DNA from: Dehalococcoidia bacterium
Lineage (GTDB): Bacteria > Chloroflexota > Dehalococcoidia > Lucifugimonadales > UBA2985
Length of the DNA stretch: 64,000 bases
NCBI GenBank assembly: GCA_965204895.1
Contig: OZ242025.1
Span: 1,604,864 to 1,668,863, forward strand
Direction of reading: 5' to 3'
Positions 1 to 64,000 of this stretch are shown piece after piece; position 1 is the stretch's first letter; each line of letters opens with the position of its first letter. The notes under the pieces were generated by a model. That model made no database searches and was not told the DNA's origin. It saw only the letters and a program-made list of their open reading frames with translations. The translations under genes and the position numbers were made by a program.

Positions 1-2
1 CC

Positions 3-404
3 CTGGAGAGGATTCCCCGGGGCGGCATACCGGTCGAGAGCCTGACGGAGGCGGTGAAGGACACCCCGTTTGAGGGGGCGGCCAAGGCCGCCTCATGGGT
101 CTTCGCCGAGACCGGCAACTTTTTCCTCGATCACAACTACGAGGACGGGGCTTTCGACGGCTTCGCCGACCCCTGGGAGGACGAGATCATCGCCGAGGGC
201 ACGGAGGAGTGGCGCAAGGCCAACGCCCTGATGGACTCGGTGTGCAAGCTCAGCGACTGGCTGGAGGAGGACCTTCCGGCCCGGTTTGCCGAGATGCTGG
301 ACACCGTCCTGCCGCGAGTGCCCGAACAAGAACAAGGAAAGGAGGACGACGACCATGACGACAGACGTCGAGAAGACCGAGTGGTCCCTGCCGGGGCCGG
401 ATGA
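3..404 (+). CDS. C-terminal part of a probable PRTRC system protein F-like gene (5' end outside window)
   Basis: Frame is open from position 3 (LERIPRGG...). Acidic helical protein directly upstream of, and overlapping, the E2-like PRTRC-B gene. Call rests mainly on context. Confidence 0.5.
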   Translation: MERIPRGGIPVESLTEAVKDTPFEGAAKAASWVFAETGNFFLDHNYEDGAFDGFADPWEDEIIAEGTEEWRKANALMDSVCKLSDWLEEDLPARFAEMLDTVLPRVPEQEQGKEDDDHDDRRREDRVVPAGAG

Positions 405-1065
405 GATGCCCAGGGACAAACTGAACCTCCAGCTCGAGGTCTACGAGGAGACGCTCCTGCTGCGTGGGTTCGAGGGCGAGTCCGTCTGGGTCAGGACCGT
501 TTCGGCCGACGAGATTGCCAACGTGTTCACCCAGCACCTGGGCTTCTCCTCGGGGCTGCTGCCCCAGGACGCCCTCTGGTGGAACCAGGGCGAGACCGGG
601 CAGGTGGTGGCCCTCTGGAGGCCGCCGCAGGTCTGGCCCGTGGCCCTGCAACGGGAGGCGTTCAAGCCCCCCGCCCGGCTCCGGCTCCCCATGCCGGGGC
701 TGGTCTTCGTCTGCTCGCCGGGTCGCGCTCCCTGGGTCTACGCGGCCAAAGAGAGACCAAGCGACTCCGAGCAGATGCTCTACCGGATGCCCGCCTTCAA
801 CGTCTTCCGGGACGGGCGGGTCTGCCCCGGAAACCACCATTTCCCAGAGGAGGTGGGACGGATACCGGAGTCCTTCTTCCAGTCCTTCTTCTCCGGCACC
901 GGGGACACGCGGGAGCGGTCGAAGAAGCACCCCGACAACCTGCACGCGCTATGGGAGGAGCTTGATGGAAAGACTGAATACCCTGCTGAGGACCTTGTTC
1001 CCCAGTGCACGGTGGCCCAGGCTATCGCGGCCTCCCAGGGGAGACGGGGCTATGGCTACCGCTAG
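355..1065 (+). CDS. Prokaryotic E2 family D protein (PRTRC system protein B-like)
   Basis: GGAGG RBS at 341-345, ATG at 355. Motifs LPMPGLVF, WVYA, P-x-FNV-x-x-DGRVCPG (candidate catalytic Cys) and FF-x-S-x-F. Confidence 0.8.
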   Translation: MTTDVEKTEWSLPGPDEMPRDKLNLQLEVYEETLLLRGFEGESVWVRTVSADEIANVFTQHLGFSSGLLPQDALWWNQGETGQVVALWRPPQVWPVALQREAFKPPARLRLPMPGLVFVCSPGRAPWVYAAKERPSDSEQMLYRMPAFNVFRDGRVCPGNHHFPEEVGRIPESFFQSFFSGTGDTRERSKKHPDNLHALWEELDGKTEYPAEDLVPQCTVAQAIAASQGRRGYGYR

Positions 1066-1741
1066 CCAGACCCCGGCGCCGGTCGGCTATCTCGTCAATC
1101 ACAGGGACGGGCTGGCCGGGGTGCAAGGCGTCGGCTACGACTACGTTCTCGGATCGGGCGGCATCTACGTCCAGTCCGAGAGCGCCCACCTGACGTCCCG
1201 GGTCATGGTGGCCCCCTGCGAAGTGCGCGGGCTGGCTCCCGTCGCCGAGAAGGTGGAGCTTGCCCACGGCCCCATCCCTGCAGGGCTCTTCGAGCAGGGG
1301 CTGCGCTGGTTCCTAGACGACCCGGACACCGAGTTCTTCGTCGCCGTTCGCTGGGATGGGCGCTCCTACCGGCTGGTGGTTCCTGAGCAGGAAGGGACGG
1401 CCACGTCCCTCGAATACGTGCCGCCCGCCGGGGTGGTCGCGGAGTTCCACTCCCACGGACGCTCCCGCGCCTTCTTCTCCAAGACCGACGACGGCGACGA
1501 GCAGGGGTTCCGCATCTACGGCGTCGCCGGACGCCTCGACAAGTACCGGCCCGAGCTGCGTCTCAGGGTCGGCGTCTACGGTCACTTCGCTCCCGTGGAG
1601 TGGGCGCAGGTATTCGACGGCCCTCCCCCCGGCCTCCGGCTGGTGGGCGAGGAGTCGGACCCGGATGAAACGAGAGACAAGGAGGTGATCGAATGCCCTA
1701 CCACCTGGACAACGCTTTTCTGCTGGACAACCCCTGGATAA
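1052..1741 (+). CDS. JAB/MPN metalloprotease (PRTRC system protein A-like)
   Basis: ATG 1052 overlaps the upstream gene end. JAMM motif E...HSH-x7-S-x-x-D (EFHSHGRSRAFFSKTDDGDE) and RLRVGVYGHF tail. Confidence 0.85.
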   Translation: MATASQTPAPVGYLVNHRDGLAGVQGVGYDYVLGSGGIYVQSESAHLTSRVMVAPCEVRGLAPVAEKVELAHGPIPAGLFEQGLRWFLDDPDTEFFVAVRWDGRSYRLVVPEQEGTATSLEYVPPAGVVAEFHSHGRSRAFFSKTDDGDEQGFRIYGVAGRLDKYRPELRLRVGVYGHFAPVEWAQVFDGPPPGLRLVGEESDPDETRDKEVIECPTTWTTLFCWTTPG

Positions 1742-2499
1742 CCGTGGTCGGCTGCGGCGGGACCGGCGGCTTCGTCGCCGAGGGCCTCTGCCGCCTCTTC
1801 CAGGGGCGGGAGGCCACCATCGTCCTGGTCGACCACGACCGGGTGGAGCCCCACAACCTGCTGCGCCAGAATTTCTACGCCGGGGACGTGGGAAGGTTCA
1901 AGAGCGAGGCGCTGGCCGACCGGCTGACCAAAGCCTACCGGCGTGCCATCGGCTACTCGGTGTACCCGTTCCGTGAGTTCGACGACGACTCCCGCACCAC
2001 TAGGCACGGCTACCCCGGCCTCATCGACTACGGAGAGAGCCTCATCATCGGCTGCGCCGACAACGCCCTTGCGCGAAAGGCGATGGCCGAGTGCCTGCCG
2101 GGACACCCCGCCCGCTGGCTCATCGACGCGGGCAACGACACCAACTGGGGCCAGGTGCTGGTGGGCAACGTCTCCGGCCGGGTGGACTGGGAGGAGCCGC
2201 CCTTCGAGGGCGAGACCTGCTACCTGGCCCCGGCACCCACGCTCCAGCGGCCCGACCTGCTGACGGCGGTCTCGACGAGGCCGCCCGACGTGGACTGCGC
2301 GGCGGCCCTCGATCTCACCGACCAGGACCCGACCATCAACCAGATGATGGCGTCGCTGGTGCTACAGGTGGTCCGCCGCATGGTGGCGGGCACCTGCCCT
2401 TTCATGGCCCTGTACCTGGACATGGACCTGGGAACGGTCACGCCCACCTACGTCACCCCGGAGGCGGTGGAGCGGACGGTGGGGACCTACGCCGAGTGA
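1693..2499 (+). CDS. ThiF/E1-like adenylyltransferase (PRTRC ThiF family)
   Basis: VVGCGGTGG, DHDRVEPHNLLRQNF, GRFKS, IGCADN, WLIDAGN motifs and candidate catalytic Cys in VDCAAAL. Confidence 0.9.
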   Translation: MPYHLDNAFLLDNPWITVVGCGGTGGFVAEGLCRLFQGREATIVLVDHDRVEPHNLLRQNFYAGDVGRFKSEALADRLTKAYRRAIGYSVYPFREFDDDSRTTRHGYPGLIDYGESLIIGCADNALARKAMAECLPGHPARWLIDAGNDTNWGQVLVGNVSGRVDWEEPPFEGETCYLAPAPTLQRPDLLTAVSTRPPDVDCAAALDLTDQDPTINQMMASLVLQVVRRMVAGTCPFMALYLDMDLGTVTPTYVTPEAVERTVGTYAE

Positions 2500-2544
2500 T
2501 CGGCGCAAGCGAACGCAATCGGAGGACAAGGAGAGGAGAAAACA

Positions 2545-2931
2545 ATGTCTGACAAGAACGGAACCACCACCATCTGGCAGGACCCCAACAGCGGGCTCCG
2601 CAGGCACAAGCTGATGACGAAGGAGCTGGGAGACACCATCCCCGCCCTCTACGCCAACGAGAACGTCGAGGACTACGACAGCGTTCTCGCACCGGCCAAG
2701 CTGTTCTCCCCCTACACCGGCTGGACCTGGTACATCACCGAGTGGGAGGCGGAGACCGGCCTCTGCTTCGGCCTCGTCGAGGGGTACGAGACTGAGCTGG
2801 GGTACTTCTCGCTCGACGAGCTGGCGGAGGTCACCGTGTTCGGCGGCGTCCCCGCCGTGGAGCGCGACCTCTACTGGAAGCCGGCGACCCTCGGCGAGAT
2901 CAGGAGACGGGCGTCGGGAATCGCCGCCTAG
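2545..2931 (+). CDS. DUF2958-like protein
   Basis: KLFSPYTGWTWYITE...CFGLV...ELGYFSLDEL...ERDLYW pattern; strong RBS. Confidence 0.75.
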   Translation: MSDKNGTTTIWQDPNSGLRRHKLMTKELGDTIPALYANENVEDYDSVLAPAKLFSPYTGWTWYITEWEAETGLCFGLVEGYETELGYFSLDELAEVTVFGGVPAVERDLYWKPATLGEIRRRASGIAA

Positions 2932-2983
2932 CCAACTGCGCCCAAGAGCGCAGCGCGGAACCAAAGAAGGAAAGGAGAAGACT

Positions 2984-3523
2984 ATGCCAGACGAGAACGG
3001 AACGGACACAACCCGACCGGACGCTCCGGGCGCAGACGACGCCCTCTTCGGCGAGGCGGCGGACGACAAAACCGCCGCTGCCGCCGATGAGCAGGGCTCC
3101 GACGCAGAGAACGCGCAGGAGCAAGAGGCTTCCGGTGACGCCGGGGGGCAGGCTGCCGACGGCAAGGACGAACAGGACTCGCAGGGTTCCGAAGATGGTG
3201 AGGACGAAGCCGCCTCGACGGACGACCTGAAGGTGGTCGTGTCCATCAAAGGCGGCAGGGCCATCATCGGGGTGCAGCGGCCGGAGTCGGACCCGCACAT
3301 CGAGACCTTCGACGACCTGGACGAGCCGGGCCTGACGCAGGAGGTCCCGGCGGTGATCGAGAGGGCCAGGGTCAAGTGGGAGGATTCGCCCAAACATCCG
3401 GCCTACGAGAGGCCCGCTCCCCCGGCCAGGCGTCGGAACCGGCGCCAGCAGGGGTCGGCGCAGGAGGCTAACGCCGAGGCGGAGACTGAGCAACAGCAGC
3501 AGCAGACGCTGAGGCTGTTCTAG
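2984..3523 (+). CDS. Acidic protein, possibly PRTRC protein E-like, ending in QTLRLF
   Basis: Strong RBS (AAGGAG). Disordered acidic N-half, small beta domain, last gene before a terminator-like hairpin. Confidence 0.55.
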   Translation: MPDENGTDTTRPDAPGADDALFGEAADDKTAAAADEQGSDAENAQEQEASGDAGGQAADGKDEQDSQGSEDGEDEAASTDDLKVVVSIKGGRAIIGVQRPESDPHIETFDDLDEPGLTQEVPAVIERARVKWEDSPKHPAYERPAPPARRRNRRQQGSAQEANAEAETEQQQQQTLRLF

Positions 3524-3558
3524 GAGCCGGTCAGCCCAAGTAGCTGATCGCATGAGCA

Positions 3559-3598
3559 CGGGGGAGGCATGTCGCCGCAAGGGCGACGGCCTCCCCCG
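3559..3598 (+). terminator. GC-rich hairpin closing the PRTRC operon
   Basis: CGGGGGAGGC-atGTCGCC-gcaa-gGGCGAC-gGCCTCCCCCG stem-loop; no clear U-tract. Confidence 0.5.
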
Positions 3599-3688
3599 CC
3601 CGGACCCATATATGCGGGCTTTTGGCATTTCAGGCCGGTTGGCACCCATATGTGGAGTCTCTTGGCATTTAAGAAAGGGGAGGAATCG

Positions 3689-4063
3689 ATGATACTCAGC
3701 AACGATAACGGCAAGAAGAGATCGACACAGATCGAAAGGAGGTACGAAGCCGTGAGAAATGAAGTGTTCGAGCCGCACCTATTCAATGACGATGCGGCGG
3801 AAGAGAAGTCCTACTGCGGCAGGGACAACACCCGCGTCGAGCGAATGGGCGTTAGGGAATACGTGAACGAACGGCTGAACGCTAGCAGGCCCCGCGCCGT
3901 CTGCCCGGAATGCAAGGCCCTGGCGATGCCTCTCGTCGAAGTCAACCTCAACAACATGGCCGAGGACTTCGAGGACAAGGGCCGTTTGGGTGACGCGGAG
4001 GACTGCAGCAATCTGTTTGGCACAATGTCGAGGGAAATCGACGGGGAATCCTTCGGCCGGTAG
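3689..4063 (+). CDS. Hypothetical protein with a CxxC motif
   Basis: GGGGAGG RBS, ATG 3689, H...C...CPEC possible Zn site, hairpin plus T-run after the stop. Confidence 0.6.
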   Translation: MILSNDNGKKRSTQIERRYEAVRNEVFEPHLFNDDAAEEKSYCGRDNTRVERMGVREYVNERLNASRPRAVCPECKALAMPLVEVNLNNMAEDFEDKGRLGDAEDCSNLFGTMSREIDGESFGR

Positions 4064-4152
4064 AAGGACGGCCCATCCATATGTGGGCGCTTTTTGCGTT
4101 TGCGGAGTGTATGGCCGGGAGAACCGGCCATGTATGCAGCCCTTGTTGCGTT

Positions 4153-4893
4153 TCAATAAAAGGGCGACGCGACCTCAGGGTCCCCGCGCCAGGCGGCATC
4201 CAGCGCGTCGGGGATGTGTGCGTTGGTCAGCTCGCCTTTCCAGTAGGCGGCGCGCTCGGCCTTGGCGAGGCTGGCCGCCTGAACTTCCCATCCGGGGTTG
4301 GACTCCCGGATCGCGCGGGCGATGTCCGCGAGCGTCGCGCCCCGCGTGCAGAAGTCGTCGACGACGAGTACCAGGCCGGGATCGCCTCCGATGGAGGTAG
4401 CCAGGTACACCCCGTCCACGGTGGCGTCCCGCTCGGCCGCGGAGGCGATGCCGGTGAGTCTGGGATGCCGGTTCTTGGTTATGACTTCCGGGCGCCACTC
4501 CCAGGCGCGGGATCCTGCAAGCGCGCACGCCAGTCTCGACGTCGGCGTGTCGTATCCCACAACGATGTCCGCTGAAGAGACCGAGGAGACGACGACGACA
4601 CGCGGATTCCCGGCGGGGAGGAAGTCCTCGAACGCCGCACAGAACGTGCGGGTGGCCGCTTCGATGGCGCGGCGTTCGCCTCTTTTGAATCGATTGAAGC
4701 GGGCGGTCCACTTCTCGCCGGGCCGATCCGTGATGCGGAACCCGACCGTGAGCAGCCCCAAATCGCCGACCGGGAGTCGCTTGATCTCCATCAACCGGCC
4801 CATTACGCCGTAGTTGCCTGCGGCCTCCTCGCCAAACAGGCGGGCCGCGTAGGAGGACGGCGCTTCCTTTGCCGGTCCCGTTTCCTTGTCCAT
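4153..4893 (-). CDS. Type I phosphoribosyltransferase-fold (ComF-like) protein
   Basis: PRPP-binding loop VLVVDDFCTRGATL; AGGAG RBS before the ATG at 4893. Confidence 0.8.
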   Translation of the reverse strand: MDKETGPAKEAPSSYAARLFGEEAAGNYGVMGRLMEIKRLPVGDLGLLTVGFRITDRPGEKWTARFNRFKRGERRAIEAATRTFCAAFEDFLPAGNPRVVVVSSVSSADIVVGYDTPTSRLACALAGSRAWEWRPEVITKNRHPRLTGIASAAERDATVDGVYLATSIGGDPGLVLVVDDFCTRGATLADIARAIRESNPGWEVQAASLAKAERAAYWKGELTNAHIPDALDAAWRGDPEVASPFY

Positions 4894-4982
4894 GCGTTCT
4901 CCTCCTGTACGGTTCCCGTATACGACCCCAGTTGCAATGCGGCCAGCGGTCCCCCGCCGTCCCTGTGCGGCCCTCTTGCGTT

Positions 4983-5261
4983 TCAGGCGCTCGCGGCGGG
5001 GGCATGCGGCCCGGCCTCGTTCGTGAAGATGTGGCCGTGGCCCATGCTCCCGGCCAGTTCCACGAGGGCCCTCAGATGGTGCTTGTTGGGCCGGGCCCGG
5101 CCCTCCTTCCACCGCCATACGGTGTTGCGATAGGTCCCAAGACGGCGGGCGATCTCCGACCACGACAGCCCCGACTCCTCCCGGAACCGCTCCAGTCGTT
5201 GCGGGAAGTCGTCGGGGAGGGGGTGGGTGTCTCTGCTGTGGAGTATGCGCTGCCTCGGCAT
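4983..5261 (-). CDS. XRE/Cro-CI HTH transcriptional regulator
   Basis: FPQRLERFREESGLSWSEIARRLGTYRNTVWRWKEGRARP. Confidence 0.85.
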   Translation of the reverse strand: MPRQRILHSRDTHPLPDDFPQRLERFREESGLSWSEIARRLGTYRNTVWRWKEGRARPNKHHLRALVELAGSMGHGHIFTNEAGPHAPAASA

Positions 5262-5578
5262 GGAGCCAATCTCTTCTCGGTTTCCTCGCTGTTGACTGCA
5301 CCCGGGGCCGGGCTACCACCCTTTCTGCTTGCGCACGGGACGACTTCTCAAGGTGAGAGTTGCCCGCAGATGGAGAGCACCATGGCGGCCATCCCCGTGT
5401 CGGGACCGCCCGGCTATGCGATGGACGCCGGCATCGCTGGAGCCAACCGGGCTCCGGGCGAAATCACAGGCACTACGCATCGACGGCTTCGGCAGTCGAC
5501 GCGCGGTCACACGTACCTTGTAAACACCGGTACGGTCGGCGCCTTCCGAACCCCCGAGTTCCAACTCCAGCATCCGGT

Positions 5579-8500
5579 CTATTTGCCCGGGACCCCGTAC
5601 CTGTACACCATGCAGTCAGCCTGGTCGATGACGAACATGGTGGTCCCATCGGAGGTGATGCCCATGGGAGACTGGTTCTCCGGGTACAGTGTCACGTCCA
5701 GATTCGGGCGCCGGGCCCCGTCTTCGAGGTTGTAGGCGTACAGGATGCGGTCCAGGGAGTCGGCAAACCAGAGGGTGTCGCCATCGGTCCAGATTCCTAC
5801 GATAGACCCGCCGTAGTGATCGAAGAGTGCAGTCCTCTGCTCAGTTTGCGGGAAGTCTCTGTCCGGGAGGCGCTGCTGTGTTTCCCAATCGTAGGCGTAG
5901 ACCTTATCGTCCAAGATGTCCCCCACCCAGAGGATGCCATCGACCACCACCATTCCCATCGGGTGCTCATTATCCGATGCCAGCTCAAAGTCCTTTGACT
6001 CATCCCTCGTCCCATCCACGTATGCGCGTATATTCTGCCCATAGACAGCGACCCATATCGTCGTGCCGTCCGACCAGAGACCCGTCAGATCGTAGTCACT
6101 CTCGACTCCTGTGTCGAAGTCCGTGACCATCACGCCGGTCTCTATGCTGAAGCTCCGGATCCGGTTGGTTTGTGTGGTCTGGCTATAGTGGACGACGTAC
6201 AGGTTTTCTCCGTCCGTCCACGAGCCAAGAGACCAGTGCATCGGACATTCGTCGCCGCCACCCGTGGGCGTGATCGACGCGAACCGGGCGTCGACCAGCC
6301 AAGCCGTGGAAGACTCCGGATTCACCCTGGACATCCTGGTGGGCAGAGTGCCGAACTCCATCCTGACTCTCTCGTTGTCGTCGTCAACCTGGTCGTGTTC
6401 GGCTCTGAATCTGAAGGACTTCTCCGTCTCGCCAGGCTGGAAGGTCACGCTCGTGGGCAGAGAGTAGTCCTCGTTTGTGGCCCCGTCCAAATGCGCGGTG
6501 GTTATGGGGATTGTGACCGCGCGCTCCGGGTCCGCACTCAGAGTCACCTTCAATTCGACTTCTCGCCCCTCGGGCACGGTGAAGGTCTCCCGGTCGAATT
6601 CGACGGTGACAAACGGAAAGTCGTTGTCCAAGATGTTGATTACGGCCCATTCGTCGGCACCCTCGCTCACCCGCTCCGGCAGCGTGCCGAAAGCAATTTG
6701 GACGCTCTCGTCGTCGTCGTCAACGGTGTCGTCCTCGGCGGTGAAGGTGAATGACTTCTCCTTTTCTCCGGTATGGAAGGTAACGCTGGCCGGTATGCCG
6801 GAGTAGTCGGCCCCGGTATCGTCCTGGTCGGTGGCCCCGGCCTGGTTGGTTCGGATCAGCGGGATGGTCACGGTGCGTTCCGGGTCCTCATCCAATTTGA
6901 CGGTGACGATCACGGTACCGCCCTCGGGAACTTCGTAGGAGGTGTCGCTGAAGCTCACCTTTACCTCGGGGTCGTCGTCGTCCGTAATCGAGATGACGGT
7001 CATCGACGGGTTCTCCCTGTTTACGCGGTGGGGCAGGGCCCCGAAGGCGAGCTTCACGCTCTCGTCGTCGTCGTCCACTGTGTCGTGCTCGGCGGTGAAG
7101 GTGAAGGATTTCTCCATTTCACCGGTATTGAAGGTGACGTTTGCGGGGACACCGGAGTAGTCCGGGCTGGTGGCCCCATCCTGACCCGTGGTCGTGATGG
7201 GGATGACGACGGTGCGTTCGGGGTCGGCGTTGAGGATGACTTTCACCTCTATCTCGTTCTCCTGGTCGTCGGTGGTGGTCGAATCATCGCTCTCCGGCAC
7301 GATGTGGGAGGGCTGGCCGAACCTGACGGTGACGAACGGGTCGTCATCGTCGGTGATGTTGACGGTGGCCTCGTCGTCCGTGCCTGCCGTGACGGCGTTG
7401 GGAAGCATGCCGAATCCCAGCTTCACCTTCTCATCGTCGTCGTCGATCGTGTCCTGGGTGACTGAGAATGTGAATGTCTTCTCCGTGTCGTTCTCGCCGA
7501 AGGTGACGTTCGCCGGAACGTTCGAGTAGTCCGCCGACGTGGCCCCGTCCTCCTCCGTCTTCGTGATGGGGATGATCACCTGCCGCTCGGGTTTCTCGCT
7601 GAGTGTCACCTTGATCGTGACGTCGCTACCCTCCGTGGCGATGTACATAGTCTGCTCGAACTCCACGGTCACCGGAGTGTCCTCATCATCCGTGACGGTG
7701 ACGCTGACGGCGCTGATGCTGATTCCGTTGTAGTCGCTGTCAGTGGACGATGCCGAGTGTGTGACCGACCCCGTGTCGTCGAGGTGGTCTGAGTCATGCA
7801 GAGTCCTGACGGTGACCGTCTGATCCGTGTCCCAGTTGGAGGTGGTGAACGTGAGGGTGGTCTTGTTCACTTCGATGTCGGTGTTCAAGGGCGCGGTGAC
7901 GGTGACGGTGACGCTTGCGGTGGGCTGTGAGGACAGCCTGACCTTGTAGGCCCCGGAGCTTCCCTCGCCGATGGTGAGCGCTGCGGGAGAAACACTCACG
8001 CCCGCTCCGTCGTCGTCGATAATGTTCGCCGTGGCCTCGCCGGTGGTCCCTTCGGTGATCCTCGCGGGCAGGGACGAGCCGAAGCCGAGCTTGACCTTCT
8101 CGCCGTCGTCGTTGATGTCGTCGTCGTTGGCGGTGAAGGTGAAGGTCTTCTCGGTGTCGTTCTCGCCGAAGGTCAGGCTGGCGGGCACTCCAATATAGTC
8201 CAACGACGTCGCGCCGTCCTCCTCTGACTTGGTGATGGAGATGTCCACCGGCCGCTTGGGCGCGGCGCTCAGGACCACCTTGATCGCGACGCTGTTGCCC
8301 TCCGGAACGTTGTAGGTGGAGTGTTCGTAGCTGACCGTGATCTCCGGGTGGTCGTCGTCCGTGATGTTGACGGTGGCCTCGTCGTCCGTGCCCGCGGTGA
8401 CGGCGTTGGGAAGCGAGCCGAAGGAGAGCTTGACCTTCTCATCGTCGTCGTCGATCGTGTCCTGGATGGCCGAGAAGGTGAAGGTCTTCTCCCTGTCGTT

Positions 8501-11500
8501 TTCGCCGAAGGTGACGTTCGCCGGAACGTTCGAGTAGTCGGCCGAGGTGGCCCCGTCTTCCGTCCTGGTGATGGGGATGATCACCTGCCGCTCCGGGGGT
8601 GCGCTCAGGACCACCTTGATCGTGACGTCGCTTCCCTCCGTGACGTTGTACGTGGTCTGCTCGAACTCCACGGTCACCGGTTTGTCATCGTCGTCCGTGA
8701 CGGTGACATTCACGTCGTCGACGTCTATGCCGTTGTAGTCGATGTCGGAGGAGGTGACGGTGTGTTCAAGGGTTGCGGTGTCGTCGTCGAGGTGGTCTGG
8801 GTCATGCAGAGTCCTGACGGTGACCGTCTGTTCCGTATCCCAATTGGAGGAGGTGAAGACGAGGCTGTCATCGTCCACGGACACATCCGAGCTGCCCACG
8901 CGGTTGATTGTCACCGTGACGTCGTCAGTGGGCTGGGCTTTAAGGACCAGCGTGTAGGTATCGCTGTGACCCTCATCGATGTCCAGGGTGAGGGGCGAGA
9001 CGGCAACGGACGGAATGTCATCATCCCGCACGGTGACAGTGAACCTGGCCGGAGCCACAATGTCATAGCCGCCTCCCGATGCAGTGTTGGCGAGGACCAC
9101 AATGTCGTCCTCGTCATCGACGTCATGGGAGGTGTTGACGGTAACGGTCTGCCGGACGTTCCAGTCGTCCCCATCAAACGTGAGGCTGGAGGGAGTGACG
9201 GAAACATCGGTGCCCTGGGCGCCGGTAATCGTGACGGTCACCGTTTTGCCGGTTGTGGGCGGGTCGGACAGCGTCACGTAGTATTCGCCGCTTTCGCCCT
9301 CGTCGATGGTCCGGCCTGTGGGCGATAGGACAACACCCACGACGTTGATCTCCTGGACTGTGACCTCCACGTCGTCGATGGCCACGTCGTCATATCCTCC
9401 ACCCGAGGCTGAATGAGCCAGTGTCGCGGCGCCCCCGATGGCGCTGTGATTCACCTGCGTGGTGACGGTGACGTCCTGCTCGACATTCCAGTTGGACGTG
9501 GTGAACGTGAGGTTGGTTGGTTGAGCGGTGACGTCATCACTGCCCGTCCGGGTGATGTCTATGGTGACGTTGCCGGAGGGCGGGAACTCGAGCTTCACGC
9601 CGTATGTGGCGCCGACCGTGTCGCCCTCGAGAACGGTCAACGTGGTGGGTTCGACGATGACGCCGCGCCGTTCCTTGACGGTCACGGAGAGGTTGGACGG
9701 GGTCAGCGACGAGTAATCACCGCCGGATGAGGTGTGGGTCAGGGTGGCCATGTCGTCGTCGCCGTCGGCGTCGGTGGCCGCCGTCACCTTGACATCCTGG
9801 CGGGTGTTCCAGTTGCCCTGCGTGAAGGTGAGACTGGTCTTGTCCAGGGTCAGGTCCGTGCCGGAATGGCCGGCGATGGTTACGGTGACGGTGTCCGTGG
9901 GGCGGGTGTTGAGCCAGACGGAGTAGGTCGCGCCGTCCGAATCGCCTTCCTGGACGTCCAGGGTTCGGGCACTGAGGTTGACGCCCTTGTCGTTCTCCCT
10001 GACCCGGACCGTGACGTCGGGCAGCACGTGTGAGTCGTACAGCTTTCTTCTGGCCTTGTACCGCTCGACTTCCGGACTGCGCGCCTTGTGCGTCAGGACC
10101 ACGCGGTCGTCAACGGTATCGTCATCGGCGGCGGCGGTGATCGTGACCTCCTTTGGCGTATCCCAATCGTCCGGCGTGAAGGTCACGGTGGTGGGCACAA
10201 CGGTCAGGTCGCTGTCCTCCGGCAGTCCGATATCGATGTAGACATCCTCCGCCGGTTCCGAGACCATTTCGAGGCGATAGGTCACTCCGTCGGCGTCCTC
10301 CTCGGTGACCTCGATCTCGTTGGGGGTTATCGTGATTCCGGACGGATCGTCGTCTATGACGGCCACCCGATGCCAAATGCCACCAGTGCTGCCGAGGGAT
10401 ACTCCGACATTCGGTATCGTCCACCCGGACGCTGAACTCAGCCGCACGCCGAAGTCTTCATTCAGCTCGTAAATGTCGTCATCGAAAGCCCGTATCCGAC
10501 GCGTCAGGCTTGCGGTGTATCTCGCCGGCTCTCCTTCAGCCCGCGTGTAGTCTCTGGGGTAAAATACCATTTGATCTATAAAGAAAGTCCGGTCACGGAA
10601 TGTGGATTCCGGAAGGAGTTCCTGGTAAATCGGCGTTACGTTAGAAGTGTGAGTCCATTGCCCAGGGTAGATCGCGCTAGATAAGACGAACGGGTGCGCT
10701 CTGACCGGCGGATGTTCCGACCACCACACCAAGGTGACCGTGGCTTCCAGGGAACCTCCGTCTTCGGCCAGCACGTGGTCCGAGACCTCCAGTAACCCTT
10801 CGCTGTACGCGTTGTCCCTGATAGAGACGGTCACGTTGTGAGCCCCCACGCTGTTGGAGCCATAATCCGCGCCCGCCGCCACATTGGCGATCGTCGCGGT
10901 GTAGTCATCGCCGGTTCCTGGCGTGTCAACGCTGTGGGTGGTAATGGTCTGGAGAGTAATCCAGTTGGCCGGCGTGAAGGTCACCGTGACCGGCCCAACG
11001 CCAAGTACGCGCCACCTGAGGGGTGGCGTTCCGGTGACGGTGACGTCGCCGGTGGGCTGACTGGTGAGCGCCACGGAATAGGTGATCGGCGCGCCTTCAT
11101 CCGCCTGAATACTTACCGGACTGACGTACACGCCGCGCGGCGGCGTCGCGCCCAGGTCATCCATGTAGATCGTGATGTATCTTGGCGGTGTGCCTTCGAA
11201 TTCCCCTCCGCTGGCAGTGACTTTCAACGTAACCCTTTCGTCGTCGGTGTCCTGGTCCGGCGGTTCCGAGAAACGGACCGTCATGGTCAATGCGCCGGCA
11301 ATCGAATCCTCGGCTGGCCCGAATGAGGCAGTTGACGGGTACACCTGCAGGCTGGAGCCCTCCATGCCGGTGATGGTGATGGTCAGACCTGAAGTGGTCT
11401 CCGAGGTGACAATGCTAACCGTCCCGCCTGAGCTGTCGCCTTCAACTACGGTTAGGGTTTCCTTGCTCACGGTGAGGTAGCCGCCGCTGTTGTCGATCAG

Positions 11501-13045
11501 GTTAACCGTCAGGTCGGCTGTGACGTCGTCGTAGCCTCCGCCATTGGCAGTGTGCGTGACGATTACCACTTCATGATCAGTGTTGTCTTCCTCCCCTTCC
11601 TGCTGCCCTTCCTGTACGTGCGTGATGAGCACCGCCTGCCCGGTTGCCCAGTTCGTGGTGGTAAACGTGAGGGGGGCTATAGTATCGACGCTGCCTTCCG
11701 TACCTATTGATAAGCCTTCGTTGGGCGTGTGAGTTATGGTTACAGTCACTTCGGCGGTGGGAGCAGAGGCAAGACTCACTTCGTACGTTACGGTTTTCCC
11801 GTCTGCGCCCTCTACCAAACCGAGAGAGTCTATGACGCCGTGTGCGCTGTGTGTGATGATTATTGCCTTCTCGCTGTCGTGGCTCGACTTCAGGGACGCG
11901 GAGGAGTGCTTTGCGTCATCCGATGCGTCGGGCGCATCCTTTACTCCGTACCTGAGCACGTACTCGTTTTCTCCCTGCTCCTTCGCCTCAACGCGGATGT
12001 AGTAGGTCCCTTCCGAGAAGATACCGTCGACCCATTCGTTGGTGGTGCCGCTCTTGAGGGACTGTTTGATGGTCACACCGCGGCCGTCCTCCAGGAGGAG
12101 GTCGGCGTTAAAGTCCAGCTGGCGGAGGGCCAGTTCGACCTTCCTGGGTTCGGTGAGGGTGAAGCGGTAGTAATCGACCTTGTCGTCGTCACCGTTGATG
12201 GTGTACTTGGAGAATTTGGGGACGGTGACGTCGGTGATGTCGCCCAGACTCGTAGCCCCGTCCCTGGTGGCGTTGTCGTCGGCCACCACCGTGTCCGGCT
12301 CGTCGTTGTCGGTGACGGTCACGACCGGGGGCTGCGGGACGTCCGCATCGAAATAGCTGCTCTGCTCGCCGAGTCCGAAGCTGTTCCTGGCCTTGACCCT
12401 GTAGACGTACGATGTCCCGGCCTGCACGGTGTCGTCGGTGTATTGGGTGGCCGGGCTCCCGGTGTCGTCCATGAGGACGACGAACTCGTCCGGGTCGTGG
12501 ATGGCCGGGGCTCGTCTCAGCACCTGGTAGCTCGTGATCGTCTCGTCGCCGGGATCGTCCCAGGTGAGGGTCACCGAGTCGTGAGAGACAGTCCCGGTCA
12601 GGCCCGTGGGCCTCGCGGGGACCGGGGCCGAGGGCAGGTCCGCATCGAAGTAGCTGCTCCGTTCGCTGAGCCCGGCGCCGTTCCTGGCCTTGACCCGGTA
12701 CACGTACCGCTTTCCGGCCTCCACGTCCGTGTCCGTCCAGGTGGCAGCGGCGCTGCCCGTGTCGTCCACGTGCACCTGGAAGTCGCCCACGTTGTGCACG
12801 CCCCGTTGCCGCCGGAGTATCTGGTAGCCGGTTATGCTGGCATCGTTAGGGTCGTCCCAGGTCAGCGTGACCGAATCGTAGGCCGCCGTCCCGGTCAGGC
12901 CGGTGGGCTTGCCGGGCGCGTCGCCCTCCTGGCCTGAAGCCTGATACGGCCCTGCGGCGAAAAGGATAAAGATGCCCAGAAGCGCCAGGCTGCGAATCGC
13001 AACCCGGCGCATTGCGCTCGGCTCTGTAGGTCTTTCACTCACCAT
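5579..13045 (-). CDS. Giant secreted adhesin-like protein: signal peptide, 2x FN3, PPC-like domain, many Calx-beta/Ig-like repeats, C-terminal beta-propeller
   Basis: 2488-aa ORF. FN3 motifs (PTGLT..VTLTW..YVYRVKARN), repeated LTFTxxNW/DDDEKV Calx-beta-like units, terminal GLWSDG/GIWTDG/GITSDG propeller blades. Confidence 0.9.
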   Translation of the reverse strand: MVSERPTEPSAMRRVAIRSLALLGIFILFAAGPYQASGQEGDAPGKPTGLTGTAAYDSVTLTWDDPNDASITGYQILRRQRGVHNVGDFQVHVDDTGSAAATWTDTDVEAGKRYVYRVKARNGAGLSERSSYFDADLPSAPVPARPTGLTGTVSHDSVTLTWDDPGDETITSYQVLRRAPAIHDPDEFVVLMDDTGSPATQYTDDTVQAGTSYVYRVKARNSFGLGEQSSYFDADVPQPPVVTVTDNDEPDTVVADDNATRDGATSLGDITDVTVPKFSKYTINGDDDKVDYYRFTLTEPRKVELALRQLDFNADLLLEDGRGVTIKQSLKSGTTNEWVDGIFSEGTYYIRVEAKEQGENEYVLRYGVKDAPDASDDAKHSSASLKSSHDSEKAIIITHSAHGVIDSLGLVEGADGKTVTYEVSLASAPTAEVTVTITHTPNEGLSIGTEGSVDTIAPLTFTTTNWATGQAVLITHVQEGQQEGEEDNTDHEVVIVTHTANGGGYDDVTADLTVNLIDNSGGYLTVSKETLTVVEGDSSGGTVSIVTSETTSGLTITITGMEGSSLQVYPSTASFGPAEDSIAGALTMTVRFSEPPDQDTDDERVTLKVTASGGEFEGTPPRYITIYMDDLGATPPRGVYVSPVSIQADEGAPITYSVALTSQPTGDVTVTGTPPLRWRVLGVGPVTVTFTPANWITLQTITTHSVDTPGTGDDYTATIANVAAGADYGSNSVGAHNVTVSIRDNAYSEGLLEVSDHVLAEDGGSLEATVTLVWWSEHPPVRAHPFVLSSAIYPGQWTHTSNVTPIYQELLPESTFRDRTFFIDQMVFYPRDYTRAEGEPARYTASLTRRIRAFDDDIYELNEDFGVRLSSASGWTIPNVGVSLGSTGGIWHRVAVIDDDPSGITITPNEIEVTEEDADGVTYRLEMVSEPAEDVYIDIGLPEDSDLTVVPTTVTFTPDDWDTPKEVTITAAADDDTVDDRVVLTHKARSPEVERYKARRKLYDSHVLPDVTVRVRENDKGVNLSARTLDVQEGDSDGATYSVWLNTRPTDTVTVTIAGHSGTDLTLDKTSLTFTQGNWNTRQDVKVTAATDADGDDDMATLTHTSSGGDYSSLTPSNLSVTVKERRGVIVEPTTLTVLEGDTVGATYGVKLEFPPSGNVTIDITRTGSDDVTAQPTNLTFTTSNWNVEQDVTVTTQVNHSAIGGAATLAHSASGGGYDDVAIDDVEVTVQEINVVGVVLSPTGRTIDEGESGEYYVTLSDPPTTGKTVTVTITGAQGTDVSVTPSSLTFDGDDWNVRQTVTVNTSHDVDDEDDIVVLANTASGGGYDIVAPARFTVTVRDDDIPSVAVSPLTLDIDEGHSDTYTLVLKAQPTDDVTVTINRVGSSDVSVDDDSLVFTSSNWDTEQTVTVRTLHDPDHLDDDTATLEHTVTSSDIDYNGIDVDDVNVTVTDDDDKPVTVEFEQTTYNVTEGSDVTIKVVLSAPPERQVIIPITRTEDGATSADYSNVPANVTFGENDREKTFTFSAIQDTIDDDDEKVKLSFGSLPNAVTAGTDDEATVNITDDDHPEITVSYEHSTYNVPEGNSVAIKVVLSAAPKRPVDISITKSEEDGATSLDYIGVPASLTFGENDTEKTFTFTANDDDINDDGEKVKLGFGSSLPARITEGTTGEATANIIDDDGAGVSVSPAALTIGEGSSGAYKVRLSSQPTASVTVTVTAPLNTDIEVNKTTLTFTTSNWDTDQTVTVRTLHDSDHLDDTGSVTHSASSTDSDYNGISISAVSVTVTDDEDTPVTVEFEQTMYIATEGSDVTIKVTLSEKPERQVIIPITKTEEDGATSADYSNVPANVTFGENDTEKTFTFSVTQDTIDDDDEKVKLGFGMLPNAVTAGTDDEATVNITDDDDPFVTVRFGQPSHIVPESDDSTTTDDQENEIEVKVILNADPERTVVIPITTTGQDGATSPDYSGVPANVTFNTGEMEKSFTFTAEHDTVDDDDESVKLAFGALPHRVNRENPSMTVISITDDDDPEVKVSFSDTSYEVPEGGTVIVTVKLDEDPERTVTIPLIRTNQAGATDQDDTGADYSGIPASVTFHTGEKEKSFTFTAEDDTVDDDDESVQIAFGTLPERVSEGADEWAVINILDNDFPFVTVEFDRETFTVPEGREVELKVTLSADPERAVTIPITTAHLDGATNEDYSLPTSVTFQPGETEKSFRFRAEHDQVDDDNERVRMEFGTLPTRMSRVNPESSTAWLVDARFASITPTGGGDECPMHWSLGSWTDGENLYVVHYSQTTQTNRIRSFSIETGVMVTDFDTGVESDYDLTGLWSDGTTIWVAVYGQNIRAYVDGTRDESKDFELASDNEHPMGMVVVDGILWVGDILDDKVYAYDWETQQRLPDRDFPQTEQRTALFDHYGGSIVGIWTDGDTLWFADSLDRILYAYNLEDGARRPNLDVTLYPENQSPMGITSDGTTMFVIDQADCMVYRYGVPGK
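7353..8840. repeat. Intragenic near-identical duplication with a 1008-bp (336-aa) period
   Basis: GTGATGTTGACGGTGGCCTCGTCGTCCGTGCC starts at both 7353 and 8361, and high identity continues for several hundred bp. Confidence 0.8.
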
Positions 13046-13059
13046 CTATCTGTCGTTCT

Positions 13060-13216
13060 CAGTGAACAAGTATCGAGGCCCAGTTCGTCGGCAAGGTCAT
13101 CGTGTGTTCGGTGTTGGACGGGGTCCTTTCCCCGGCCCAGCGCCAGATCGAGACGCTGCGGCAAGTCGTCCGGAAACGCATAGGATTCCCGGCTGCGGAG
13201 GACGCGGTCTCGCCAT
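13060..13216 (-). pseudogene. Decayed paralogue of the XRE HTH at 4983-5261
   Basis: With frameshifts it reads MARPR/VLRSRESYAFPDDLPQRL.../IWRW...; compare MPRQRILHSRDTHPLPDDFPQRL...VWRW. The HTH core is deleted. Confidence 0.6.
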
Positions 13217-13317
13217 CGGTTCAGACAGACTCCATAACGCGTTCCTTGCGGACTCCCAGCCATCTCTCCCGCAGTCATTTCTTAAGCAACCTGCTTAGCC
13301 GTTGATCAGGCTCCATC

Positions 13318-13535
13318 TAGCGTCCGGCTTCTCACCATCACCTCACAAGGTTCAAGTGAACCTAATTGCTTGTAGACATTTGTCTACAAACGGCATGGTT
13401 GATTCTCACCTTGACCCATCCGTCCGTTGGGGTGTCTACTGTCACCGGTATCGGCTGCGGCGCTGAGTTTCCTAGGAATCCGGTGGCTCTAGCAGCTGGA
13501 CGCACTCCCTCGGAGGTTCCTCGCCCTTGGTGTGG
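13318..13535. repeat. Copy 1 of a ~215-bp direct repeat (regulatory cassette) with palindrome TTGTAGACA-TT-TGTCTACAA at 13370-13389
   Basis: Colinear and highly similar to 17775-17992. Confidence 0.9.
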
Positions 13536-13801
13536 CTGATCGTCCCTCGAAGTTTGACCGCCAAGCTGTGGCGACAGTTCGCCGGATCAGAGCTGTCGGC
13601 GCCTCGCAATGGAGTCGGTGGATCCATACCGGCCCGCTATTCCGTGAGCCGGGCCACCGTGGTTGGACTCAAGAATCGCCCGGGGACTTGGATGGTCCGA
13701 TCGAAGCAGCCGCTTCCGACAGGGCGATTCCGTGGTAAAGACCTGGTCCGACATGAACCGGGCAGCAGGAGTAATTCGAAGACTGGGCCAGGGAGTCCAA
13801 T

Positions 13802-15031
13802 GTGTTGAAGGATCGCGTGGACGCAGCATGGATGTCGCTTGGGGACAGCTCTTGGGTCGAACCGGGCGATGTGCGTCACACCGCAAAGGTGTTGCTCTGG
13901 ATGCGGTGGCTCGTATCCGGCGCATGTATCTTCCTGCTGGTGTACCGTCCTGCCCCGTTCCCGACATTTACCTATGTCACATTCGTCGTTGTGCTTCTTA
14001 TCGCCGTGGGGAGCAGCGTTTATACGCACTTCCTGCTTGCTACCGGAAAACCGATACTCTGGCACAGGATGCTGGCTCTCAAAGGCTTAGACGCGGTCCT
14101 GATTACGACATCCGCGGTCGCCACCGGGGGATTCAGCCACTACTTTCAGTTCCTGCTCTACTATCCTGCCCTTGCCATGTTCGCAGTAGTTTTCACCTCT
14201 CTACGCCTGAACCTGGCCTGGGTCACCATGGTGGCTACCGCTTATGCCATTGTGTGCTTCCAAGTAGGCGACGGTTTGGACTTTGGCGCCCATGAAGACA
14301 AGACGCTGATTATTCGCATAGTAGTCATGTACGTCCTGGTGGTCGGGGTGAATCGGATTTCCAGCTTCGAGCGCATCCGCAGGAGGGAGTCGATGGAGCG
14401 TGAACAATCCCTGCAGCGTGAACGTATCGAGGTCTCTCAGACGATTCACAACACCGTCGCCCAAACCGCCTACATGGTCGGCCTGGGAATCGACCGGGCC
14501 AGGAAACTGGCTCGCGAGTCCAACGAGGATCTGGCCGCCTCTTTGGACGCCACGGCCGATCTGCAAAAGTCGGTGATTTGGGAACTGAGGCGCCCGCTGG
14601 ACGGGGGCCAGGTCTACGATGGCACGAGCCTGGAGGGCATGCTCAAGTCACACGCGTCGACCTTTACGACGGTTACCTCGGTGCCCGCCGAACTGGTCGT
14701 TCACGGCGTGGAGCCGGCGCTCGCGGCGGAGGTCCGGAGGCGCTTGTTCTCCATTGCTCACAACGCGCTCACCAACGCCTTCCGCCACGCGCGAGCCGGG
14801 AAGGTCGAGGTCGAGCTCAACTTCGATTCCGACTGCGTTCAACTGTCCGTATCGGATGATGGTGCGGGGCTGCCAGATGACTACGCTCGGCGAGGCCAGG
14901 GATTCGTCGGGATGAGGGAGGATGCGGAGGCTGTCGGCGGCCGCCTCATCGTGGAAACGGTCGGACGGCATGGAGGCACAACCGTATCCTGCACCGTTCC
15001 CCTCAAGACAGAACAGGGAGGGAGGCTATGA
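13802..15031 (+). CDS. Membrane histidine kinase (HisKA_3/NarX-DesK type)
   Basis: About 6 TM helices, H-box ERIEVSQTIHNTVAQ, N-box NALTNAFRHA, G1 SDDGAG. Confidence 0.9.
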   Translation: MLKDRVDAAWMSLGDSSWVEPGDVRHTAKVLLWMRWLVSGACIFLLVYRPAPFPTFTYVTFVVVLLIAVGSSVYTHFLLATGKPILWHRMLALKGLDAVLITTSAVATGGFSHYFQFLLYYPALAMFAVVFTSLRLNLAWVTMVATAYAIVCFQVGDGLDFGAHEDKTLIIRIVVMYVLVVGVNRISSFERIRRRESMEREQSLQRERIEVSQTIHNTVAQTAYMVGLGIDRARKLARESNEDLAASLDATADLQKSVIWELRRPLDGGQVYDGTSLEGMLKSHASTFTTVTSVPAELVVHGVEPALAAEVRRRLFSIAHNALTNAFRHARAGKVEVELNFDSDCVQLSVSDDGAGLPDDYARRGQGFVGMREDAEAVGGRLIVETVGRHGGTTVSCTVPLKTEQGGRL

Positions 15032-15705
15032 ATTCCTCAAGAGAACCGATCAGGATCATGCTGGTGGACGACCATCCCGTCGTGATGATGGGTCTGAAGG
15101 CGATGCTGGAGCAATCGGGAGACTTCGAAGTTGTGGGCGAAGCATACGACGGAATTGAGGCGGTGGAGATGGCGGAGCGACTCAAACCTGACGTAATCGT
15201 CATGGACGTGATGATGCCGCGATTAGACGGTATCGAGGCGTGTCGGGCGATCATGGAGAAGTTGCCCGAGACGCAGGTGCTAATGCTGACGGCCTCGGTC
15301 GAGAAGGACGCCGTCATCGAGTCCGTGGCCGCCGGAGCAACGGGCTACCTGCAGAAGTACTCGGGTGGCGAGCGGTTGGAGGAGGCCGTCCGGGACATCG
15401 CTGCCGGCCGACTGAGGATACCGGATGAAGTCTTGAAGAAGGCCCTGGATCTGGTCCGAGGTGAACTCTGGGAAAAGAGCCGTCGCGCTTCGACCACCCT
15501 GACGGAGCGAGAGCGGGAGTTCCTCACACAGTTCGCCGTCGGCAACTCGTATGCGCGGATCGCGGAGGCGAACGGCATCAGTCCGGTGACTGTACGCAAC
15601 ACGATAGCCCGCGTCCATGACAAACTTGGGTTGGACACCAAGCAGGAGTTGGTAGTCTGGGCCGTAAAGAACGGGCTGGTGCAGGACCCCGTGCCAAGCG
15701 ACTGA
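15028..15705 (+). CDS. NarL/LuxR-family response regulator
   Basis: LVDDH, DVMMP (phospho-Asp), GYLQK, LTEREREFL...DKL HTH; ATGA overlap with the kinase. Confidence 0.95.
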   Translation: MNSSREPIRIMLVDDHPVVMMGLKAMLEQSGDFEVVGEAYDGIEAVEMAERLKPDVIVMDVMMPRLDGIEACRAIMEKLPETQVLMLTASVEKDAVIESVAAGATGYLQKYSGGERLEEAVRDIAAGRLRIPDEVLKKALDLVRGELWEKSRRASTTLTEREREFLTQFAVGNSYARIAEANGISPVTVRNTIARVHDKLGLDTKQELVVWAVKNGLVQDPVPSD

Positions 15706-15841
15706 TGCCATCGTATTGCTAAAGGGTGGATGTCGCAGCCCGGCCCTTAAGTTAGATCGCGCCAACTTTGATGTGTGGCTTGGCAGCCAGTCGTGCCCAG
15801 GGTACCGTGCCTTGGCGAATGATATGAGGGGGGCCGCCCCC

Positions 15842-16858
15842 CTAGTTGCGGTGCCAGCCAGAACCGAACACGAACCCGCCGGACTCGGCCACCCACATGC
15901 GTACCGCATCGGTGGTGACCCAATTGCCTTCCTCGGTTGCCTCGATTGATCTGGCGCCGAACAACTCTTGGAGATCGCTGCCGATCAACGTCGGGTCGGA
16001 GTGGGCAATGATATTACCGCTGTCATCAGCTATGAAGGCCGACCATTTGCCGTCGACGGTTTCGGCCTGGTTATAGTAGGCGACTGCCGAATCGAGACCG
16101 GCCAGAACGCTTCCCGGGCTGGCAAAGTACGCCACGGTTGCTTCCAGCCCAGCCGAACGAAACCTCTCGACAGCGACTGAAACCAACTGCCTCGTGAAAT
16201 TGTCGGCGTCTACATACCAGCCGGAAGCGAAGAGCAAGCCGTCGTGCCGTACCACCCACACATTCTTCAGTTCAAGGTCACTGAATTCCCCAGAGGCAAT
16301 GTCGCCGCTTTCCGGGTTCCGGTACACATATGACACCCACTTACCCTCTTCGGTGGCCGACAGCATGTCAGGCCCGAAGTTGTAGCCGTTCGCGTCAGTC
16401 CCGACCCAACCGTTCAAATCAAGGCCAAGGCGGTTGGCCTCGGGATGTCCGATAACCAGATCGTCCTCGTCTACGATGAACAAGTACCACTGTCCGTCGA
16501 CGCTTTGCGGACTGTTGTAGTAGGCGAGGGTAGCATCCAGCCCCCGTGTCTCGTAGCGGCTGATTGCGTTGTCCACGAAGAACTTGGTGTACTCGGCGGG
16601 AGAGGACCTGAGTGGGATGGACGCCACGATGTCGCGGGCGATGCGCTCCACGTCTTCGGCGGTGAGTCCGGGCTCCGGCTGAGACGGCGCCGGGGCCTCG
16701 GACATCTCCGCACGGACTATCTCTTGGACCTCGGCTCGGGACAGACCTGCGTCATCGCCTCCACAGGCAACGAGGAACATCACAACCGGAACGACCAATG
16801 CCAATAGAGACAGTGGGGTTGGGATTCGATCATTCAACAGGCTTTGCAACTGCGCCAT
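15842..16858 (-). CDS. Lipoprotein with tandem Cache-like ligand-binding domains
   Basis: Lipobox FLVAC. Two repeats of (Y/W)xFIxD...HxD...G...ATEEGxWV...F(A/G)SGW. Confidence 0.75.
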   Translation of the reverse strand: MAQLQSLLNDRIPTPLSLLALVVPVVMFLVACGGDDAGLSRAEVQEIVRAEMSEAPAPSQPEPGLTAEDVERIARDIVASIPLRSSPAEYTKFFVDNAISRYETRGLDATLAYYNSPQSVDGQWYLFIVDEDDLVIGHPEANRLGLDLNGWVGTDANGYNFGPDMLSATEEGKWVSYVYRNPESGDIASGEFSDLELKNVWVVRHDGLLFASGWYVDADNFTRQLVSVAVERFRSAGLEATVAYFASPGSVLAGLDSAVAYYNQAETVDGKWSAFIADDSGNIIAHSDPTLIGSDLQELFGARSIEATEEGNWVTTDAVRMWVAESGGFVFGSGWHRN

Positions 16859-16951
16859 TGCGGTGTCCTACAGTCCTCCTATCACTATCGCCTCTGTGGG
16901 AGCGCTGCTCCCCTCGGTATCTTGAGTCATCGGCTATTCGCGGCGCGTCCC

Positions 16952-17716
16952 CTACAACCCACCTGCGAAGCCGTTGGCCCCGTCGACGGAAGTCGTGAAG
17001 ATGCTCGACGTGTTGTCGCTGCGGTGCGCCCTGAAGAAATAGAGGTGCATCTCTATCTCGTCGGCCGAGAGCGTTGTCACGGTGACGGCGCTCTCGCTCA
17101 GTGTCTGGTTGAGCCCGGTCGGCGCGGCAAGGGTCGAGGGCAGGGTCCACACGGTGAACTCCTGGTCCTGCTCCTTGCCGGGCGAGCTGAGCCTGCCGTC
17201 CCAGTCGGTTATGTCACTTCGCGTGGCCAGCGTCTCCTGGGTCGTCCTGTTGCCATTGGGGTCCTGGTACAGGTTGACGGCGAATGTCGAACAATCCCAC
17301 TTGTAGGTGGGTGTTTGGGGGTTATCGACGGCGGACTCGCAGCTGCCCGGCGTGAACAGGTATTCCCTGTCCACTTGGTCCTCTGGATCAGTACCCAGCG
17401 CTTCGCCTTCAGCGCGGCTCTCCCCGTTGACGGTGACGTCTTCGGTGTACTTGAGGTCGGACCTGTAGATGATCCGGTTCCGCGAGATGGAGTAGCCGGT
17501 CACGTCGGAGTTATCCCCGTCCCAGTCGCTCCAGTCGAGGGTGTAGTCTCCGTCCGATTCGACGGTGAGGTGGGAGAACGGATCGCTCCCGCAGAAAACG
17601 TACCGATCGGAGTCGCAATCCCCGTGGTGAGCGTACACCGTGGCCGACAGCGCCACGGCGAGCAGAACGCCGAGTAGAGCAAGCGCCTTCCAACGCACAA
17701 ATCGCGTAACGTTCAT
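16952..17716 (-). CDS. Secreted hypothetical protein
   Basis: Signal peptide ending ATVYA; GGAGG RBS; paired Cys; beta-rich. Confidence 0.75.
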   Translation of the reverse strand: MNVTRFVRWKALALLGVLLAVALSATVYAHHGDCDSDRYVFCGSDPFSHLTVESDGDYTLDWSDWDGDNSDVTGYSISRNRIIYRSDLKYTEDVTVNGESRAEGEALGTDPEDQVDREYLFTPGSCESAVDNPQTPTYKWDCSTFAVNLYQDPNGNRTTQETLATRSDITDWDGRLSSPGKEQDQEFTVWTLPSTLAAPTGLNQTLSESAVTVTTLSADEIEMHLYFFRAHRSDNTSSIFTTSVDGANGFAGGL

Positions 17717-17774
17717 CTCGAACCTCCAATATCCCTTTATCCCATTTAGTGGGCTCGCTGCTTAATCTGGCATA

Positions 17775-17992
17775 TAGCGTCCAGCTTCTCGACATGCCCA
17801 GACAAGGTTCAATTCAACCCAATTGCTTGTAGACATTTGTCTACAAGCGGCATGGTTGATTCTCACCTTGACCCACCCGTCCGTTGGGGTGTCTACTGTC
17901 ACCGGTAATGGCTGCGGCGCTGAGTTTCCTAGGAATCCGGCGGCTCTGGCAGCTGGACGTAATCCCACGAAGGTGCCTCGCCCTTGGGGTGG
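17775..17992. repeat. Copy 2 of the ~215-bp repeat with palindrome GCTTGTAGACA-TT-TGTCTACAAGC at 17825-17848
   Basis: Direct repeat of 13318-13535; lies just upstream of the minus-strand gene starting at 17716. Confidence 0.9.
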
Positions 17993-18284
17993 ATTCGACT
18001 CGAAGAGGCTCGAACTCACCGCCGAGGTGACAGTCTTGGGCGTCACAGACCAAACCTAACTGGACAGAATCAAGAACCCTCACGATGCGTTTCAGGCTGG
18101 TGGTGCAGTCAGCCCCTAGAGCGGCCCTTTGAGCGCCCTCTCGAAGAGCGCGAGTGATATGCAGGGAGGATAGTGAGGATGCTCCTACTCGGGAGTCACT
18201 GAACCAGGGTATGGAGTCGAATTCCTGGTTCCGACGCTATACTGATCGAATGCCTCGGTCGGGCTGGTAACACCGTGCCTGCCG

Positions 18285-20360
18285 CTACTCACATCCTGCT
18301 TCATCGGTGTCTGTGCTGGCCCATGGGTTGGGGAGATTCGCCCCTCGATACGCAGAGTCCGCAGTCAATTCAGGTGAGCAGTACCCCACGCCAAAGGCAT
18401 CCTGCAACTGCCAGACCAATAGCTGTTTGGGGAACGGGTCCAGTTCCTCAAGAGCTATGACGTCGGTCCACAGCCGTCGCAGGGCAAATCCACCGCTTGG
18501 CAGTCCGTACTCTTCCATAAACCAGGCCGGATAGCCGCCATCCAGCAGGCTCTGCACAATTGCGTGAGCGTCTTCTTCCTCCTCCAGAGGGTGATGCTGA
18601 CCCATACAGTCGAACCAGTACCCTCCCCAGGTTGCCGGGTAGACCGCAACTTGCAGAGCGTCAGCCAAGAGTTCCCTGCCGTCACAGCCGTACGTGGCCG
18701 GGTCGCTATGCTGTTTGAACAGAGCCAGCATAGCCATGGCGTAGAGATCGGGACGCGGCCGCTGACCGCTGTCGGGTGAAACCAGGGAGGACATCGTAAA
18801 GACGTGAGCCAGCTCGTGTGCCATCGTTGTCCGAAAGATGTGGGAGAGATCCCCTACGATGTGCCTGTCCTCGAGGAGGAACTCGGGCATGGTCAGTCCG
18901 GATGGAGCACAGGGGACCAATTCCCCAAGATCAACGGGATAGCATTCCAGATGGACGATCGGTATCTCACCCCCGAAGTCGATTTCAAAATCATAGTCGA
19001 GAGCGGCATAGTCTCCGACCTTAGTGGCGTAGTCCCACGCCTGCCTGAGCCATGGGTTACGTTCCCCCACAGTCATCGACGGATCTTGCTGTGACGGCCC
19101 CGCAAGCATCTGCTCAATGGCAAAGTTCAGCCGTTCCATCAACCCGTCGGGCGGCGCCGGTGTGTCTGCTACCGCAGGAAGAACCGTAATCTGCGTGTCG
19201 GCCGATGCAGCGCCTCCATGGGCGTCGCTCACTGTCAGTGTGACGGTGACAACCTGAGCAGTCTCAACCGCCGCCGGAGGAAACCACGTAGGGTTGCGGG
19301 GGAACGCTTGGACCAACTCACCAATCATGGGGGTGACTGTCCACTCGTAGGTGAGTTCGTCACCGTCAGGGTCATGGGTTCTGGCGTTCAGCAAAACGGG
19401 CACGCCTCCCGGGACGGCCAGAGACTCATGAACCATGGACACCGCCGGCGGGCGATTGCCTGGTGGCCTTCCCGTCGCCCTGCGTACCGTCCACATAAAG
19501 GTGCGCCAGTGTGTGCTGTCATCAGAATCGCTCACTGAATAGGTGATTGAGACGGATTGCTCGGCGGTCAGCGTTCCGGTTACTCGCCGCTCATTGGGGT
19601 CGAAGCTGAGACCTGCCGGAAGGCGGTTGACCCAATAGGCCAGCGAACCGTCGCCACCCACGGACTCAGGAAGCGTCAGGTCGATTGAGTCGCCTACACG
19701 CCCTGTCTTGTTCTCTATGGGCGGTAATTCAGGCAAGGACATTCCGGTGGTAGTGATGGTCGTCGGGGACGAAGGGGCACTCGTTCCCAAGGTGTTGGCT
19801 GCATAGACGCTTACTGTGTATGAGGTGCTCGGTCTCACGTCGATGAGAAGGGTGTTGTTGTCACCCTTCACCACGGTCACGCGTTCCAAGTCGTCATTCG
19901 CCTGAATCGCAACCTCATAGTGCGTTACCGGTGAACCTCCGTCACGGGGTGGGGTCCACTCGACAAGGAGGACACTGTCGGAGGACAGTCTAAGCCTCGG
20001 TGCAGCCGGCGCATTCGGCACTGTGGTCGTAGCGGAGAGAGTGGACGCGGGGGTAGCAGGTGTGGGAGCAGGGACGGTGGTTGGAGCCTTAGGTGTCCGG
20101 GGCGCCGTTAACGCGTCCGGAACACGTTGGAGCGGATTCGGTGTGGCCGTGGGAGTCGGGGTGGGCTTAGTCGAATCCTTGACCGGCTCACATGCCGTCA
20201 GTATTGCAACAATTAGGAGAGCGACCAGGACGGACCGCGGGATCCTTTGAAACCTCACGGCGCCGCGGGCTCTCTTGTGTATGGCAATTGTATGCTGCGT
20301 TTTGAGCATGACTGCTCGATGTGTGTTGCGAGCGAGACTCTGAGGCGACTCCGACACCAC
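18285..20360 (-). CDS. Lipoprotein with FN3, putative Ig and PKD-like domains and a C-terminal zincin (HExxH) domain
   Basis: Lipobox ILTAC, Pro/Thr linker, WTPPRDGGSPVTHY, LPAGLSFD, DPDGDELTYEW, AHELAH...ELLAD. True start is probably downstream of 20360. Confidence 0.75.
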   Translation of the reverse strand: MVSESPQSLARNTHRAVMLKTQHTIAIHKRARGAVRFQRIPRSVLVALLIVAILTACEPVKDSTKPTPTPTATPNPLQRVPDALTAPRTPKAPTTVPAPTPATPASTLSATTTVPNAPAAPRLRLSSDSVLLVEWTPPRDGGSPVTHYEVAIQANDDLERVTVVKGDNNTLLIDVRPSTSYTVSVYAANTLGTSAPSSPTTITTTGMSLPELPPIENKTGRVGDSIDLTLPESVGGDGSLAYWVNRLPAGLSFDPNERRVTGTLTAEQSVSITYSVSDSDDSTHWRTFMWTVRRATGRPPGNRPPAVSMVHESLAVPGGVPVLLNARTHDPDGDELTYEWTVTPMIGELVQAFPRNPTWFPPAAVETAQVVTVTLTVSDAHGGAASADTQITVLPAVADTPAPPDGLMERLNFAIEQMLAGPSQQDPSMTVGERNPWLRQAWDYATKVGDYAALDYDFEIDFGGEIPIVHLECYPVDLGELVPCAPSGLTMPEFLLEDRHIVGDLSHIFRTTMAHELAHVFTMSSLVSPDSGQRPRPDLYAMAMLALFKQHSDPATYGCDGRELLADALQVAVYPATWGGYWFDCMGQHHPLEEEEDAHAIVQSLLDGGYPAWFMEEYGLPSGGFALRRLWTDVIALEELDPFPKQLLVWQLQDAFGVGYCSPELTADSAYRGANLPNPWASTDTDEAGCE

Positions 20361-20599
20361 TGGATCGCATAGCCTAGAGTGTGCTTACCGATAGTCTGTG
20401 CAAGCCATTCCAACATGGATCATCGTTCCACAATCAATGTGACTATGAGGCTATACCAAGATACTCTGTTGCCGACGATTCGACCAGCAGTCACTTGGGG
20501 TCGGCTCTCCTTCTGTTCGCACACTCACGACCCTGCCTCTCCCTACACACCCCCTCCCCATTCGCCATCCTGTAGCCAACGCGGGGCTCGGTGAAGATT

Positions 20600-20815
20600 T
20601 AAGTGGGACTCGTCGCGTCGGCGCCCAGCTTGCGTCGGAGCCTCTTGACCACCTCCCGGACCCCACACCCGCTGGAGCAGCACGGCGTGGGTCAACACCT
20701 GCCCGGCATGAACCGAAAGCTCGTAGAGCAGCGCGTAGTACGTGGCCGTCAGCTCCACCGGACGCCCCGCCTGCGTCACCCGGCGTCCGGCGTAGTCGAT
20801 GGGCGGCCCCGCCGC
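20600..20815 (-). pseudogene. Fragment of an OmpR/KdpE-type winged-helix domain
   Basis: IDYAGRRVTQAGRPVELTATYYALLYELSVHAGQVLTHAVLLQRVWG with no receiver domain. Confidence 0.75.
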
Positions 20816-20859
20816 GTCGTAGGGTTCGGACGGCTCAGCCCAAACCACTTCCTCGGCGT

Positions 20860-21025
20860 CCCCATCATGGCTTTGGCCGTGGGGACCTCATAGTGAACGA
20901 CGGCCTTGCTGGGCATGCCCACAGTTTCTCTAATGAAGCTCCCTACGAAGGCCTTGCGCTTGGACGACTTGCACTCCTTCAGAAACTCAGTCGTGTCCTA
21001 AGCCTGTGTAATGATGGCCCCTTGG
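20860..21025 (-). pseudogene. Relic of a large serine recombinase C-terminus
   Basis: Manual translation AIITQA*DTTEFLKECKSSKRKAFVGSFIRETVGMPSKAVVHYEVP resembles the conserved '...FL...RRAFI.SFVKEIVV.PG.A.V.Y..P' tail as I recall it. Confidence 0.5.
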
Positions 21026-21044
21026 AGCCCTTGCCAGTGAGCCT

Positions 21045-21668
21045 TCACAATTCCGTTCTTGTTGGACAATAGGTACTCTGGCAATTCCCATCGCATGTGT
21101 ACCCAGTCTCTACATTCTCTTCCAGAGTTGTTAGGCAGCTCAGATCTATATCCCAGATACACCAACTAGGGCAATCCAATCTGGACCAGTGCATTCTTGG
21201 ATCCCTAGTGCGGTGAGAGATTTCCTCCGTATAAAAGGTGAGTGCCAGACCCCTGTAGTCGGCCTTCACTCGATTCCAGTCGATGTGGAAGCCATAGCAG
21301 TTGTAGCACGACCCTGAACAGCGGGGGATGCATTGACTTCTGATGGATTCTAGGTCTTCACTCTTACAGTTCCTCTTCCTTGGCTCGAGATAGCTCTCAA
21401 GGAAGTCCTCCATGTCCTTTTTGCGGGCGATCGTGAACACACTCTCGGCAAAGCGGTCTTGGTCAAACTCAAAGACCGTCATTAACCTCAGGTCTCCGTA
21501 ACACCACTCCAACGGACGCTCAGTGATGCCCGTTAGCACATGATTCTTCCAGCCATCAGTCCTGCATTCGGTTAGCCAAAGCCCCCCAGGTTTGTGGTCG
21601 GTATCCTGTGGGAGGCAGCGACGGTTCTTATCGAATGGCCTGCCTCCAAAACTGTAAAGCAGCGTCAC
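21045..21668 (-). CDS. Cys-rich hypothetical protein
   Basis: GGAGG RBS. Motifs KPGGLWLT, IDWNRVKADYRGL, LDCPSWCIWD and several Cys clusters. Confidence 0.65.
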   Translation of the reverse strand: MTLLYSFGGRPFDKNRRCLPQDTDHKPGGLWLTECRTDGWKNHVLTGITERPLEWCYGDLRLMTVFEFDQDRFAESVFTIARKKDMEDFLESYLEPRKRNCKSEDLESIRSQCIPRCSGSCYNCYGFHIDWNRVKADYRGLALTFYTEEISHRTRDPRMHWSRLDCPSWCIWDIDLSCLTTLEENVETGYTCDGNCQSTYCPTRTEL

Positions 21669-21698
21669 GAACCCCTCCTAAACTCTTGGCCTTCCGGG

Positions 21699-22049
21699 TT
21701 AGATGCTGGCCCCGCCCGCGGAAACGGGCTTGTAGTCCACCGAGAACTTTAGCTGAAGCAGTCCCCCTGATTGGCGGCGGTTCATGCGTTCGATATTTCT
21801 CTTGAACCCCTTCATCATCGGCCCCACTATGTCTCTGGCGGCAACAGAGACTGCGTAGTCCATCTGATCCTTAGTGAAGAAGCTGCTATGGTCTCCTTCC
21901 GCGCGACAATAGGGACATCTGAGGCTCTCGGTGTCCCGGCCCGTTCCCAACCTGAGCTTGAAATAGAGTCCGCAGTCTTCTTCCGGGCACTGGCGGCCGA
22001 TCATCCCCTCATCGTCCGGCTCAAGGGTCACCGTGATTTCACTCGTCAA
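21699..22049 (-). CDS. Zn-ribbon protein, probably C-terminally truncated
   Basis: GRQCPEEDC...LRCPYC motif; ends abruptly. Confidence 0.55.
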   Translation of the reverse strand: MTSEITVTLEPDDEGMIGRQCPEEDCGLYFKLRLGTGRDTESLRCPYCRAEGDHSSFFTKDQMDYAVSVAARDIVGPMMKGFKRNIERMNRRQSGGLLQLKFSVDYKPVSAGGASI

Positions 22050-22096
22050 GCACTACCCCCGGTCATATATCTTTGTTCGGACTCTCCCGACGGCGC

Positions 22097-22270
22097 TCAC
22101 AGCAACTTCCTGGTTCTTCCGCGTCTCCCGACGTATGTGTTGGCGAACACCTGGAGCCGGTTCCGTTCCATGATCCACTTGTTCCCGAACTTGGTGGCTG
22201 TGAGCTTGCCAGCCTGGCTGCGACTCGCAATTAGGAGTTGGCATTTGGGATATACCGGAGTCGTTGGCAT
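22097..22270 (-). pseudogene. Decayed excisionase-like (HTH_17) gene
   Basis: Manual translation ...AGKLTATKFGNKWIMERNRLQVFANTY...; the upstream helix is broken by a stop/frameshift. Confidence 0.5.
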
Positions 22271-22318
22271 TCGCAGTGGCGTGCGCCTCTTGACCTTCTA
22301 CCAATAGGCCGAGGGGAT

Positions 22319-23083
22319 TCACTGGATGTCTTGGCTTGTGGGGAGTAGAGGACGGATCTGCTTTTCCCGAACCTCCCCGAGCGCGTAGTCCTTTAGCCTG
22401 TCGACATCCGGCACATGCACCGACCCCGAGAATCTATCGCTGTTGTCGTCCCCGATGCGGATGAGGTCGGCAGCAGCGAGTGTTGAAATCCCGCCCGCGA
22501 CAGCCGAGCGAGACATGGCCGTCAGGCGAACGATGTCTCGCTGCCGCAGGATGATCTCGCGTTCGCAACCGTGATCCTCTCCTATCAGGGCGAGGCGGGA
22601 AATCAGGGCGGCCGTTACCCTCTGCGCCGGACTCCCGCTGATGGCGAGGGTGATCCAGTAGTAGCGCGCCAAACGCCTCAGCAAGACAAGGTACATCTCG
22701 GCACGTATCTGAGGGATCCTTTCAACTGTGAGCTTCATGGTGGCGACCGGGATGGCTACCACGGTCGCAGGCGTTGCCGCCGAATAGGAAGCCACCCAGC
22801 GCTTCGCACCCATCATGAACTCGTGGTCGCCTATGAGGAAGGGGGAGGACAGGTCCGAATATGGATACTGCCATGGCACGATCATTCCGTGCTGAACGAA
22901 GTACAGGTACCTGAACGGCTGCCCCGACCGAATGAGTGCGATGTCAGCGGAGGGCTCGATTACCAACATCTCCAATGGCTCCTGGCCACGAGAGAGAGCA
23001 TCTTCAAGCTCGACAGTGTCGACAGACTGAAAGGCCTGACACCGAGCTAGCGCCTGGGCGAAACCGGCGATTTCAATTGCCAT
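22319..23083 (-). CDS. Crp/Fnr-family transcriptional regulator (cNMP-binding domain plus HTH), divergent from CBASS
   Basis: LIRSGQPFRYLYFVQHG...IGDHEF...ASYSAATPATVVAIP jelly-roll, hinge SPAQRVTAAL, HTH LRQRDIVRLTAMSRSAV. G-rich RBS before ATG 23083. Confidence 0.85.
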   Translation of the reverse strand: MAIEIAGFAQALARCQAFQSVDTVELEDALSRGQEPLEMLVIEPSADIALIRSGQPFRYLYFVQHGMIVPWQYPYSDLSSPFLIGDHEFMMGAKRWVASYSAATPATVVAIPVATMKLTVERIPQIRAEMYLVLLRRLARYYWITLAISGSPAQRVTAALISRLALIGEDHGCEREIILRQRDIVRLTAMSRSAVAGGISTLAAADLIRIGDDNSDRFSGSVHVPDVDRLKDYALGEVREKQIRPLLPTSQDIQ

Positions 23084-23156
23084 GACGTGTAACCCCCAAT
23101 CATGATGGCGCCATATTAGCATACCAACGGGCATATGCGAAGATGTCCTCACTGCA

Positions 23157-23185
23157 TTGACTTTGTCTGTCAGAAGACATATTCT
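23157..23185 (+). promoter_or_regulatory. Sigma70-like promoter of the CBASS operon with an operator-like palindrome in the spacer
   Basis: -35 TTGACT (23157-62), 17-bp spacer, -10 TATTCT (23180-85). TGTCT-N6-AGACA at 23164-23179. Confidence 0.7.
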
Positions 23186-23229
23186 GGTGCCATGGGGGTA
23201 TGCACTCAATGGACGAAGGCGACGGATAG

Positions 23230-24756
23230 ATGAGAGCGGTTACTGCTCGGCAACAGGGAGACACGTACCAGGGACGAGTGTTCTGGCTGGAGGTGTGCCG
23301 CCTGTTCCAACGTCACACGAAAGTTGCGTGCGTTGGGTGCGAGATCGACGATGTCCCACACTTCGACGATGTCGCCGTCCTCTACTCCGAGCCAATCAAG
23401 GACGCCCACGGGGAGTTGGTCTCCGCCGACTACTATCAGATCAAGTGGCACGTCGACCAGGGCGGGGCGCTCACCTGCGACGCCCTAACGGACCCGTCCT
23501 TTATCGGCTCCAAGAGCACATCACTCCTCCAGCGGCTGTATGAGGCCGTCAGGGCGACATGGGCGAGAAACGAGACGGCAAGGTTCACCTTCATGACCAC
23601 GTGGAGCATCCCGGCCGATGACGTCCTTGCGAAGCTGGTGAGCGGACGCGATGGAGAGTTGAGGCTGGAAGTCCTGTTCGGCAAGGGCGCTTCCTCCCGG
23701 TTCTCCCGGGTCGTAGAGCAGTGGTCGAACCACCTGGGAGTGGGCCACGAGGAGCTGCGTAGTGTGCTCGCCCGCCTGCGGATCTCTGCCAGCTCTTTCA
23801 CCCTCGACAACCTGACCAGGACACTGAGTGAGCAATTGGCGAGGGTCGGCTTCAGAGCAGTTGACCAGGGCAGCCGCGCCAATCCATACGACAGCTTGAT
23901 CGAACGCCTGCTTTCCGAGGGGCGGAACAAGTTCACGGCCTCGGAGGTCCGGAGTATCTGCAGCGAGGAAGGACTATGGACGAACCCGGAGACGGACTAC
24001 GAAGCTCCCCTTGTCGGCATCAGGAGCTTCCTCCGGTTTGCCGAACACATGGAAGACGAAGTTGACCACTTGCTGGACCTTGCAGATCTGTTTGACGGCA
24101 GGGAGATCAGTGCACCGGAATACTGGAACGCCAGGGTTGGCCCCAAGATACATGAGTTTATGACGAGATCGGTCGCTCCCCTTGGTCAGTGCAATCTGCA
24201 CCTCTCGGCGCATAGTTCCATCGCTTTTGCGGCCGGGTACGAACTGGACGTTAAGTCCGGCACACGCGTCTCGCTAGTCCAAAACACAGCCGCCGGTAGA
24301 GTGATTTGGGACTCCTCCTCCGTGATGGCGAATCTAGACCCCAATCCCTGGAGTGTCTCAGACATCAGTGCGCACCCGAGCGGTCGTGAAGTCGGCATCG
24401 TCCTCTCGGTAACCCACGACGCAAGCTCTGAGGTTCTGGCGCATGTTCAGGAGCACATCCCAGAAGTCGGCCACGTACTCGCTTTCACGATTTCGCCCGG
24501 CATTGGCCCAATGGCAGTGAGGGGCGGGGGCCACGCGTGGATACTGGCACAGGAGTTGGTGAAGACCGTTCGGGAGCTATATCCGCGGCTCACTCCCACG
24601 GGCCCCTTGCACATGTTCAGCGCAGCCCCCAACGGCCTTGTTTTTCTTGTAGGGAGGCTCGCTCGCAGCCTTGGATCGATACAGCTGTACGAGCACGGCT
24701 TTGACTCCAACTGGCCCTCCAGGTATCGAAAGTCCCTGTCACTACCCATCGAATAG
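23230..24756 (+). CDS. cap4: CBASS effector: Cap4-like restriction-fold endonuclease plus SAVED sensor
   Basis: N-terminal GxxYQ...FDDV...YQIK nuclease motif. SAVED motifs LHLSAHSSIAFAAGY and LHMFSAAPNGLVFLVGR...LYE. Confidence 0.85.
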   Translation: MRAVTARQQGDTYQGRVFWLEVCRLFQRHTKVACVGCEIDDVPHFDDVAVLYSEPIKDAHGELVSADYYQIKWHVDQGGALTCDALTDPSFIGSKSTSLLQRLYEAVRATWARNETARFTFMTTWSIPADDVLAKLVSGRDGELRLEVLFGKGASSRFSRVVEQWSNHLGVGHEELRSVLARLRISASSFTLDNLTRTLSEQLARVGFRAVDQGSRANPYDSLIERLLSEGRNKFTASEVRSICSEEGLWTNPETDYEAPLVGIRSFLRFAEHMEDEVDHLLDLADLFDGREISAPEYWNARVGPKIHEFMTRSVAPLGQCNLHLSAHSSIAFAAGYELDVKSGTRVSLVQNTAAGRVIWDSSSVMANLDPNPWSVSDISAHPSGREVGIVLSVTHDASSEVLAHVQEHIPEVGHVLAFTISPGIGPMAVRGGGHAWILAQELVKTVRELYPRLTPTGPLHMFSAAPNGLVFLVGRLARSLGSIQLYEHGFDSNWPSRYRKSLSLPIE

Positions 24757-24785
24757 GAATCAAGACCCGACAAAGGAGCAGGAGA

Positions 24786-25907
24786 ATGGAACTGAACAGC
24801 TACTTCACGGACTTCCTCACCAAGATCAGGCCGACGGAGGCCCAGACCAAGGAACTGCAGGAGGCTCACACGCGCCTGCGAGAAAGACTACTGGCCGACG
24901 AGTACCTCGGGCCCAAGATCGTCAGCGTGTTCCTGCAGGGGAGCTATCGAAGATCGACGTCCATCCGACCACAGGGGGAGGACAAGCTGGACGTAGACCT
25001 GGTCGCCGTTACTCGATTCCGCCGCCAAGACTACCCGGTGGCCGACGACGTGATGAAGGAGTTCACCTCCTTCCTGAACAAGCACTACAAGGGCAAGTGG
25101 AAGAGGAAGGGACGGTCCATCGGCATAGAGATGTCCCACGTGAAGCTCGATCTGGTTATCGCGGCGGCACCCTCGGAAGAGGAGTCCTTGTCCTCCGACT
25201 TCGTCCAGGGGTACTTCACGCCTGACGACTGGCCAAAGAGCTCTGGCGCCGTGCCCGAGTATCTTGCGGATTTCTTCAAGGAACACCGCTCGGGAGAGCC
25301 GCAGTGGAAGCAGGAGCCTCTCTACATCCCCGACAGGGACACCCATGAATGGCAGCGCACCCATCCCCTGGAACAGTACAGGTGGACCACCAACAAGAAC
25401 AGGCGCACGGATGGTCACTTCGTCAACATCGTGAGGTTGGTCAAGTGGTGGTGGAGGACGGCGCATCCCGAGATTGAATATCCAAAGAGCTATCCCCTGG
25501 AGCATCTGGTCGGCGACTGCTGCCCGGACAAGGTTGAGAACCTGGCGCAAGGGTTCACCCTCGTACTAGAGAAGATGGTCGCCACGTACTCGGCATACGC
25601 GGCCGCGGGGATGGTCCCCTTCGTTCCAGACCGGGGAGTTCCCGAGCACAACGTGCTCAAGCGTCTGTCCCCAAGCGACTTCTCAAAATTCATTGAGCGT
25701 GTCAAGAGCGCCTCTGCCGTGGCGCGGAAGGCCTTGGAATCCGGCGATACGTCGGAGAGTGCGAACCTGTGGCAATCGCTCTTCGGCAAGAGGTTCCCGT
25801 CCCCTCCGGGTGGATCATCGGGAGCGGCGGCCGGGGCCGCAGCGGGGACTGCCGGATTCACGCCTCGCCGAGAGCAGACGCGCGTTGGAGGCGGAAGATT
25901 CGCCTAG
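24786..25907 (+). CDS. CD-NTase (cGAS/DncV-like, SMODS) cyclic oligonucleotide synthase
   Basis: QGSYRRSTSIRP...DVDLV...DLV triad, VRLVKWW, KSYPLE, flexible tail ending GGGRFA typical of Cap2 substrates. Confidence 0.92.
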   Translation: MELNSYFTDFLTKIRPTEAQTKELQEAHTRLRERLLADEYLGPKIVSVFLQGSYRRSTSIRPQGEDKLDVDLVAVTRFRRQDYPVADDVMKEFTSFLNKHYKGKWKRKGRSIGIEMSHVKLDLVIAAAPSEEESLSSDFVQGYFTPDDWPKSSGAVPEYLADFFKEHRSGEPQWKQEPLYIPDRDTHEWQRTHPLEQYRWTTNKNRRTDGHFVNIVRLVKWWWRTAHPEIEYPKSYPLEHLVGDCCPDKVENLAQGFTLVLEKMVATYSAYAAAGMVPFVPDRGVPEHNVLKRLSPSDFSKFIERVKSASAVARKALESGDTSESANLWQSLFGKRFPSPPGGSSGAAAGAAAGTAGFTPRREQTRVGGGRFA

Positions 25908-27724
25908 CTACTCGCCAGGAGGGATCACTCACTGAGGCTCTCCGCCTGGGTCGCAGAGCCCTGGAGTCGGTGCCGGGCATAAGGATGCTGGGGGACTTCG
26001 TCTGGTACGAAGATCGAGTGCTCTGGGCTCTGCAGTGTAGGATCACCGCGGACGTTGACCCAGGAGGCCTAATACCTCCTACAACCGACTGGTACGTCCA
26101 CGTCCGTGACACATACCCGTCCGGCCAGATCATCTTCTACCCGGCGAAGGCCGGGGGTGTAACGCACACGTTCAATCACCAGAATCACAATGGCGTAGGC
26201 CCCGACGAACTGCCGTGGAGATGTGGACGTCTCTGTGTCGACACAAGCCTTCGCACTCTGGGCCGTCGTTCCTACGATGTCGAGCCGTTCGACGCGGAAT
26301 CCAGGCTCGCCTGGCATGTCCGCCGGGTACAGGAGTGGCTTGGCCTAGCGTCACGGGGCCAACTAGTCCAGCCTGGCGACCCTTTCGAGTTGCCGCATGT
26401 TCCGTTTTCCACCGGTCCCAAGGTTGTCTTCGCCGAAGGACCGGAGAATCTCTCCTTCTGGTTGGGGCGCCACCCCCGAAAGGGCGCCGCAACTGTCCGA
26501 ATCCTGGAGGAAGACCCACCGATTCTCGTGGTGGACGACCTGAACGTGGGCAGGTCGGGAGTAGGCCTCCAGGCCCCCTGGACCAAACCTCTCGGCAAGG
26601 AAAGCGATCTTTCCGTGGCGTGGATCTGGCTCGACCGGCTACCTGTGGTCGAACCATGGGCGATACCAACAACATGGGGGGAGCTCCGAATGTGCTGCAA
26701 AGCACAGGGGGTTGATCTTGACTCTTTGTTGAGGCCGCTATGCGGCAAGCTCAGGGACAGCGGGAGGCACGTTCTGCTTGTTGGATTTCCAATCCCGGCA
26801 AGATTCAAGGAACCTGATGTCCAGGTCCACTGGCTCGCACTCTGGCTCCCTGCCCTGACCTCACGACCCCTGCCGGGATTTCGCCCCACGGAGTCGGGTT
26901 ACTGGAGCCGGGACCGATCGGTGGTGTTCGGAGACAGCGTGCCTCTCGAGTGGGTCGAGACCGAGAATTGGCACCAGGATGAGATATCAGGCCGGGGAAG
27001 GGTGAACCCATCGGTACGGTCAAAGTCTATTCTGATCATCGGTGGTGGCGCGGTTGGCTCGGCGCTGGCCGAAATGTTGGTCCGCTCAGGCGTCCAGGAT
27101 GTGACGATCATGGACGACGACCGCCTCAAGGTTGGCAACCTTGTCAGGCACACCCTCGGAGTTAGTCACCTGGACAAGCGCAAAGCTCTGACTCTGGCGG
27201 ATCGCCTCAATGATGCGGCGGTCCATTCAATCGTAACCCCCATAGATGCCACATTTCCCCCAACTGACCGCAAGGACATCAATCGGGTACTGGACGCCGA
27301 TGTCGTCATCGACTGTACCGCAGACGACTCAGTTGCGGAGCAAATGCGTAGGTTCGCCTGGGACGGCCCCGTTACCTTCGTGTCAGTGTCAGTTGGCTTG
27401 AAGGCCATGCGGGCGTTCATTTACGTGGCCCACAGCAACACCTTCCCTGCTGACGACTTCGCAGATAGGCTGGATCCTTGGCTGCGATCTGAATTGGATG
27501 GTTACGATGAGGAGTTGCCGCGGGATGGCACAGGATGTTGGCATGCGCTGATGCCGGCGCGGGTCGACGACATCTGGATGATGACCGGGGCGGCCGTAAA
27601 GGCTATAGAAGCCGCGATAGCCGGGCCTCCGAGTGAGCCCACCCTGGTCGTGTTTGAGCAGCAGTACGAAAATGGTGAATTCGTTGGGCTACGTAGAGTG
27701 TCCGCACCCGATGCCAACTCCTGA
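25898..27724 (+). CDS. cap2: CBASS Cap2 (E2-E1 fusion); start codon uncertain
   Basis: E2 domain with FNHQN...GRLC. E1 domain with IGGGAVGS, DDDRLKVGNLVRH, IDCTAD, GTGCWH. Confidence 0.88.
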   Translation: MRLATRQEGSLTEALRLGRRALESVPGIRMLGDFVWYEDRVLWALQCRITADVDPGGLIPPTTDWYVHVRDTYPSGQIIFYPAKAGGVTHTFNHQNHNGVGPDELPWRCGRLCVDTSLRTLGRRSYDVEPFDAESRLAWHVRRVQEWLGLASRGQLVQPGDPFELPHVPFSTGPKVVFAEGPENLSFWLGRHPRKGAATVRILEEDPPILVVDDLNVGRSGVGLQAPWTKPLGKESDLSVAWIWLDRLPVVEPWAIPTTWGELRMCCKAQGVDLDSLLRPLCGKLRDSGRHVLLVGFPIPARFKEPDVQVHWLALWLPALTSRPLPGFRPTESGYWSRDRSVVFGDSVPLEWVETENWHQDEISGRGRVNPSVRSKSILIIGGGAVGSALAEMLVRSGVQDVTIMDDDRLKVGNLVRHTLGVSHLDKRKALTLADRLNDAAVHSIVTPIDATFPPTDRKDINRVLDADVVIDCTADDSVAEQMRRFAWDGPVTFVSVSVGLKAMRAFIYVAHSNTFPADDFADRLDPWLRSELDGYDEELPRDGTGCWHALMPARVDDIWMMTGAAVKAIEAAIAGPPSEPTLVVFEQQYENGEFVGLRRVSAPDANS

Positions 27725-28184
27725 CCTCACCATGTGCTCCCCCGATGGGCGGTTTCGAGTCCAAGTTGGGCATCACGAGTTGGAGGCTCTATTGGATATT
27801 TGCCGCGAATCCGGCGACCTGGAAACCGGGGGAGTCTTGGTTGGTCGATACAACGAGGCTCACGACACCGCAATAGTGACACGAGTGTGGGGCCCGCCGG
27901 AAGACTCAGTCAGGAGGCGGACCAGCTTTTGGAGAGGAACTGAAGGCCTGCAACGGCATCTGGACGGGCTGTGGACGGTCCAGGAATACTACCTTGGGGA
28001 ATGGCACTATCATCCCCGGGGAGGCGGTCAACCCAGCGCTGGAGACAAACGACAGATGGTTCGGATTGCCGAATCGCTTGACTACAACACTCCGGAACCC
28101 GTGCTGATAGTAGTCGGTGGATCGGGCTGGGAAGTGGCGGCCCACGTGTTCCCGCGGCACAGTGCAGCGATTGGGCTAGTCTGA
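27711..28184 (+). CDS. cap3: CBASS Cap3 JAB deconjugase
   Basis: ETGGVLVG...YLGEWHYHP...PSAGD JAMM motif; overlaps the cap2 stop. Confidence 0.9.
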   Translation: MPTPDLTMCSPDGRFRVQVGHHELEALLDICRESGDLETGGVLVGRYNEAHDTAIVTRVWGPPEDSVRRRTSFWRGTEGLQRHLDGLWTVQEYYLGEWHYHPRGGGQPSAGDKRQMVRIAESLDYNTPEPVLIVVGGSGWEVAAHVFPRHSAAIGLV

Positions 28185-28204
28185 ACGCAGCTACAGGTGA
28201 GCCT

Positions 28205-28981
28205 ATGGACGATATAACCGAATGGTGGAGTCGCCTCTCTCCTTTCTTGATACCGATAGCGGCGGCGGTGGTGGCACTGCTCATACGGGACCTGTTGGAG
28301 CCCCATCAGTGGCAACGCTACGTTCGCAAAGTGACCGCAAGCGCATTTGCCGGCATCCTGGTCTTCGCTGGCATTGCCGCAGGGTACATATTGTTTCTCC
28401 AACGCGTGGGCAGCGAAGACAGCCTGCTCGCCACCATCGCTACGTTCGTGGTTGGTCTAGGAACAATTCCTGCCATGGGATTCGCAGTGTTTCTCGTGTT
28501 CCGCAGAGTGGAACCCGATCTCGACTCGTACATGAACAGTCGCTTTGTGTTTTCTTTTCGGAATGGATCGTGGCCGGTTCTCTTCATGAAGGTGTCCTCG
28601 AAGTGCCTTCCCGAAGGCGCGACGTCTATTGTTGGCCGTATCTCTGCTGTGAAAGAAAACATAGGGGAATATCACCTATCGGTTGACGTCGGAACTGGAA
28701 GTGACGTCAGGACTGTGCTTGATGGAACAACCAGGGACTCTCAGCGTGGCTGGATGCGGGTGATGCAGGCGGTTCTCAAGGCGCAGCTTGGAGACCTGAA
28801 CGAGAATGTAGAGTGGCAAGACCGCATCCACCTCTATGGCAAACTCAGAGACCGGCTCAAGAGTTGGAACCGTCCTCCGACTCCACCCATGGCGGCACGT
28901 TACACATGGCAAAACGACGCCTACATGCAAGTCCATCGTCTGGCACTGAGGATGGATTCAACGGGTGTCCGCCGCCGATGA
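28205..28981 (+). CDS. Membrane protein (3 N-terminal TM helices plus soluble domain), co-oriented after cap3
   Basis: AGGTGAG RBS, 20 bp after the cap3 stop; three hydrophobic segments. Confidence 0.7.
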   Translation: MDDITEWWSRLSPFLIPIAAAVVALLIRDLLEPHQWQRYVRKVTASAFAGILVFAGIAAGYILFLQRVGSEDSLLATIATFVVGLGTIPAMGFAVFLVFRRVEPDLDSYMNSRFVFSFRNGSWPVLFMKVSSKCLPEGATSIVGRISAVKENIGEYHLSVDVGTGSDVRTVLDGTTRDSQRGWMRVMQAVLKAQLGDLNENVEWQDRIHLYGKLRDRLKSWNRPPTPPMAARYTWQNDAYMQVHRLALRMDSTGVRRR

Positions 28982-29059
28982 AGAGACCTCCTCCACTTTC
29001 GATTCCGGGAGTCCCTTCGCTGGGAGCGTTGCGCCCCGGCCTACCGGCGGACGCTCCAG

Positions 29060-29365
29060 GCCCGACGTGCTGAAGAGGGTGGCGAAGAAACTGCAAAGCT
29101 CCTTGGCGATGGAGGAAATAAGGCCGGTTCAGCCCCCTTCCAACTCCTCCAGGGCGAGTTGCCTCTCCTCGCGGACCGATGAGTTGCCCGGTTGGAGCCG
29201 GATGATCTCGTCGTAGTCCCGCACCACCCTGTCCGGCTTCCCCACGTTGCCCCACGACCGCCTGCTGGAACGGCTCTGGAGCCTGTCGCACTCCAGAAAT
29301 CCGCGTCCCTCGCGTACCCTTGTCAAGAGCCTGCGCCACAAGCTGGGAGATGACGCCATTCAAGG
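29060..29365. pseudogene. Scrambled relics: OmpR winged-helix fragment (+, ~29235-29362) and possible serine-recombinase catalytic fragment (-)
   Basis: Plus strand: LPHDRLLERLW...RTLVKSLRHKLGDDA. Minus strand: VGKPDRVVRD..., a weak resemblance to the KLDRxxR motif. Confidence 0.5.
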
Positions 29366-29618
29366 ACAACACCACAACAACGCCGGACTGTTGAGGCTGA
29401 GCGGACTGTTTCGCAGAGAACGCGGAAGCCCTTGGCCGCAGGTACGTGTTATAGCTGCGGCGCAACCGGCGTCTACCAATGCCTAAGGGGCCCCACATCT
29501 GACCCCGAGAAACTGTATAGCTGTTTATTCGGATTTGCCAACAAGACTGTTGCCAACAACCTTGTTGGCATGTTATGCTGGGCCTTACAGACTTATAGAA
29601 GCAAGGGAGGCAGCCCGT

Positions 29619-30872
29619 TTGACCACCCGACTTAGGAAACAGCCGTCCAACTGGGTCGACGGCGACCAGTTCTTCGACCGTGAAGCCGAACTCGAGGCAC
29701 TGAAGGAGCGTGTCGCGGAAGGCACCCACACGCTACTCACAGCCCAGCGGCGGATGGGCAAGACCAGCTTGGTGAGGGAACTACTACGCCGGCTGAAGGC
29801 AGACGGAGGCTACGAAACCCTATTTGTCGACCTTGAGGGCGCCGGCACACCTGCGGACGCCGTAGCCGAGATCGCCTTTGCGGCCCGTTCGATCTCCACC
29901 GCTTGGATACGCATCAGATCTGGTTTTGCCAATTTCCTACAGGGTGTTGGAGATCGCATCGAAGCTGTGGAAGTTGCCGATCTGAAGGTGAGGCTTCGCT
30001 CAGGGATCGACAGCGGAACTTGGGACCGCCGAGGCGATGAAGTCTTCGCGGCTCTAGCGGCGGTTGACAGGCCGGTGGTCCTCGCCATCGACGAGTTGCC
30101 CATACTCGTTAACAGGCTACTCAAGGGGCATGACTATCAGATTACGCCGGAGCGACGCGCGACAACTGACCTATTCTTGAGCTGGCTAAGGAGAAACGGT
30201 CAAACACATCGCGGCAAGATCACTCTGATTGTCTCAGGAAGTATTGGTCTCGATCCACTCTTGAGCCAGGCACGCCTCAGCGCTCAGGCGAACATCTTCT
30301 CGCCCTTCGAACTGAAGCCCTGGAACGAAGAAACGGCCATGGAATGCCTGGCTGCATTGGCACGCTGGCATCAAGTTGACCTTCCTATCGAAGTGCGGAG
30401 AAGGATGTGTGACCTCCTGCGCCGCTGCATTCCCCAGCATATCCAGCAGTTCTTCGATCACCTACACGAGCACCTGCGTCGGGAGGCCCGGCCAGTGGCC
30501 AATATCGACGACGTTGCTCACGTGTTCTACCGCGACCTACTGAGCGTAAGGGGCCAGATTAACCTTCAGCACTACGAGGACAGACTAAGAACGGTCATGG
30601 GGAACCAAGGCTACACTACCGCAATTAGCATCCTCACTGAAGCTGCCGTAAATGGTGGCTTGCTGACTGAGCACGCCGCCCGCAGCTACGAGAACGAGCT
30701 CATGGCTTCAAGACATCCGGACGACCTGTCGATCAACGGCATCTTGCACCTGCTGGAGCATGACGGCTATCTCGAACGCCAGGATGAAGGCTACCGTTTC
30801 GTGTCTGGTCTGCTTGAGGAGTGGTGGCGGGCCCGGCACGGCAGGTTCTTCACCCCAATTGCTGAAAGGTAG
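29619..30872 (+). CDS. STAND/AAA+-type P-loop ATPase
   Basis: GGGAGG RBS and TTG at 29619; FFDREAEL, Walker A AQRRMGKTS, Walker B VVLAIDE, sensor VSGS, C-terminal wHTH-like region. Confidence 0.85.
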   Translation: MTTRLRKQPSNWVDGDQFFDREAELEALKERVAEGTHTLLTAQRRMGKTSLVRELLRRLKADGGYETLFVDLEGAGTPADAVAEIAFAARSISTAWIRIRSGFANFLQGVGDRIEAVEVADLKVRLRSGIDSGTWDRRGDEVFAALAAVDRPVVLAIDELPILVNRLLKGHDYQITPERRATTDLFLSWLRRNGQTHRGKITLIVSGSIGLDPLLSQARLSAQANIFSPFELKPWNEETAMECLAALARWHQVDLPIEVRRRMCDLLRRCIPQHIQQFFDHLHEHLRREARPVANIDDVAHVFYRDLLSVRGQINLQHYEDRLRTVMGNQGYTTAISILTEAAVNGGLLTEHAARSYENELMASRHPDDLSINGILHLLEHDGYLERQDEGYRFVSGLLEEWWRARHGRFFTPIAER

Positions 30873-30891
30873 AGGTTTGGAGAGGCCCAAG

Positions 30892-33021
30892 ATGGCGGTG
30901 GCAACCAAGAAATACAACCCCGGCTTCCTCTCTGACAACGAGATCATAGAGACGTTCTGCGTACGCCGCGATGAGTTCGCATCGATCATGGAGTCCGTGC
31001 GGGAATGTACGGGCAATTCCAATACGCACACCATAGTCATCGGACCACGCGGGAGCGGGAAGACCCATCTGCTCCTGCGAGTGGCGGCCGAAGTGCGCCG
31101 GGACGCCTCACTCTCTGGCTACTTCTCGGTCGTCTTGTCCGAGGAGAGCTACGAGGTCGCCACGATAGGAGAGTTCTGGTTAGAGTGCCTGGCACGTCTG
31201 GCAGAGCAGGCTCCCGCAACCGAACGCTCCCAGCTGCGCCGCTCTTATTCCGACATCAGGGAGACGGCTGATGACCGGGACCTGGCGGACCGGTCCCTGG
31301 GTTCGATTCTGACCTTTGCTGACCGACACGAGGTGCGCGTCCTGCTGGTCGTCGAAAACATGAACATGCTCTTCTCGGACATGGCCGACCCTGACGCAGG
31401 TTGGCGATTACGCCAGACGCTCCAGGTCGAGCCCCGGATCATCCTCCTTGGAAGTGCCACAAGCCGATTTGCGGAGATAGACAGTCCAGACCGTTCCCTG
31501 TACGAACTCTTCAGGGTCGTTACATTGTCGGCACTGGACACTGAGGGTTGTGGCACGCTCTGGTCGTCACTGTCAGGACAACCCAGGGGAAGCCAGCAGA
31601 TAAGGCCGCTCCAGATCCTTACCGGGGGGAACCCTCGCCTGATCTCTGTGGTAGCCGGTTTCGAGAAGACGTACTCATTCAGGGACCTCATGTCCAATCT
31701 GCTGGATCTGGTTGATGAGCATACCGAGTACTTCAAGAGCCATATCGAAGCCCTTCCGCCCCAAGAGAGGCGGGTGTACCTGGCCCTGGCCAGGTTGTGG
31801 AAACCGGCGTCGGCCAGTGAAGTCGCTTCGCAGGCTCGCGTGAAGGTCAATGCCTGCAGCGCTCTGCTCAAGCGGCTGGCAGATCGCGGGGCTGTGTCGA
31901 TAGAAAGCGGATCGAGGCGGCGGCGAACATATTATGTCGCCGAAAGGATGTACAACATCTACTACTTGCTCAGGCGCCCCGGCGCCGAGAGCTACGTTGT
32001 CGATGCACTGGTTCACTTTATGGCGAGCTACTACTCTCCGGACGAACTGGTGGACATTGGCATCAGCATGGCCGAGGGCTTGAACGAGGCGGAACCTCGA
32101 CTGAAGGACGTCCAGTTCAAGGCGTTTCGACAGTTGATTGCGTTGCCGGAGCTAGGAGACCTGCTCGTCGACCTGTTGACCCAGGACTCCGTCATAGCTG
32201 CATTTGGTACCGTTCAGGAACCCGAGTATGTCGAGCCAGTGATTAGCGCATTGATTGCCAAAGCGAAAACCACGGCAGCCGAGCAGCGTTTGGAGGAGGC
32301 TCTCGGCTATTGGGATGAAGCAATCCGGATAGCCGACGAAATTGGAGCCGACCACTTGATCGTCGCCAAGGGTGTAGCGACGTTGAACAGAATCAGTCTG
32401 CTGAGGAAGCTGGGCCGGAACGAGGAAGCTATTGAAACAGTAGCTGTGAATTACTTGGATCGTGACCAACGCGTTGGTGTCGACATGGCGGACCTAATCG
32501 TCAGCCTGGAGTTAGGCGTTGGTGACGTCTCAGTCCATCCTATTGGAATAGTCTACCGGGCCTTCACACTGCTCACGTTCGGAAACGTTGAAGCGGCCTT
32601 GAGGGAGGTCGATTCCGCTTTGGGGCGTCTCGAAGACGCGACCGGTGATAAAGATCGACTGTTGCGGCAGGTGGCGATCGTTATGAAGGGACTACTGGCG
32701 GCGACAAAGGGGCGAGCGATCCGGAAGACTGATGCCGAGATGCTGGTCTCGGACATTGCAGAGCAAGGTTTTGGAATGCTACCGACCCACAGTGTGCATG
32801 TCCTGCTCCAATACGTCGCAACGATTGAACCGACCGAGGCGTTGATCATGATTGAACGAGCCGGTGCGATTGACCCTCTGCAACCGATTGTGGTTGCGTT
32901 GCGGAGAGAACTTGGACAGAGCCCCTCAGTGGCTCGAGAACTGGATGAGGTGTCCAATGACGTTCAACACACCATCACTCAGATGAGGGAAGGCCTCAAC
33001 CCTGACTTCGATCAGGACTGA
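30892..33021 (+). CDS. STAND-like ATPase with wHTH and C-terminal TPR-like repeats
   Basis: KYNPGFL start, Walker A GPRGSGKT, Walker B LLVVEN, TGGNPR (GxP), helical TPR-like C-half. Confidence 0.85.
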   Translation: MAVATKKYNPGFLSDNEIIETFCVRRDEFASIMESVRECTGNSNTHTIVIGPRGSGKTHLLLRVAAEVRRDASLSGYFSVVLSEESYEVATIGEFWLECLARLAEQAPATERSQLRRSYSDIRETADDRDLADRSLGSILTFADRHEVRVLLVVENMNMLFSDMADPDAGWRLRQTLQVEPRIILLGSATSRFAEIDSPDRSLYELFRVVTLSALDTEGCGTLWSSLSGQPRGSQQIRPLQILTGGNPRLISVVAGFEKTYSFRDLMSNLLDLVDEHTEYFKSHIEALPPQERRVYLALARLWKPASASEVASQARVKVNACSALLKRLADRGAVSIESGSRRRRTYYVAERMYNIYYLLRRPGAESYVVDALVHFMASYYSPDELVDIGISMAEGLNEAEPRLKDVQFKAFRQLIALPELGDLLVDLLTQDSVIAAFGTVQEPEYVEPVISALIAKAKTTAAEQRLEEALGYWDEAIRIADEIGADHLIVAKGVATLNRISLLRKLGRNEEAIETVAVNYLDRDQRVGVDMADLIVSLELGVGDVSVHPIGIVYRAFTLLTFGNVEAALREVDSALGRLEDATGDKDRLLRQVAIVMKGLLAATKGRAIRKTDAEMLVSDIAEQGFGMLPTHSVHVLLQYVATIEPTEALIMIERAGAIDPLQPIVVALRRELGQSPSVARELDEVSNDVQHTITQMREGLNPDFDQD

Positions 33022-33234
33022 AGGGGGATGTTCGTTGTGAGGGTGCTGTTGCGATTTGAAGGAATTAGCGAGACCGTGAGGAGAAACTGAAGCCGAAGCA
33101 GCGCTGTTCTACATTCTTGCATTGGTGTTTTACATGCCTAGGTTGATCAAGTTGGAGATAGAAGTCCTGAGAAAGGCAATGCACCTGTATAGGGTTTACG
33201 AATATTGGAGTCGAGTGGACAACTGGTGGGTGAG

Positions 33235-34110
33235 ATGAATGGCCAGAAGGAAGACGTGAAGGATACCTGTCCTCCTCTGTCCAGCCTCTTAACCTTGAAA
33301 GTCAAAGTGACAGCCGACGGAGTCGGTTGTCTATTTGGGCGTCTTGAGCACCATCAGAGCGAAGCTGCCGCAATGTCGCTAGCATGCAGTATCGCTAGGC
33401 GACGACTCCCAGACGATAGACTCTTCGAATTGTGGCATGGTCATGCTACGGGTGAGACTGAAGGGGAACTGAGCGACATAGACTCCTTAGTCTTGCAAGC
33501 AGCACTCCTACAGAATCTTGGATCACCTGCTGAACCTGCTATCGATCAACACTTACTTGGTCTCGTCGCTGAAGGTATGTGGCAGGGTGTGATAGAGCAC
33601 ATTGACGTCGGCCTCGGGACTCCTATCCGAGTCGAGGGTCATGACTGGTCTGTAACTGACCCGGGTGGTGATGGTCTGACGGTCTACGGCTCAAGTGGTA
33701 GCTACTGCTATCGGTTATGGGAGTCAAAGTATCACGGCACCGACGAGGTGCTTAAGACGACAGTCAACGGGGCATGTAAACAGGTAGGCAATCGAGCTCT
33801 CGAATATCTGGCGCGCTTCTCGCTCGTGGCACAATACCTCTCCGAAGACCAACAACTGGCGGCATTCTACGGGCGTCTAGCTGAGCTTTGGGCTGACAAA
33901 GACCCAGCTGCTGGTGTCGGAATCGTAGTCGGGACCGACAGTGATCACAGGGAGGACGGTGAAGACTGTTTCGAGGGAATGACGACTCATTTTGAGCTGA
34001 CTGCTGATCAACACCAAGGACACCTTAATCTGGTCGACGGCTTCCGGACATTTGCTGAATCAGTCCGACGAGTTCTGTGGAAAGGCTGTGGGCTATGGAC
34101 CGAGCCTTAG
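33235..34110 (+). CDS. Hachiman HamA-like PD-(D/E)xK nuclease
   Basis: GLVAE...GGDGL...LWESK motif; overlaps the downstream helicase start. Start could be 33205. Confidence 0.65.
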   Translation: MNGQKEDVKDTCPPLSSLLTLKVKVTADGVGCLFGRLEHHQSEAAAMSLACSIARRRLPDDRLFELWHGHATGETEGELSDIDSLVLQAALLQNLGSPAEPAIDQHLLGLVAEGMWQGVIEHIDVGLGTPIRVEGHDWSVTDPGGDGLTVYGSSGSYCYRLWESKYHGTDEVLKTTVNGACKQVGNRALEYLARFSLVAQYLSEDQQLAAFYGRLAELWADKDPAAGVGIVVGTDSDHREDGEDCFEGMTTHFELTADQHQGHLNLVDGFRTFAESVRRVLWKGCGLWTEP

Positions 34111-37100
34111 ACCTTCAACTCTTGACTAGCGCACTGGGAGAGCACCCTCGGTTGCCATCTCCGGAGGCTCTCCAAAGGCTACTTTCAGAGGCTGAAGTCA
34201 ATCTCTTCACACATCGAGCGGAATTCGATCCTCAGTTGCTCGACACTGGTTGGTATCTCCAATCGGTAGCTACGGCACGGGAGGACCTAGACCTGTATGG
34301 CATCGAGCGACAGCGGCAGGCGCACCAGGTCTCTGCACATATCTTTGATCTGGCCCTACAGCGTGAAAACCTGACGGGCTTGGAGGTGCTGCAGTACACG
34401 TTCGCAGCGCAGATTGCGTACATGGGTGGGGAGTTGACGCCGAACGCTGCTGCGCTCGCCCGGCGCCTCGCAATTGTTCGAGAGCCCGAACAATTGGGGA
34501 ATCCCGGAATCGTTTCCCTTGAGGCGGGAGTGCTCTTGTTAGCCCTTAACAGGCCTGCTCTTTATCCGCTACTCGACAGGCGGATCACCCAATTGGACTC
34601 TCTCGCCGCTGAGTTCGGCGATATCCGCGATTCGCAATATGCCTCAGCCGATGGTGTCGTAAGGGGAGTTCGTGACCTTACAAGCTACCTCACTTACGGC
34701 TCTAGCGATGTATTGTCTCGCGCGCGAGCCCATTTGAGACGAGCACTTGAGAGTCGAGAAGCGCCCAGTGACGTTGAGTCCCGTTGGGTAGCTGCACACC
34801 TGTTGAGGATGGCGGATGGCCTGGAGACAAGCTCCGTATGGAGTGTACTGCCCTCCAACCTCCCGAGTGCGGCACGTGCCATGACGTTAGGCGATCCGCC
34901 GGTTCTGCAGCTATGGCCTCCGCAACTGTCGTTTCTTACTGGCGGCGAACCAGGGGAACCATCACCTCTGGACCCCTCCGTGCGACGAGTGATCCTCTCT
35001 TTCCCTACCAGCGCAGGGAAGAGTCTATTGGCGCAACTGTTTATTACTTCCCATGTTGTGGGGGGTAAGGGTGACGTGTGCGTCGTTGCCCCAACACACA
35101 GCCTCTGCCGCGAACTGAGTGCTTCCCTGCGGCGACGCCTCAGGACGCTCGGACAGCACCTGTATGTCGAGCCACCTCTCGGTCTTGGTGTAGCGAAGCC
35201 AGCAGCAGCCCGAGTCGCTGTTATGACTCCCGAAAGGCTTGCGGGCCGACTTCGTAGTGATCCAGCCGGACTACTCGACGAATTCGGAATGTTTGTCATC
35301 GATGAGGCACACCTTGTCGCGGATCCGGAACGAGGTTGGCGTTTGGAGGAGACTCTCTCCTTACTAAATCACGTCACGAAGGCTACACACCATCGGATCC
35401 TAGTGCTCTCAGCAGCTCTTGGTAGTCAGGCGCATGTGATGGCTTGGCTCGATGACGGTAACGGCGTGCTCGCACGGCATAACGATTGGCGTGGTCCCCG
35501 GCGTTTGTCTGTGATCTTTACGACGAGACCAGACTGGGAATCTGAAACCTTCGAGGAACCTCAGGGCTCACGCCTCGCGCGACGCGTTGCTCCGCTCGTG
35601 GGGGTGGTGCATCTCCGAACGGGACTCGCTGGATCCATCACCAGAGGAGAATTCTCCGAACCTGTCGGTGAACTCGTGCGCCGGCAAAAGAGAGATGGTG
35701 GTTGGACGCGCGATGGACAGAGCACCACTCAGAGGGCCCAATTGTTGCCTCTGATCGACCACATTCGGCAGACCGGATCGGTTCTGGTTATTGAAGCAAC
35801 GAAGAGTTCTGTGCAGAGGCTTGCCGAAGAGATCGCCGACTCTCTCGAAGACGATCCTGCGACATTTGCACTTGCTGACCTGGTTCGGACGAGGCTAGGA
35901 CCTGAACATCCCCTTGCGCGAGTGATTCCAAAGGCCGTCGCCTTTCATCATGCAGCTCTTCCTGTCGACATACAGTCAGAAATCGAGGACGCCGTTCGAG
36001 CCGAGCAAATCAAATGCCTGGTTGCAACCACCACACTGACTGAAGGCATCAATCTCCCCTTCAAAAGCGTTGTTGTTGCCCAACGGGGCTTTCGAGACTC
36101 CGATGGTTTCGTCGAGGTGGTTGATGATGCGCGACTGCTCAACGCTGTTGGACGAGCGGGGCGCGCGGGGCGCGAAACTGAGGGGTGGTTGATACTTGCG
36201 GAACATCGACCCTTCCACGCATCCATGTTTGAGCCGCTCAATAGAACTGCGATTGACCTCGAAATGCAGTCGACCATGGTATCGGAGGTTGCCCTCCATC
36301 AGCTCGCAGAACTAGAAGAAGCGGCAAGGGCGGGAGAAGATGCGATATTCGCGAACGTTGGTCCCGAAGCAAACGGTTTCGTTCGGAGTGTGTGGCTCAT
36401 CGCCCAAGCATTGTCGGAACTGAGTGCTACTCCCAGCGATGAGGAAGTGCTAGACGCCATCAAGGCTACACTCGCCTGGCAACAGTTGGACGAGGCCGGC
36501 AAAGAAAAGTTCCTGGAAGTGGCGTCACGAGCATATCGCGCCTTTTCAGAGCATCCAGTCGAAACAAGGAAAAGGTGGGCCCACTCAGGAATGTCACTCC
36601 CCAGTGCAGCATCCTTGGAGGTGGTCGCGGAAGAAGTACTTGGAATGATTACAGAGGACATCGCCCAGAGTGAACCACCGCTGGCTATCGCAGAGATCCT
36701 CGGGGACGGGCGTCTTGCGCGCATCCTGGAATTGGCGGAGAACCAGAGGAGGGGATTCAAGGCGAGTCGGAACTCTCCGCGGGATGAACTCTTGCCCGTC
36801 GACCTTATGGCTCTTCTCATCGACTGGGTGTCCGGTGTTGATCTTCAGGATCTCGGAGACAGGCACCTCGGAGCCGTAGGGAGCGAGGACTACCGCTACG
36901 AACAGCTAGCTGAGTTCGTCGCATCCGTCTTTGAACACTACCTGCCTTGGGCCTTGGGTACTGTAATTGATTGGGTGAATGACGCGCTTCAGTCCAAGCC
37001 AACATCCTTCAAGATCCCAGATGACCTGGCTGCAGCGGTCCATTATGGAGTCGCTACAAGGGACGCGCTGAGTCTTATGCAGGGTGGTGTTCGCTCACGT

Positions 37101-37553
37101 AGGCTCGCCAACCGTGTAGCTGAGAACCGCGCCGCGCATGAGACGGAATCAAAGGAGACGCCACTACGGGATTGGCTTACAAGTCAGGACATTTCCGTGT
37201 GGCGTACCAGTTTCGATGCATCGCCTACGGAAGTCGCCGACTTGCTGGCCTTCTCTCGCGACCCGAGCGTTCAACTTGTCAACAGAGTCCTTGAAGGAGA
37301 GGACTATGTTCTGCCGTATGTCGAGCGCGCCGCCATCCTCTTCGAGTCCCAAGCCAGTCTCGAATATGAGCCAGATCAGCCAACGCCTGCGCCACTGGTA
37401 ATACTCGTGAATTCTGAGATCGTGGGCGCGGTCGGTCCAGAACACCACGATGATGTCTCTCTACTCTCTGGAATCGGCATACCCCTGGACATTCGGGTCC
37501 GTCCGTCAACGTCAGGTAGCGAACTCCTACTCCGACTAGCATCCGAAATGTAG
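34095..37553 (+). CDS. Ski2-like SF2 DEAH helicase (Hachiman HamB-like)
   Basis: LWPPQ, PTSAGKS, TPER, DEAH, LSA, FHHAAL, TTTLTEGINLP, GRAGRAG; helical N-terminal extension. Confidence 0.85.
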   Translation: MDRALDLQLLTSALGEHPRLPSPEALQRLLSEAEVNLFTHRAEFDPQLLDTGWYLQSVATAREDLDLYGIERQRQAHQVSAHIFDLALQRENLTGLEVLQYTFAAQIAYMGGELTPNAAALARRLAIVREPEQLGNPGIVSLEAGVLLLALNRPALYPLLDRRITQLDSLAAEFGDIRDSQYASADGVVRGVRDLTSYLTYGSSDVLSRARAHLRRALESREAPSDVESRWVAAHLLRMADGLETSSVWSVLPSNLPSAARAMTLGDPPVLQLWPPQLSFLTGGEPGEPSPLDPSVRRVILSFPTSAGKSLLAQLFITSHVVGGKGDVCVVAPTHSLCRELSASLRRRLRTLGQHLYVEPPLGLGVAKPAAARVAVMTPERLAGRLRSDPAGLLDEFGMFVIDEAHLVADPERGWRLEETLSLLNHVTKATHHRILVLSAALGSQAHVMAWLDDGNGVLARHNDWRGPRRLSVIFTTRPDWESETFEEPQGSRLARRVAPLVGVVHLRTGLAGSITRGEFSEPVGELVRRQKRDGGWTRDGQSTTQRAQLLPLIDHIRQTGSVLVIEATKSSVQRLAEEIADSLEDDPATFALADLVRTRLGPEHPLARVIPKAVAFHHAALPVDIQSEIEDAVRAEQIKCLVATTTLTEGINLPFKSVVVAQRGFRDSDGFVEVVDDARLLNAVGRAGRAGRETEGWLILAEHRPFHASMFEPLNRTAIDLEMQSTMVSEVALHQLAELEEAARAGEDAIFANVGPEANGFVRSVWLIAQALSELSATPSDEEVLDAIKATLAWQQLDEAGKEKFLEVASRAYRAFSEHPVETRKRWAHSGMSLPSAASLEVVAEEVLGMITEDIAQSEPPLAIAEILGDGRLARILELAENQRRGFKASRNSPRDELLPVDLMALLIDWVSGVDLQDLGDRHLGAVGSEDYRYEQLAEFVASVFEHYLPWALGTVIDWVNDALQSKPTSFKIPDDLAAAVHYGVATRDALSLMQGGVRSRRLANRVAENRAAHETESKETPLRDWLTSQDISVWRTSFDASPTEVADLLAFSRDPSVQLVNRVLEGEDYVLPYVERAAILFESQASLEYEPDQPTPAPLVILVNSEIVGAVGPEHHDDVSLLSGIGIPLDIRVRPSTSGSELLLRLASEM

Positions 37554-37567
37554 GTGGAAGCAGGACC

Positions 37568-38197
37568 ATGCCTGTAGGTGATGCGGTCATCAAGTGTCGA
37601 GTAAGGCGGGCGGTATCGGACTACATCGCGCATCATCGGGACGACGCGGTCGCCGAGCTGGACTTTTATCGGGCGATGCCGACCCTCCGCAGCGTAATCA
37701 AGGCGGCAGCTCTTGCGCGCACCGGGGATGGTGGGAAGCACCCGCACCAATGGCGGATTCCCTGCAATGTCCTCCGGGAGTTCGGGAGGTGCCTCTCCAG
37801 CAGGGAGCAGGACCTACGGGAAGCACCGTCCTTCGATGAACTCCACCGGGTCGTCCGAGAGGTCGGAGACCGGATCCACGGCATCGGCGTCCTTGCGGTC
37901 TATGACACTGCGCTCCGCATCGGCGTGAAGCGCGATCTCCTTCCAACGCGGGTCTACCTGCACCGCGGCACCATGAGTGGAGCCTGGGCCCTGGGAATCG
38001 ATCGCAGTTGCCCAGTCATCTCCGTTTCGGAATTGCCCGAGCCCTTCGCGGACCTCAAACCACACGAGATCGAGGACTGCCTCTGCATCTTCAAAGGACT
38101 GCTGTCGGGCGAGAAGCTCCTCCGGCCCAGGGGCTGCCGGTGCAGTGGTCGGGGTTGTGCGCGCCGGACCCGTAAAACGACGCGCTCGCACTGCTAA
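37568..38197 (+). CDS. Helix-hairpin-helix glycosylase-superfamily-like protein (aGPT-PPlase-like)
   Basis: IHGIGVLAVYD HhH-like motif, VYLHRGT, EIEDCLCIFK; starts 14 bp after the helicase stop. Confidence 0.55.
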   Translation: MPVGDAVIKCRVRRAVSDYIAHHRDDAVAELDFYRAMPTLRSVIKAAALARTGDGGKHPHQWRIPCNVLREFGRCLSSREQDLREAPSFDELHRVVREVGDRIHGIGVLAVYDTALRIGVKRDLLPTRVYLHRGTMSGAWALGIDRSCPVISVSELPEPFADLKPHEIEDCLCIFKGLLSGEKLLRPRGCRCSGRGCARRTRKTTRSHC

Positions 38198-38384
38198 GCC
38201 TCCATAGTGGGCGATCTCCTCCAGCAAGGCGTAGGCCTGTGATAGCATGGAGCGCGGTGGCGACTTCAGTGGTACTGCCTACCGTCTACCACAGATTCAC
38301 AATCTTCCAAGCCACAGTTCAAAAACGGTTCTGTCTATCGTCAAAATAGGCCCACCATCTGGGGACGGGGGACGCTATCGTGCG

Positions 38385-38931
38385 GTCGACTTGCGTGGGG
38401 AGCGCAGGGTGAACGAGACCCATGAGTCGAGGACGGACCCCGGTGCGAGGCTGGCGCGCAAAGGTGTCGGCAAGGAGGCGCGCCTGTGCTATGAGGGCCA
38501 CGTGTTGATGGACAACCTGCAGGGGCTGGTGGTCGACGTGAAGATCACAGAGGCAACCGGCACGTCAGAACGTGATACCGCCCTCGACATGCTTCAGATG
38601 GCGCCTGGCGGCGGTAGGATCACGGTGGGCGCGGACAGGGGGGGTACGACACCAGGGACTTCGTATGGGACTGTAGGGACATGCACATCACGCCGCACGT
38701 GGCCAGAGACGACACTCGGCGATAGACGGACGGACCACACGGCATGACGGATACAGGTTGCGCCAGCGTGTGCGCAAGCGGGTTGAGTAAGTGTTCGGTT
38801 GGGTCAAGACGGTTGGGGGCGGTCACAAGTTGAGGTACCGTGGAGTGGACCGCAACCAGATGTGGGCCGAGTTGACGGTAGCAGGATACAACCTCGTCCG
38901 TCTGGCCAGACTGGCACAGAACCCGGCCTGA
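38385..38931 (+). mobile_element. IS5-family transposase pseudogene (3' part)
   Basis: NETHESRTDPGARLARKG...GHVLMDN...GADRG/YD...RKRVE*VFGWVK...YNLVRL. Frameshift in the G7 run at 38638-44 and stop at 38788-90. Confidence 0.85.
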
Positions 38932-39260
38932 AGGAAATCGGACTCGTCCTCGAAGTACTCATAGAATCGCTCAGTGTACTCCTCCAGCAGAAGAAACGGC
39001 AGAGAGGTCAATTCGGAGTCTACGGCGAGATTTTCTGCGACGGGCAAGAGGAATATGCTGTCTGGCATGGCCGCTAACCGGCGGATGCGAATAGAGGATA
39101 TGGTCATTTCGATGATCTCCCTTCATCTCGCATTTGACTTGCCGGGAACTAAGCCGGCGTCGGCATGTTTGTCAGGCTTCGGGTTTGCCCGGGCGCCAGG
39201 GTTGAGGGCGGCCAACGATTTCCTGCCAGTCTGGATTGGCGCGGACGCGACCACCGTGAA

Positions 39261-40186
39261 TCAACAGAATGGCAGCTCTCCCAGGTCCGACTGAGTAATA
39301 TCCAACTGATCCTGCAAGCTGGCTGGAACGCAACCGCTCAACTGGTTTTCGCTGAGATTCAGTCTTTCCGGTTGTAGAGGCTGCCCAGCCACGCCGGTAT
39401 CTGACCGCTCAACTGGTTGTCACCCAGATACAACTGCCCCAGGTTGGAGAGGCTGCCCAGTTCCGCCGGTATCTCACCGCTCAACTGGTTTCTGTCGAGG
39501 TACAGCCTTTCCAGGTTGGAGAGGCTGCCCAGTTCCGCCGGTATCTCACCGCTCAACTGGTTCCAGCCGAGCCCCAGCCCTTGCAGGTTGGAAAGGCTGC
39601 CCAGCCACGCCGGTATCCCTCCGCTCAACTGGTTCCAGCCGAGGTCCAGGGTTTCCAGGTTGGAGAGGCTGCCCAACTTCGCTGGTATCTCACCGCTCAA
39701 CCGGTTTCTTCTGAGCCACAGCGTTTGCAGGTTGGAGAGGTTGCCCAGCTCCGCCGGTATCTCACCACTCAACTGGTTTCTGTCGAGGTACAGGCTTTGC
39801 AGATTGGAGAGGCTGCCCAACTCCGCCGGTATCTCACCGCTCAACCGGTTTTCTCTGAGGCTCAGATCTGTGACGCGCCTCGCGTTAGTGGTTACACCGT
39901 GCCACGCTCCCAAAGGTTTGTCGCTCAGCCAGTTGTCATTGCGCGACCAGTTCGCGCCATCGGTAGCGTTGTAGAACGCAATCAGCGCTTCCCTGTCCGC
40001 TCGAATGGCTGCGGGGTCTGCCGTGGGCGTCGGAGAAGGCGTTGGCCAAGGCGTGGGTCCCGGCGCAGTTGGGGGTGGCGGCACAGACGTGGGCGGCGCG
40101 TCCTCCCCGCAAGCGCTCAGGACTACGGCGGCGGCCAGAGCCGCCATGACTGCAAGCCGGCTGATTGTAAGACGGTGCACTCTCAT
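39261..40186 (-). CDS. LRR lipoprotein (24-aa plant-type LRRs) with a 1-bp frameshift near 39370
   Basis: Lipobox VLSAC, DREALIAFY...W cap, 72-bp repeats LxxLxLxxNQLSGEIPAELG. The capping tail NLSENQLSGCVPASL...LPFC* continues in another frame to 39261. Confidence 0.85.
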
Positions 40187-40541
40187 ATCGATGATCTCCT
40201 CTAATCTCGCTCTTGTATTGCCGAGATGACAACGAGCGCTGGCGTGTTCGCCACACTCGCAGGGTTATCTAGGCCCAGGCGGAATCGGGCTCTGAGCAAT
40301 CGCCTACACAGGTGACAATCCTCTGGCCTGTGGCCAAGGTGTTGGGCGGCTAGTTTGCTGCCCCTGCTGCTGCGCCGTTTCAGCCGCTTCCATGACCAAC
40401 TGCTGCTCCAAGGCGTCCGATTGCGGCGTGGACGCCGCGATCACTATGACGGTGGCCAAGTGGACGAGTAAGGCCTTTGTGCTTGAGTATTTGAACGTGC
40501 GTAACCGCAGTCCTGTTGTTCGAATGGGCACGCCACCTGGT

Positions 40542-40672
40542 CTCGAGGCGATACCCGAGGATGCCTGGACTCATTTGGCTACTGGATGCACGGTGCCGCC
40601 GACGCGGCCGAGACCACCTGCACTCACTTCCAGAGTGAGCCGGACGCCGCGCCTGTACGGCTGATGGTCCAG
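40542..40672 (+). mobile_element. IS1380-like transposase relic
   Basis: LEAIPEDAWT./YWMHGAADAAETTCTHFQSEPDAAPVRLMV resembles a central IS1380 transposase segment as I recall it. Confidence 0.6.
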
Positions 40673-40714
40673 TTACTGCTTGACCTGTTACCTGCAATGC
40701 TGGCCCACGCTGGC

Positions 40715-41377
40715 CTATACGTCGTCCAGGAGCCCGTTGCGGACTGCCCAGACGACCAGGCCCTGCCGGGAGCCCACCGCCAACTTGTCCTGGATTCGGT
40801 AAATGGCGTTGCGGACGGTCGATGCGCTGTTGCCCTGCACCTGCGCAATGTCCGAGTAAGAGTGGCCACTGGCATACATCGTCAGCGCCTCCCGCTCCCT
40901 CTCCGTGAGCGCTTGGGAGTTCTGCAGGCTGGTCGACTGGGACTGGTCGTGGGCAACAGCGCAGGCCCTCCTCAGGATGGGAAGCGGTATGCGCACCAGG
41001 CCCATCGCCACGTCCCGCACCGCATCCAGGAGGTCCGAGAGGCCGGCATCCTTGATGACGTACCCCGCTGCTCCGGCCGCCACCGCCGCGATGACCGCAT
41101 CGTCGTCCGTCGACGCAGTCAGCATCAGAACCCGGGTGTCGGGCAAAAGGTCCACGATTTCACGGCAGGCCTCCACTCCGTCCTTGCCCGGGATCATCAG
41201 GTCCATGATGACAGCGTCCGGTCGCAAGTTCTCCGCCATTGGGACTGCCTCCTCGCCGTCGGAAGCCTGCCCCACGACCTCAAACTCTCCAGTGTTCTCC
41301 AGCACGCGCCGCAGGCTGTCAAGCACCAAGGGATGGTCGTCCACCACCAACACGCGGATCCGGCCATTTTCAGACAT
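40715..41377 (-). CDS. NarL/LuxR response regulator (paralogue of 15028-15705)
   Basis: VVDDH, MDLMIP, LTERERE...TVRN...QDKL...LVVWAVRNGL; GGAGGT RBS. Confidence 0.95.
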   Translation of the reverse strand: MSENGRIRVLVVDDHPLVLDSLRRVLENTGEFEVVGQASDGEEAVPMAENLRPDAVIMDLMIPGKDGVEACREIVDLLPDTRVLMLTASTDDDAVIAAVAAGAAGYVIKDAGLSDLLDAVRDVAMGLVRIPLPILRRACAVAHDQSQSTSLQNSQALTEREREALTMYASGHSYSDIAQVQGNSASTVRNAIYRIQDKLAVGSRQGLVVWAVRNGLLDDV

Positions 41378-41396
41378 GTTACTCACCTCCTTAAAT

Positions 41397-42671
41397 TCAG
41401 GCCTGTCCGGCCCCGTCATGCGATAGGGCTTTGGGAAGCACACAGTTCACCGAGGTCCCCAGGGCGGGTCCATCCGAGGTCACGACCAGCCGGCCGCCCA
41501 TCCGCTCCGCCTCCACCTTCATGCCCGCGAACCCCCGGCCCCGCTCCGCGTAGCCCTCCGGAAGCCCCACCCCATCGTCCTCCACCTTGAGGCTGATCCA
41601 GTCCCCCTCGAAATCCAGCACGAGGCGCACGCTGCCGGCATCAGCATGCCTGAATGCGTTGGTCAGAGCGTTGTGCGCAATCGAAAAGAGCCGAGAACGG
41701 GTTTCCACGCTCAGCTCCGGCTCGTCACCGTACTGCTCCATCCGCGTAGGCACTGAGGTGATCCTCTGGAACGTCTCGGTGTGGGCGCGTAAGACGGACC
41801 CCAGGCTCCTTCCTTCGAAGAGGCGTCCAGCGTCGATGGAGCGTCTGAGCTCCCACATCACCGACCGGGACATCTGAGAGGTGGCCTCCAGCGTCTCCGA
41901 AAGCTCCGCGTTGGAGTCTCCCGCCAGGGTCCGGGCGCTGTCCACTCCCAGGCCAATCATGTAGACGGACTGGGCCGCCGTGTCATGGATCGACTGGGAG
42001 AGGTCAATGCGCTCCTGGTGCAGCGCACGCTCTCTCGCAGTCGCCCTCAACCGGCCGGCCCTCTCGAACCTGGCCACCAAGTTGACCACCAGCACCACCG
42101 CGTACATCGCCCCAACCCTCACGGCAAGAACCATGTCGTCCCGGGGCGCCAGGTCGAGCCCTTCCCCCACGGTGATGCACACAACGGTGTAGACCAGGGC
42201 AACCAAGGTTACCCACGCCAGGTTGAGCCTCACCGAAGTGAACAGCACGGCGAACACCGCCAGCACCGGGTAGTACAGCACGTGGGTGAACATGGCGGAG
42301 AATCCTCCGGCGGTCCATACTCCGGAGGTCACCAACGCCACGTCCACGGCGTTTGTCGCCAGCATCCACCTCCAGGTGAAAGACCGTTCCGACCGTAGCC
42401 GAAGATGTGTGAATCCGTTGAAGACGACCAGAAGGCCGATGGTAACCGAATAGGAGGCGTACTTGGCCAGCGGGAAGGGGAAGGGAGGCTGGAAGAGAAT
42501 GTACAGGACCAGTGCGGCCACGAACCAGCGCACCCAGACGGACACGCCGGCGGCGTAGCGCACCTCGTAGTCGCCCGCCCAGTTGGCGCGCCAGAACCGG
42601 TCCCGGACCAACCTGAAAGGGTGGACCAGCAGGGTGGGCGCCTGTGAGGATTTTGAAGGGCCCCAGTTCAA
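41397..42671 (-). CDS. Membrane histidine kinase (paralogue of 13802-15031)
   Basis: ERIDLSQSIHDTAAQ, RLFSIAHNALTNAFRHA (identical to copy 1), EDDGVG. Confidence 0.9.
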   Translation of the reverse strand: MNWGPSKSSQAPTLLVHPFRLVRDRFWRANWAGDYEVRYAAGVSVWVRWFVAALVLYILFQPPFPFPLAKYASYSVTIGLLVVFNGFTHLRLRSERSFTWRWMLATNAVDVALVTSGVWTAGGFSAMFTHVLYYPVLAVFAVLFTSVRLNLAWVTLVALVYTVVCITVGEGLDLAPRDDMVLAVRVGAMYAVVLVVNLVARFERAGRLRATARERALHQERIDLSQSIHDTAAQSVYMIGLGVDSARTLAGDSNAELSETLEATSQMSRSVMWELRRSIDAGRLFEGRSLGSVLRAHTETFQRITSVPTRMEQYGDEPELSVETRSRLFSIAHNALTNAFRHADAGSVRLVLDFEGDWISLKVEDDGVGLPEGYAERGRGFAGMKVEAERMGGRLVVTSDGPALGTSVNCVLPKALSHDGAGQA

Positions 42672-42944
42672 GATTGCACCTCAGACGTGGCCGGAAGTTG
42701 CTGTTCTGACAATGTACCGCGTCAGGCTGCGCGCGCAAAAGGTCAAAGCTGAGGGTGTCGGGTTGCGTTTATGAACACTCCAACGGCAATTGTGACCACT
42801 CATCATCACAGTCAAAAAGGCCTTACCCCCCACCCAGTCAAGCATGTGTAATTACCGATGAAGTCTTATCGCCATCCCGAACATCAGGACGGGCCAACGC
42901 AGCAGTCTCTGAGGGAGGGCATGGGAGAGGGGTGTTTGCGCTCC

Positions 42945-43165
42945 ATGCCGCGACAGAGCATTCAGCACGGCGGGATAACCCATGGGCGTCCCGGATGACT
43001 CCCGCCAACGCTTGGAGCCCTCTTGGAAGGCCCCTCTTGCCCTAGCCCCCTTGTCGTCGCGGCGCCTCGACCGGGGGCGGTCACCCCCTCTGATTCTTGA
43101 GAGCAGGCTGCTGTGCCCCGGACTCGGCGCGCCGCAGCACGCATGGTCAGACAACTTCTACACGG
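42945..43165 (+). pseudogene. Third, decayed copy of the XRE HTH gene
   Basis: GCTCCATGCCG start context shared with the 5261 gene; MPRQSIQHGGITHG/VPDDSRQRLEP versus MPRQRILHSRDTHPLPDDFPQRLER. Confidence 0.6.
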
Positions 43166-43184
43166 AGAGCAAATGGAGAAGGAC

Positions 43185-44444
43185 ATGAATAAGCGAATGG
43201 GAACAGTCATCGTAGTGGTCGCTCTGGCGCTGTCGGCCGTCGCCGTGCTGACGTGGCCGGCGTCACCCGACAGCGTGCAGGCGCAGAGCAGTTGCCCAAA
43301 CACCCTGAACCAGTACGCCACCAACTTCGACACCTGCATGAAGGAAGCCCTGAGGCAGCGCTTCAGCGACCTGGACGTCTCGACGGACTCCGATCAACGC
43401 ACCGTCACGGTGACAGTACTCGGCGCCAGCAACCTGGAGCGGCACAGCCGCTTCCGGGGCTGGAGGGTGGACAACGTCCAGTTCCGTCTCCGGCTTAGAG
43501 CTCGGGGGGACGGCCAGACGTGGACCCAAACCGGCTCGGCCCAGCCGGGGGCTCCCCACACCTTCAGTAACATCCCCCTGCCGGCCACTGGCGGCGTCAT
43601 TGACTACTTCGTCGAGGCCCGGCTGGAGCCCGTCTCCAGCTCGGCGGGAAACCGGGACATAGACTTCCACCTGTCGGGCAAGGGGTCCGTCTCCTACACC
43701 ATCCAGTCACGGCCAACCCCAACGCCCACGTATACTCCCACGCCCAGACCGACCCGGGTGCCTGACACAGACATTGTGTACGCAGAGGTCACGAGGGGGG
43801 ACGCAAGCTTCAGTCCGGGTACGTATAACTTCACGTGGAGAACCACCGGCCGCAAGCCCAACTTCCATGCTCTGGCGTATCGCAAGCTCGACAGAGATTG
43901 TGACGCGATAGGCAATTGGACGTTTAGGCGATACAACGGGCACGCTACATCAGACCTGCTGCAACTCTCAGAGCCTGAGAATGGCTTGCCCAATAACCAG
44001 AGCTGGCAATTCATCCTGGAAGCTGGCACGGACAGTGTGTATCTCTTCTCACGCTCCGCCTGTGGTCCCAGCCGGATTGGACATCCCCTTGCCACTGAGG
44101 TCCAGACAGGCGTGCCTCCCATCTTCAGTAATGTGCCGGTGGCCCACGGTGGCAACAACTTCACGTTCACGCTGCGGTTCAGCGCAGAACCCAAGTCGGA
44201 TTTCAGTTACGTGAATATGCGCGACCATGTGCTGAACATCACCGGCGGCGAAGTGGTAGGCGCCAACAGATTAAATAGGCCAAGCAACCGGGGCTGGCTC
44301 ATCGTCATTAACCCTGATGGGAACCCTGACGTGGTCGTGACGTTGCCTGCCACCACGGACTGCAATCTGGATTCAGCGGTGTGTGATGACCAGAATATGC
44401 CCTTGGGAGACACAGGAACTATCACTGTTCCACGCGACGACTAG
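43185..44444 (+). CDS. Secreted Ig/FN3-like protein
   Basis: Signal peptide ending VQA, PT linker, C-terminal FTFTLRFS...SYVNMRDH...GGEV...LPATTDC domain. Confidence 0.8.
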   Translation: MNKRMGTVIVVVALALSAVAVLTWPASPDSVQAQSSCPNTLNQYATNFDTCMKEALRQRFSDLDVSTDSDQRTVTVTVLGASNLERHSRFRGWRVDNVQFRLRLRARGDGQTWTQTGSAQPGAPHTFSNIPLPATGGVIDYFVEARLEPVSSSAGNRDIDFHLSGKGSVSYTIQSRPTPTPTYTPTPRPTRVPDTDIVYAEVTRGDASFSPGTYNFTWRTTGRKPNFHALAYRKLDRDCDAIGNWTFRRYNGHATSDLLQLSEPENGLPNNQSWQFILEAGTDSVYLFSRSACGPSRIGHPLATEVQTGVPPIFSNVPVAHGGNNFTFTLRFSAEPKSDFSYVNMRDHVLNITGGEVVGANRLNRPSNRGWLIVINPDGNPDVVVTLPATTDCNLDSAVCDDQNMPLGDTGTITVPRDD

Positions 44445-44709
44445 TGGTTAATGGGTGCGATCGCGACGGTCATGGGATAGTCCCGGGCCGTGCTGAATGT
44501 CCTGTTGCAAATCTGCGTGGAGCCGAAAGGCCGTTTGGTCAAGGCAGGCCAACTCTCGCCTTAGGCTCTGCGCGACTGCGAGGACAGGCCGGTCGGAGGA
44601 ACCCTCGGGCAACCTCTTTCGCGCCGGTCGATCCCGCCAACTCACGCAATCCGGGTGAGTCTGCGGACTGACCCACTCCAACAACGCGCCGGAGGCGAGA
44701 CCGGCACAA

Positions 44710-46764
44710 GTGGAGACAACAGTAAGGAGAACGATGAGTAGCAAGGAGAGTCGAGGTGCAATCGCCCACGTCCGTGGCAACGGAGGAGCGCTCGTGCTGA
44801 AATCCATCAGAACATCGCGATTCAAACCCCTGGCCGGTGCGCTGCTCGTCCTGTTTGCCCTGCTGGCCATCACCCTCTCGGTGGCCGCATGTGAGAACGA
44901 CGCCCAGAACGTCCGCGATGCCAACCAGACCCCAGCCGTGTCCACCTCCACGGCGGAGACTCCTACACCCAGCGCCGAAATCCGGGTGACAGAGCTGAAG
45001 GACGGCGACTGCGTCAATTCCACGATACCCGAAGGCATCAGCATCGACACCGTGGTCATTGTGCCCTGTTCGGGTGACTGGCAATACCGTGTGCTCAACT
45101 CATTCCAGGCTGCTGACGCCGAGGCTTATCCCGACGAGGGCGTCTTCATCAACCAAGTCTCCGAGAACTGCGATCTGCAAACTGTCTTCTACCTGTTCCC
45201 GACAGCCCAGAGCTGGGAGCAGGGAGACCGAAAGATTACGTGTCTTCAGCAGGCGCCTGAACCAACCCCGAAGCCGGAGTCGGAGCATACCCCAACCACG
45301 GTTCCTACAAGCACACCCGCACCGGAGCCAACGCCCACACTGGAGGGGACCGCAACCGCCGAGCCTGTAGCAGGCACACAGTTGTCGGCGGCCGAAGTGT
45401 ACGCCCGCGTCGCTCCGTCCATAGTCTTCATCGAGACCCCGGCCGGAACGGGCAGCGGCGTCCTCATCGACGAAGGGTACATAGTGACCAACCGTCACGT
45501 CGTCTGGCCCTACGAGTCGGTCTGGGTCACGTTCCCGGACGGCGCCTGGTACGAGGACGTGCCCGTCATCGGCTGGGACGCGCTCTCGGACCTTGCCGTG
45601 CTCGGACCCGTCGAGACATCTGTCGCCCCGGCGGAACTCGCGGACGGAGAGGACCTGGCGCCCGGCAGCGAGCTCTACCTGATCGGATATCCCGCCGAGA
45701 CTGAAGCCTCCCCCGAGCCAACGATAAGCCGCGGCATCCTGTCGCGCTTCCGCGAGTGGGAGTGGTTCGGCATGACCTACTTCCAGACCGACGCGTCCAT
45801 CGCCGGGGGGCAGAGCGGCGGCGCGCTCGTCAACGACAGGGGCCAGGTCGTAGGCATCTCCACGTTCCGTTTCAGTGAGGCCGGGTTTGCGCTGGCGACC
45901 TCTATTGCCGATGATATTGCGATCATCGAAGAGCTGATCCTGTGGGGATGGGACACCGCCAACCCATCCAGGAGAAGTCTCCCGACCGGCGAAGGCGACT
46001 TCGCATTCAGGTTCAGTTTGCCCGACGAATGGACAGCCGTCACCTTTGTCCTGGACGGAGAGGCTGGGATGGCGGTTGAGCTTGCGCTCGATGGCGCAGG
46101 GGATGGCGCGTTCGCCGTCGTAGGACCGGGCGGGTCGATCGTGGAAGTTGACGAAGGCGCCACCGGTATCGAATACGTCGAGCTGGAGCTGTGGGTTGAC
46201 GGACCCCACTTGGTCACGGTGGGAATGAACTCCGAAGAGCCTCAGGTGTTCGATCTGGCAAGCAGCGTGCCGTTGACGTTCTTCCCGGACCCCGACGATG
46301 AAGAGTCCATTGAGGTATGGGAGACTCTTACCGGCAATATCGACAACTACCTGGACTCCGACAGCTTCTGGCTGCGGCTGGAGGAGGGCGAGTCGGTTGC
46401 GATCTTTGCCGAGTCCGTGAGCATCGACACCCATGTTTCCGTGGGACTCCCCGGGTTGCCGGAGACGCTTGCCTTTGACGACAACGGCCTGGGAGGTGCC
46501 TTAGGAACCGACTCAGTGCTGTTCTACCGCGCCGCGCTGGCAGGGAGCTACTTCATCCGCGTATCCGACGCGGTAAACACAAGTGTGGGCGGCTACCTGC
46601 TGGGCGTGGAAGCAATCGACGCCCTTGAGATTTGGGACAATGACAGTGACGGGATGATCACCTGCGATGAGGCGACGGCCAATGACATCGCCCCCGTCAG
46701 CTTCACGCATCCAGCCTACGAGTACATGGAGGACGATGACGGCAACGGATTTGCCTGCGAGTAG
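44710..46764 (+). CDS. Lipoprotein trypsin-like (S1C) serine protease with a Cys-rich N-domain, PPC-like domains and a C-terminal Excalibur/EF-hand-like motif
   Basis: Lipobox VAAC; GSG, TNRH, DLAVL, GQSGG triad; DNDSDGMITC...DDDGNGFACE. True start may be 44734 or later. Confidence 0.85.
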   Translation: METTVRRTMSSKESRGAIAHVRGNGGALVLKSIRTSRFKPLAGALLVLFALLAITLSVAACENDAQNVRDANQTPAVSTSTAETPTPSAEIRVTELKDGDCVNSTIPEGISIDTVVIVPCSGDWQYRVLNSFQAADAEAYPDEGVFINQVSENCDLQTVFYLFPTAQSWEQGDRKITCLQQAPEPTPKPESEHTPTTVPTSTPAPEPTPTLEGTATAEPVAGTQLSAAEVYARVAPSIVFIETPAGTGSGVLIDEGYIVTNRHVVWPYESVWVTFPDGAWYEDVPVIGWDALSDLAVLGPVETSVAPAELADGEDLAPGSELYLIGYPAETEASPEPTISRGILSRFREWEWFGMTYFQTDASIAGGQSGGALVNDRGQVVGISTFRFSEAGFALATSIADDIAIIEELILWGWDTANPSRRSLPTGEGDFAFRFSLPDEWTAVTFVLDGEAGMAVELALDGAGDGAFAVVGPGGSIVEVDEGATGIEYVELELWVDGPHLVTVGMNSEEPQVFDLASSVPLTFFPDPDDEESIEVWETLTGNIDNYLDSDSFWLRLEEGESVAIFAESVSIDTHVSVGLPGLPETLAFDDNGLGGALGTDSVLFYRAALAGSYFIRVSDAVNTSVGGYLLGVEAIDALEIWDNDSDGMITCDEATANDIAPVSFTHPAYEYMEDDDGNGFACE

Positions 46765-46884
46765 GTCAACCTGCAGATCGGGGATTGCCGGCATCAGCCC
46801 ATTTCGGGTTGTGGCAGGCCGGTGCGCGTCGCCGGCATCGCGCCGCCCACGGCATCGTCAGACGGGTCCAGAGGGAAGGCTCAC

Positions 46885-47214
46885 ATGAACGCTGGGATTA
46901 AGGGTCTGGCCTTGGGCGTTTCCGCACTCATCTTCGCCTTCGTCCCCATATATGCCCTGGCCAACTATGACCTGGCCGCGGATGCCCTGGCCATCGCACT
47001 CTTCGGATTCGTCACGCTGCTCGCCATCCCATGCTCCGTCCTGGGTCTCACGTTCTCGATAGCGGAGCTCAAGAGGAACCGGATGAAGGGAGATGGCACC
47101 GGCACGGCAGTTGCAGGTCTGGCAGCCAACCTGGCCGCGATGCTTGTCGTCATCGTGTGGGGGGTACTGATAGTCCTCGTCATTGCGATTCTTGAGTCGT
47201 TCAACAGGTACTGA
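46885..47214 (+). CDS. Small 3-TM membrane protein (DUF4190-like)
   Basis: Hydrophobic segments and GTGTAVAGL motif. Confidence 0.6.
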   Translation: MNAGIKGLALGVSALIFAFVPIYALANYDLAADALAIALFGFVTLLAIPCSVLGLTFSIAELKRNRMKGDGTGTAVAGLAANLAAMLVVIVWGVLIVLVIAILESFNRY

Positions 47215-47269
47215 CCACGCGACCTGTGTTACAGCGCCAAGTTCCACTGTCGTACCCGGCCCGAAGGAC

Positions 47270-47473
47270 ATCTTCCGCTTTCGCGCCCCAGGGCGCCCGG
47301 CCTCTCTGCCTGGGCTTGGGAATCGGCGAGATGAACTCCGCCCCGCGCCTTCTATCGATTGTACGTTGGGTTGGCTGACCATCGGCGTCAAGCTCCCAAT
47401 GGTGTTTCGGGTACTCGTAGGGGGAGTTGAGTATTGGCTGGTCAAAGAAGGGGTTTTCCGTAGTCTGTGTCAT
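47270..47473 (-). pseudogene. N-terminal fragment of a type III restriction endonuclease (Res, BPTD_3080-like)
   Basis: NPFFDQPILNSPYEYPKHHWELDADGQPT...RRGAEFISPIPKP, after which homology is lost. Confidence 0.75.
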
Positions 47474-47829
47474 TTCAGAATCCTCGAAGTCACCTATATC
47501 GGTGCCGACCTCCATTATAACGCCATTCTCCCTTGGCTGCAGGGACCCTGCATTGAACATCAGGTAGTGTTGCAGTTTCGGCTTGGTAGCTGGTAGGAAT
47601 TTGCTTCACTCATGCATAATGATAGGGATGTGGGGCGGGATAGGATAGGACACGAGACGAACCACTTTCAACGGCTGATAAACCAACAACAAAGAATCAC
47701 CCGACTATTAACGTACAACCCTTTATGCAGCTACACCCACCAACTTCAAGAGATTCACTCCATCTTTAAGAGAATAGGTTAAAACCCCAACCCACCCACT
47801 AGACACGTCATCCAAAACCTCGTCATCCT

Positions 47830-47958
47830 ATCAGACTCCTTCAGGACCCCGATGATCTGCCCCTTTGTGTACCCTTCCGATTCATGGGTCCTCCTTCCTT
47901 GTCACATTCTACCGGAGGACTCTCTTTGCCACTGCTACTGTTTTCGGGGGTAAGGTCA
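47830..47958 (-). mobile_element. IS3-family left-end relic
   Basis: TGACCTTACCCCCG IRL-like end at 47958, GGAGG RBS, ATG 47885, MNRK/YTKGQIIGVLKE (frameshifted OrfA start). Confidence 0.6.
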
Positions 47959-48297
47959 CTTCACATGTACTTTGATCTCACACATCTCGAATGGAGTAGT
48001 ATGACGGTGCCGCATCAGGTAGCGGATTAATCCTCGATCCTCAGAGACAGGTCGGGTACCACGGCCATACGAAACACGCGCCGCTTGCACTACGGCCCCA
48101 TCGTTGCCCATGTAGTCGACAAGACGTATGAAGCCATGATCTAGAATTGGTATAGTAGTATAGAGCAACCCCTCGAGAGCGGGAACAGTAGGGCGCATAG
48201 TCTCATAGAGATCGGCGCTTTGAGCTTCAGACTCGGCATGTTGCCGGTCTACTGATTCTTCCGTCGTGGCGTTACCTTCGTTGTGCTCTTCGCCCAC
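47956..48297 (-). pseudogene. thyX: Truncated FAD-dependent thymidylate synthase
   Basis: [16 protein letters not shown]...AARVSY...[16 protein letters not shown]; stops before the RHR signature, at the IS3-like end. Confidence 0.85.
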
Positions 48298-48484
48298 TAC
48301 TGCCGTATCATTGGCGAAAATGCTTCCATCATATTATACTACAATCTCCCAAATCTGGGACGGGGAACGGGTGAAGCAATCGGGCCAGGCATCAACCAAG
48401 AGGGTTGATTGCTTAGATGAGTGAGATTGTCCATCAAATACCCAATAGGCGGCCACGGTCCAGAAATTACAATTCCATTTCAAT

Positions 48485-48515
48485 CTCAAACGTGGTACTG
48501 CTTTCGGTAAGCCTT
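48485..48515. repeat. 31-bp direct repeat, copy 1 (copy 2 at 55853-55883)
   Basis: CTCAAACGTGGTACTGCTTTCGGTAAGCCTT versus CTCAAACGTGGCACTGCTTTCAGTCAGCCTT (28/31). Confidence 0.7.
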
Positions 48516-48655
48516 AGGCCACATTTTTCCGGCCGGGCTTGACTGTAGGCAGTACCTTAGCTATCAGCCTTTCTCCCTAAAGTCTACCGATGTCTCCACG
48601 TATGTGGTACAACTATTGGGCGTGGGGCATCTGTAGTCGAATCCAGGTAGGCGAT

Positions 48656-50002
48656 GTGAAGATAACGGTTATTGGCTTGGGACATGTGGGACTTGTGGCG
48701 GCAGCTGGACTGGCTGCATCCGGGCATGATGTCCTAGCGACCGACACAGATCGCTCAAGACTTGACGTTCTGAAGAGTGGAGAACTTCCGTTTTTTGAGC
48801 CCGGTTTAGCCGATTGGGTTTCCTGCAGTTTGCAGAGGGGAAAACTCAGCTATTTGCATCCCAGCGAATTCAACAGAGACCTTGGCGAAATAGCTTTGGT
48901 GGCGGTGGGAACTCCCGCAGACCAAAAATACAACGTAGACTTGAAAGAAGTGTGGTCGACCATCTCATGGATAAAGGGGATGGATCCGGGAAATTTAGTG
49001 GTTGTCATGAAGAGCACAGTGCCGCCGGGCACCGGACAGGAAATTGTGCAACGAGAGTTAGCGGGTAGCGGTATCGGCTATGTCGCTAACCCTGAGTTCC
49101 TCAGGCAAGGTCAGGCAATTGTGGACTGGCAAGCTCCAGACCGGATTGTCATTGGCGCCTCGAAAGGCGACCAACGCTCGGTCAATGTTGTGTCCCGGAT
49201 GTACGCCGGGAGCCAGGCTCCAATAATGGTAACTGACGTCACCAGCGCGGAGATGATCAAGTACGCCAGCAATGCCTTTCTGTCCACTCGTATTTCGTTC
49301 ATCAATGAGATTGCCGCCCTATGCGGTCTGCTTGGAGCCTCAATAGATGACGTTAGCGAGTGCCTGGCCTTGGACTCCAGAGTTGGGTCAAGGATCTACC
49401 CGGGCGTAGGTTACGGAGGCTCCTGCTTACCCAAGGATACCAGGATGCTGGAAGCCCTTGGGCTTAACAACGGCCTGGACGCCGGTTTGCTCAGAGCTGT
49501 AACCAGTACCAACAACCGTCAGCGGATGCTGCCTCTTCATGCCCTCCGCCGGAGGTTCGGTGGCTCTCTGTCAAGAGTACGTGTAGGCGTTCTGGGACTG
49601 GCTTACAAACCGGGAACTGATGACGTAAGGGATGCCCCGGCCTTGGATCTTCTACGAGCCCTGGATGAAGAAGGAGTGAACATTGCTGCGTACGACCCTG
49701 AGGCTATTGACTCCGCCCGCCGGGAGCTAAAGGACGTTTCAGTTGAGTTTGCTACCGACGTGGAGGAGGCTTCTAATAAAGCCCAGGCCCTGGTACTGAT
49801 GACCGATTGGTCGGAGTTCGCAGACCAGGACTGGACGGCTATAGCACGGAAGATGGCCCCGCCTCGCTTCATCTTTGACGGTAGAAATGTTCTTGACCCG
49901 GTGAAAATGAGAGAATTGGGCTTCGAGTATATGGGTGTAGGACGGCCAATCCCGGGCCAGGAAACCCTTAACGACTACATTGAGGGGCCGTCCCATGCGT
50001 GA
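48656..50002 (+). CDS. ugd: UDP-glucose/GDP-mannose 6-dehydrogenase
   Basis: IGLGHVG, KSTVPPGT, NPEFL, KYASNAF, GYGGSCLPKD, KPGTDDVR. Confidence 0.92.
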   Translation: MKITVIGLGHVGLVAAAGLAASGHDVLATDTDRSRLDVLKSGELPFFEPGLADWVSCSLQRGKLSYLHPSEFNRDLGEIALVAVGTPADQKYNVDLKEVWSTISWIKGMDPGNLVVVMKSTVPPGTGQEIVQRELAGSGIGYVANPEFLRQGQAIVDWQAPDRIVIGASKGDQRSVNVVSRMYAGSQAPIMVTDVTSAEMIKYASNAFLSTRISFINEIAALCGLLGASIDDVSECLALDSRVGSRIYPGVGYGGSCLPKDTRMLEALGLNNGLDAGLLRAVTSTNNRQRMLPLHALRRRFGGSLSRVRVGVLGLAYKPGTDDVRDAPALDLLRALDEEGVNIAAYDPEAIDSARRELKDVSVEFATDVEEASNKAQALVLMTDWSEFADQDWTAIARKMAPPRFIFDGRNVLDPVKMRELGFEYMGVGRPIPGQETLNDYIEGPSHA

Positions 50003-50963
50003 AGAAAGGGTCCTGATTACCGGAGCGGCCGGTTTTGCAGGCTCCTCCCTAGCAAGACATCTGCTCAGCTTGGGCTATAGTGTGACAGGGCTTGATATCA
50101 CCGCACCGAATCATGCCGGACTCTTGCAAAGCGAATTCTCCCATCCCAGCTTTAGCTATATTTGGAAGAGCGTTCAGGACATCCGCCCTTCAGACGTGGC
50201 CGGACATTCTGTTGTGGCTCACTTGGCAGCGCAACCCGACACCCCTATGGCATTTGACTCGCCCCGGTACACCGTGTCGCAGAATGTCATGGGTACTGTG
50301 GAGCTCCTGGAGGCAGTGCGTCTGGCAGGTGGCGTGTCCAAGCTGTTGTTCGCTGCTTCCGGCAATGAACTGGGCCGGCCCCTATATCTGCCCATGGATG
50401 AGGATCATCCCCTTACCCCACACAATCCCTACGGCTATTCCAAAGCCGCCGCTGAACTCGCCGTCTGGGCCTGGCACAGGGCATACGGTGTGCCTTCGGT
50501 AGTGCTGTCAACGGGCGTGGTGGCCGGTCCGAATATGAGACGTGAAGTCTTCATATTCAAGTGGCTGTGGCGGGCGCTGCATGGCGAACCCATTGTCGTC
50601 GAGGGTGGCAAACAGACTCGGGACCTCACCTACATTGACGACGTGGTGGAGGCTTGGACCATTGCGATAGAGGCATCCAACGAAAGCGTGGTTGGGCAGA
50701 AGATTTACGTGGGTTATGGAGAGGAACGCTCCATAGAAGAACTCGCCGAGATGTGCCAGGCCGTTACCTGCTCAGAGTTACCCATCGAATACACAAACTA
50801 CCGTCCTGGTGAGGAGGGCCAGCGAGAGGCCTTCAGCACGGAAAAGGCTAAGAAGGTGCTGGGGTACACCCCCAAGGTGGCGCCCAGAGAGACAATCGCG
50901 CTAACGGCTGAGTGGGTGAGAGGCCTGCTGCAAGCCCCTCCAAGCGAAGTGAAGTTTCTCTGA
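49995..50963 (+). CDS. NAD-dependent nucleotide-sugar epimerase/dehydratase (extended SDR)
   Basis: TGAAGFAG, HLAA, YGYSK, RDLTYIDD. Confidence 0.92.
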   Translation: MREERVLITGAAGFAGSSLARHLLSLGYSVTGLDITAPNHAGLLQSEFSHPSFSYIWKSVQDIRPSDVAGHSVVAHLAAQPDTPMAFDSPRYTVSQNVMGTVELLEAVRLAGGVSKLLFAASGNELGRPLYLPMDEDHPLTPHNPYGYSKAAAELAVWAWHRAYGVPSVVLSTGVVAGPNMRREVFIFKWLWRALHGEPIVVEGGKQTRDLTYIDDVVEAWTIAIEASNESVVGQKIYVGYGEERSIEELAEMCQAVTCSELPIEYTNYRPGEEGQREAFSTEKAKKVLGYTPKVAPRETIALTAEWVRGLLQAPPSEVKFL

Positions 50964-51572
50964 GCTTCGCCACATAATCATCCCGTCCAGGTATCCCGGC
51001 CAATAGATTTCGTCTACCGATAGACCGTACAAATAAGCGACGAGGACAGCCAGTATGGCGTCGTGAGTGACGTAGACGTTGAGGCGACCGCTATTCCCAA
51101 GTTCCTTTGCCGTCAAATCCAGCAGGAGGCCCACGCCATCCGACGTTGCTCTCATTCCAGTAGGAGGCTTAACATCACTGATCTGTCGTCTTGCTATTTC
51201 CAGGATGCCCGTTTCAAGGAATAGCGCTCCGCTGGTCTCCGTGTCTACTACAAAGGGGCCAGGGTCTCCCAGCCGCCAGTCCAGGGCGGCTTCTCTGCCA
51301 AAGCCGCCACCACGAAGAATTGCCTTTGCGGTCTCAACGCACCGGGGCACCGGGCTGGTGATAACCCCAACTTCCGGCCTTATGTTGCGCAGCATGGCCC
51401 CGAGCCTCTCAGCAGATGAGATACCCTGAGTGGTCAGCGAGACATCGACGCCGAACGACCCTGGAGGGATATCCTCTCTTTCGGCGTGCCTTACAATTAG
51501 GGCTACGTCTGTTTCACTGGGTAGAGAGTCCAGTCTATCCCAAATAGATTCCAGAGCCTGGGGTGTGGTCAA
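50901..51572 (-). CDS. Histidine phosphatase family protein
   Basis: VRHAER, SPVPRCVETA, VTHD. Confidence 0.85.
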   Translation of the reverse strand: MTTPQALESIWDRLDSLPSETDVALIVRHAEREDIPPGSFGVDVSLTTQGISSAERLGAMLRNIRPEVGVITSPVPRCVETAKAILRGGGFGREAALDWRLGDPGPFVVDTETSGALFLETGILEIARRQISDVKPPTGMRATSDGVGLLLDLTAKELGNSGRLNVYVTHDAILAVLVAYLYGLSVDEIYWPGYLDGMIMWRSSEKLHFAWRGLQQASHPLSR

Positions 51573-53260
51573 ACCGCCCTTGCCCGAATCACGGAATTGA
51601 TCGAATTGGTAGGAATGACCTCCACCATCTGAAAGCAGGCTTCTTCCAGCAGGCTACCAAGCTGGCCCTCCGTGCGCTCGGCTCCCCCGGTCACCACCAG
51701 CATATTCAAGTCCAGCAGGCCTCCCGCGCCGATGTCGTAGTCTTGCAGCATCTCCACAACGTACAGCGTTGCGTTTTCCGGCATCGCCGCTCTGGCTCGC
51801 TTGAGAATGCGCGCCGCGTCCGCATCCGGCCAGTCGTGCAACACTCTGGCCAGAATGACTGCCTCTGAACCCACGGGCCAGTCTTCGAACAGGTCGCCGG
51901 ATACGAACCGGCATCGTCCTTGAAGATATTCCGGCGCCTGCAGACCGCTGACCACCTCCGGGCGATCCATCACTGTTGCCGTAAGCTCCTTGCAGGCTCG
52001 TAGCAGGGCAAATGTAAGTTCTCCGGTTCCGCCACCCGCGTCCAGGATGTGTCCGTGTCTACTGAAATCGTGGGCCTCTGCTAGCGACTGATAGTCGTGC
52101 CTGGCGTACGCCGCATAGGCCCTTTGGCAGGCTGCCAACTGCTCCGGCGATTCCTGGATGCGGTCAAAGAAGTTCTTGCCAAACAGCTTGCTGAAGGCGG
52201 AATGTCCCGTGCGAAGAGAATATACTGCCTCAGACCACGCTGCGTAGGTCTCGCCGCCCCAGAGCCACGCAGCATCCGCCAGCGAAAACGGGTGATCCCT
52301 CTCCAGAAGGTAGCCTTTGCTGGTGGGATGGTAAATGCCCCCCTCATCGCGCCATACCAAGTCGAGCTCGCTGAGAGCGCGCATCAGCCGAATGCCCAAT
52401 GAGTGCGCCAGGCGCAGGGAAGTCTCAATGTCCTGTGCGGTTGCAGGCAACATCTCAAACACACCGACGTCGACGGCGGCGCGAATGGCCTGGGTTCTCC
52501 ACATGCCCACCATGTCTGAGGAGAGTTCCTCAAGGGGTGAGCGCAACGCTTGCCTCAACTCCAACAAGGTCTCTCCGGACTCACCGACAACCGACAGGGA
52601 GCCGTCAAATCCTTCAACCCTTGCCTGTCCGTTGTAGAACGGCTCAACGTTGCTGAAACGTGCGCCGTAAAGCGGCTTACCAAGGTGGTCGACGTGATGC
52701 CAGCCGCCCTCGTCTCGGGCGCGGGCGTAGCTCTTGTGAAACACGTCCAGGTCCAGGAACCAACGCCCGTGTAGCAAAGCGCCGTTCCGGTCGACGTGGG
52801 TATGGCGACCGTCGTCCCGCTGTACAACGGCGAAGCCATCTTTGAAATCGCCCGCGTAGCGGAAGCGTTCCGAGTACGCCGGAGCGCCATCTTTCCCTAT
52901 GTGTGAGTAGCTATTGTCTGATAGCCGAACTGGACAGCGTCCCTCCTGGAAATTGCCGCACCAGACATACCGGTCTGAGTAAACTTCTCTGCCGTCCGGG
53001 AGGATGTGAAACCACCCATCCGAGGAATGCACTGCGGCGAGTCCCTCATAGAAACCAAATGTCCGGATAAAGCGCGATTGGTATGCAGGCTGTCCATCGG
53101 GAGTGATGTGGTAGGCGCCTGAGTTGTCAATTACCGGGGCTAGTCCTGGTGCATGGAATTTCAATACCTCCAGGAACCTGGCAGTGTAGGCTGCGCTCCC
53201 ATCATGGACGTGATGGGAGCCGTCCGCCGATACGCTGTAGCTTCGCCAGTCCGAAGTCAC
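51569..53260 (-). CDS. WG-repeat domain fused to a class I SAM O-methyltransferase
   Basis: Repeats FYEGLAAV/FQEGRCPV/FKDGFAVV/FYNGQARV; LDAGGGTG, GDLF, RVLHDWPD; GTGA coupling to the upstream gene. Confidence 0.85.
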   Translation of the reverse strand: MTSDWRSYSVSADGSHHVHDGSAAYTARFLEVLKFHAPGLAPVIDNSGAYHITPDGQPAYQSRFIRTFGFYEGLAAVHSSDGWFHILPDGREVYSDRYVWCGNFQEGRCPVRLSDNSYSHIGKDGAPAYSERFRYAGDFKDGFAVVQRDDGRHTHVDRNGALLHGRWFLDLDVFHKSYARARDEGGWHHVDHLGKPLYGARFSNVEPFYNGQARVEGFDGSLSVVGESGETLLELRQALRSPLEELSSDMVGMWRTQAIRAAVDVGVFEMLPATAQDIETSLRLAHSLGIRLMRALSELDLVWRDEGGIYHPTSKGYLLERDHPFSLADAAWLWGGETYAAWSEAVYSLRTGHSAFSKLFGKNFFDRIQESPEQLAACQRAYAAYARHDYQSLAEAHDFSRHGHILDAGGGTGELTFALLRACKELTATVMDRPEVVSGLQAPEYLQGRCRFVSGDLFEDWPVGSEAVILARVLHDWPDADAARILKRARAAMPENATLYVVEMLQDYDIGAGGLLDLNMLVVTGGAERTEGQLGSLLEEACFQMVEVIPTNSINSVIRARAV

Positions 53261-54330
53261 GGGCCAGTAGGCCTCCTCATGTTGCAGCCCTGGCACAACG
53301 GCTTCTCCAGGTAGCTGGCCTGGAGTTTTCGGTAGGCGGGACTCTGCCAGATGTCGTAGAGGCTGGAGCTGTTCACGTTGCCAAATTCCCCCAGGGTGCG
53401 GCGCAATACGTCTGGGGCGCAACACGGGTTGAACCTCCCGTCGGAGGCAACCCAGGCTTCCTGGCCCAGGAACGGGCACGTCGCTCCCGGGGCTATGTCT
53501 CCCTTGTCTTCCGGGTCCAGCTTGAAGATGTTGTCCAGCAGCACCCTGCCGCCATCGGGCAGCCGGTGGGTTTCGACGGCCTGGAGCGCCGCGTCAACAG
53601 TTGCGTTCCACCTCTCCACGGCGTCTGTGCTCCTGCGCAGCGACAGGTCCTTGATTTGAGAGAAGTTCACCCACAAATGGTGGCCCTTCACTCGATCTAC
53701 CCCCAGTTCAGCTGCCAGCTCTACAACATCCGGCAGCTCAGCGTAGTTGACTTCCATGAAGGTGAGCTGGAAGGTGACCCGACACCGGTTGCCCCCGCGG
53801 GCGGCGTGCTCATCACGGACAGAGATGAAGGTGCGGACGTTTTCGAGAACACTCTCCCATTTTGAGCCCAACATGACCTGCTCCTGGGTGTCCTTGGTGG
53901 AGCCGTTCCAGGAGATTTTGACATCGGAAGCAACCGGTACGATGCGCTCTGCCCACGCCCTTGCGCCGCGGCGGGGGAAGGTCCCGTTGGTGGTAAGGTT
54001 GAGCATTATCCCATATTGTGCACACAGGTCCAGAATCTCATCGAAATCCCGGTACAGCAGGGGTTCACCCATTGTGGACGGGATGATTTCTCGGAGTGGT
54101 GTCCCCTTGGACTCGGCCAGGACCTGGCGGATAAGGTCTACGTCCATTCGGCGCTTGGGCCGGCCTGCGCTAATCCGGTCGGACTGCGTGGCGCTGTACG
54201 GGGAGTGGTCCTCGCACATAATGCAATGCAGATTGCAATCGTCGGGATTGGTGTCGAAGGTAATGCGCCACGGCCCCGGCTTGCCGTCTGAATCGGGATG
54301 GGCCGATAGGCTTTGAACGCTGTAAGTCAT
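53257..54330 (-). CDS. Radical SAM protein with SPASM/twitch domain
   Basis: CNLHCIMC, GEPL, TTNG; C-terminal CPF...DG...CC...GN...CxxC. Confidence 0.92.
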   Translation of the reverse strand: MTYSVQSLSAHPDSDGKPGPWRITFDTNPDDCNLHCIMCEDHSPYSATQSDRISAGRPKRRMDVDLIRQVLAESKGTPLREIIPSTMGEPLLYRDFDEILDLCAQYGIMLNLTTNGTFPRRGARAWAERIVPVASDVKISWNGSTKDTQEQVMLGSKWESVLENVRTFISVRDEHAARGGNRCRVTFQLTFMEVNYAELPDVVELAAELGVDRVKGHHLWVNFSQIKDLSLRRSTDAVERWNATVDAALQAVETHRLPDGGRVLLDNIFKLDPEDKGDIAPGATCPFLGQEAWVASDGRFNPCCAPDVLRRTLGEFGNVNSSSLYDIWQSPAYRKLQASYLEKPLCQGCNMRRPTGP

Positions 54331-55637
54331 CGTGGCCTCCGCGCCGCAATCAGATTCCGGTAGATCTCCTCGACGGCGAGGGCGTGCGATTGCACGTCAG
54401 GCACGTTGCCGTCCGCTGATTGCAGGTATCCTTTGTTGCCAAGCCTCTGGGCAAAGCCGGGATCGTCGGCCAGTCGCTGCATCTCACGTGCGAGCGAATC
54501 GGGGTCCCGGTGGGCAAAGAGCAGCCCGTTCTGTTCATGGTGAACGTATTCGGACATGCCCCCGTAGTCTGCGGTGATCACCGGGACACGAGCCTGTTGC
54601 GCCTCGTGTATCACCAGAGGTGAGTTCTCTGCCCAGATTGACGGGACCACAATGGCGTCGCACCGATTGAACACGTCGGAGACGATGTCCTGGTTCCTGT
54701 ACTCGCCCATCCACTCAATGCGCTCGCCGGCAGAGCCTGGGAGAGAGCCAGCCAGAGACTTCAGGCCTTGAGTTTCGACCCCGCGGTCCCGACCCCAAAT
54801 GCGCAACCTGCACTCGCCGTCAAGCCCACCAAAGGCTTGAATTAGCTGGTCCACTCCCTTCGCCGGAATGTGGGTCCCAATATAACCGAAGGTAAACGGC
54901 TCGCCTGCCACCCGCTGGCGTCCGGCCATCCGCTCTCTGTGGAATCCGTAGTCCAAGTAGACCAGCTTCTCCTCGGGGAGTCCAAACTCGTCCCGGAATC
55001 GTCGAAGAAGATACATGGCCGGGGCTATGAAGGTGTCTACCGCGTCGCAGACTAGCCGCACGTGTTGCATACGACGTCCCACCCAGCGTGTCCAATAGTC
55101 GGCGTCGCTCTCGTATTCGCGGTTGTCACCGGAGAAGTACCTGGCGTAGCAGCGCACCGCGCACTTCCGGTCGTCCTGGCCGTCGCAGACTGCCCAGGGG
55201 TTGGTCTGGTCCTCGGGGTACATCTGAATGAACTGTCCCCTGGGGCACATGAGCCAGTAGTCGTGCAGGGTGAACACGACAGGCACGCCCCGGTCCCGGG
55301 CGGCGAACACCAGAGAGGTCGAGAGGTGGTTGAGGTGCCCCACGTGGACGACGTCCGGTTCAACCTCCCCCAGGATACGAGTGAAGGCGTCATCGACTTG
55401 CTGATGGCGATAGCCGTCCCTGGCCCTTGCCATGTTGACAATGTGCAGGGTGATGCTCGGCTTCAGGGGATCCGTTTCCCTTTGAAAAGAGTATTCAGGG
55501 AGAAAGGAGTTCTCCTGCCTGGTGAATACATGGACTTCGTGGCGCGTTGCCAGAGCATGGGACAGGTTCTGGGTATAGACTTCCGACCCGGCGTTGTAAC
55601 GCATCGGATAGCCGTGGATCACTTGGAGGATTCTCAA
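54327..55637 (-). CDS. GT4-family glycosyltransferase
   Basis: GSEVY, TLHDYW, KGVD, PSIWAENSPLVIHEA. Confidence 0.92.
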   Translation of the reverse strand: MRILQVIHGYPMRYNAGSEVYTQNLSHALATRHEVHVFTRQENSFLPEYSFQRETDPLKPSITLHIVNMARARDGYRHQQVDDAFTRILGEVEPDVVHVGHLNHLSTSLVFAARDRGVPVVFTLHDYWLMCPRGQFIQMYPEDQTNPWAVCDGQDDRKCAVRCYARYFSGDNREYESDADYWTRWVGRRMQHVRLVCDAVDTFIAPAMYLLRRFRDEFGLPEEKLVYLDYGFHRERMAGRQRVAGEPFTFGYIGTHIPAKGVDQLIQAFGGLDGECRLRIWGRDRGVETQGLKSLAGSLPGSAGERIEWMGEYRNQDIVSDVFNRCDAIVVPSIWAENSPLVIHEAQQARVPVITADYGGMSEYVHHEQNGLLFAHRDPDSLAREMQRLADDPGFAQRLGNKGYLQSADGNVPDVQSHALAVEEIYRNLIAARRPR

Positions 55638-55852
55638 TTGGATGCCCCCGCCGTCTTCGTAGGTCTCCCGACTCTACGGCTTGTTGCGTATCATAATCAA
55701 CCCGAGGTAACGGGTCAATCGAACTTACCCATATCCTTTTACGTCTTGTCAGGAGGGTAGGGGAGTCTGAGAATGGTCTACGTTCGGTGATGGTCTATTC
55801 CAAACTCTCCACTTTCTCCTAACTCGGTCAGACCTCATAGAGCCATCACCAA

Positions 55853-55883
55853 CTCAAACGTGGCACTGCTTTCAGTCAGCCTT
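55853..55883. repeat. 31-bp direct repeat, copy 2
   Basis: See 48485-48515. Confidence 0.7.
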
Positions 55884-55981
55884 GGCCCAGCTAAGGCTTG
55901 CCCTGATTTGGTGCGTACTTGCTTTATCCGAGGACTTGCCGGCCGCTATATCGGTAGGCATGTGCCAGGCGCTGTAACCCG

Positions 55982-56443
55982 TTATGACTCCTTTGCTTTA
56001 GGCGCCTCTAACTCCCCTATCCACCGCAAGGTTGCAACTCCTGAGTGCGCCGCTTCGTAGAACCTTCTATCGGCAGTCCACAATTCACAACCGAGGTTCT
56101 CCGCCAGCGCCAAGTAGTGGGCGTCGTAGGCGGCGCCCTGCCTGAGTTGGCTTGCAAGTTGCAGGGCTCTCACGTGGAGGTTTGATGTCTGATGGAGTTC
56201 GAGGCTCGACCCAAGCAGCCGTGCGATCATGCGAGTGCTATCGCCGGCACTCAGTTCCCCGCGCAACACTCGTTGGTGGAGAGCGTTGGCAACCTCAAAG
56301 GGCATGAGGTAAGGGGCTATGCGTGTGACGTCCTGGGCAACCCACGACTGGAGGACGGCGTGTGCCTTGTCCGAGTCATCCTCTTCAACCAGCCACTTCA
56401 GCGCCAGGCTTGCATCGACTACGACGGATCCGCTCACGCCCAT
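55982..56443 (-). CDS. vapC: VapC-family PIN toxin
   Basis: VVDASLALKW...E...AYDAHYLALA...WTAD. Confidence 0.9.
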   Translation of the reverse strand: MGVSGSVVVDASLALKWLVEEDDSDKAHAVLQSWVAQDVTRIAPYLMPFEVANALHQRVLRGELSAGDSTRMIARLLGSSLELHQTSNLHVRALQLASQLRQGAAYDAHYLALAENLGCELWTADRRFYEAAHSGVATLRWIGELEAPKAKES

Positions 56444-56736
56444 GCCTCGATTTCGGCATCCCGGATTTTACGCGCCTCCCTGATCAAGTCGGCGGAACTC
56501 CCGGGAAGAGACTTGCCTCCGAATATCTCCTGCCTGAGCTCTGCAAACATCTCATGGTCTGGTTGGTCAGACCATAGCCCATCCAAGCCACTGGCTTCGT
56601 CCTTTGTCAACTCCCTATCAATGGCGGCTTGGCAGTAGCCACGCATGCTGACGCCTTTGAGCGCGGCGATGACCTTCAGGCGCCGTTGAAAGGCGGGGTC
56701 CAAGTCCAAGGTGAGTCTCTTCTTCTTTGCTTCCAT
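56434..56736 (-). CDS. Cognate antitoxin (ribbon-helix-helix-like)
   Basis: KRLTLDL...LKVIAALKGVSM; C-terminal SADLIREAR; overlaps vapC. Confidence 0.8.
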   Translation of the reverse strand: MEAKKKRLTLDLDPAFQRRLKVIAALKGVSMRGYCQAAIDRELTKDEASGLDGLWSDQPDHEMFAELRQEIFGGKSLPGSSADLIREARKIRDAEIEAWA

Positions 56737-57207
56737 GACCTTCCCTTGCTTAGTGAGCTCTTGTTGGCAACTGAACAGATTCTAGGGCAAACACAGAAAG
56801 TACGTCAATATACCACTTGCACTGCGACGGATATGACTCCTCACTACCAGATATGAGACTGGGTGTTGCTGAACGAAATGAACAGGCAATAACTAGCGGC
56901 CTCTCGGCTCATATGCCATAATTGGTATGGCACGGGTCTGCCTATCCCTAAATCGAGACCTCCCACCAAAGGTTCGCAATTCAGCCTTGGCAGCTCCATC
57001 ACACTCGACAAAATCAAGATTCCTCATACTGAGGTTGTCATTGGATCACTGAATGGGGGTTCCCTTAGCGAAGGGGGTAAACCTCTGATAAACCGCCGGA
57101 CACATGATATACTGATTACGGCTTGGGGTAACCCCATCCGAGATGCCATGGAGCCGTCTTGGCCTTTGGCTGTTACCGTATGTTCTGGTACTGGTAGGAG
57201 CACAAGA

Positions 57208-57867
57208 GTGAAAGAATGCATTCTCTTTGACCATGATGGAGTTTTAGTCGAAACAGAACATTGGTATTACCTAGCAAACAAACGAGCGCTGGCATCTCTC
57301 GGCATTGACCTCCCACTAGACGCATATTTAGTGAATATGGCCAATGGAGTTTCCGCGTGGGAGGCGGCACGAGTTTCAGGAATATCCGAATTTGAAATTA
57401 AACGTGGCCGAGAACTAAGAAACCGATACTACCAGGAATACCTGCTGACCGAAGACATCGAGATCGAGGGTGTCCTGCAAACACTGGCCGAACTCGCAGA
57501 TACGTTCAGGATGGGTATAGTTACTACATCCAAACGAACTGACTTCGCCTTAATCCACGAAAAGCGATCTATTTTAGACTATATGGAATTCTATTTGACT
57601 GAGGAGGATTACGAGCGAGCTAAACCACATCCCGAACCCTATCTGAGAGGGCTCCAACGCCTTGGCGCTACTGCCTCTGAAACAGTAGTTATTGAAGACT
57701 CGGCGAGAGGGTTGAAGTCGGCAATAGCGGCGGGTATTGACTGCATCGTGGTTGCTAACGAGTTCACTGCATCTCACGATTTGTCCAAAGCAACTGCCAA
57801 GGTCGCTTCGTTTAGGGAATTGCCATCTACAATAAGGGGCTTAAAAGGTCTAGCCAGGCGACGCTGA
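57208..57867 (+). CDS. HAD-superfamily hydrolase (IA)
   Basis: FDHDGVLVETE, VTT, KPHPEPY, IEDS; AGGAG RBS; visibly AT-richer than its neighbours. Confidence 0.9.
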   Translation: MKECILFDHDGVLVETEHWYYLANKRALASLGIDLPLDAYLVNMANGVSAWEAARVSGISEFEIKRGRELRNRYYQEYLLTEDIEIEGVLQTLAELADTFRMGIVTTSKRTDFALIHEKRSILDYMEFYLTEEDYERAKPHPEPYLRGLQRLGATASETVVIEDSARGLKSAIAAGIDCIVVANEFTASHDLSKATAKVASFRELPSTIRGLKGLARRR

Positions 57868-57954
57868 AAAGCGCGCGCCTGCTAAAAGCACAAGAATATA
57901 GGGCACATACCACACACCATCATCTCAAAGTTCAGCCTGATATGGAGTCGGATC

Positions 57955-58686
57955 ATGCTTGGACGGACATTCGTAATAGCGCTACTCATTCTCGCGTGCC
58001 TGGCGTGCGCAGAGGGGTCGGAGGAGGTGCGGATGGGAACGGAGGGGGCCTATCCCCCCTACAGCTTCGTCAATGAGGCCGGCGAGGTGGACGGCTTTGA
58101 GCGTGAGCTGGGCGATGAGCTGTGCAGGCGGGCCGACCTGGAATGCGCCTGGGTGACCAACGAATGGGACAGCATCATTCCCAATCTGGTGGCCGGCGAC
58201 TACGACACCATAATGGCCGGGATGAGCATCACCGATGAGCGAGACGAGGTCATAGACTTCACGCAGCCCTACATCCCGCCCATTCCGTCGGTCTACATTG
58301 CCCTGGACGGCGCCGGTGACGAGGCGGTCGACGGCAGGGTGGCCGCCCAGGTGGCCACCATCCACGCCGACTACCTGTCCGAGAGAGGTGCGACCCTGGT
58401 TGAGTACGAGTTGGCCGAGGAGGTGATCCAAGCGGTGCTGAGAGGCGAGGCGGACGCCGCGCTGCTCGACCGCGAGTACGCCCACGAGAGCATGGCCGCG
58501 AACGAGGGCAAGCTGGCCGTCGTCGGCGCAGACGTGGCGCTGGACTCCGGCATCGGGATTGGCGTCCGGGAGGAGGACGGCGAGCTGAAGGAGAAGCTGG
58601 ACCAGGCCATCTCGGCAATGAAGGAGGACGGCTCGCTGAACGCCCTCATCAGGAAGTGGTTCGACGAGGACGCCGCGACCTTCTAG
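57955..58686 (+). CDS. Polar amino-acid ABC substrate-binding lipoprotein (family 3)
   Basis: GTEGAYPPY, GFE, WDSIIPNL, GMSITDER, DFTQPY; no permease gene adjacent. Confidence 0.92.
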   Translation: MLGRTFVIALLILACLACAEGSEEVRMGTEGAYPPYSFVNEAGEVDGFERELGDELCRRADLECAWVTNEWDSIIPNLVAGDYDTIMAGMSITDERDEVIDFTQPYIPPIPSVYIALDGAGDEAVDGRVAAQVATIHADYLSERGATLVEYELAEEVIQAVLRGEADAALLDREYAHESMAANEGKLAVVGADVALDSGIGIGVREEDGELKEKLDQAISAMKEDGSLNALIRKWFDEDAATF

Positions 58687-58694
58687 TGGTCTGA

Positions 58695-58793
58695 ACAAGC
58701 CCAATCCACTCCCGCGAAGCCTGCCCCGTACTCGATATGGGGGCGGGAGTCCATGCCCCGCCATCCCTGGATTCCGGCTTTCGCCGGAATGAC
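58695..58793. repeat. REP-like palindromic element with a nested hairpin
   Basis: CACTCCCGCGAAG[CCTGCCCCGTACTCGATATGGGG]GCGGGAGTCCA...TGGATTCCGGCTTTCGCCGGAATGAC. Confidence 0.75.
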
Positions 58794-58861
58794 GATGAGG
58801 ATGTCCTTGAATGAGATGGTCTCTTTTGCTACTTGTTTAGAGTTTCCCCAGTAGCGTTCGG

Positions 58862-60154
58862 CTAGCGGCGGAGGCGTTCCGGCAGCTTGGGCGGCGCGGA
58901 CAACACGAAGAAGAGCGACCCTATCCCCGTGAGGGCGGCTATGATGACAAAGGGGACGCGGTAGCCGTCGAATATGTCTGCCATGTAGCCCGCGAAGAGC
59001 GGCCCGCCGGTCATGCCCACCATCACTATCAGAGACGAGAACCCCATGATGGTGGCAAAGGCGGCGCGCCCGAAGTAGTCCGCCCGTATCGTGGTCATCA
59101 TTGGCCCGCGCAGGCCCCAGGCCGTCCCGTGCAGCACGGCAAAGACCAGGACCGGCAGGATGGTGGTGGCATAGGCTAGCGTGACCAGGGCTGAGGCGTG
59201 CATCAACATTGCTATGGCGCACAGCATACGTTTGCTGAACCTGTCGCCCAGGAACCCGCCGCCCACCTGCCCAATTATGTTGAACGTTGTCATCACCGAC
59301 ACTGCGCCGGACGCCGCCGTTATGGAAAGTCCCGCGCTCTCGATTATGTGGGGCACCAGGTGCAGGGAGACCGCTCCCACCGTCAGCAGCGCCATTGCGT
59401 GCCCCATGCCCAGCAGCCAGAAGACGGGCGTCCGCATGGCCTCCCTGGCGGTGAAGCCGCCGACGTCGTCTCCATCCGGCGCACCGCCGTCCCCGGAGTA
59501 GTCTCCCGTGGGCACTGTGTCGCCGTCGGGCAGGTAGCCGTACTGCTCCGGCCTCTGTCGGAACAGCTGGGCCAGGGGAAAGCCGAGCAGGATGATGAAG
59601 ACCCCGGAGTAGAAGGCCGTCGGCCTCCAGCCAAGGGTGCTGAGGGACAACGCCACCGCGGGCACAAGCAGCCCGCCGATCCCGAAGCCGCTCATGGCGA
59701 TGCCCATCGCCACGCCGCGACGCCTCTCGAACCAGTTGACCACCGTAGTCGCCACCGTCAGGAACCCCGCCACGCTGGAGCCCAGGGCCATAAGCAGGAA
59801 GGTTACGTAGTAGTCCAGCACGGAGTCCGTGTAGCTGAACATGATGAACCCTGCGCCAAAGAGGAGCATTCCAAGCCTGACCATAATCCGGGGGCCGAAC
59901 CGGTCAATGAGCCAGCCCTGCAGGGGGCCCAGGAGGCCGCTCTCAGCGCGGGACAGGGCAAATGCGCCGGAGAGCATGGCGCGGCTCCAGCCGAACTGTG
60001 CCTGCAATAGGGGGAAGTAGGCGGTGAAGCTGTGGATCATCAGCGACCCGACTATCATCTGGAGAGTGAAGCCGCCGGAGACTATCCACCACCCGTAGAA
60101 GACGCGGGAGGCCCGGCGCTCCTTCCTTCCCGCGCCTAACGATATGTCGGCCAT
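58862..60154 (-). CDS. MFS transporter
   Basis: About 12 TM helices; GWLIDRFGPR and GFLGDRFSKR motif A. Confidence 0.93.
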   Translation of the reverse strand: MADISLGAGRKERRASRVFYGWWIVSGGFTLQMIVGSLMIHSFTAYFPLLQAQFGWSRAMLSGAFALSRAESGLLGPLQGWLIDRFGPRIMVRLGMLLFGAGFIMFSYTDSVLDYYVTFLLMALGSSVAGFLTVATTVVNWFERRRGVAMGIAMSGFGIGGLLVPAVALSLSTLGWRPTAFYSGVFIILLGFPLAQLFRQRPEQYGYLPDGDTVPTGDYSGDGGAPDGDDVGGFTAREAMRTPVFWLLGMGHAMALLTVGAVSLHLVPHIIESAGLSITAASGAVSVMTTFNIIGQVGGGFLGDRFSKRMLCAIAMLMHASALVTLAYATTILPVLVFAVLHGTAWGLRGPMMTTIRADYFGRAAFATIMGFSSLIVMVGMTGGPLFAGYMADIFDGYRVPFVIIAALTGIGSLFFVLSAPPKLPERLRR

Positions 60155-60331
60155 TCAGAGTCCCGTTCCATCATATCCAGAGTATCCTATCACAAGACGG
60201 GGGCTATGGGCACAGGCGCGGAGTTCCGTATTCTCAAAGCGTGCGGGGAATTAAGGTGGATTCCAGGTATGGACAAGAAAGACTCCACCTGCTATCCTCA
60301 CTCTCTGAATGCGGGATGGATTGAGGTCTTA

Positions 60332-61021
60332 GTGCTTACACTTACCGGAAAATACAGATGGTTGCCACTGGCTTTGTGCCTGTTCATGGCCGCCGTCATG
60401 TTCGCCGCCTGCGGCAGCGAAGAGGCCACCAGCACGCCTACGACGATCCCAACCGCCACGACCGCTCCAACCTCCGCTCCCGCGGCCACGGACGCTCCGC
60501 AGGCTACATCGATGCCGGCCGCCACGGATGCGCCACAGGCCACTATGGCGCCCACGGCCACGGAGGAGCCTCCCAAGATGATGGTAGAGGTGGGCAACAA
60601 GCCGGGACAGATGGCCCCGGACTTTGACCTGGCAACCGTGGAGGGAGCGCAGGTCTCCCTGAGCGGCCTTCAGGGGCAGCCGACCGTGCTCTACTTCTTC
60701 GCCACGTGGTGACCGGTATGCCGTGCGTCGTTGGCGCAACTGAAGGATGTCCACCCCGAATACGCTGACCGCGTGAACTTCCTTGCTGTGAACGTGGACC
60801 CGGGGGAGAGCGCCGAGAAGATCCTGAACTACAAGAACTCGGAAGGCTTCACCTGGCCCATGACCACCGCACATACGGACACGCTGAGGGCCTACGGCGT
60901 CACCAGCCAGGCTACCTACGCCACCCTGGACAGCAACAGCATAATCATAGAGGGCGTCACCTCCGGCAGCCATAACGCAGACGACTGGCGAAAGCTCTTT
61001 GACGGCCTTCTGGGCTCCTAA
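60332..61021 (+). CDS. TlpA/ResA-like thioredoxin-fold lipoprotein, probable selenoprotein (UxxC; in-frame TGA at 60710-12)
   Basis: Lipobox FAAC; APDFDL...LYFFATW-TGA-PVC-RASL...FLAVNVD runs on in one frame; SECIS-like hairpin follows the TGA. Confidence 0.8.
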
Positions 61022-61083
61022 CCCTTGAGCTTACGCCCTAGGCATTAACACCTAGGGGCCAGCGTTCGTTAGGAACGATATGC

Positions 61084-61160
61084 ACAAGTCCAATCCACTC
61101 CCGCGAAGGCGGGAGTCCACACCCCGCCCCTCTTGGACTCCTGCCTACGCAGGAATGGTG
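61084..61160. repeat. REP-like element (second copy, without the nested insert)
   Basis: ACAAGTCCAATCCACTCCCGCGAAGGCGGGAGTCCA...TGGACTCCTGCCTACGCAGGAATG. Confidence 0.75.
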
Positions 61161-61231
61161 GTGAAGGTGTCATTAGGCGGAATGGCCTTGTTCCTAGCTT
61201 GTTCAGAGTATCCTTAGGGAGGTATCCCTTC

Positions 61232-61879
61232 ATGCACAACCAGAGGTTCTTCGGACTAGCTCTCATTGTACTCGGCGCCATCTTCCTGTTGTCGGAGGTT
61301 GGCGGGCTCAGTTTCTCCATCTGGCAGTGGTGGCCGCTGTTCCCAATAGCCGCCGGGGTCGTTGGCGTCTCAAGCGGCAACTGGAAAGGCGGCCTCATCG
61401 TCATCGCCGTCTTCTCCGCGTTCCTGTTCAACAACCTCGGCTTCATCAGGATTGACTTCTCGTTCCTCTGGCCGATAGCGCTCATAGCCGCTGGCGCGTT
61501 AATCCTCTTTGGTCGCGGGGCCTTCGGCGGCGGCAAGACTCCAGACGCGGGCGATGAGCTTGACGTTGCCAGCGTCTTCTCCGAAAGCAACCAGACTGCC
61601 GCCGGCAAGGGCTTCCGCGGAGGCAACGTCTCCGCCACTTTCGGAAGCGCCGAAATCGACCTCCGCTCCGCCGACGTGGTTGACGGCACAGCCACGGTCA
61701 ACGCCAGCGCGCTCTTCGGCAGCATCAATCTCCGGGTCCCGCCCGACTGGGCGGTCGATATCCGCTCATCCGCCGTGTTCGGCAGCATAGAGGCGAAACG
61801 CCCCGAACCCTCAGAGCCCAAGGCAAGGCTGATAGTCACGGGGGCATGCTGGTTCGGAGGGATACAGATTACGTCCTGA
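61232..61879 (+). CDS. LiaF-like membrane protein (DUF5668/DUF2154)
   Basis: 4 TM with WWPL/LWPIAL, then FGSAEIDLR...FGSINLRVP...FGGIQI; GGGAGG RBS. Confidence 0.8.
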   Translation: MHNQRFFGLALIVLGAIFLLSEVGGLSFSIWQWWPLFPIAAGVVGVSSGNWKGGLIVIAVFSAFLFNNLGFIRIDFSFLWPIALIAAGALILFGRGAFGGGKTPDAGDELDVASVFSESNQTAAGKGFRGGNVSATFGSAEIDLRSADVVDGTATVNASALFGSINLRVPPDWAVDIRSSAVFGSIEAKRPEPSEPKARLIVTGACWFGGIQITS

Positions 61880-61887
61880 ACAAAGCC

Positions 61888-61924
61888 CAGCTTTCGGGGA
61901 CAGAGGCTATGCCCCCGAAAGCTG
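61888..61924. terminator. Hairpin between convergent genes
   Basis: CAGCTTTCGGGG...CCCCGAAAGCTG, 12-bp stem. Confidence 0.65.
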
Positions 61925-61954
61925 CACAGGCAGTCTCACCAAGTCCCTTTACGT

Positions 61955-64000
61955 CTACCCCTCTTCTAGAGGAAACAGCACCACTCTGATATACATGTCT
62001 TCAGTCAAGTAGCGCTGGGCCGCGGCCTCAATATCCTCCAGAGTCAGGGCGTCCAGCAACTCATCAAAGCCGACTATCTCTGCGAAGGGCTCGCCCCGCT
62101 GGGCCGCAAACCTGATCTCGCGGAGCCAGAACCTGTTGTCCCGCAGGTCCTCCTCGCGGGAGGTGCGGAAAAGCTCCTTGGCCTTGTCCAGGTACTCCTG
62201 CTCGCCGCCCGCGCGCAGCCACTCCACCTCATCCAGGACTTCGCCAAAGAGCTCCTCGGTGCGAGAGGGGTCGCTGCCGAAAATAGAGTAGATCAGGTAC
62301 TCTTCATCTGGCAGGCTGGAGCCTCTTGCGACCACCCCTATGCTGTAGGTTCCGCCCAGCTCCTCCCGCACCCGCTCACGCAGACGAATCCCGAGCATCT
62401 CGCCTGCAACTTCGATGGTGAGGGCCTCCCGGCGGCTCCACTCCATGTCCCCGGCGTACAGCAGGACCGTGTTGCTGCGAGGCTCGATGCCGCTGTGGAC
62501 AACAAGGTCCTCCACTCCCATTGGCGGGTCTATGCCGTGGTCAATCCACTCCTCAGCGCGGCCGGTGGTCGGCAGGCTGGCCAGGTACGTCTCGGTCAAC
62601 GACCGCAGGTTGTCCCAGTCGAATGCGCCCACAAAGACAAAGGTTGAGTCGCCCAGGTCCGCGAAGCGGTCGGCGTACACCGACTCCGCGCGCTCCATGC
62701 TGAGCTCCTCCAGCAGCTCTACTGTGAGGGGGCGAGCGCGGAGGTGCTCCTGGCTCAGCACGGTGTTCACTTTGTCGAAGAGGGCCTGGTCCGGCTGGGC
62801 CGCGTTGAACTCGGCGACGCTGCGGAGTCTCGCCTCGTACTGTGCGTAGAAGGCCGGGTCCAGGCGAGGCGCAGTCGCATAGAGCGTAATGAGTTGGAAC
62901 ATGGTCTCCATGTCCTCAGGCGAGGCGTTTCCAACAAAACCCTCAAACAGCTCCCCGATGTAGGGGGACACCTGCACCCTCTTGCCGGCCAGCAGCTTCT
63001 CCAGCGCCACGCTGTCGTGCGGCCCGACGCCGCTTCCGGCAACCAGCTGGGAGGCGAACTGAGCCGAGACGTGGTCTGCGTCTGCCACCAGTGAGCTCCC
63101 GCCGGGGCTAAAGGCCCGGAACTCAACTTCGTCATCGCGGAAGTCCGTCTGCTTGGCAATCACGGTAATGCCGTTGGACAGCGTCCACTTTTGCGCGTCT
63201 ATGGACTCTATTTGCTCTTCAGCAGTGATGCTGCCCGGAGACGGGATTGTCGCCAGGAGCGGCGCGTCGCCCAGGTCGTCGGCGTAGGGGTCCACCTCCA
63301 GCCTGTGGGCCGTCTCCAGTTGCGCCAGGGTCGCCGCGGCCAGGTCGACGTCGGAGCTTGCCTCAGTCTCCTCGGGTCGCACGACCAGAAGCGCCGTATC
63401 CTGGGACTTGCTCCAGGCCTCTGCCACCCTGTCGAAGTCCTCCACGGAGATTTCAGACAGCGCCTCCTGGTACAGCGACCACTCGGCCTCTGCGCCCAGG
63501 GCCGGCGTGCCGCCGAGGAAGTGGTTCGCGTACTTGTCGGCCAGGCTCGCGGACGGTATCTGGTCACGCTGCTTGTACTGGCTCTCCGCCTCTCTCAAGA
63601 GGTTGCTCTTTTCCCGGGCCAGTTCACCTTCAGTGAAGCCGTAGAGTCTAATCCGCAGCAACTCCTCCAGCACAGCCTCCAGACCGCGCTCAATGCCGCC
63701 CGGGTTCACCCAGGCCGCAAACTGTACGATGTCCAGTGACTCCACGTACGGCGAACGAACGGAGTTGGCCAACAGGTATGGTGGATCTGCTGCCTGGGCC
63801 CGCTCAAAAAGCCTTGCGTTCAGCATCTCTACGGCCAGCCTTTCGACAACAAAGCGCCGGAAGGCCGCTTTGTCCTGGCCCTTGTCCGGGGCCAGCTTTC
63901 TTATCAGAACGAACTGGCTGCCGGGCGACTCGGCGTCCGTGAACACCTCTATCCACGGCTCCTCGTGGCTCTCATAGTCGAAGCTCGGCCTGTTGGTGGC
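61955..64000 (-). CDS. M16-family zinc protease (PqqL-like), C-terminal part; 5' end outside window
   Basis: WTLSNGITV..KQTDF, SPGGSS, LRERVREELGGTYS. Confidence 0.88.
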   Translation of the reverse strand, partial: ATNRPSFDYESHEEPWIEVFTDAESPGSQFVLIRKLAPDKGQDKAAFRRFVVERLAVEMLNARLFERAQAADPPYLLANSVRSPYVESLDIVQFAAWVNPGGIERGLEAVLEELLRIRLYGFTEGELAREKSNLLREAESQYKQRDQIPSASLADKYANHFLGGTPALGAEAEWSLYQEALSEISVEDFDRVAEAWSKSQDTALLVVRPEETEASSDVDLAAATLAQLETAHRLEVDPYADDLGDAPLLATIPSPGSITAEEQIESIDAQKWTLSNGITVIAKQTDFRDDEVEFRAFSPGGSSLVADADHVSAQFASQLVAGSGVGPHDSVALEKLLAGKRVQVSPYIGELFEGFVGNASPEDMETMFQLITLYATAPRLDPAFYAQYEARLRSVAEFNAAQPDQALFDKVNTVLSQEHLRARPLTVELLEELSMERAESVYADRFADLGDSTFVFVGAFDWDNLRSLTETYLASLPTTGRAEEWIDHGIDPPMGVEDLVVHSGIEPRSNTVLLYAGDMEWSRREALTIEVAGEMLGIRLRERVREELGGTYSIGVVARGSSLPDEEYLIYSIFGSDPSRTEELFGEVLDEVEWLRAGGEQEYLDKAKELFRTSREEDLRDNRFWLREIRFAAQRGEPFAEIVGFDELLDALTLEDIEAAAQRYLTEDMYIRVVLFPLEEG

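Follow-up and report, generated by a model that had tools for sequence, protein, structure and literature searches.

A very divergent Crp/Fnr-type protein as a probable dedicated regulator of CBASS and related immune operons in Chloroflexota

Within the window analysed here, a 64,000-nucleotide stretch of DNA from a Dehalococcoidia bacterium, a gene for a Crp/Fnr-like protein lies head-to-head with a CBASS operon. The locus raises the question of whether this protein is a regulator attached to the operon and, if so, how it would act upon transcription and to what signal it would respond. An earlier note had proposed a dedicated Crp-type regulator while knowing of no characterised example for CBASS, and literature searches likewise found no Crp-type CBASS regulator described. 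The features of the locus are listed in Table 1.

Table 1. Features of the regulator-CBASS locus, with positions counted from the first nucleotide of the window.
Feature	Position	Strand	Basis and remarks
Divergent Crp/Fnr-fold regulator, 254 aa	22319..23083	-	Translation, family profile, AlphaFold2 model
Predicted regulator promoter	23113..23141	-	Sequence; -35 TTCGCA (23141-23136), 17-nt spacer, TG-extended -10 TGCTAATAT (23121-23113)
Predicted CBASS promoter	23157..23185	+	Consensus scan; -35 TTGACT (23157-23162), 17-nt spacer, -10 TATTCT (23180-23185)
Palindrome TGTCT-N6-AGACA, candidate operator in the CBASS promoter spacer	23164..23179		Sequence
Cap4-type effector, 508 aa; N-terminal endonuclease and C-terminal SAVED sensor	23230..24756	+	PADLOC, Pfam; PDLC00752 1.7e-150, SAVED_PDDEXK PDLC02004 3.3e-145, Pfam SAVED 1.8e-22
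CD-NTase (SMODS cyclase), 373 aa	24786..25907	+	PDLC00822 4.4e-134; Pfam SMODS 4.8e-26
Cap2 (E2-E1 fusion), candidate start	25970..27724	+	PADLOC PDLC00848 1.3e-196; ThiF 9.6e-19
Cap3 (JAB isopeptidase), start ATG 27711 or ATG 27732	27711..28184	+	PDLC00890 7.4e-43; Prok-JAB 6.6e-11

The operon is a complete type II CBASS at 23230-28184, with the full gene set of CD-NTase, Cap2, Cap3 and a sensor-domain effector, here a Cap4 nuclease-SAVED protein. The head-to-head arrangement reported previously, with 146 bp (23084-23229) between the regulator gene and the cap4 ATG at 23230, was confirmed by the open reading frames, PADLOC and Pfam. The Cap2 frame is open from 25769 and PDLC00848 covers residues 53-646 of that ORF; GTG 25970 is the first ATG, GTG or TTG past the cyclase stop, and the PADLOC match starts about 15 codons upstream of it. 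Five other loci have the same four-gene block, with protein identities of 72-91%. Beyond it, ORF 28205-28981 has three predicted hydrophobic helices at its N-terminus, no family match and no homologue in any related locus, and nucleotide homology to the other Cap4-type loci ceases at 28160-28189, so the CBASS ends at 28184. The span first assigned to the system, 22319..28981, therefore takes in the regulator and the CBASS, while its last ORF lies outside.

The start codon of the regulator is ATG 23083, and MAIEIAG opens all of its homologues. The motifs previously read from the sequence, GDHEF (residues 85-89), KRWVAS (94-99) and SRSAV (191-195), are all present in the translation. As a single sequence the protein falls below the curated Pfam thresholds, scoring 15.4 bits against cNMP_binding (PF00027, cut-off 27.5) and 14.7 bits against HTH_Crp_2 (PF13545, cut-off 27), and Pfam gives only sub-threshold traces of Crp-type and MarR-type HTH. 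It matches no NCBIfam or PADLOC model and has no Pfam match to a WYL domain, and no homology to the WYL, HTH + peptidase or STAS-wHTH families was found with PADLOC and Pfam. The Crp/Fnr assignment is instead supported by a family profile and a structure model. Run against PDB, the profile of 29 members finds Crp-family chains with both domains aligned (E 4e-11 to 1e-8); its alignment takes in the beta-rolls of CRP, GlxR, Vfr and the CNG/HCN channel domains and continues through the HTH to about CRP residue 201. The AlphaFold2 model (pLDDT 89.6) has strands at residues 38-112, a helix at 124-147 and an HTH at 181-204, and the protein consists of an eight-stranded N-terminal beta-roll sensor domain, a long C-helix and a C-terminal winged HTH. 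The best Foldseek matches of the model are all Crp/Fnr proteins (M. tuberculosis CRP, GlxR and CAP; E 1e-11, probability 1.00), and its ESM Atlas neighbours are HTH_Crp_2 clusters. On the profile and the model, the protein has a full-length Crp/Fnr fold. Its identity to E. coli CRP and relatives is about 20%, and when 1.84 billion representatives were searched, no canonical Crp came up at E 0.001 or better. Because membership comes from profile and fold, with no Pfam cut-off passed, the regulator is placed as an outlying branch of Crp/Fnr; in the overall explanation favoured below, it would found a small, sequence-isolated branch of the superfamily.

Homologues of the regulator were identified at 31 distinct places, 29 of which are assessable in having at least 900 bp upstream. 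Regulators of 45% identity or less, except that of locus L038, are on contigs too short to judge well. Twenty of the assessable places face a CD-NTase-containing CBASS, in four gene arrangements (6 Cap4-first, 11 TIR-SAVED-first, 2 cyclase-first and 1 with another cyclase). At two more the regulator faces a truncated TIR-SAVED (CBASS remnants), at another two an E1/E2/JAB operon lacking a recognised cyclase, and at five nothing recognised lies across from it. At L049 the regulator precedes a Bub-like operon that encodes multiubiquitin, E2 family E, JAB-E1 and DUF6527 proteins. The homologues are hence divergent to CBASS or other defence operons, as was to be checked, at 24 of the 29 assessable places, although loci with a common module share descent, so that the independent evidence is some five or six distinct junctions rather than 24 places. 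The same count supports the dedicated attachment to CBASS that the earlier note had put forward. The gene is accessory: it is present in 4 of 61 relatives, in 0 of 6 other genomes of the same genus and, across the phylum, in 5 of 401 genomes sampled. The family as a whole is rare and occurs almost only in Chloroflexota MAGs. Among the relatives, 4 of the 22 SMODS places above the cut-off adjoin this regulator, and most CBASS loci are without it. One homologue (L050) has conjugation genes (TraG-like, relaxase) and a type ISP restriction enzyme around it, and a C-terminal fragment of the regulator (L011) is found inside a DISARM-like island.

It could be argued from these last two settings, and from the five assessable places without a recognised adjoining immune operon, that the gene has another target, or is left over from a mobile element, and simply travels with defence islands. 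This is very improbable. In all 24 positive places the regulator gene and the leading gene of the operon are direct neighbours in divergent orientation. A search of 72,556 plasmid and 50,697 phage records gave no homologue, and the palindrome has only one exact copy elsewhere in the genome. The homology block common to the CBASS types, moreover, ends exactly at the -10 hexamer of the operon.

This boundary is seen when the loci are compared at the nucleotide level. Homology between the window and the Cap4-type loci extends from 22340/22359 to 28160/28189, whereas with five close TIR-type loci it extends only from 22311/22350 to 23185-23190 (80-85%). With the TIR-SAVED type, only the regulator and the intergenic region are shared; the shared sequence stops at the CBASS promoter's -10 hexamer, so that this is a portable regulator-promoter cassette. 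In their tree the regulators do not group by CBASS type: one clade with 100/98 support holds 3 TIR and 2 Cap4 rows, and the type labels are no more clustered than in shuffles (139 and 222 of 500). The same regulator family serves all four CBASS gene arrangements and the two E1/E2/JAB operons. The portable unit would span about 0.85 kb, from the regulator gene with its promoter to the promoter of the operon, and unrelated CBASS operons as well as E1/E2/JAB operons would have been attached to it directly at the start of transcription. Since the regulator and a small promoter region occur before several unrelated CBASS operons of Chloroflexota, this very divergent Crp/Fnr-type protein probably represents a new family of regulators dedicated to immune operons.

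A consensus scan of the region returned 2 promoter-like sites against 0.3 expected. The predicted CBASS promoter has its TTGAC and TA..CT invariant in 15 of 15 aligned loci, which include both CBASS types. The predicted promoter of the regulator was not picked up by the scan; its TGCTA and final T are unchanging in 15 aligned loci. In the palindrome, TGT and GACA are invariant and the central bases vary in all 15 aligned loci, a conservation that may partly reflect promoter constraints since the invariant bases abut the -35 and -10 hexamers. Of the 14 close-clade rows tested, 7 have the perfect 5-6-5 form. The occurrence of the palindrome alone is unremarkable and not significant: the genome has two exact copies where about 2 would be expected, and when the window was shuffled 100 times, 79 of the shuffles contained at least one match with one mismatch. 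The Bub-like operon of L049 is preceded by the same layout, TTACTG-N18-TATAAT with TGT-N10-ACA at -96. The TGT half-site is absent from L048 (TIR type, 72% regulator), and TGT-N10-ACA was found in 0 of 13 more distant places (37-63% identity), which carry other palindromes at similar distances and have a nearly unchanged recognition helix, SRSAVA.

The palindrome fills the spacer of the CBASS promoter, which suggests repression through this candidate operator. Its centre is about 20 bp upstream of the predicted CBASS start, and in CRP-dependent promoters such a site is in a repressor position, not that of a class I or class II activator. In the favoured explanation, held with moderate confidence, the regulator is a dedicated local transcription factor that represses, from the spacer palindrome, whichever immune operon sits across the divergent promoter region. 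A dimer would most likely bind TGTCT-N6-AGACA between -35 and -10 and block RNA polymerase, keeping CBASS expression low until a signal at the beta-roll domain releases it from the DNA.

Most characterised Crp/Fnr proteins, however, are activators, and the palindrome centre is also about 65 bp upstream of the predicted start of the regulator transcript, which is near class I positions within the uncertainty of that start site. A liganded dimer might then switch CBASS on, or, while repressing CBASS, act from about -65 to activate the promoter of its own gene, but such an activating or dual role is unlikely. The hexamers of the CBASS promoter are near-consensus with 17-nt spacing, so an activator should not be needed, and activators of this family do not work from between the two hexamers, which is where the candidate site lies. 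The known dedicated CBASS regulators also repress, as far as the available text of the sources goes (PMC13373217, PMC9122588).

As to the signal, the nucleotide pocket is altered within a cassette that retains its fold. Residues 82-102 of the model form a strand, a short helix and a strand, as in the phosphate-binding cassette. In the profile alignment with E. coli CRP, Gly71, Glu72, Arg82 and Ser83 of CRP correspond to Gly85, Asp86, Trp96 and Val97, Ser62 corresponds to Ser76, and the base-contacting Thr127/Ser128 are replaced by Tyr141/Tyr142 in a family motif R[YF][YC]W. Gly85, Glu88 and Trp96 are strictly invariant down to 21% identity, Trp96 across 29 family members. The regulator has neither a cAMP/cGMP-type phosphate-binding cassette (Gly-Glu ... 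Arg-Ser/Thr) nor the CRP-type C-helix base contacts. A search for class I, III and IV nucleotide cyclases (PF00211, PF01295, PF01928), the controls of which matched in reference genomes, found none in the 2.44-Mb single-contig genome (96% complete), which thus has no known source of 3',5'-cNMP; the CD-NTases are its only recognisable nucleotide cyclases. Because the cNMP phosphate clamp is absent from the pocket, the signal is probably not cAMP or cGMP. The cAMP or cCMP/cUMP signal once proposed is not supported, in view of the Trp96/Val97 and Tyr141/Tyr142 replacements and the failure to find those cyclases.

More broadly, it is doubtful that the beta-roll binds either these cyclic mononucleotides or the cyclic oligonucleotide of the adjacent CD-NTase, giving feedback or cross-talk between immune messengers. 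The kept fold, the three invariant residues (as expected of a pocket in use), the alignment of Asp86 and Ser76 with CRP Glu72 and Ser62 and the presence of CD-NTases as sole cyclases are all consistent with it, and Trp96, Tyr100, Tyr141, Tyr142 and Trp143 could stack on bases. Beside the replaced contacts and the missing cyclases, however, regulators that are 80-90% identical serve PDLC00822 and PDLC00810 CD-NTases with differing SAVED effectors and are not sorted accordingly in the tree, which makes sensing of the CD-NTase product less likely. The regulator also serves two operons without a recognised CD-NTase, and positive feedback would presumably add little once an abortive-infection effector has been triggered. 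That the signal is nucleotide-derived and related to immunity or infection, with the neighbouring CD-NTase's cyclic oligonucleotide or a phage-induced metabolite as candidates, can be put forward only tentatively. If true, CBASS and Bub-type operons would be transcriptionally gated by a small molecule, not by ssDNA or DNA damage, and this would be the first small-molecule-sensing CBASS regulator, carried on a plug-in promoter cassette.

The five aromatic side chains might instead fill the pocket themselves, leaving a ligand-independent DNA binder controlled by its level, proteolysis or modification. Ligand-independent members are known in the Crp/Fnr family, and the pocket is unusually aromatic, but the invariance of Gly85, Glu88 and Trp96 is as compatible with a functional site as with a structural plug, and this reading is held to be improbable.

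Several known systems can be set beside the repressor favoured here. The Csa3 proteins are CARF-wHTH regulators of type III CRISPR loci and would be a conceptual precedent if the regulator here sensed an immune cyclic oligonucleotide and changed transcription, although their sensor fold differs from the beta-roll and nothing here points to such a ligand. CapW is encoded upstream of CBASS on the opposite strand and represses it (PMC9122588), and the CapW/BrxR proteins are wHTH-WYL-WCX repressors of CBASS, BREX and other immune operons (PMC9122588, PMC13373217). In the available text of these sources they resemble the regulator here in lying just upstream on the opposite strand, with a divergent promoter region common to both genes, and in serving several CBASS types and effectors, repression being predicted here. 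The folds are unrelated, Crp/Fnr beta-roll with wHTH in one case and WYL-type in the other. According to the same text, CapW senses single-stranded DNA and is found at 160 of 6233 CBASS systems, whereas the present family has a small-molecule-type pocket and a rare, mostly Chloroflexota distribution.

CapH+CapP and CapK+CapS each regulate immune operons, CBASS and Bub among them, as a pair of proteins (PMC13373217). As that source describes them in the text available, they are like the regulator here in adjoining the promoters of both CBASS and ubiquitination-like (Bub-type) operons. They respond to DNA damage via ssDNA, a signal to which nothing at these loci points, and they work in pairs, whereas the regulator here is one protein whose gene has no peptidase or kinase gene next to it as a partner. 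Cap-type placement, divergent and beside the promoter of the immune operon, is what was found in all 24 positive places.

In architecture the closest likeness is to E. coli CRP/CAP, GlxR, M. tuberculosis CRP and Vfr, with which the regulator has the three-part organisation and fold in common. The candidate palindrome is like a CRP site in its 5-6-5 geometry and outer TGT/ACA triplets, and Arg192 aligns with the DNA-contacting Arg180 of CRP. On the other hand, Glu181 and Arg185 of the CRP recognition helix are Ser193 and Gly197 here, and the cAMP-site residues Arg82, Ser83, Thr127 and Ser128 are Trp, Val, Tyr and Tyr. CRP is a global regulator, whereas this divergent relative would be a local one.

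Five genes occupy positions 22319-28184 of the window, one regulator gene on the minus strand and four genes on the plus strand that constitute a complete type II CBASS. For Cap2, GTG 25970 is the first ATG, GTG or TTG past the cyclase stop, and the family match opens about 15 codons earlier. Directly after Cap3 is a further plus-strand ORF (28205-28981, 258 aa), for which three hydrophobic helices are predicted near the N-terminus. It matches no family, none of the related loci has a counterpart of it, and nucleotide homology with the sister loci ends at 28160-28189; it lies outside the CBASS and its conserved module. The earlier note had placed a CBASS and a divergent gene at 22319..28981. 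The genes are as described there, and the end coordinate belongs to this extra ORF.

Features of the CBASS locus and its intergenic region (positions in the window)
Feature	Position	Strand	Basis or detail
Regulator gene, 254 aa	22319-23083	-	ORF translation
Intergenic gap, 146 bp	23084-23229		between regulator and CBASS
Predicted regulator promoter	23121-23113 (-10)	-	TG-extended -10 TGCTAATAT, weak -35 TTCGCA; conserved in the 15-locus alignment
Predicted CBASS promoter	23157-23162 (-35), 23180-23185 (-10)	+	TTGACT, 17 nt, TATTCT; conserved in the 15-locus alignment, and consensus scan
Candidate operator palindrome	23164-23179		TGTCT-GTCAGA-AGACA; nearly fills the 17-nt CBASS-promoter spacer
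Endonuclease-SAVED effector, Cap4 type	23230-24756	+	PDLC00752, 1.7e-150
CD-NTase	24786-25907	+	PDLC00822, 4.4e-134
Cap2	frame open from 25769, end 27724	+	PDLC00848, 1.3e-196
Cap3	start ATG 27711 or 27732, end 28184	+	PDLC00890, 7.4e-43

Searched as a single sequence, the regulator had nothing over threshold in Pfam, NCBIfam, PADLOC or PDB phmmer. The sub-threshold Pfam values were 0.0075 for MarR_2, 0.019 for cNMP_binding and 0.032 for HTH_Crp_2, and the PDB phmmer matches had E values of 0.19 or worse. When 1.84 billion representatives were searched exhaustively with HMMER, no more than 78 clusters reached E <= 0.001; the family is thus a small one and isolated in sequence. A profile from an alignment of 29 members matched Crp-family chains in the PDB across both domains (E 4e-11 to 1e-8). 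The AlphaFold2 model (pLDDT 89.6) has a beta-roll, a long C-helix and a winged HTH, and Foldseek places it closest in the PDB to M. tuberculosis CRP, GlxR and CAP, with E 1e-11, a probability of 1.00 and roughly 20% identity. On the strength of the family profile, the predicted structure and these matches, membership of the Crp/Fnr fold is established; membership of a canonical family is not. In P0127 the regulator is fused to a 330-aa tail (586 aa in total) in which no Pfam domain was found, so this fusion gives no clue to function.

The regulator gene is accessory, being present in 4 of 61 related genomes, its own included, in none of the six other genomes of the same genus, and, across the phylum sample, in 5 of the 401 Chloroflexota genomes, its own again counted. 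Homologous places were drawn from relatives, one-genome-per-species contigs (15 loci), metagenome contigs (16 loci) and the phylum sample. Merging of duplicate records gave 31 places, and two with less than 750 bp upstream (L041 and L042) were set aside, leaving 29 assessable. A CBASS containing a CD-NTase is directly divergent from the regulator in 20 of these 29. Loci sharing a module are related by descent, and independent support comes from five or six separate junctions rather than from the raw number of places. One MAG contributes both L023 and L025, whose CBASS proteins are identical and which may be a single locus assembled twice. By arrangement, the 29 places divide into six with the Cap4, CD-NTase, Cap2, Cap3 order of the window; 11 with a TIR-SAVED effector, another CD-NTase (PDLC00810) and another E1-E2 (PDLC00847); two that begin with the cyclase and end with TIR-SAVED; one, L038, with a third cyclase directly divergent from a regulator just 44% identical; two that keep only a truncated TIR-SAVED gene; two with an E1/E2/JAB operon lacking any recognised CD-NTase (L032 and L049); and five without a recognised neighbour operon (L026, L037, L039, L040 and L050). 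The association fails in the other direction, since the regulator adjoins only 4 of the 22 above-threshold SMODS places in the 61 relatives. The suggestion in the earlier note that a dedicated Crp-type protein is attached to CBASS is borne out by this homologue survey, and control of CBASS by such a protein is well supported by comparative genomics.

Some of these places show the regulator apart from an intact CBASS. At L014 and L018 (approximately 6800-7872) the regulator and intergenic region are intact, TIR-SAVED is cut to its first 320-330 codons and the other CBASS genes are gone; the regulator thus outlives its operon. At L032 (1835-6551) a 57% identical regulator faces three genes, for a 376-aa protein whose LmuA, RTasMBL and Avs1a N-terminal matches are all weak, an E2-E1-JAB fusion and a patatin phospholipase. 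At L049 (G119:C1, 3197-7950) a 68% identical regulator faces genes for a 102-aa protein, multiubiquitin, Prok-E2_E, JAB-ThiF, DUF6527 and an AAA_21 ATPase, a Bub-like set. IS21-type transposase genes are present 1.8 kb downstream of the L049 regulator.

A regulator broken into two pieces, 79-80% identical, is found with the conserved intergenic region in a Latescibacterota MAG (L026, 7826-8593), which suggests that it has passed between phyla. One of the genes near it encodes a NucC/PD-DExK-like protein (DUF6602). At L011 (G027:C1, 9514-9741) a 76-residue C-terminal fragment shares an island with DrmB-like, DrmMII-like methylase and type III restriction-like genes. At L034 (7423-8840) a short second cyclase gene (PDLC00803, 1.6e-82) and a 219-aa partner are downstream of the regulator; this cyclase gene overlaps the regulator 3' end on the opposite strand, putting the regulator between two cyclase systems. 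The window's own genome has a second SMODS-family cyclase locus outside the window (G000:C1:2190296-2190712), without a Crp-like regulator.

The boundaries of homology are sharp. Between the window and five other Cap4-type loci, homology begins at 22340-22359 and ends at 28160-28189, taking in the regulator and four CBASS genes and nothing more. Against five close TIR-type loci it runs only from 22311-22350 to 23185-23190 (80-85% nucleotide identity), comprising the regulator gene and intergenic region and stopping at the last base of the CBASS-promoter -10 hexamer. For a sixth TIR-type locus, L048, with a 72% identical regulator, nothing but the regulator gene aligns, as far as 23083. In the regulator tree the CBASS types are intermixed: one clade with 100/98 support holds three TIR-type and two Cap4-type rows, and the type labels cluster no more strongly than shuffles (139 and 222 of 500). 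Together the boundaries and the tree indicate a portable cassette: one regulator-promoter unit has been joined to different operons by recombination at the transcription start. No tRNA that could mark a mobile-element boundary was found in the window, repeats flanking the module are short and of chance quality only, and no regulator homologues were found in the plasmid and phage collections searched.

Within the intergenic region, the candidate operator has TGT and GACA invariant in all 15 rows of an alignment that includes both CBASS types, with a variable centre, and these invariant bases touch the -35 and -10 hexamers. The perfect 5-6-5 palindrome is present in 7 of 14 close-clade rows tested. 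L048 has lost the TGT half-site, and L049 shares the layout, with TTACTG-N18-TATAAT and TGT-N10-ACA at -96 before its Bub-like operon. Repressors act at sites about 20 bp upstream of the start within a near-consensus promoter. The candidate site is centred about 20 bp upstream of the predicted start inside just such a promoter, and it is therefore proposed that the regulator may repress the CBASS promoter. This proposal is weakened by the contact of the invariant bases with the hexamers and by the occurrence count of the palindrome, which is not significant: its exact form has two copies in the own genome, the other at G000:C1:191114, which is about chance level, and when a single mismatch is allowed the window yields one match against 1.6 expected. 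These counts, in the own genome and the window, give no support for further regulator targets. A common operator for the whole family was considered and rejected, TGT-N10-ACA being missing from 13 places with 37-63% identical regulators and no unified motif emerging. A further weakness is that more distant members have different palindromes though their recognition helix is almost identical, such as GTAGT-N4-ACTAC (L029 and L032) and ACATC-N6-GATGT (L036) at similar distances.

Profile alignment to E. coli CRP equates Gly85 with Gly71, Asp86 with Glu72 and Ser76 with Ser62. Trp96/Val97 take the place of the CRP phosphate clamp, Arg82/Ser83, and Tyr141/Tyr142 that of the base-contacting Thr127/Ser128. 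Gly85, Glu88 and Trp96 are unchanged in all 29 aligned members, at identities down to 21%. In the HTH, Arg192 corresponds to CRP Arg180, and CRP Glu181 and Arg185 are replaced by Ser193 and Gly197. The own genome is a single contig of 2.44 Mb, and in this 96% complete sequence no class I, III or IV nucleotide cyclase was found by searches that matched in control genomes; it has one ordinary cNMP-binding domain away from the regulator. Given the altered pocket and the lack of these cyclases, cAMP, cGMP, cCMP and cUMP appear to be poor ligand candidates, which contradicts the earlier proposal of cAMP or cCMP/cUMP as the signal. The pocket looks either to be in use but chemically different, or to be plugged by its own aromatic residues. 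Sensing of the CD-NTase product is a minority possibility.

Downstream of the CBASS by about 5-6 kb, a 1158-aa DEAD-box helicase is encoded at 33205-37553 (+), with PADLOC matches to PDC-M23B (6.6e-57) and HamB (1.2e-49); just ahead of it is a 301-aa ORF that matches nothing. The two may form a Hachiman-like system, and with this helicase the context fits a defence island. Between CBASS and helicase, at 29535-33021 (+), two ORFs for AAA/STAND-like ATPases (AAA_16, ORC-CDC6-like, TrmB HTH) lie side by side or overlap; beyond these domains they show no more than weak mad8 matches. A giant 2488-aa ORF at 5579-13045 (-), which contains six stretches of Calx-beta as well as fibronectin type III domains, adjoins two-component system genes.

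The clean boundary at the -10 hexamer shows how defence operons can be swapped behind a fixed control module. The cassette is also a compact test system, needing one regulator gene, the 146-bp region and any reporter. The family is rare and comes from uncultured organisms. It can serve as a guilt-by-association marker by which uncharacterised neighbours become candidate immune genes, including the L032 376-aa protein and patatin operon, the L049 operon, and the L037 and L050 genes.

According to the 2026 CapK/CapS paper (PMC13373217), the regulators adjoining immune operons are CapW/BrxR, CapH with CapP and now CapK with CapS; all answer DNA damage via ssDNA and are found with CBASS and Bub operons alike. 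A literature search, with the supplementary tables of the CapW, CapH and CapK papers outside its scope, found no description of a Crp-type CBASS regulator, and the one preprint pairing CRP with defence concerns the global regulator. As far as searched, then, Crp-type control of CBASS is undescribed. A fourth regulator family, on the classic fold for sensing small molecules, would indicate that in some bacteria abortive-infection immunity is coupled to a metabolite or messenger. In function the regulator belongs to a known kind, that of proteins controlling a neighbouring immune pathway, with a fold new to that kind; CapW is likewise placed upstream on the opposite strand (PMC9122588).

Follow-up and report, generated by a model that had tools for sequence, protein, structure and literature searches.

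A palindrome in the spacer of a Dehalococcoidia CBASS promoter as the probable operator of a divergent Crp/Fnr-fold regulator

A CBASS operon and its divergent neighbor

The window analyzed here is a stretch of 64,000 nucleotides from the genome of a Dehalococcoidia bacterium (2.44 Mb, 61.6% G+C). It carries a row of four genes, cap4, a CD-NTase gene, cap2, and cap3, which is a type II CBASS operon by its combination of CD-NTase, Cap2, Cap3, and a SAVED-domain effector, and beside it a divergent gene for a putative regulator. The features that our argument draws on are the following, with all positions given as those of the window:

22319..23085, minus strand: regulator gene (255 aa, ATG at 23083-23085, protein P0001), divergent from cap4; AF2 model and Foldseek
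23113..23141, minus strand: predicted regulator promoter; alignment of 19 loci
23140-23157, no strand: candidate weak second site between both -35 hexamers; distant-loci motif score 10.55
23157-23162, plus strand: -35 hexamer TTGACT of the CBASS promoter; sequence and consensus scan
23164-23179, no strand: palindrome TGTCT-GTCAGA-AGACA, proposed operator; full motif match 23163-23180
23180-23185, plus strand: -10 hexamer TATTCT of the CBASS promoter, family pattern TAnnnT; sequence, consensus scan, and alignment
23230..24756, plus strand: cap4, endonuclease-SAVED effector (508 aa); Pfam SAVED 1.8e-22, PADLOC endonuclease effector 1.7e-150
24786..25907, plus strand: CD-NTase (SMODS cyclase, 373 aa); PADLOC cyclase 4.4e-134, Pfam SMODS 4.8e-26
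25769..27724, plus strand: cap2 (E1-E2); PADLOC E1-E2 1.3e-196, Pfam ThiF
27633..28184, plus strand: cap3 (JAB deubiquitinase-like); PADLOC JAB 7.4e-43, Pfam Prok-JAB

The listed cap2 ORF overlaps the cyclase gene and its PADLOC match begins at residue 53, and the true start of cap2 probably lies further downstream than listed; the family match of cap3 begins near residue 34. Of 401 genomes sampled from the class, two have a Cap4 match at E <= 1e-30, and one of the two is the genome that holds the window. We also considered an operon of the regulator with the genes on its own downstream side and rejected it, since the 89-, 116-, and 207-aa ORFs at that place recur in none of the 80 homologous loci described below.

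Two predicted promoters stand back-to-back in the intergenic region with 15 bp separating their -35 hexamers. The promoter facing cap4 has a spacer of 17 bp (23163-23179), reaches 9 of 12 consensus matches with that spacing, and would start transcription near 23192; between 22000 and 24500, the consensus scan found 2 promoter-like sites, compared to 0.7 +/- 0.8 in shuffled sequence. On the minus strand, the predicted promoter of the regulator consists of the -35 hexamer TTCGCA (23141-23136), a 17-bp spacer, and the extended -10 element TGC-TAATAT (23121-23113), with a predicted start near 23106. The earlier note had described TTGACT, 17 bp, and TATTCT upstream of cap4 with a perfect 5-6-5 inverted repeat in the spacer, and this description is exact to the base: the arms TGTCT (23164-23168) and AGACA (23175-23179) are perfect reverse complements around GTCAGA. 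Their axis falls between 23171 and 23172, i.e., at about -20.5 relative to the predicted cap4 start. Seen from the regulator, the palindrome would stand at about -65 relative to the predicted start, which is no canonical activation position. A hairpin reading was rejected because the palindrome is located upstream of both predicted starts and could form five pairs only.

A 5-6-5 palindrome alone is weak evidence, and the case is carried by the comparative tests. In its exact form, TGTCT-N6-AGACA has a single match in the 64 kb of the window where 0.04 are expected, at least one match appears in 4 of 100 dinucleotide shuffles of the window, and we roughly estimate a chance of a few percent that some such palindrome would land in a given spacer. 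The shortness of the five-base arms and the matches in shuffled windows could be taken to mean that the palindrome arose by chance and has no function, but its columns are conserved in 19 loci and it ranks first in the genome when scored with a motif learned from other loci (see below), which makes an accidental palindrome extremely improbable.

The regulator and its likeness to Crp-type proteins

By sequence, the regulator is barely recognizable. It has no Pfam match above the cut-off (best MarR_2 at E 0.0075) and no match in PADLOC or NCBIfam, and the sequence alone reaches E values of only about 0.2-0.7 against the PDB, to cNMP-binding domains and MarR proteins. At least 295 homologs are found at E <= 0.001, two of which are named by their sources as a Crp/Fnr family regulator and a CRP-like cAMP-binding protein. 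The AF2 model, built from 33 homologs (pLDDT 86.6), has an N-terminal beta-barrel sensor domain, a long dimerization helix (residues 125-148), and a C-terminal winged HTH. Its strands between residues 39 and 113 form a predicted eight-stranded barrel of the cNMP-binding-like kind, and the HTH helices are placed at 182-189 and 193-205 with the recognition helix M-S-R-S-A-V-A. The top Foldseek matches in the PDB are all Crp/Fnr proteins (E 4e-11 to 1e-9), including Thermus thermophilus CAP, GlxR, M. tuberculosis CRP, and Clr, and the best TM-score for the model (0.58/0.64) comes from Clr-cAMP-DNA. The profile of the 33 homologs matches GlxR at E 5e-4 over residues 6-211, with S-R-E-T-V of GlxR aligned to the invariant S-R-S-A-V of the regulator, and gives 5.6e-5 to 1e-3 against HCN, CRP-family, and GlxR chains and about 2e-3 against CAP chains.

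The protein is also predicted to form a homodimer (score 0.75 versus 0.02 for the best control) through an interface along helix 132-150; at least 94% of contacts recur between runs, with a partner pLDDT of at least 83. This mark is reached by 20 of 30 proteins solved as same-chain pairs and by 1 of 23 whose solved structure is a single chain. Structures of CRP dimers exist, and the high score may come from resemblance to them. Foldseek matches and predicted homodimer together bear out what had been suspected from the letters alone, i.e., that the neighbor of the operon is a Crp-type regulator.

What this regulator senses is a different matter. In the profile alignment to GlxR, an invariant tryptophan (W97) takes the position of the arginine that binds the cAMP phosphate, and the Gly-Glu segment is absent. 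Going by the model, the regulator is a member of the Crp/Fnr superfamily, but it is not filed as a cAMP receptor because the canonical cassette (Gly-Glu, Arg-Ser/Thr) is not found in it. The signal is probably not cAMP since the sensor domain is without the canonical cNMP-binding Arg and Glu.

The comparison with E. coli CAP/CRP holds for fold and site geometry. Both proteins share the beta-barrel, dimerization helix, and winged HTH as well as the homodimer, here as predictions, while sequence similarity is marginal and the cNMP-binding arginine is replaced by W97. The CAP/CRP site TGTGA-N6-TCACA has the same 5-N6-5 geometry with GT/AC at 7 and 6 bp from the axis, but half-site position 7 is a C here and a G in the CAP site. 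In CAP, this position is read by E181, and position 5 by R180. The counterpart of R180 is R193, an arginine invariant in the 33 homologs and in the translated loci, whereas E181 corresponds to an invariant serine and R185 to Gly, Ser, Ala, or Asp; the three CAP residues are its main base contacts as described in PMC10127613. The changed half-site is consistent with the changed recognition helix in a qualitative sense only. The helix is almost invariant across the family, yet half-site positions 4-5 differ between members (TGTCT/G versus TGTAG). A link between recognition-helix residue 198 (Gly/Ser/Ala versus Asp) and the type of half-site was tried and rejected, as Asp occurs with both TGTAG and TGTCG sites.

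Two other Crp-family proteins have sites of matching geometry. PMC11850224 gives GTA-N8-TAC as the NtcA box, where Arg186 forms a bond with an invariant G:C pair at a distance of 7 bp from the axis, and PMC10127613 gives GTNNC-N4-GNNAC as the site of Sinorhizobium Clr, where alteration of the conserved GT abolished binding. A GT-N10-AC palindrome for a Crp-family dimer is shared by these systems and by the locus studied here. The Crp-type geometry that the earlier note had proposed can be endorsed in this form, i.e., as GT-N10-AC in which the G:C pair stands 7 bp away from the axis, like in NtcA, Clr, and CAP sites. NtcA and Clr are global regulators with 2-oxoglutarate and cAMP/cGMP, respectively, as ligands, whereas the regulator studied here appears local, with a single copy, one strong site in the genome, a different pocket, and a position beside defense operons. 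It is encoded once in the genome and therefore fits a local regulator.

Conservation among close loci and a motif from distant ones

Scanning genomes for homologous loci yielded 80, nearly all labeled Dehalococcoidia or other Chloroflexota and two labeled Latescibacterota. A close group is formed by 18 distinct loci plus the window (19 in total) with regulators that are 68-96% identical and an intergenic region that can be aligned. The genes behind this region vary within the group. The cargo of cap4, CD-NTase, cap2, and cap3 is common to the window and five further loci (L002, L005, L008, L011, and L012), while TIR-SAVED, CD-NTase, and E1-E2 genes follow in six (L001, L004, L006, L014, L015, and L021) and truncated or split TIR-SAVED genes, i.e., decayed copies, in three (L003, L007, and L010). 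Bil-like, ubiquitin-like operons with multiubiquitin/E1 or E2/JAB-E1 genes are present in L009 and L016, and a protein of 598 aa with unknown function in L013. In L073, the divergent row has a gene for a NucC-like DUF6602 protein in second place. Among the distant loci, a defense-adjacent group with regulators of 57-65% identity neighbors CD-NTase-first CBASS, E2-E1-JAB with patatin, DnaJ-domain genes, and others. A distant mobile-element group of about 30 loci (52-56% identity) adjoins a Replic_Relax protein and a TraG-like coupling protein, a mobile-element backbone, and has upstream cargo that includes Pbe/Dnd-like and SNF2-PLD genes. Members of the family are found next to several kinds of immune operon, as adjacent immune-operon regulators are, and regulator plus promoter region behave as a putative portable cassette in front of varied defense cargo.

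In the alignment of the 19 loci, we measured a footprint as the number of sequences that deviate from the majority in each column. The -35 hexamer has 3, 3, 3, 2, 2, and 1 deviations and the -10 hexamer 0, 4, 10, 5, 1, and 0, i.e., the classic TAnnnT, and the regulator's own promoter keeps TT at -35, with the TGC before its TAnnnT and the T, A, and final T of that -10 element invariant or nearly so. The palindrome arms show 0, 0, 0, 1, and 7 and 7, 8, 2, 1, and 0 deviations, the central six bases 1, 9, 9, 9, 7, and 6, and the 51 other unannotated columns (alignment positions 40-134) a mean of 6.5 and a median of 7. The arms differ from these other columns (Mann-Whitney p = 0.0013), but the center does not (p = 0.65), and this comparison within one alignment controls for relatedness because all columns share one tree. 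Since the arms are kept and the center drifts like background, we take TGT(C)-N8-10-(G)ACA, which is symmetric with respect to the axis, as the conserved unit. Within each arm, the two innermost bases are variable, and of the two arms the one next to the -35 hexamer is less well kept, with its G retained in 11 of 19 loci. The pairs in seventh position from the axis, G 23165 and C 23178, are nearly invariant, with 1 and 0 deviating sequences, respectively, among the 19.

Conservation upstream of homologous loci, as called for by the earlier note, is therefore found for the outer palindrome bases and the hexamers. The idea of the perfect 5-6-5 repeat as the operator unit survives in part: the outer arm bases are conserved, but the exact TGTCT-N6-AGACA is present at this place in only 7 of the 80 loci, two of which come from one assembly and have identical upstream sequence. 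The conserved palindrome bases abut the -35 and -10 hexamers, and part of the arm conservation could be promoter-related. A k-mer enrichment was discounted because it reflected mostly shared ancestry and AT-rich promoter words.

The abutment of conserved bases with both hexamers, together with the fact that only the outer 3-4 bases per arm are kept, would be expected if the spacer bases were intrinsic to the promoter (as an extended -35/-10 element or through spacer shape) and their symmetry were incidental, with no dedicated factor involved. The genome contains 239 matches to TTGACN-17-TAnnnT, among which a spacer starting with TTGT and one ending in GACA occur once each, both at 23157-23185. 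Because these spacer ends are unique among the 239 matches, they are no general promoter feature in this organism, where TGn is found in the spacers of 58 of the 239 and is also what the regulator's own promoter uses. More arguments against such promoter-intrinsic bases come from loci that cannot be aligned with the window. There, a palindrome of the same geometry emerges that ranks the site first in the genome and stands at other positions relative to the regulator gene, i.e., it is not tied to one spacer. Overall, we consider it unlikely that the promoter accounts for the spacer bases by itself.

This motif was learned by palindrome-constrained EM (expectation-maximization) on 59 non-redundant upstream regions chosen from 68, with the window and the 19 aligned loci left out; the distant loci are not alignable but related to one another. 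At width 18 it converged on ATGtngttnnaacnaCAT and at width 20 on aATGtcgTtnnaAcgaCATt, i.e., on ATGT-N10-ACAT with half-sites TGT(C/A)(G/T) in 5-N6-5 geometry. The log-likelihood of 112.3 compares to 40.8 +/- 2.5 (maximum 43.2) in 12 dinucleotide-shuffled sets, where it has to be kept in mind that the loci are related and that likelihoods and counts overstate independence. On the real data, a mirror-symmetry constraint, a control that retains ancestry-based conservation, reaches 68-76, and the unconstrained optimum of about 160 contains the half-site ATGTCGT. In the distant loci, the distance of the motif from the regulator gene varies from -51 to -164, and judged by eye it overlaps a cargo promoter in L024 (over -35) and L029 (over -10). 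The simpler pattern TGT-N10-ACA is only mildly enriched, being present in 5 of 21 distant loci as opposed to 1.2 in shuffles, a count reached by 1 of 200 shuffles with 13 spacings tried. The reverse approach, i.e., scoring distant loci with a matrix of the close sites (low p in 17 of 21 and 11 of 35), was discounted because its coding-DNA controls are less AT-rich than intergenic sequence.

Applied to the window, the distant-loci matrix ranks 23163-23180 first of 63,983 positions, with the second-best match (48110-48127) inside a 113-aa ORF, and applied to the genome it again ranks this site first, of 2,443,722 positions, although by a small margin (15.56 versus 15.2 for the next best). The corresponding site came first in 18 of the 18 close loci (about 10.7 kb each), with the best match of L009 being a neighbor 21 bp away. 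Judged by its sequence, the palindrome belongs to a motif that goes with the regulator family, for which this ranking is the strongest single argument. We found no second convincing site elsewhere in the genome, and a regulon search with TGTC-N8-GACATA returned one further match while a control pattern gave 2. The further TGTC-N8-GACATA match is intergenic and lies upstream of a putative ORF that we take to be recF-like.

Different cargo in loci that share the cassette implies recombination nearby, and it could be asked whether the palindrome is a recombination site for cargo exchange or else the site of some other host DNA-binding protein. However, the homology between cap4-type and TIR-type loci runs about 25 bp past the -10 hexamer in the direction of the cargo start, which places the junction away from the palindrome, and the close loci share no neighboring recombinase gene. 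A role for another protein sits badly with the co-occurrence of motif and regulator family across the 59 distant loci and with the regulon search, whose single further match is at control level. Both variants are very unlikely in our view.

Repression, signal, and the place among immune-operon regulators

We favor, with a probability of roughly 65%, the reading that the palindrome is the operator of the divergent Crp/Fnr-fold regulator and is placed for repression. The homodimer would set its two M-S-R-S-A-V-A recognition helices on the two TGT(C) half-sites, and its footprint would fill the 17-bp spacer and exclude RNA polymerase, which would keep cap4, the CD-NTase gene, cap2, and cap3 off. 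The beta-barrel domain at the N-terminus would sense a signal that then changes DNA binding. Repression is the natural reading because the proposed operator covers the whole spacer with its axis about 20.5 bp upstream of the predicted start; a footprint of 16-22 bp centered near -20.5 excludes RNA polymerase. In this regard the site differs from those of CAP/CRP, as it lies inside the core promoter and not at -41.5 or -61.5. The cassette that would travel as a whole in front of different defense operons comprises the regulator gene with its promoter, the operator, and the promoter of the cargo.

Many Crp/Fnr proteins are activators, and the regulator might bind the site but activate or remodel the promoter or act together with the weak site at 23140-23157. 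This second site scores 10.55 with the distant-loci motif (fifth best in the window) and lies at about -43 from both predicted starts, near the position of class II activators. A weaker match at the same offset of 23 bp scores above the 99.9th percentile in 14 of the 19 close loci, and the position of the site relative to the regulator gene varies in distant loci. Against activation, the strong and conserved site fills the -35/-10 spacer centered near -20.5, and the near-consensus -35 hexamer with its 17-bp spacer is already present so that no activator is needed. The second site may be a by-product because its ends coincide with conserved promoter bases, with a variable middle. We regard activation or remodeling as rather unlikely and continue with repression by the divergent regulator as the preferred reading.

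For the signal, we can offer a tentative and rather doubtful idea: the remodeled pocket, with Trp in place of the Arg for the cyclic phosphate, might sense a signal of nucleotide type that is made in the course of infection, perhaps the very molecule that the CD-NTase of the operon produces. If this were true, the second messenger would feed back directly on the transcription of CBASS and other cargo of the cassette.

How abortive-infection systems such as CBASS are silenced until they are needed is only partly understood. Work of June 2026 described CapK+CapS as a third DNA-damage-responsive family of adjacent immune-operon regulators after CapW/BrxR and CapH+CapP; according to this source, CapS binds promoter-overlapping palindromes, with part of the -10 element located between the half-sites of a wide palindrome (PMC13373217). 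In Myxococcus, an ECF sigma/anti-sigma pair controls a CBASS island, as stated in PMC11506125. Like CapW/BrxR, CapH+CapP, and CapK+CapS, the family studied here is encoded beside, and presumably controls, several kinds of immune operon (CBASS and ubiquitin-like). However, the folds of those three are WYL, HTH plus peptidase, and STAS-wHTH plus kinase, respectively, whereas the regulator in the window is of Crp/Fnr fold and without homology to WYL, HTH-plus-peptidase, or STAS-wHTH proteins (no PADLOC match). Moreover, those three respond to DNA damage, while the modeled beta-barrel sensor is of a small-molecule type. The arrangement of a local repressor with a palindromic operator over the promoter of an immune operon is of a known kind, and new is the Crp/Fnr scaffold. 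In a full-text literature search, with subscription journals and supplements outside its scope, no Crp/Fnr-type regulator turned up for CBASS or any other immune operon, and the proteins studied here appear to form a new family of Crp fold, encoded next to the immune operons under their control.

With its operator defined, such a regulator of Crp fold would add the logic of small-molecule-type sensing beside the sensing of DNA damage, and operator and repressor together would offer a handle on how defense is switched on in Dehalococcoidia, whose members are uncultured or difficult to grow. A portable cassette could also reveal new defense operons by what stands behind it. A metagenome scan with the regulator profile recovered 16 loci, only one of them at >= 70% identity, so that the close group gained little, and seven of these loci joined the distant set.

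Further motif matches around the cargo promoter

The main site (the TGTCT-N6-AGACA palindrome proposed as operator) has a companion in the window that matches the family motif, the palindromic ATGT-N10-ACAT matrix learnt from distant loci, less strongly. This match lies between both -35 hexamers, 23 bp away from the main site and at about -43 relative to each of the two predicted starts:

23140-23157: weaker family-motif match, score 10.55, fifth best in the window

At the same offset, 14 of the 19 close loci (those with an alignable intergenic region, window included) have a family-motif match above the 99.9th percentile. An additional conserved block, starting with (G/A)TGTCG, is found ca. 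21 bp from the main site in the direction of the cargo, immediately 3' of the cargo -10 and around the predicted start, in the following homologous loci (L numbers):

L002, L007, L008, L009, L010, L011, L012, L015, L073: (G/A)TGTCG block

It is the top motif match of the whole locus in L009. The window sequence has diverged at this place.

The cassette and its neighboring genes

In three loci, the regulator, promoter, and palindrome are all still intact despite a damaged TIR-SAVED effector, which is either shortened (361 and 344 aa vs. ca. 444 aa) or split into two ORFs; L003 and L007 are also without the cyclase and E1-E2 genes.

L003:3763-4848: decayed TIR-SAVED effector copy
L007:3815-4849: decayed TIR-SAVED effector copy
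L010:3347-4849: decayed TIR-SAVED effector copy

The same cassette, with regulators 76-79% identical, is present in L009 and L073, whose assemblies are labeled Candidatus Latescibacterota and not Chloroflexota, pointing to either horizontal transfer or a binning/labeling issue.

In the window, the ORFs listed for cap2 and cap3 share 139 bases (25769-25907) and 92 bases (27633-27724), respectively, with the gene before them. Because family matches begin only at residue 53 of the cap2 ORF and about residue 34 of the cap3 ORF, the true starts are probably later than listed and the genes tightly packed. The regulator gene is followed by three small ORFs, the first of which overlaps its stop codon:

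21045-22322, minus strand: ORFs of 89, 116, and 207 aa

The 116-aa ORF matches the PADLOC defense candidate PDC-M14A (E 4.3e-10), and none of the three is present in any of 80 related loci.

Distant regulators and their surroundings

Around 30 more distant regulators, 52-56% identical, adjoin a convergent gene pair:

Replic_Relax/wHTH protein (ca. 545 aa) and TraG/TrwB-like ATPase (ca. 750 aa): L035, L037, L039, L040, L042-L047, L052, L053, L057, L059-L063, L065, L066, L068-L070, L072, L079, and others

Often, genes for an XRE-type HTH protein and for a protein of 180 aa lie in between. Four copies of this arrangement are found on one chromosome (L037, L039, L040, and L044), and these loci look like a multi-copy mobile element with Pbe/Dnd-like or SNF2-PLD cargo.

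Other strong palindromes, with geometries different from the 5-N6-5 site, overlap likely cargo promoters in the distant loci L032, L100, and L101:

L032:4905-4924: perfect repeat, 9-bp arms, 2-bp spacer

The upstream regions of L100 and L101 carry a repeat with 9-bp arms and TTGACA at its center.
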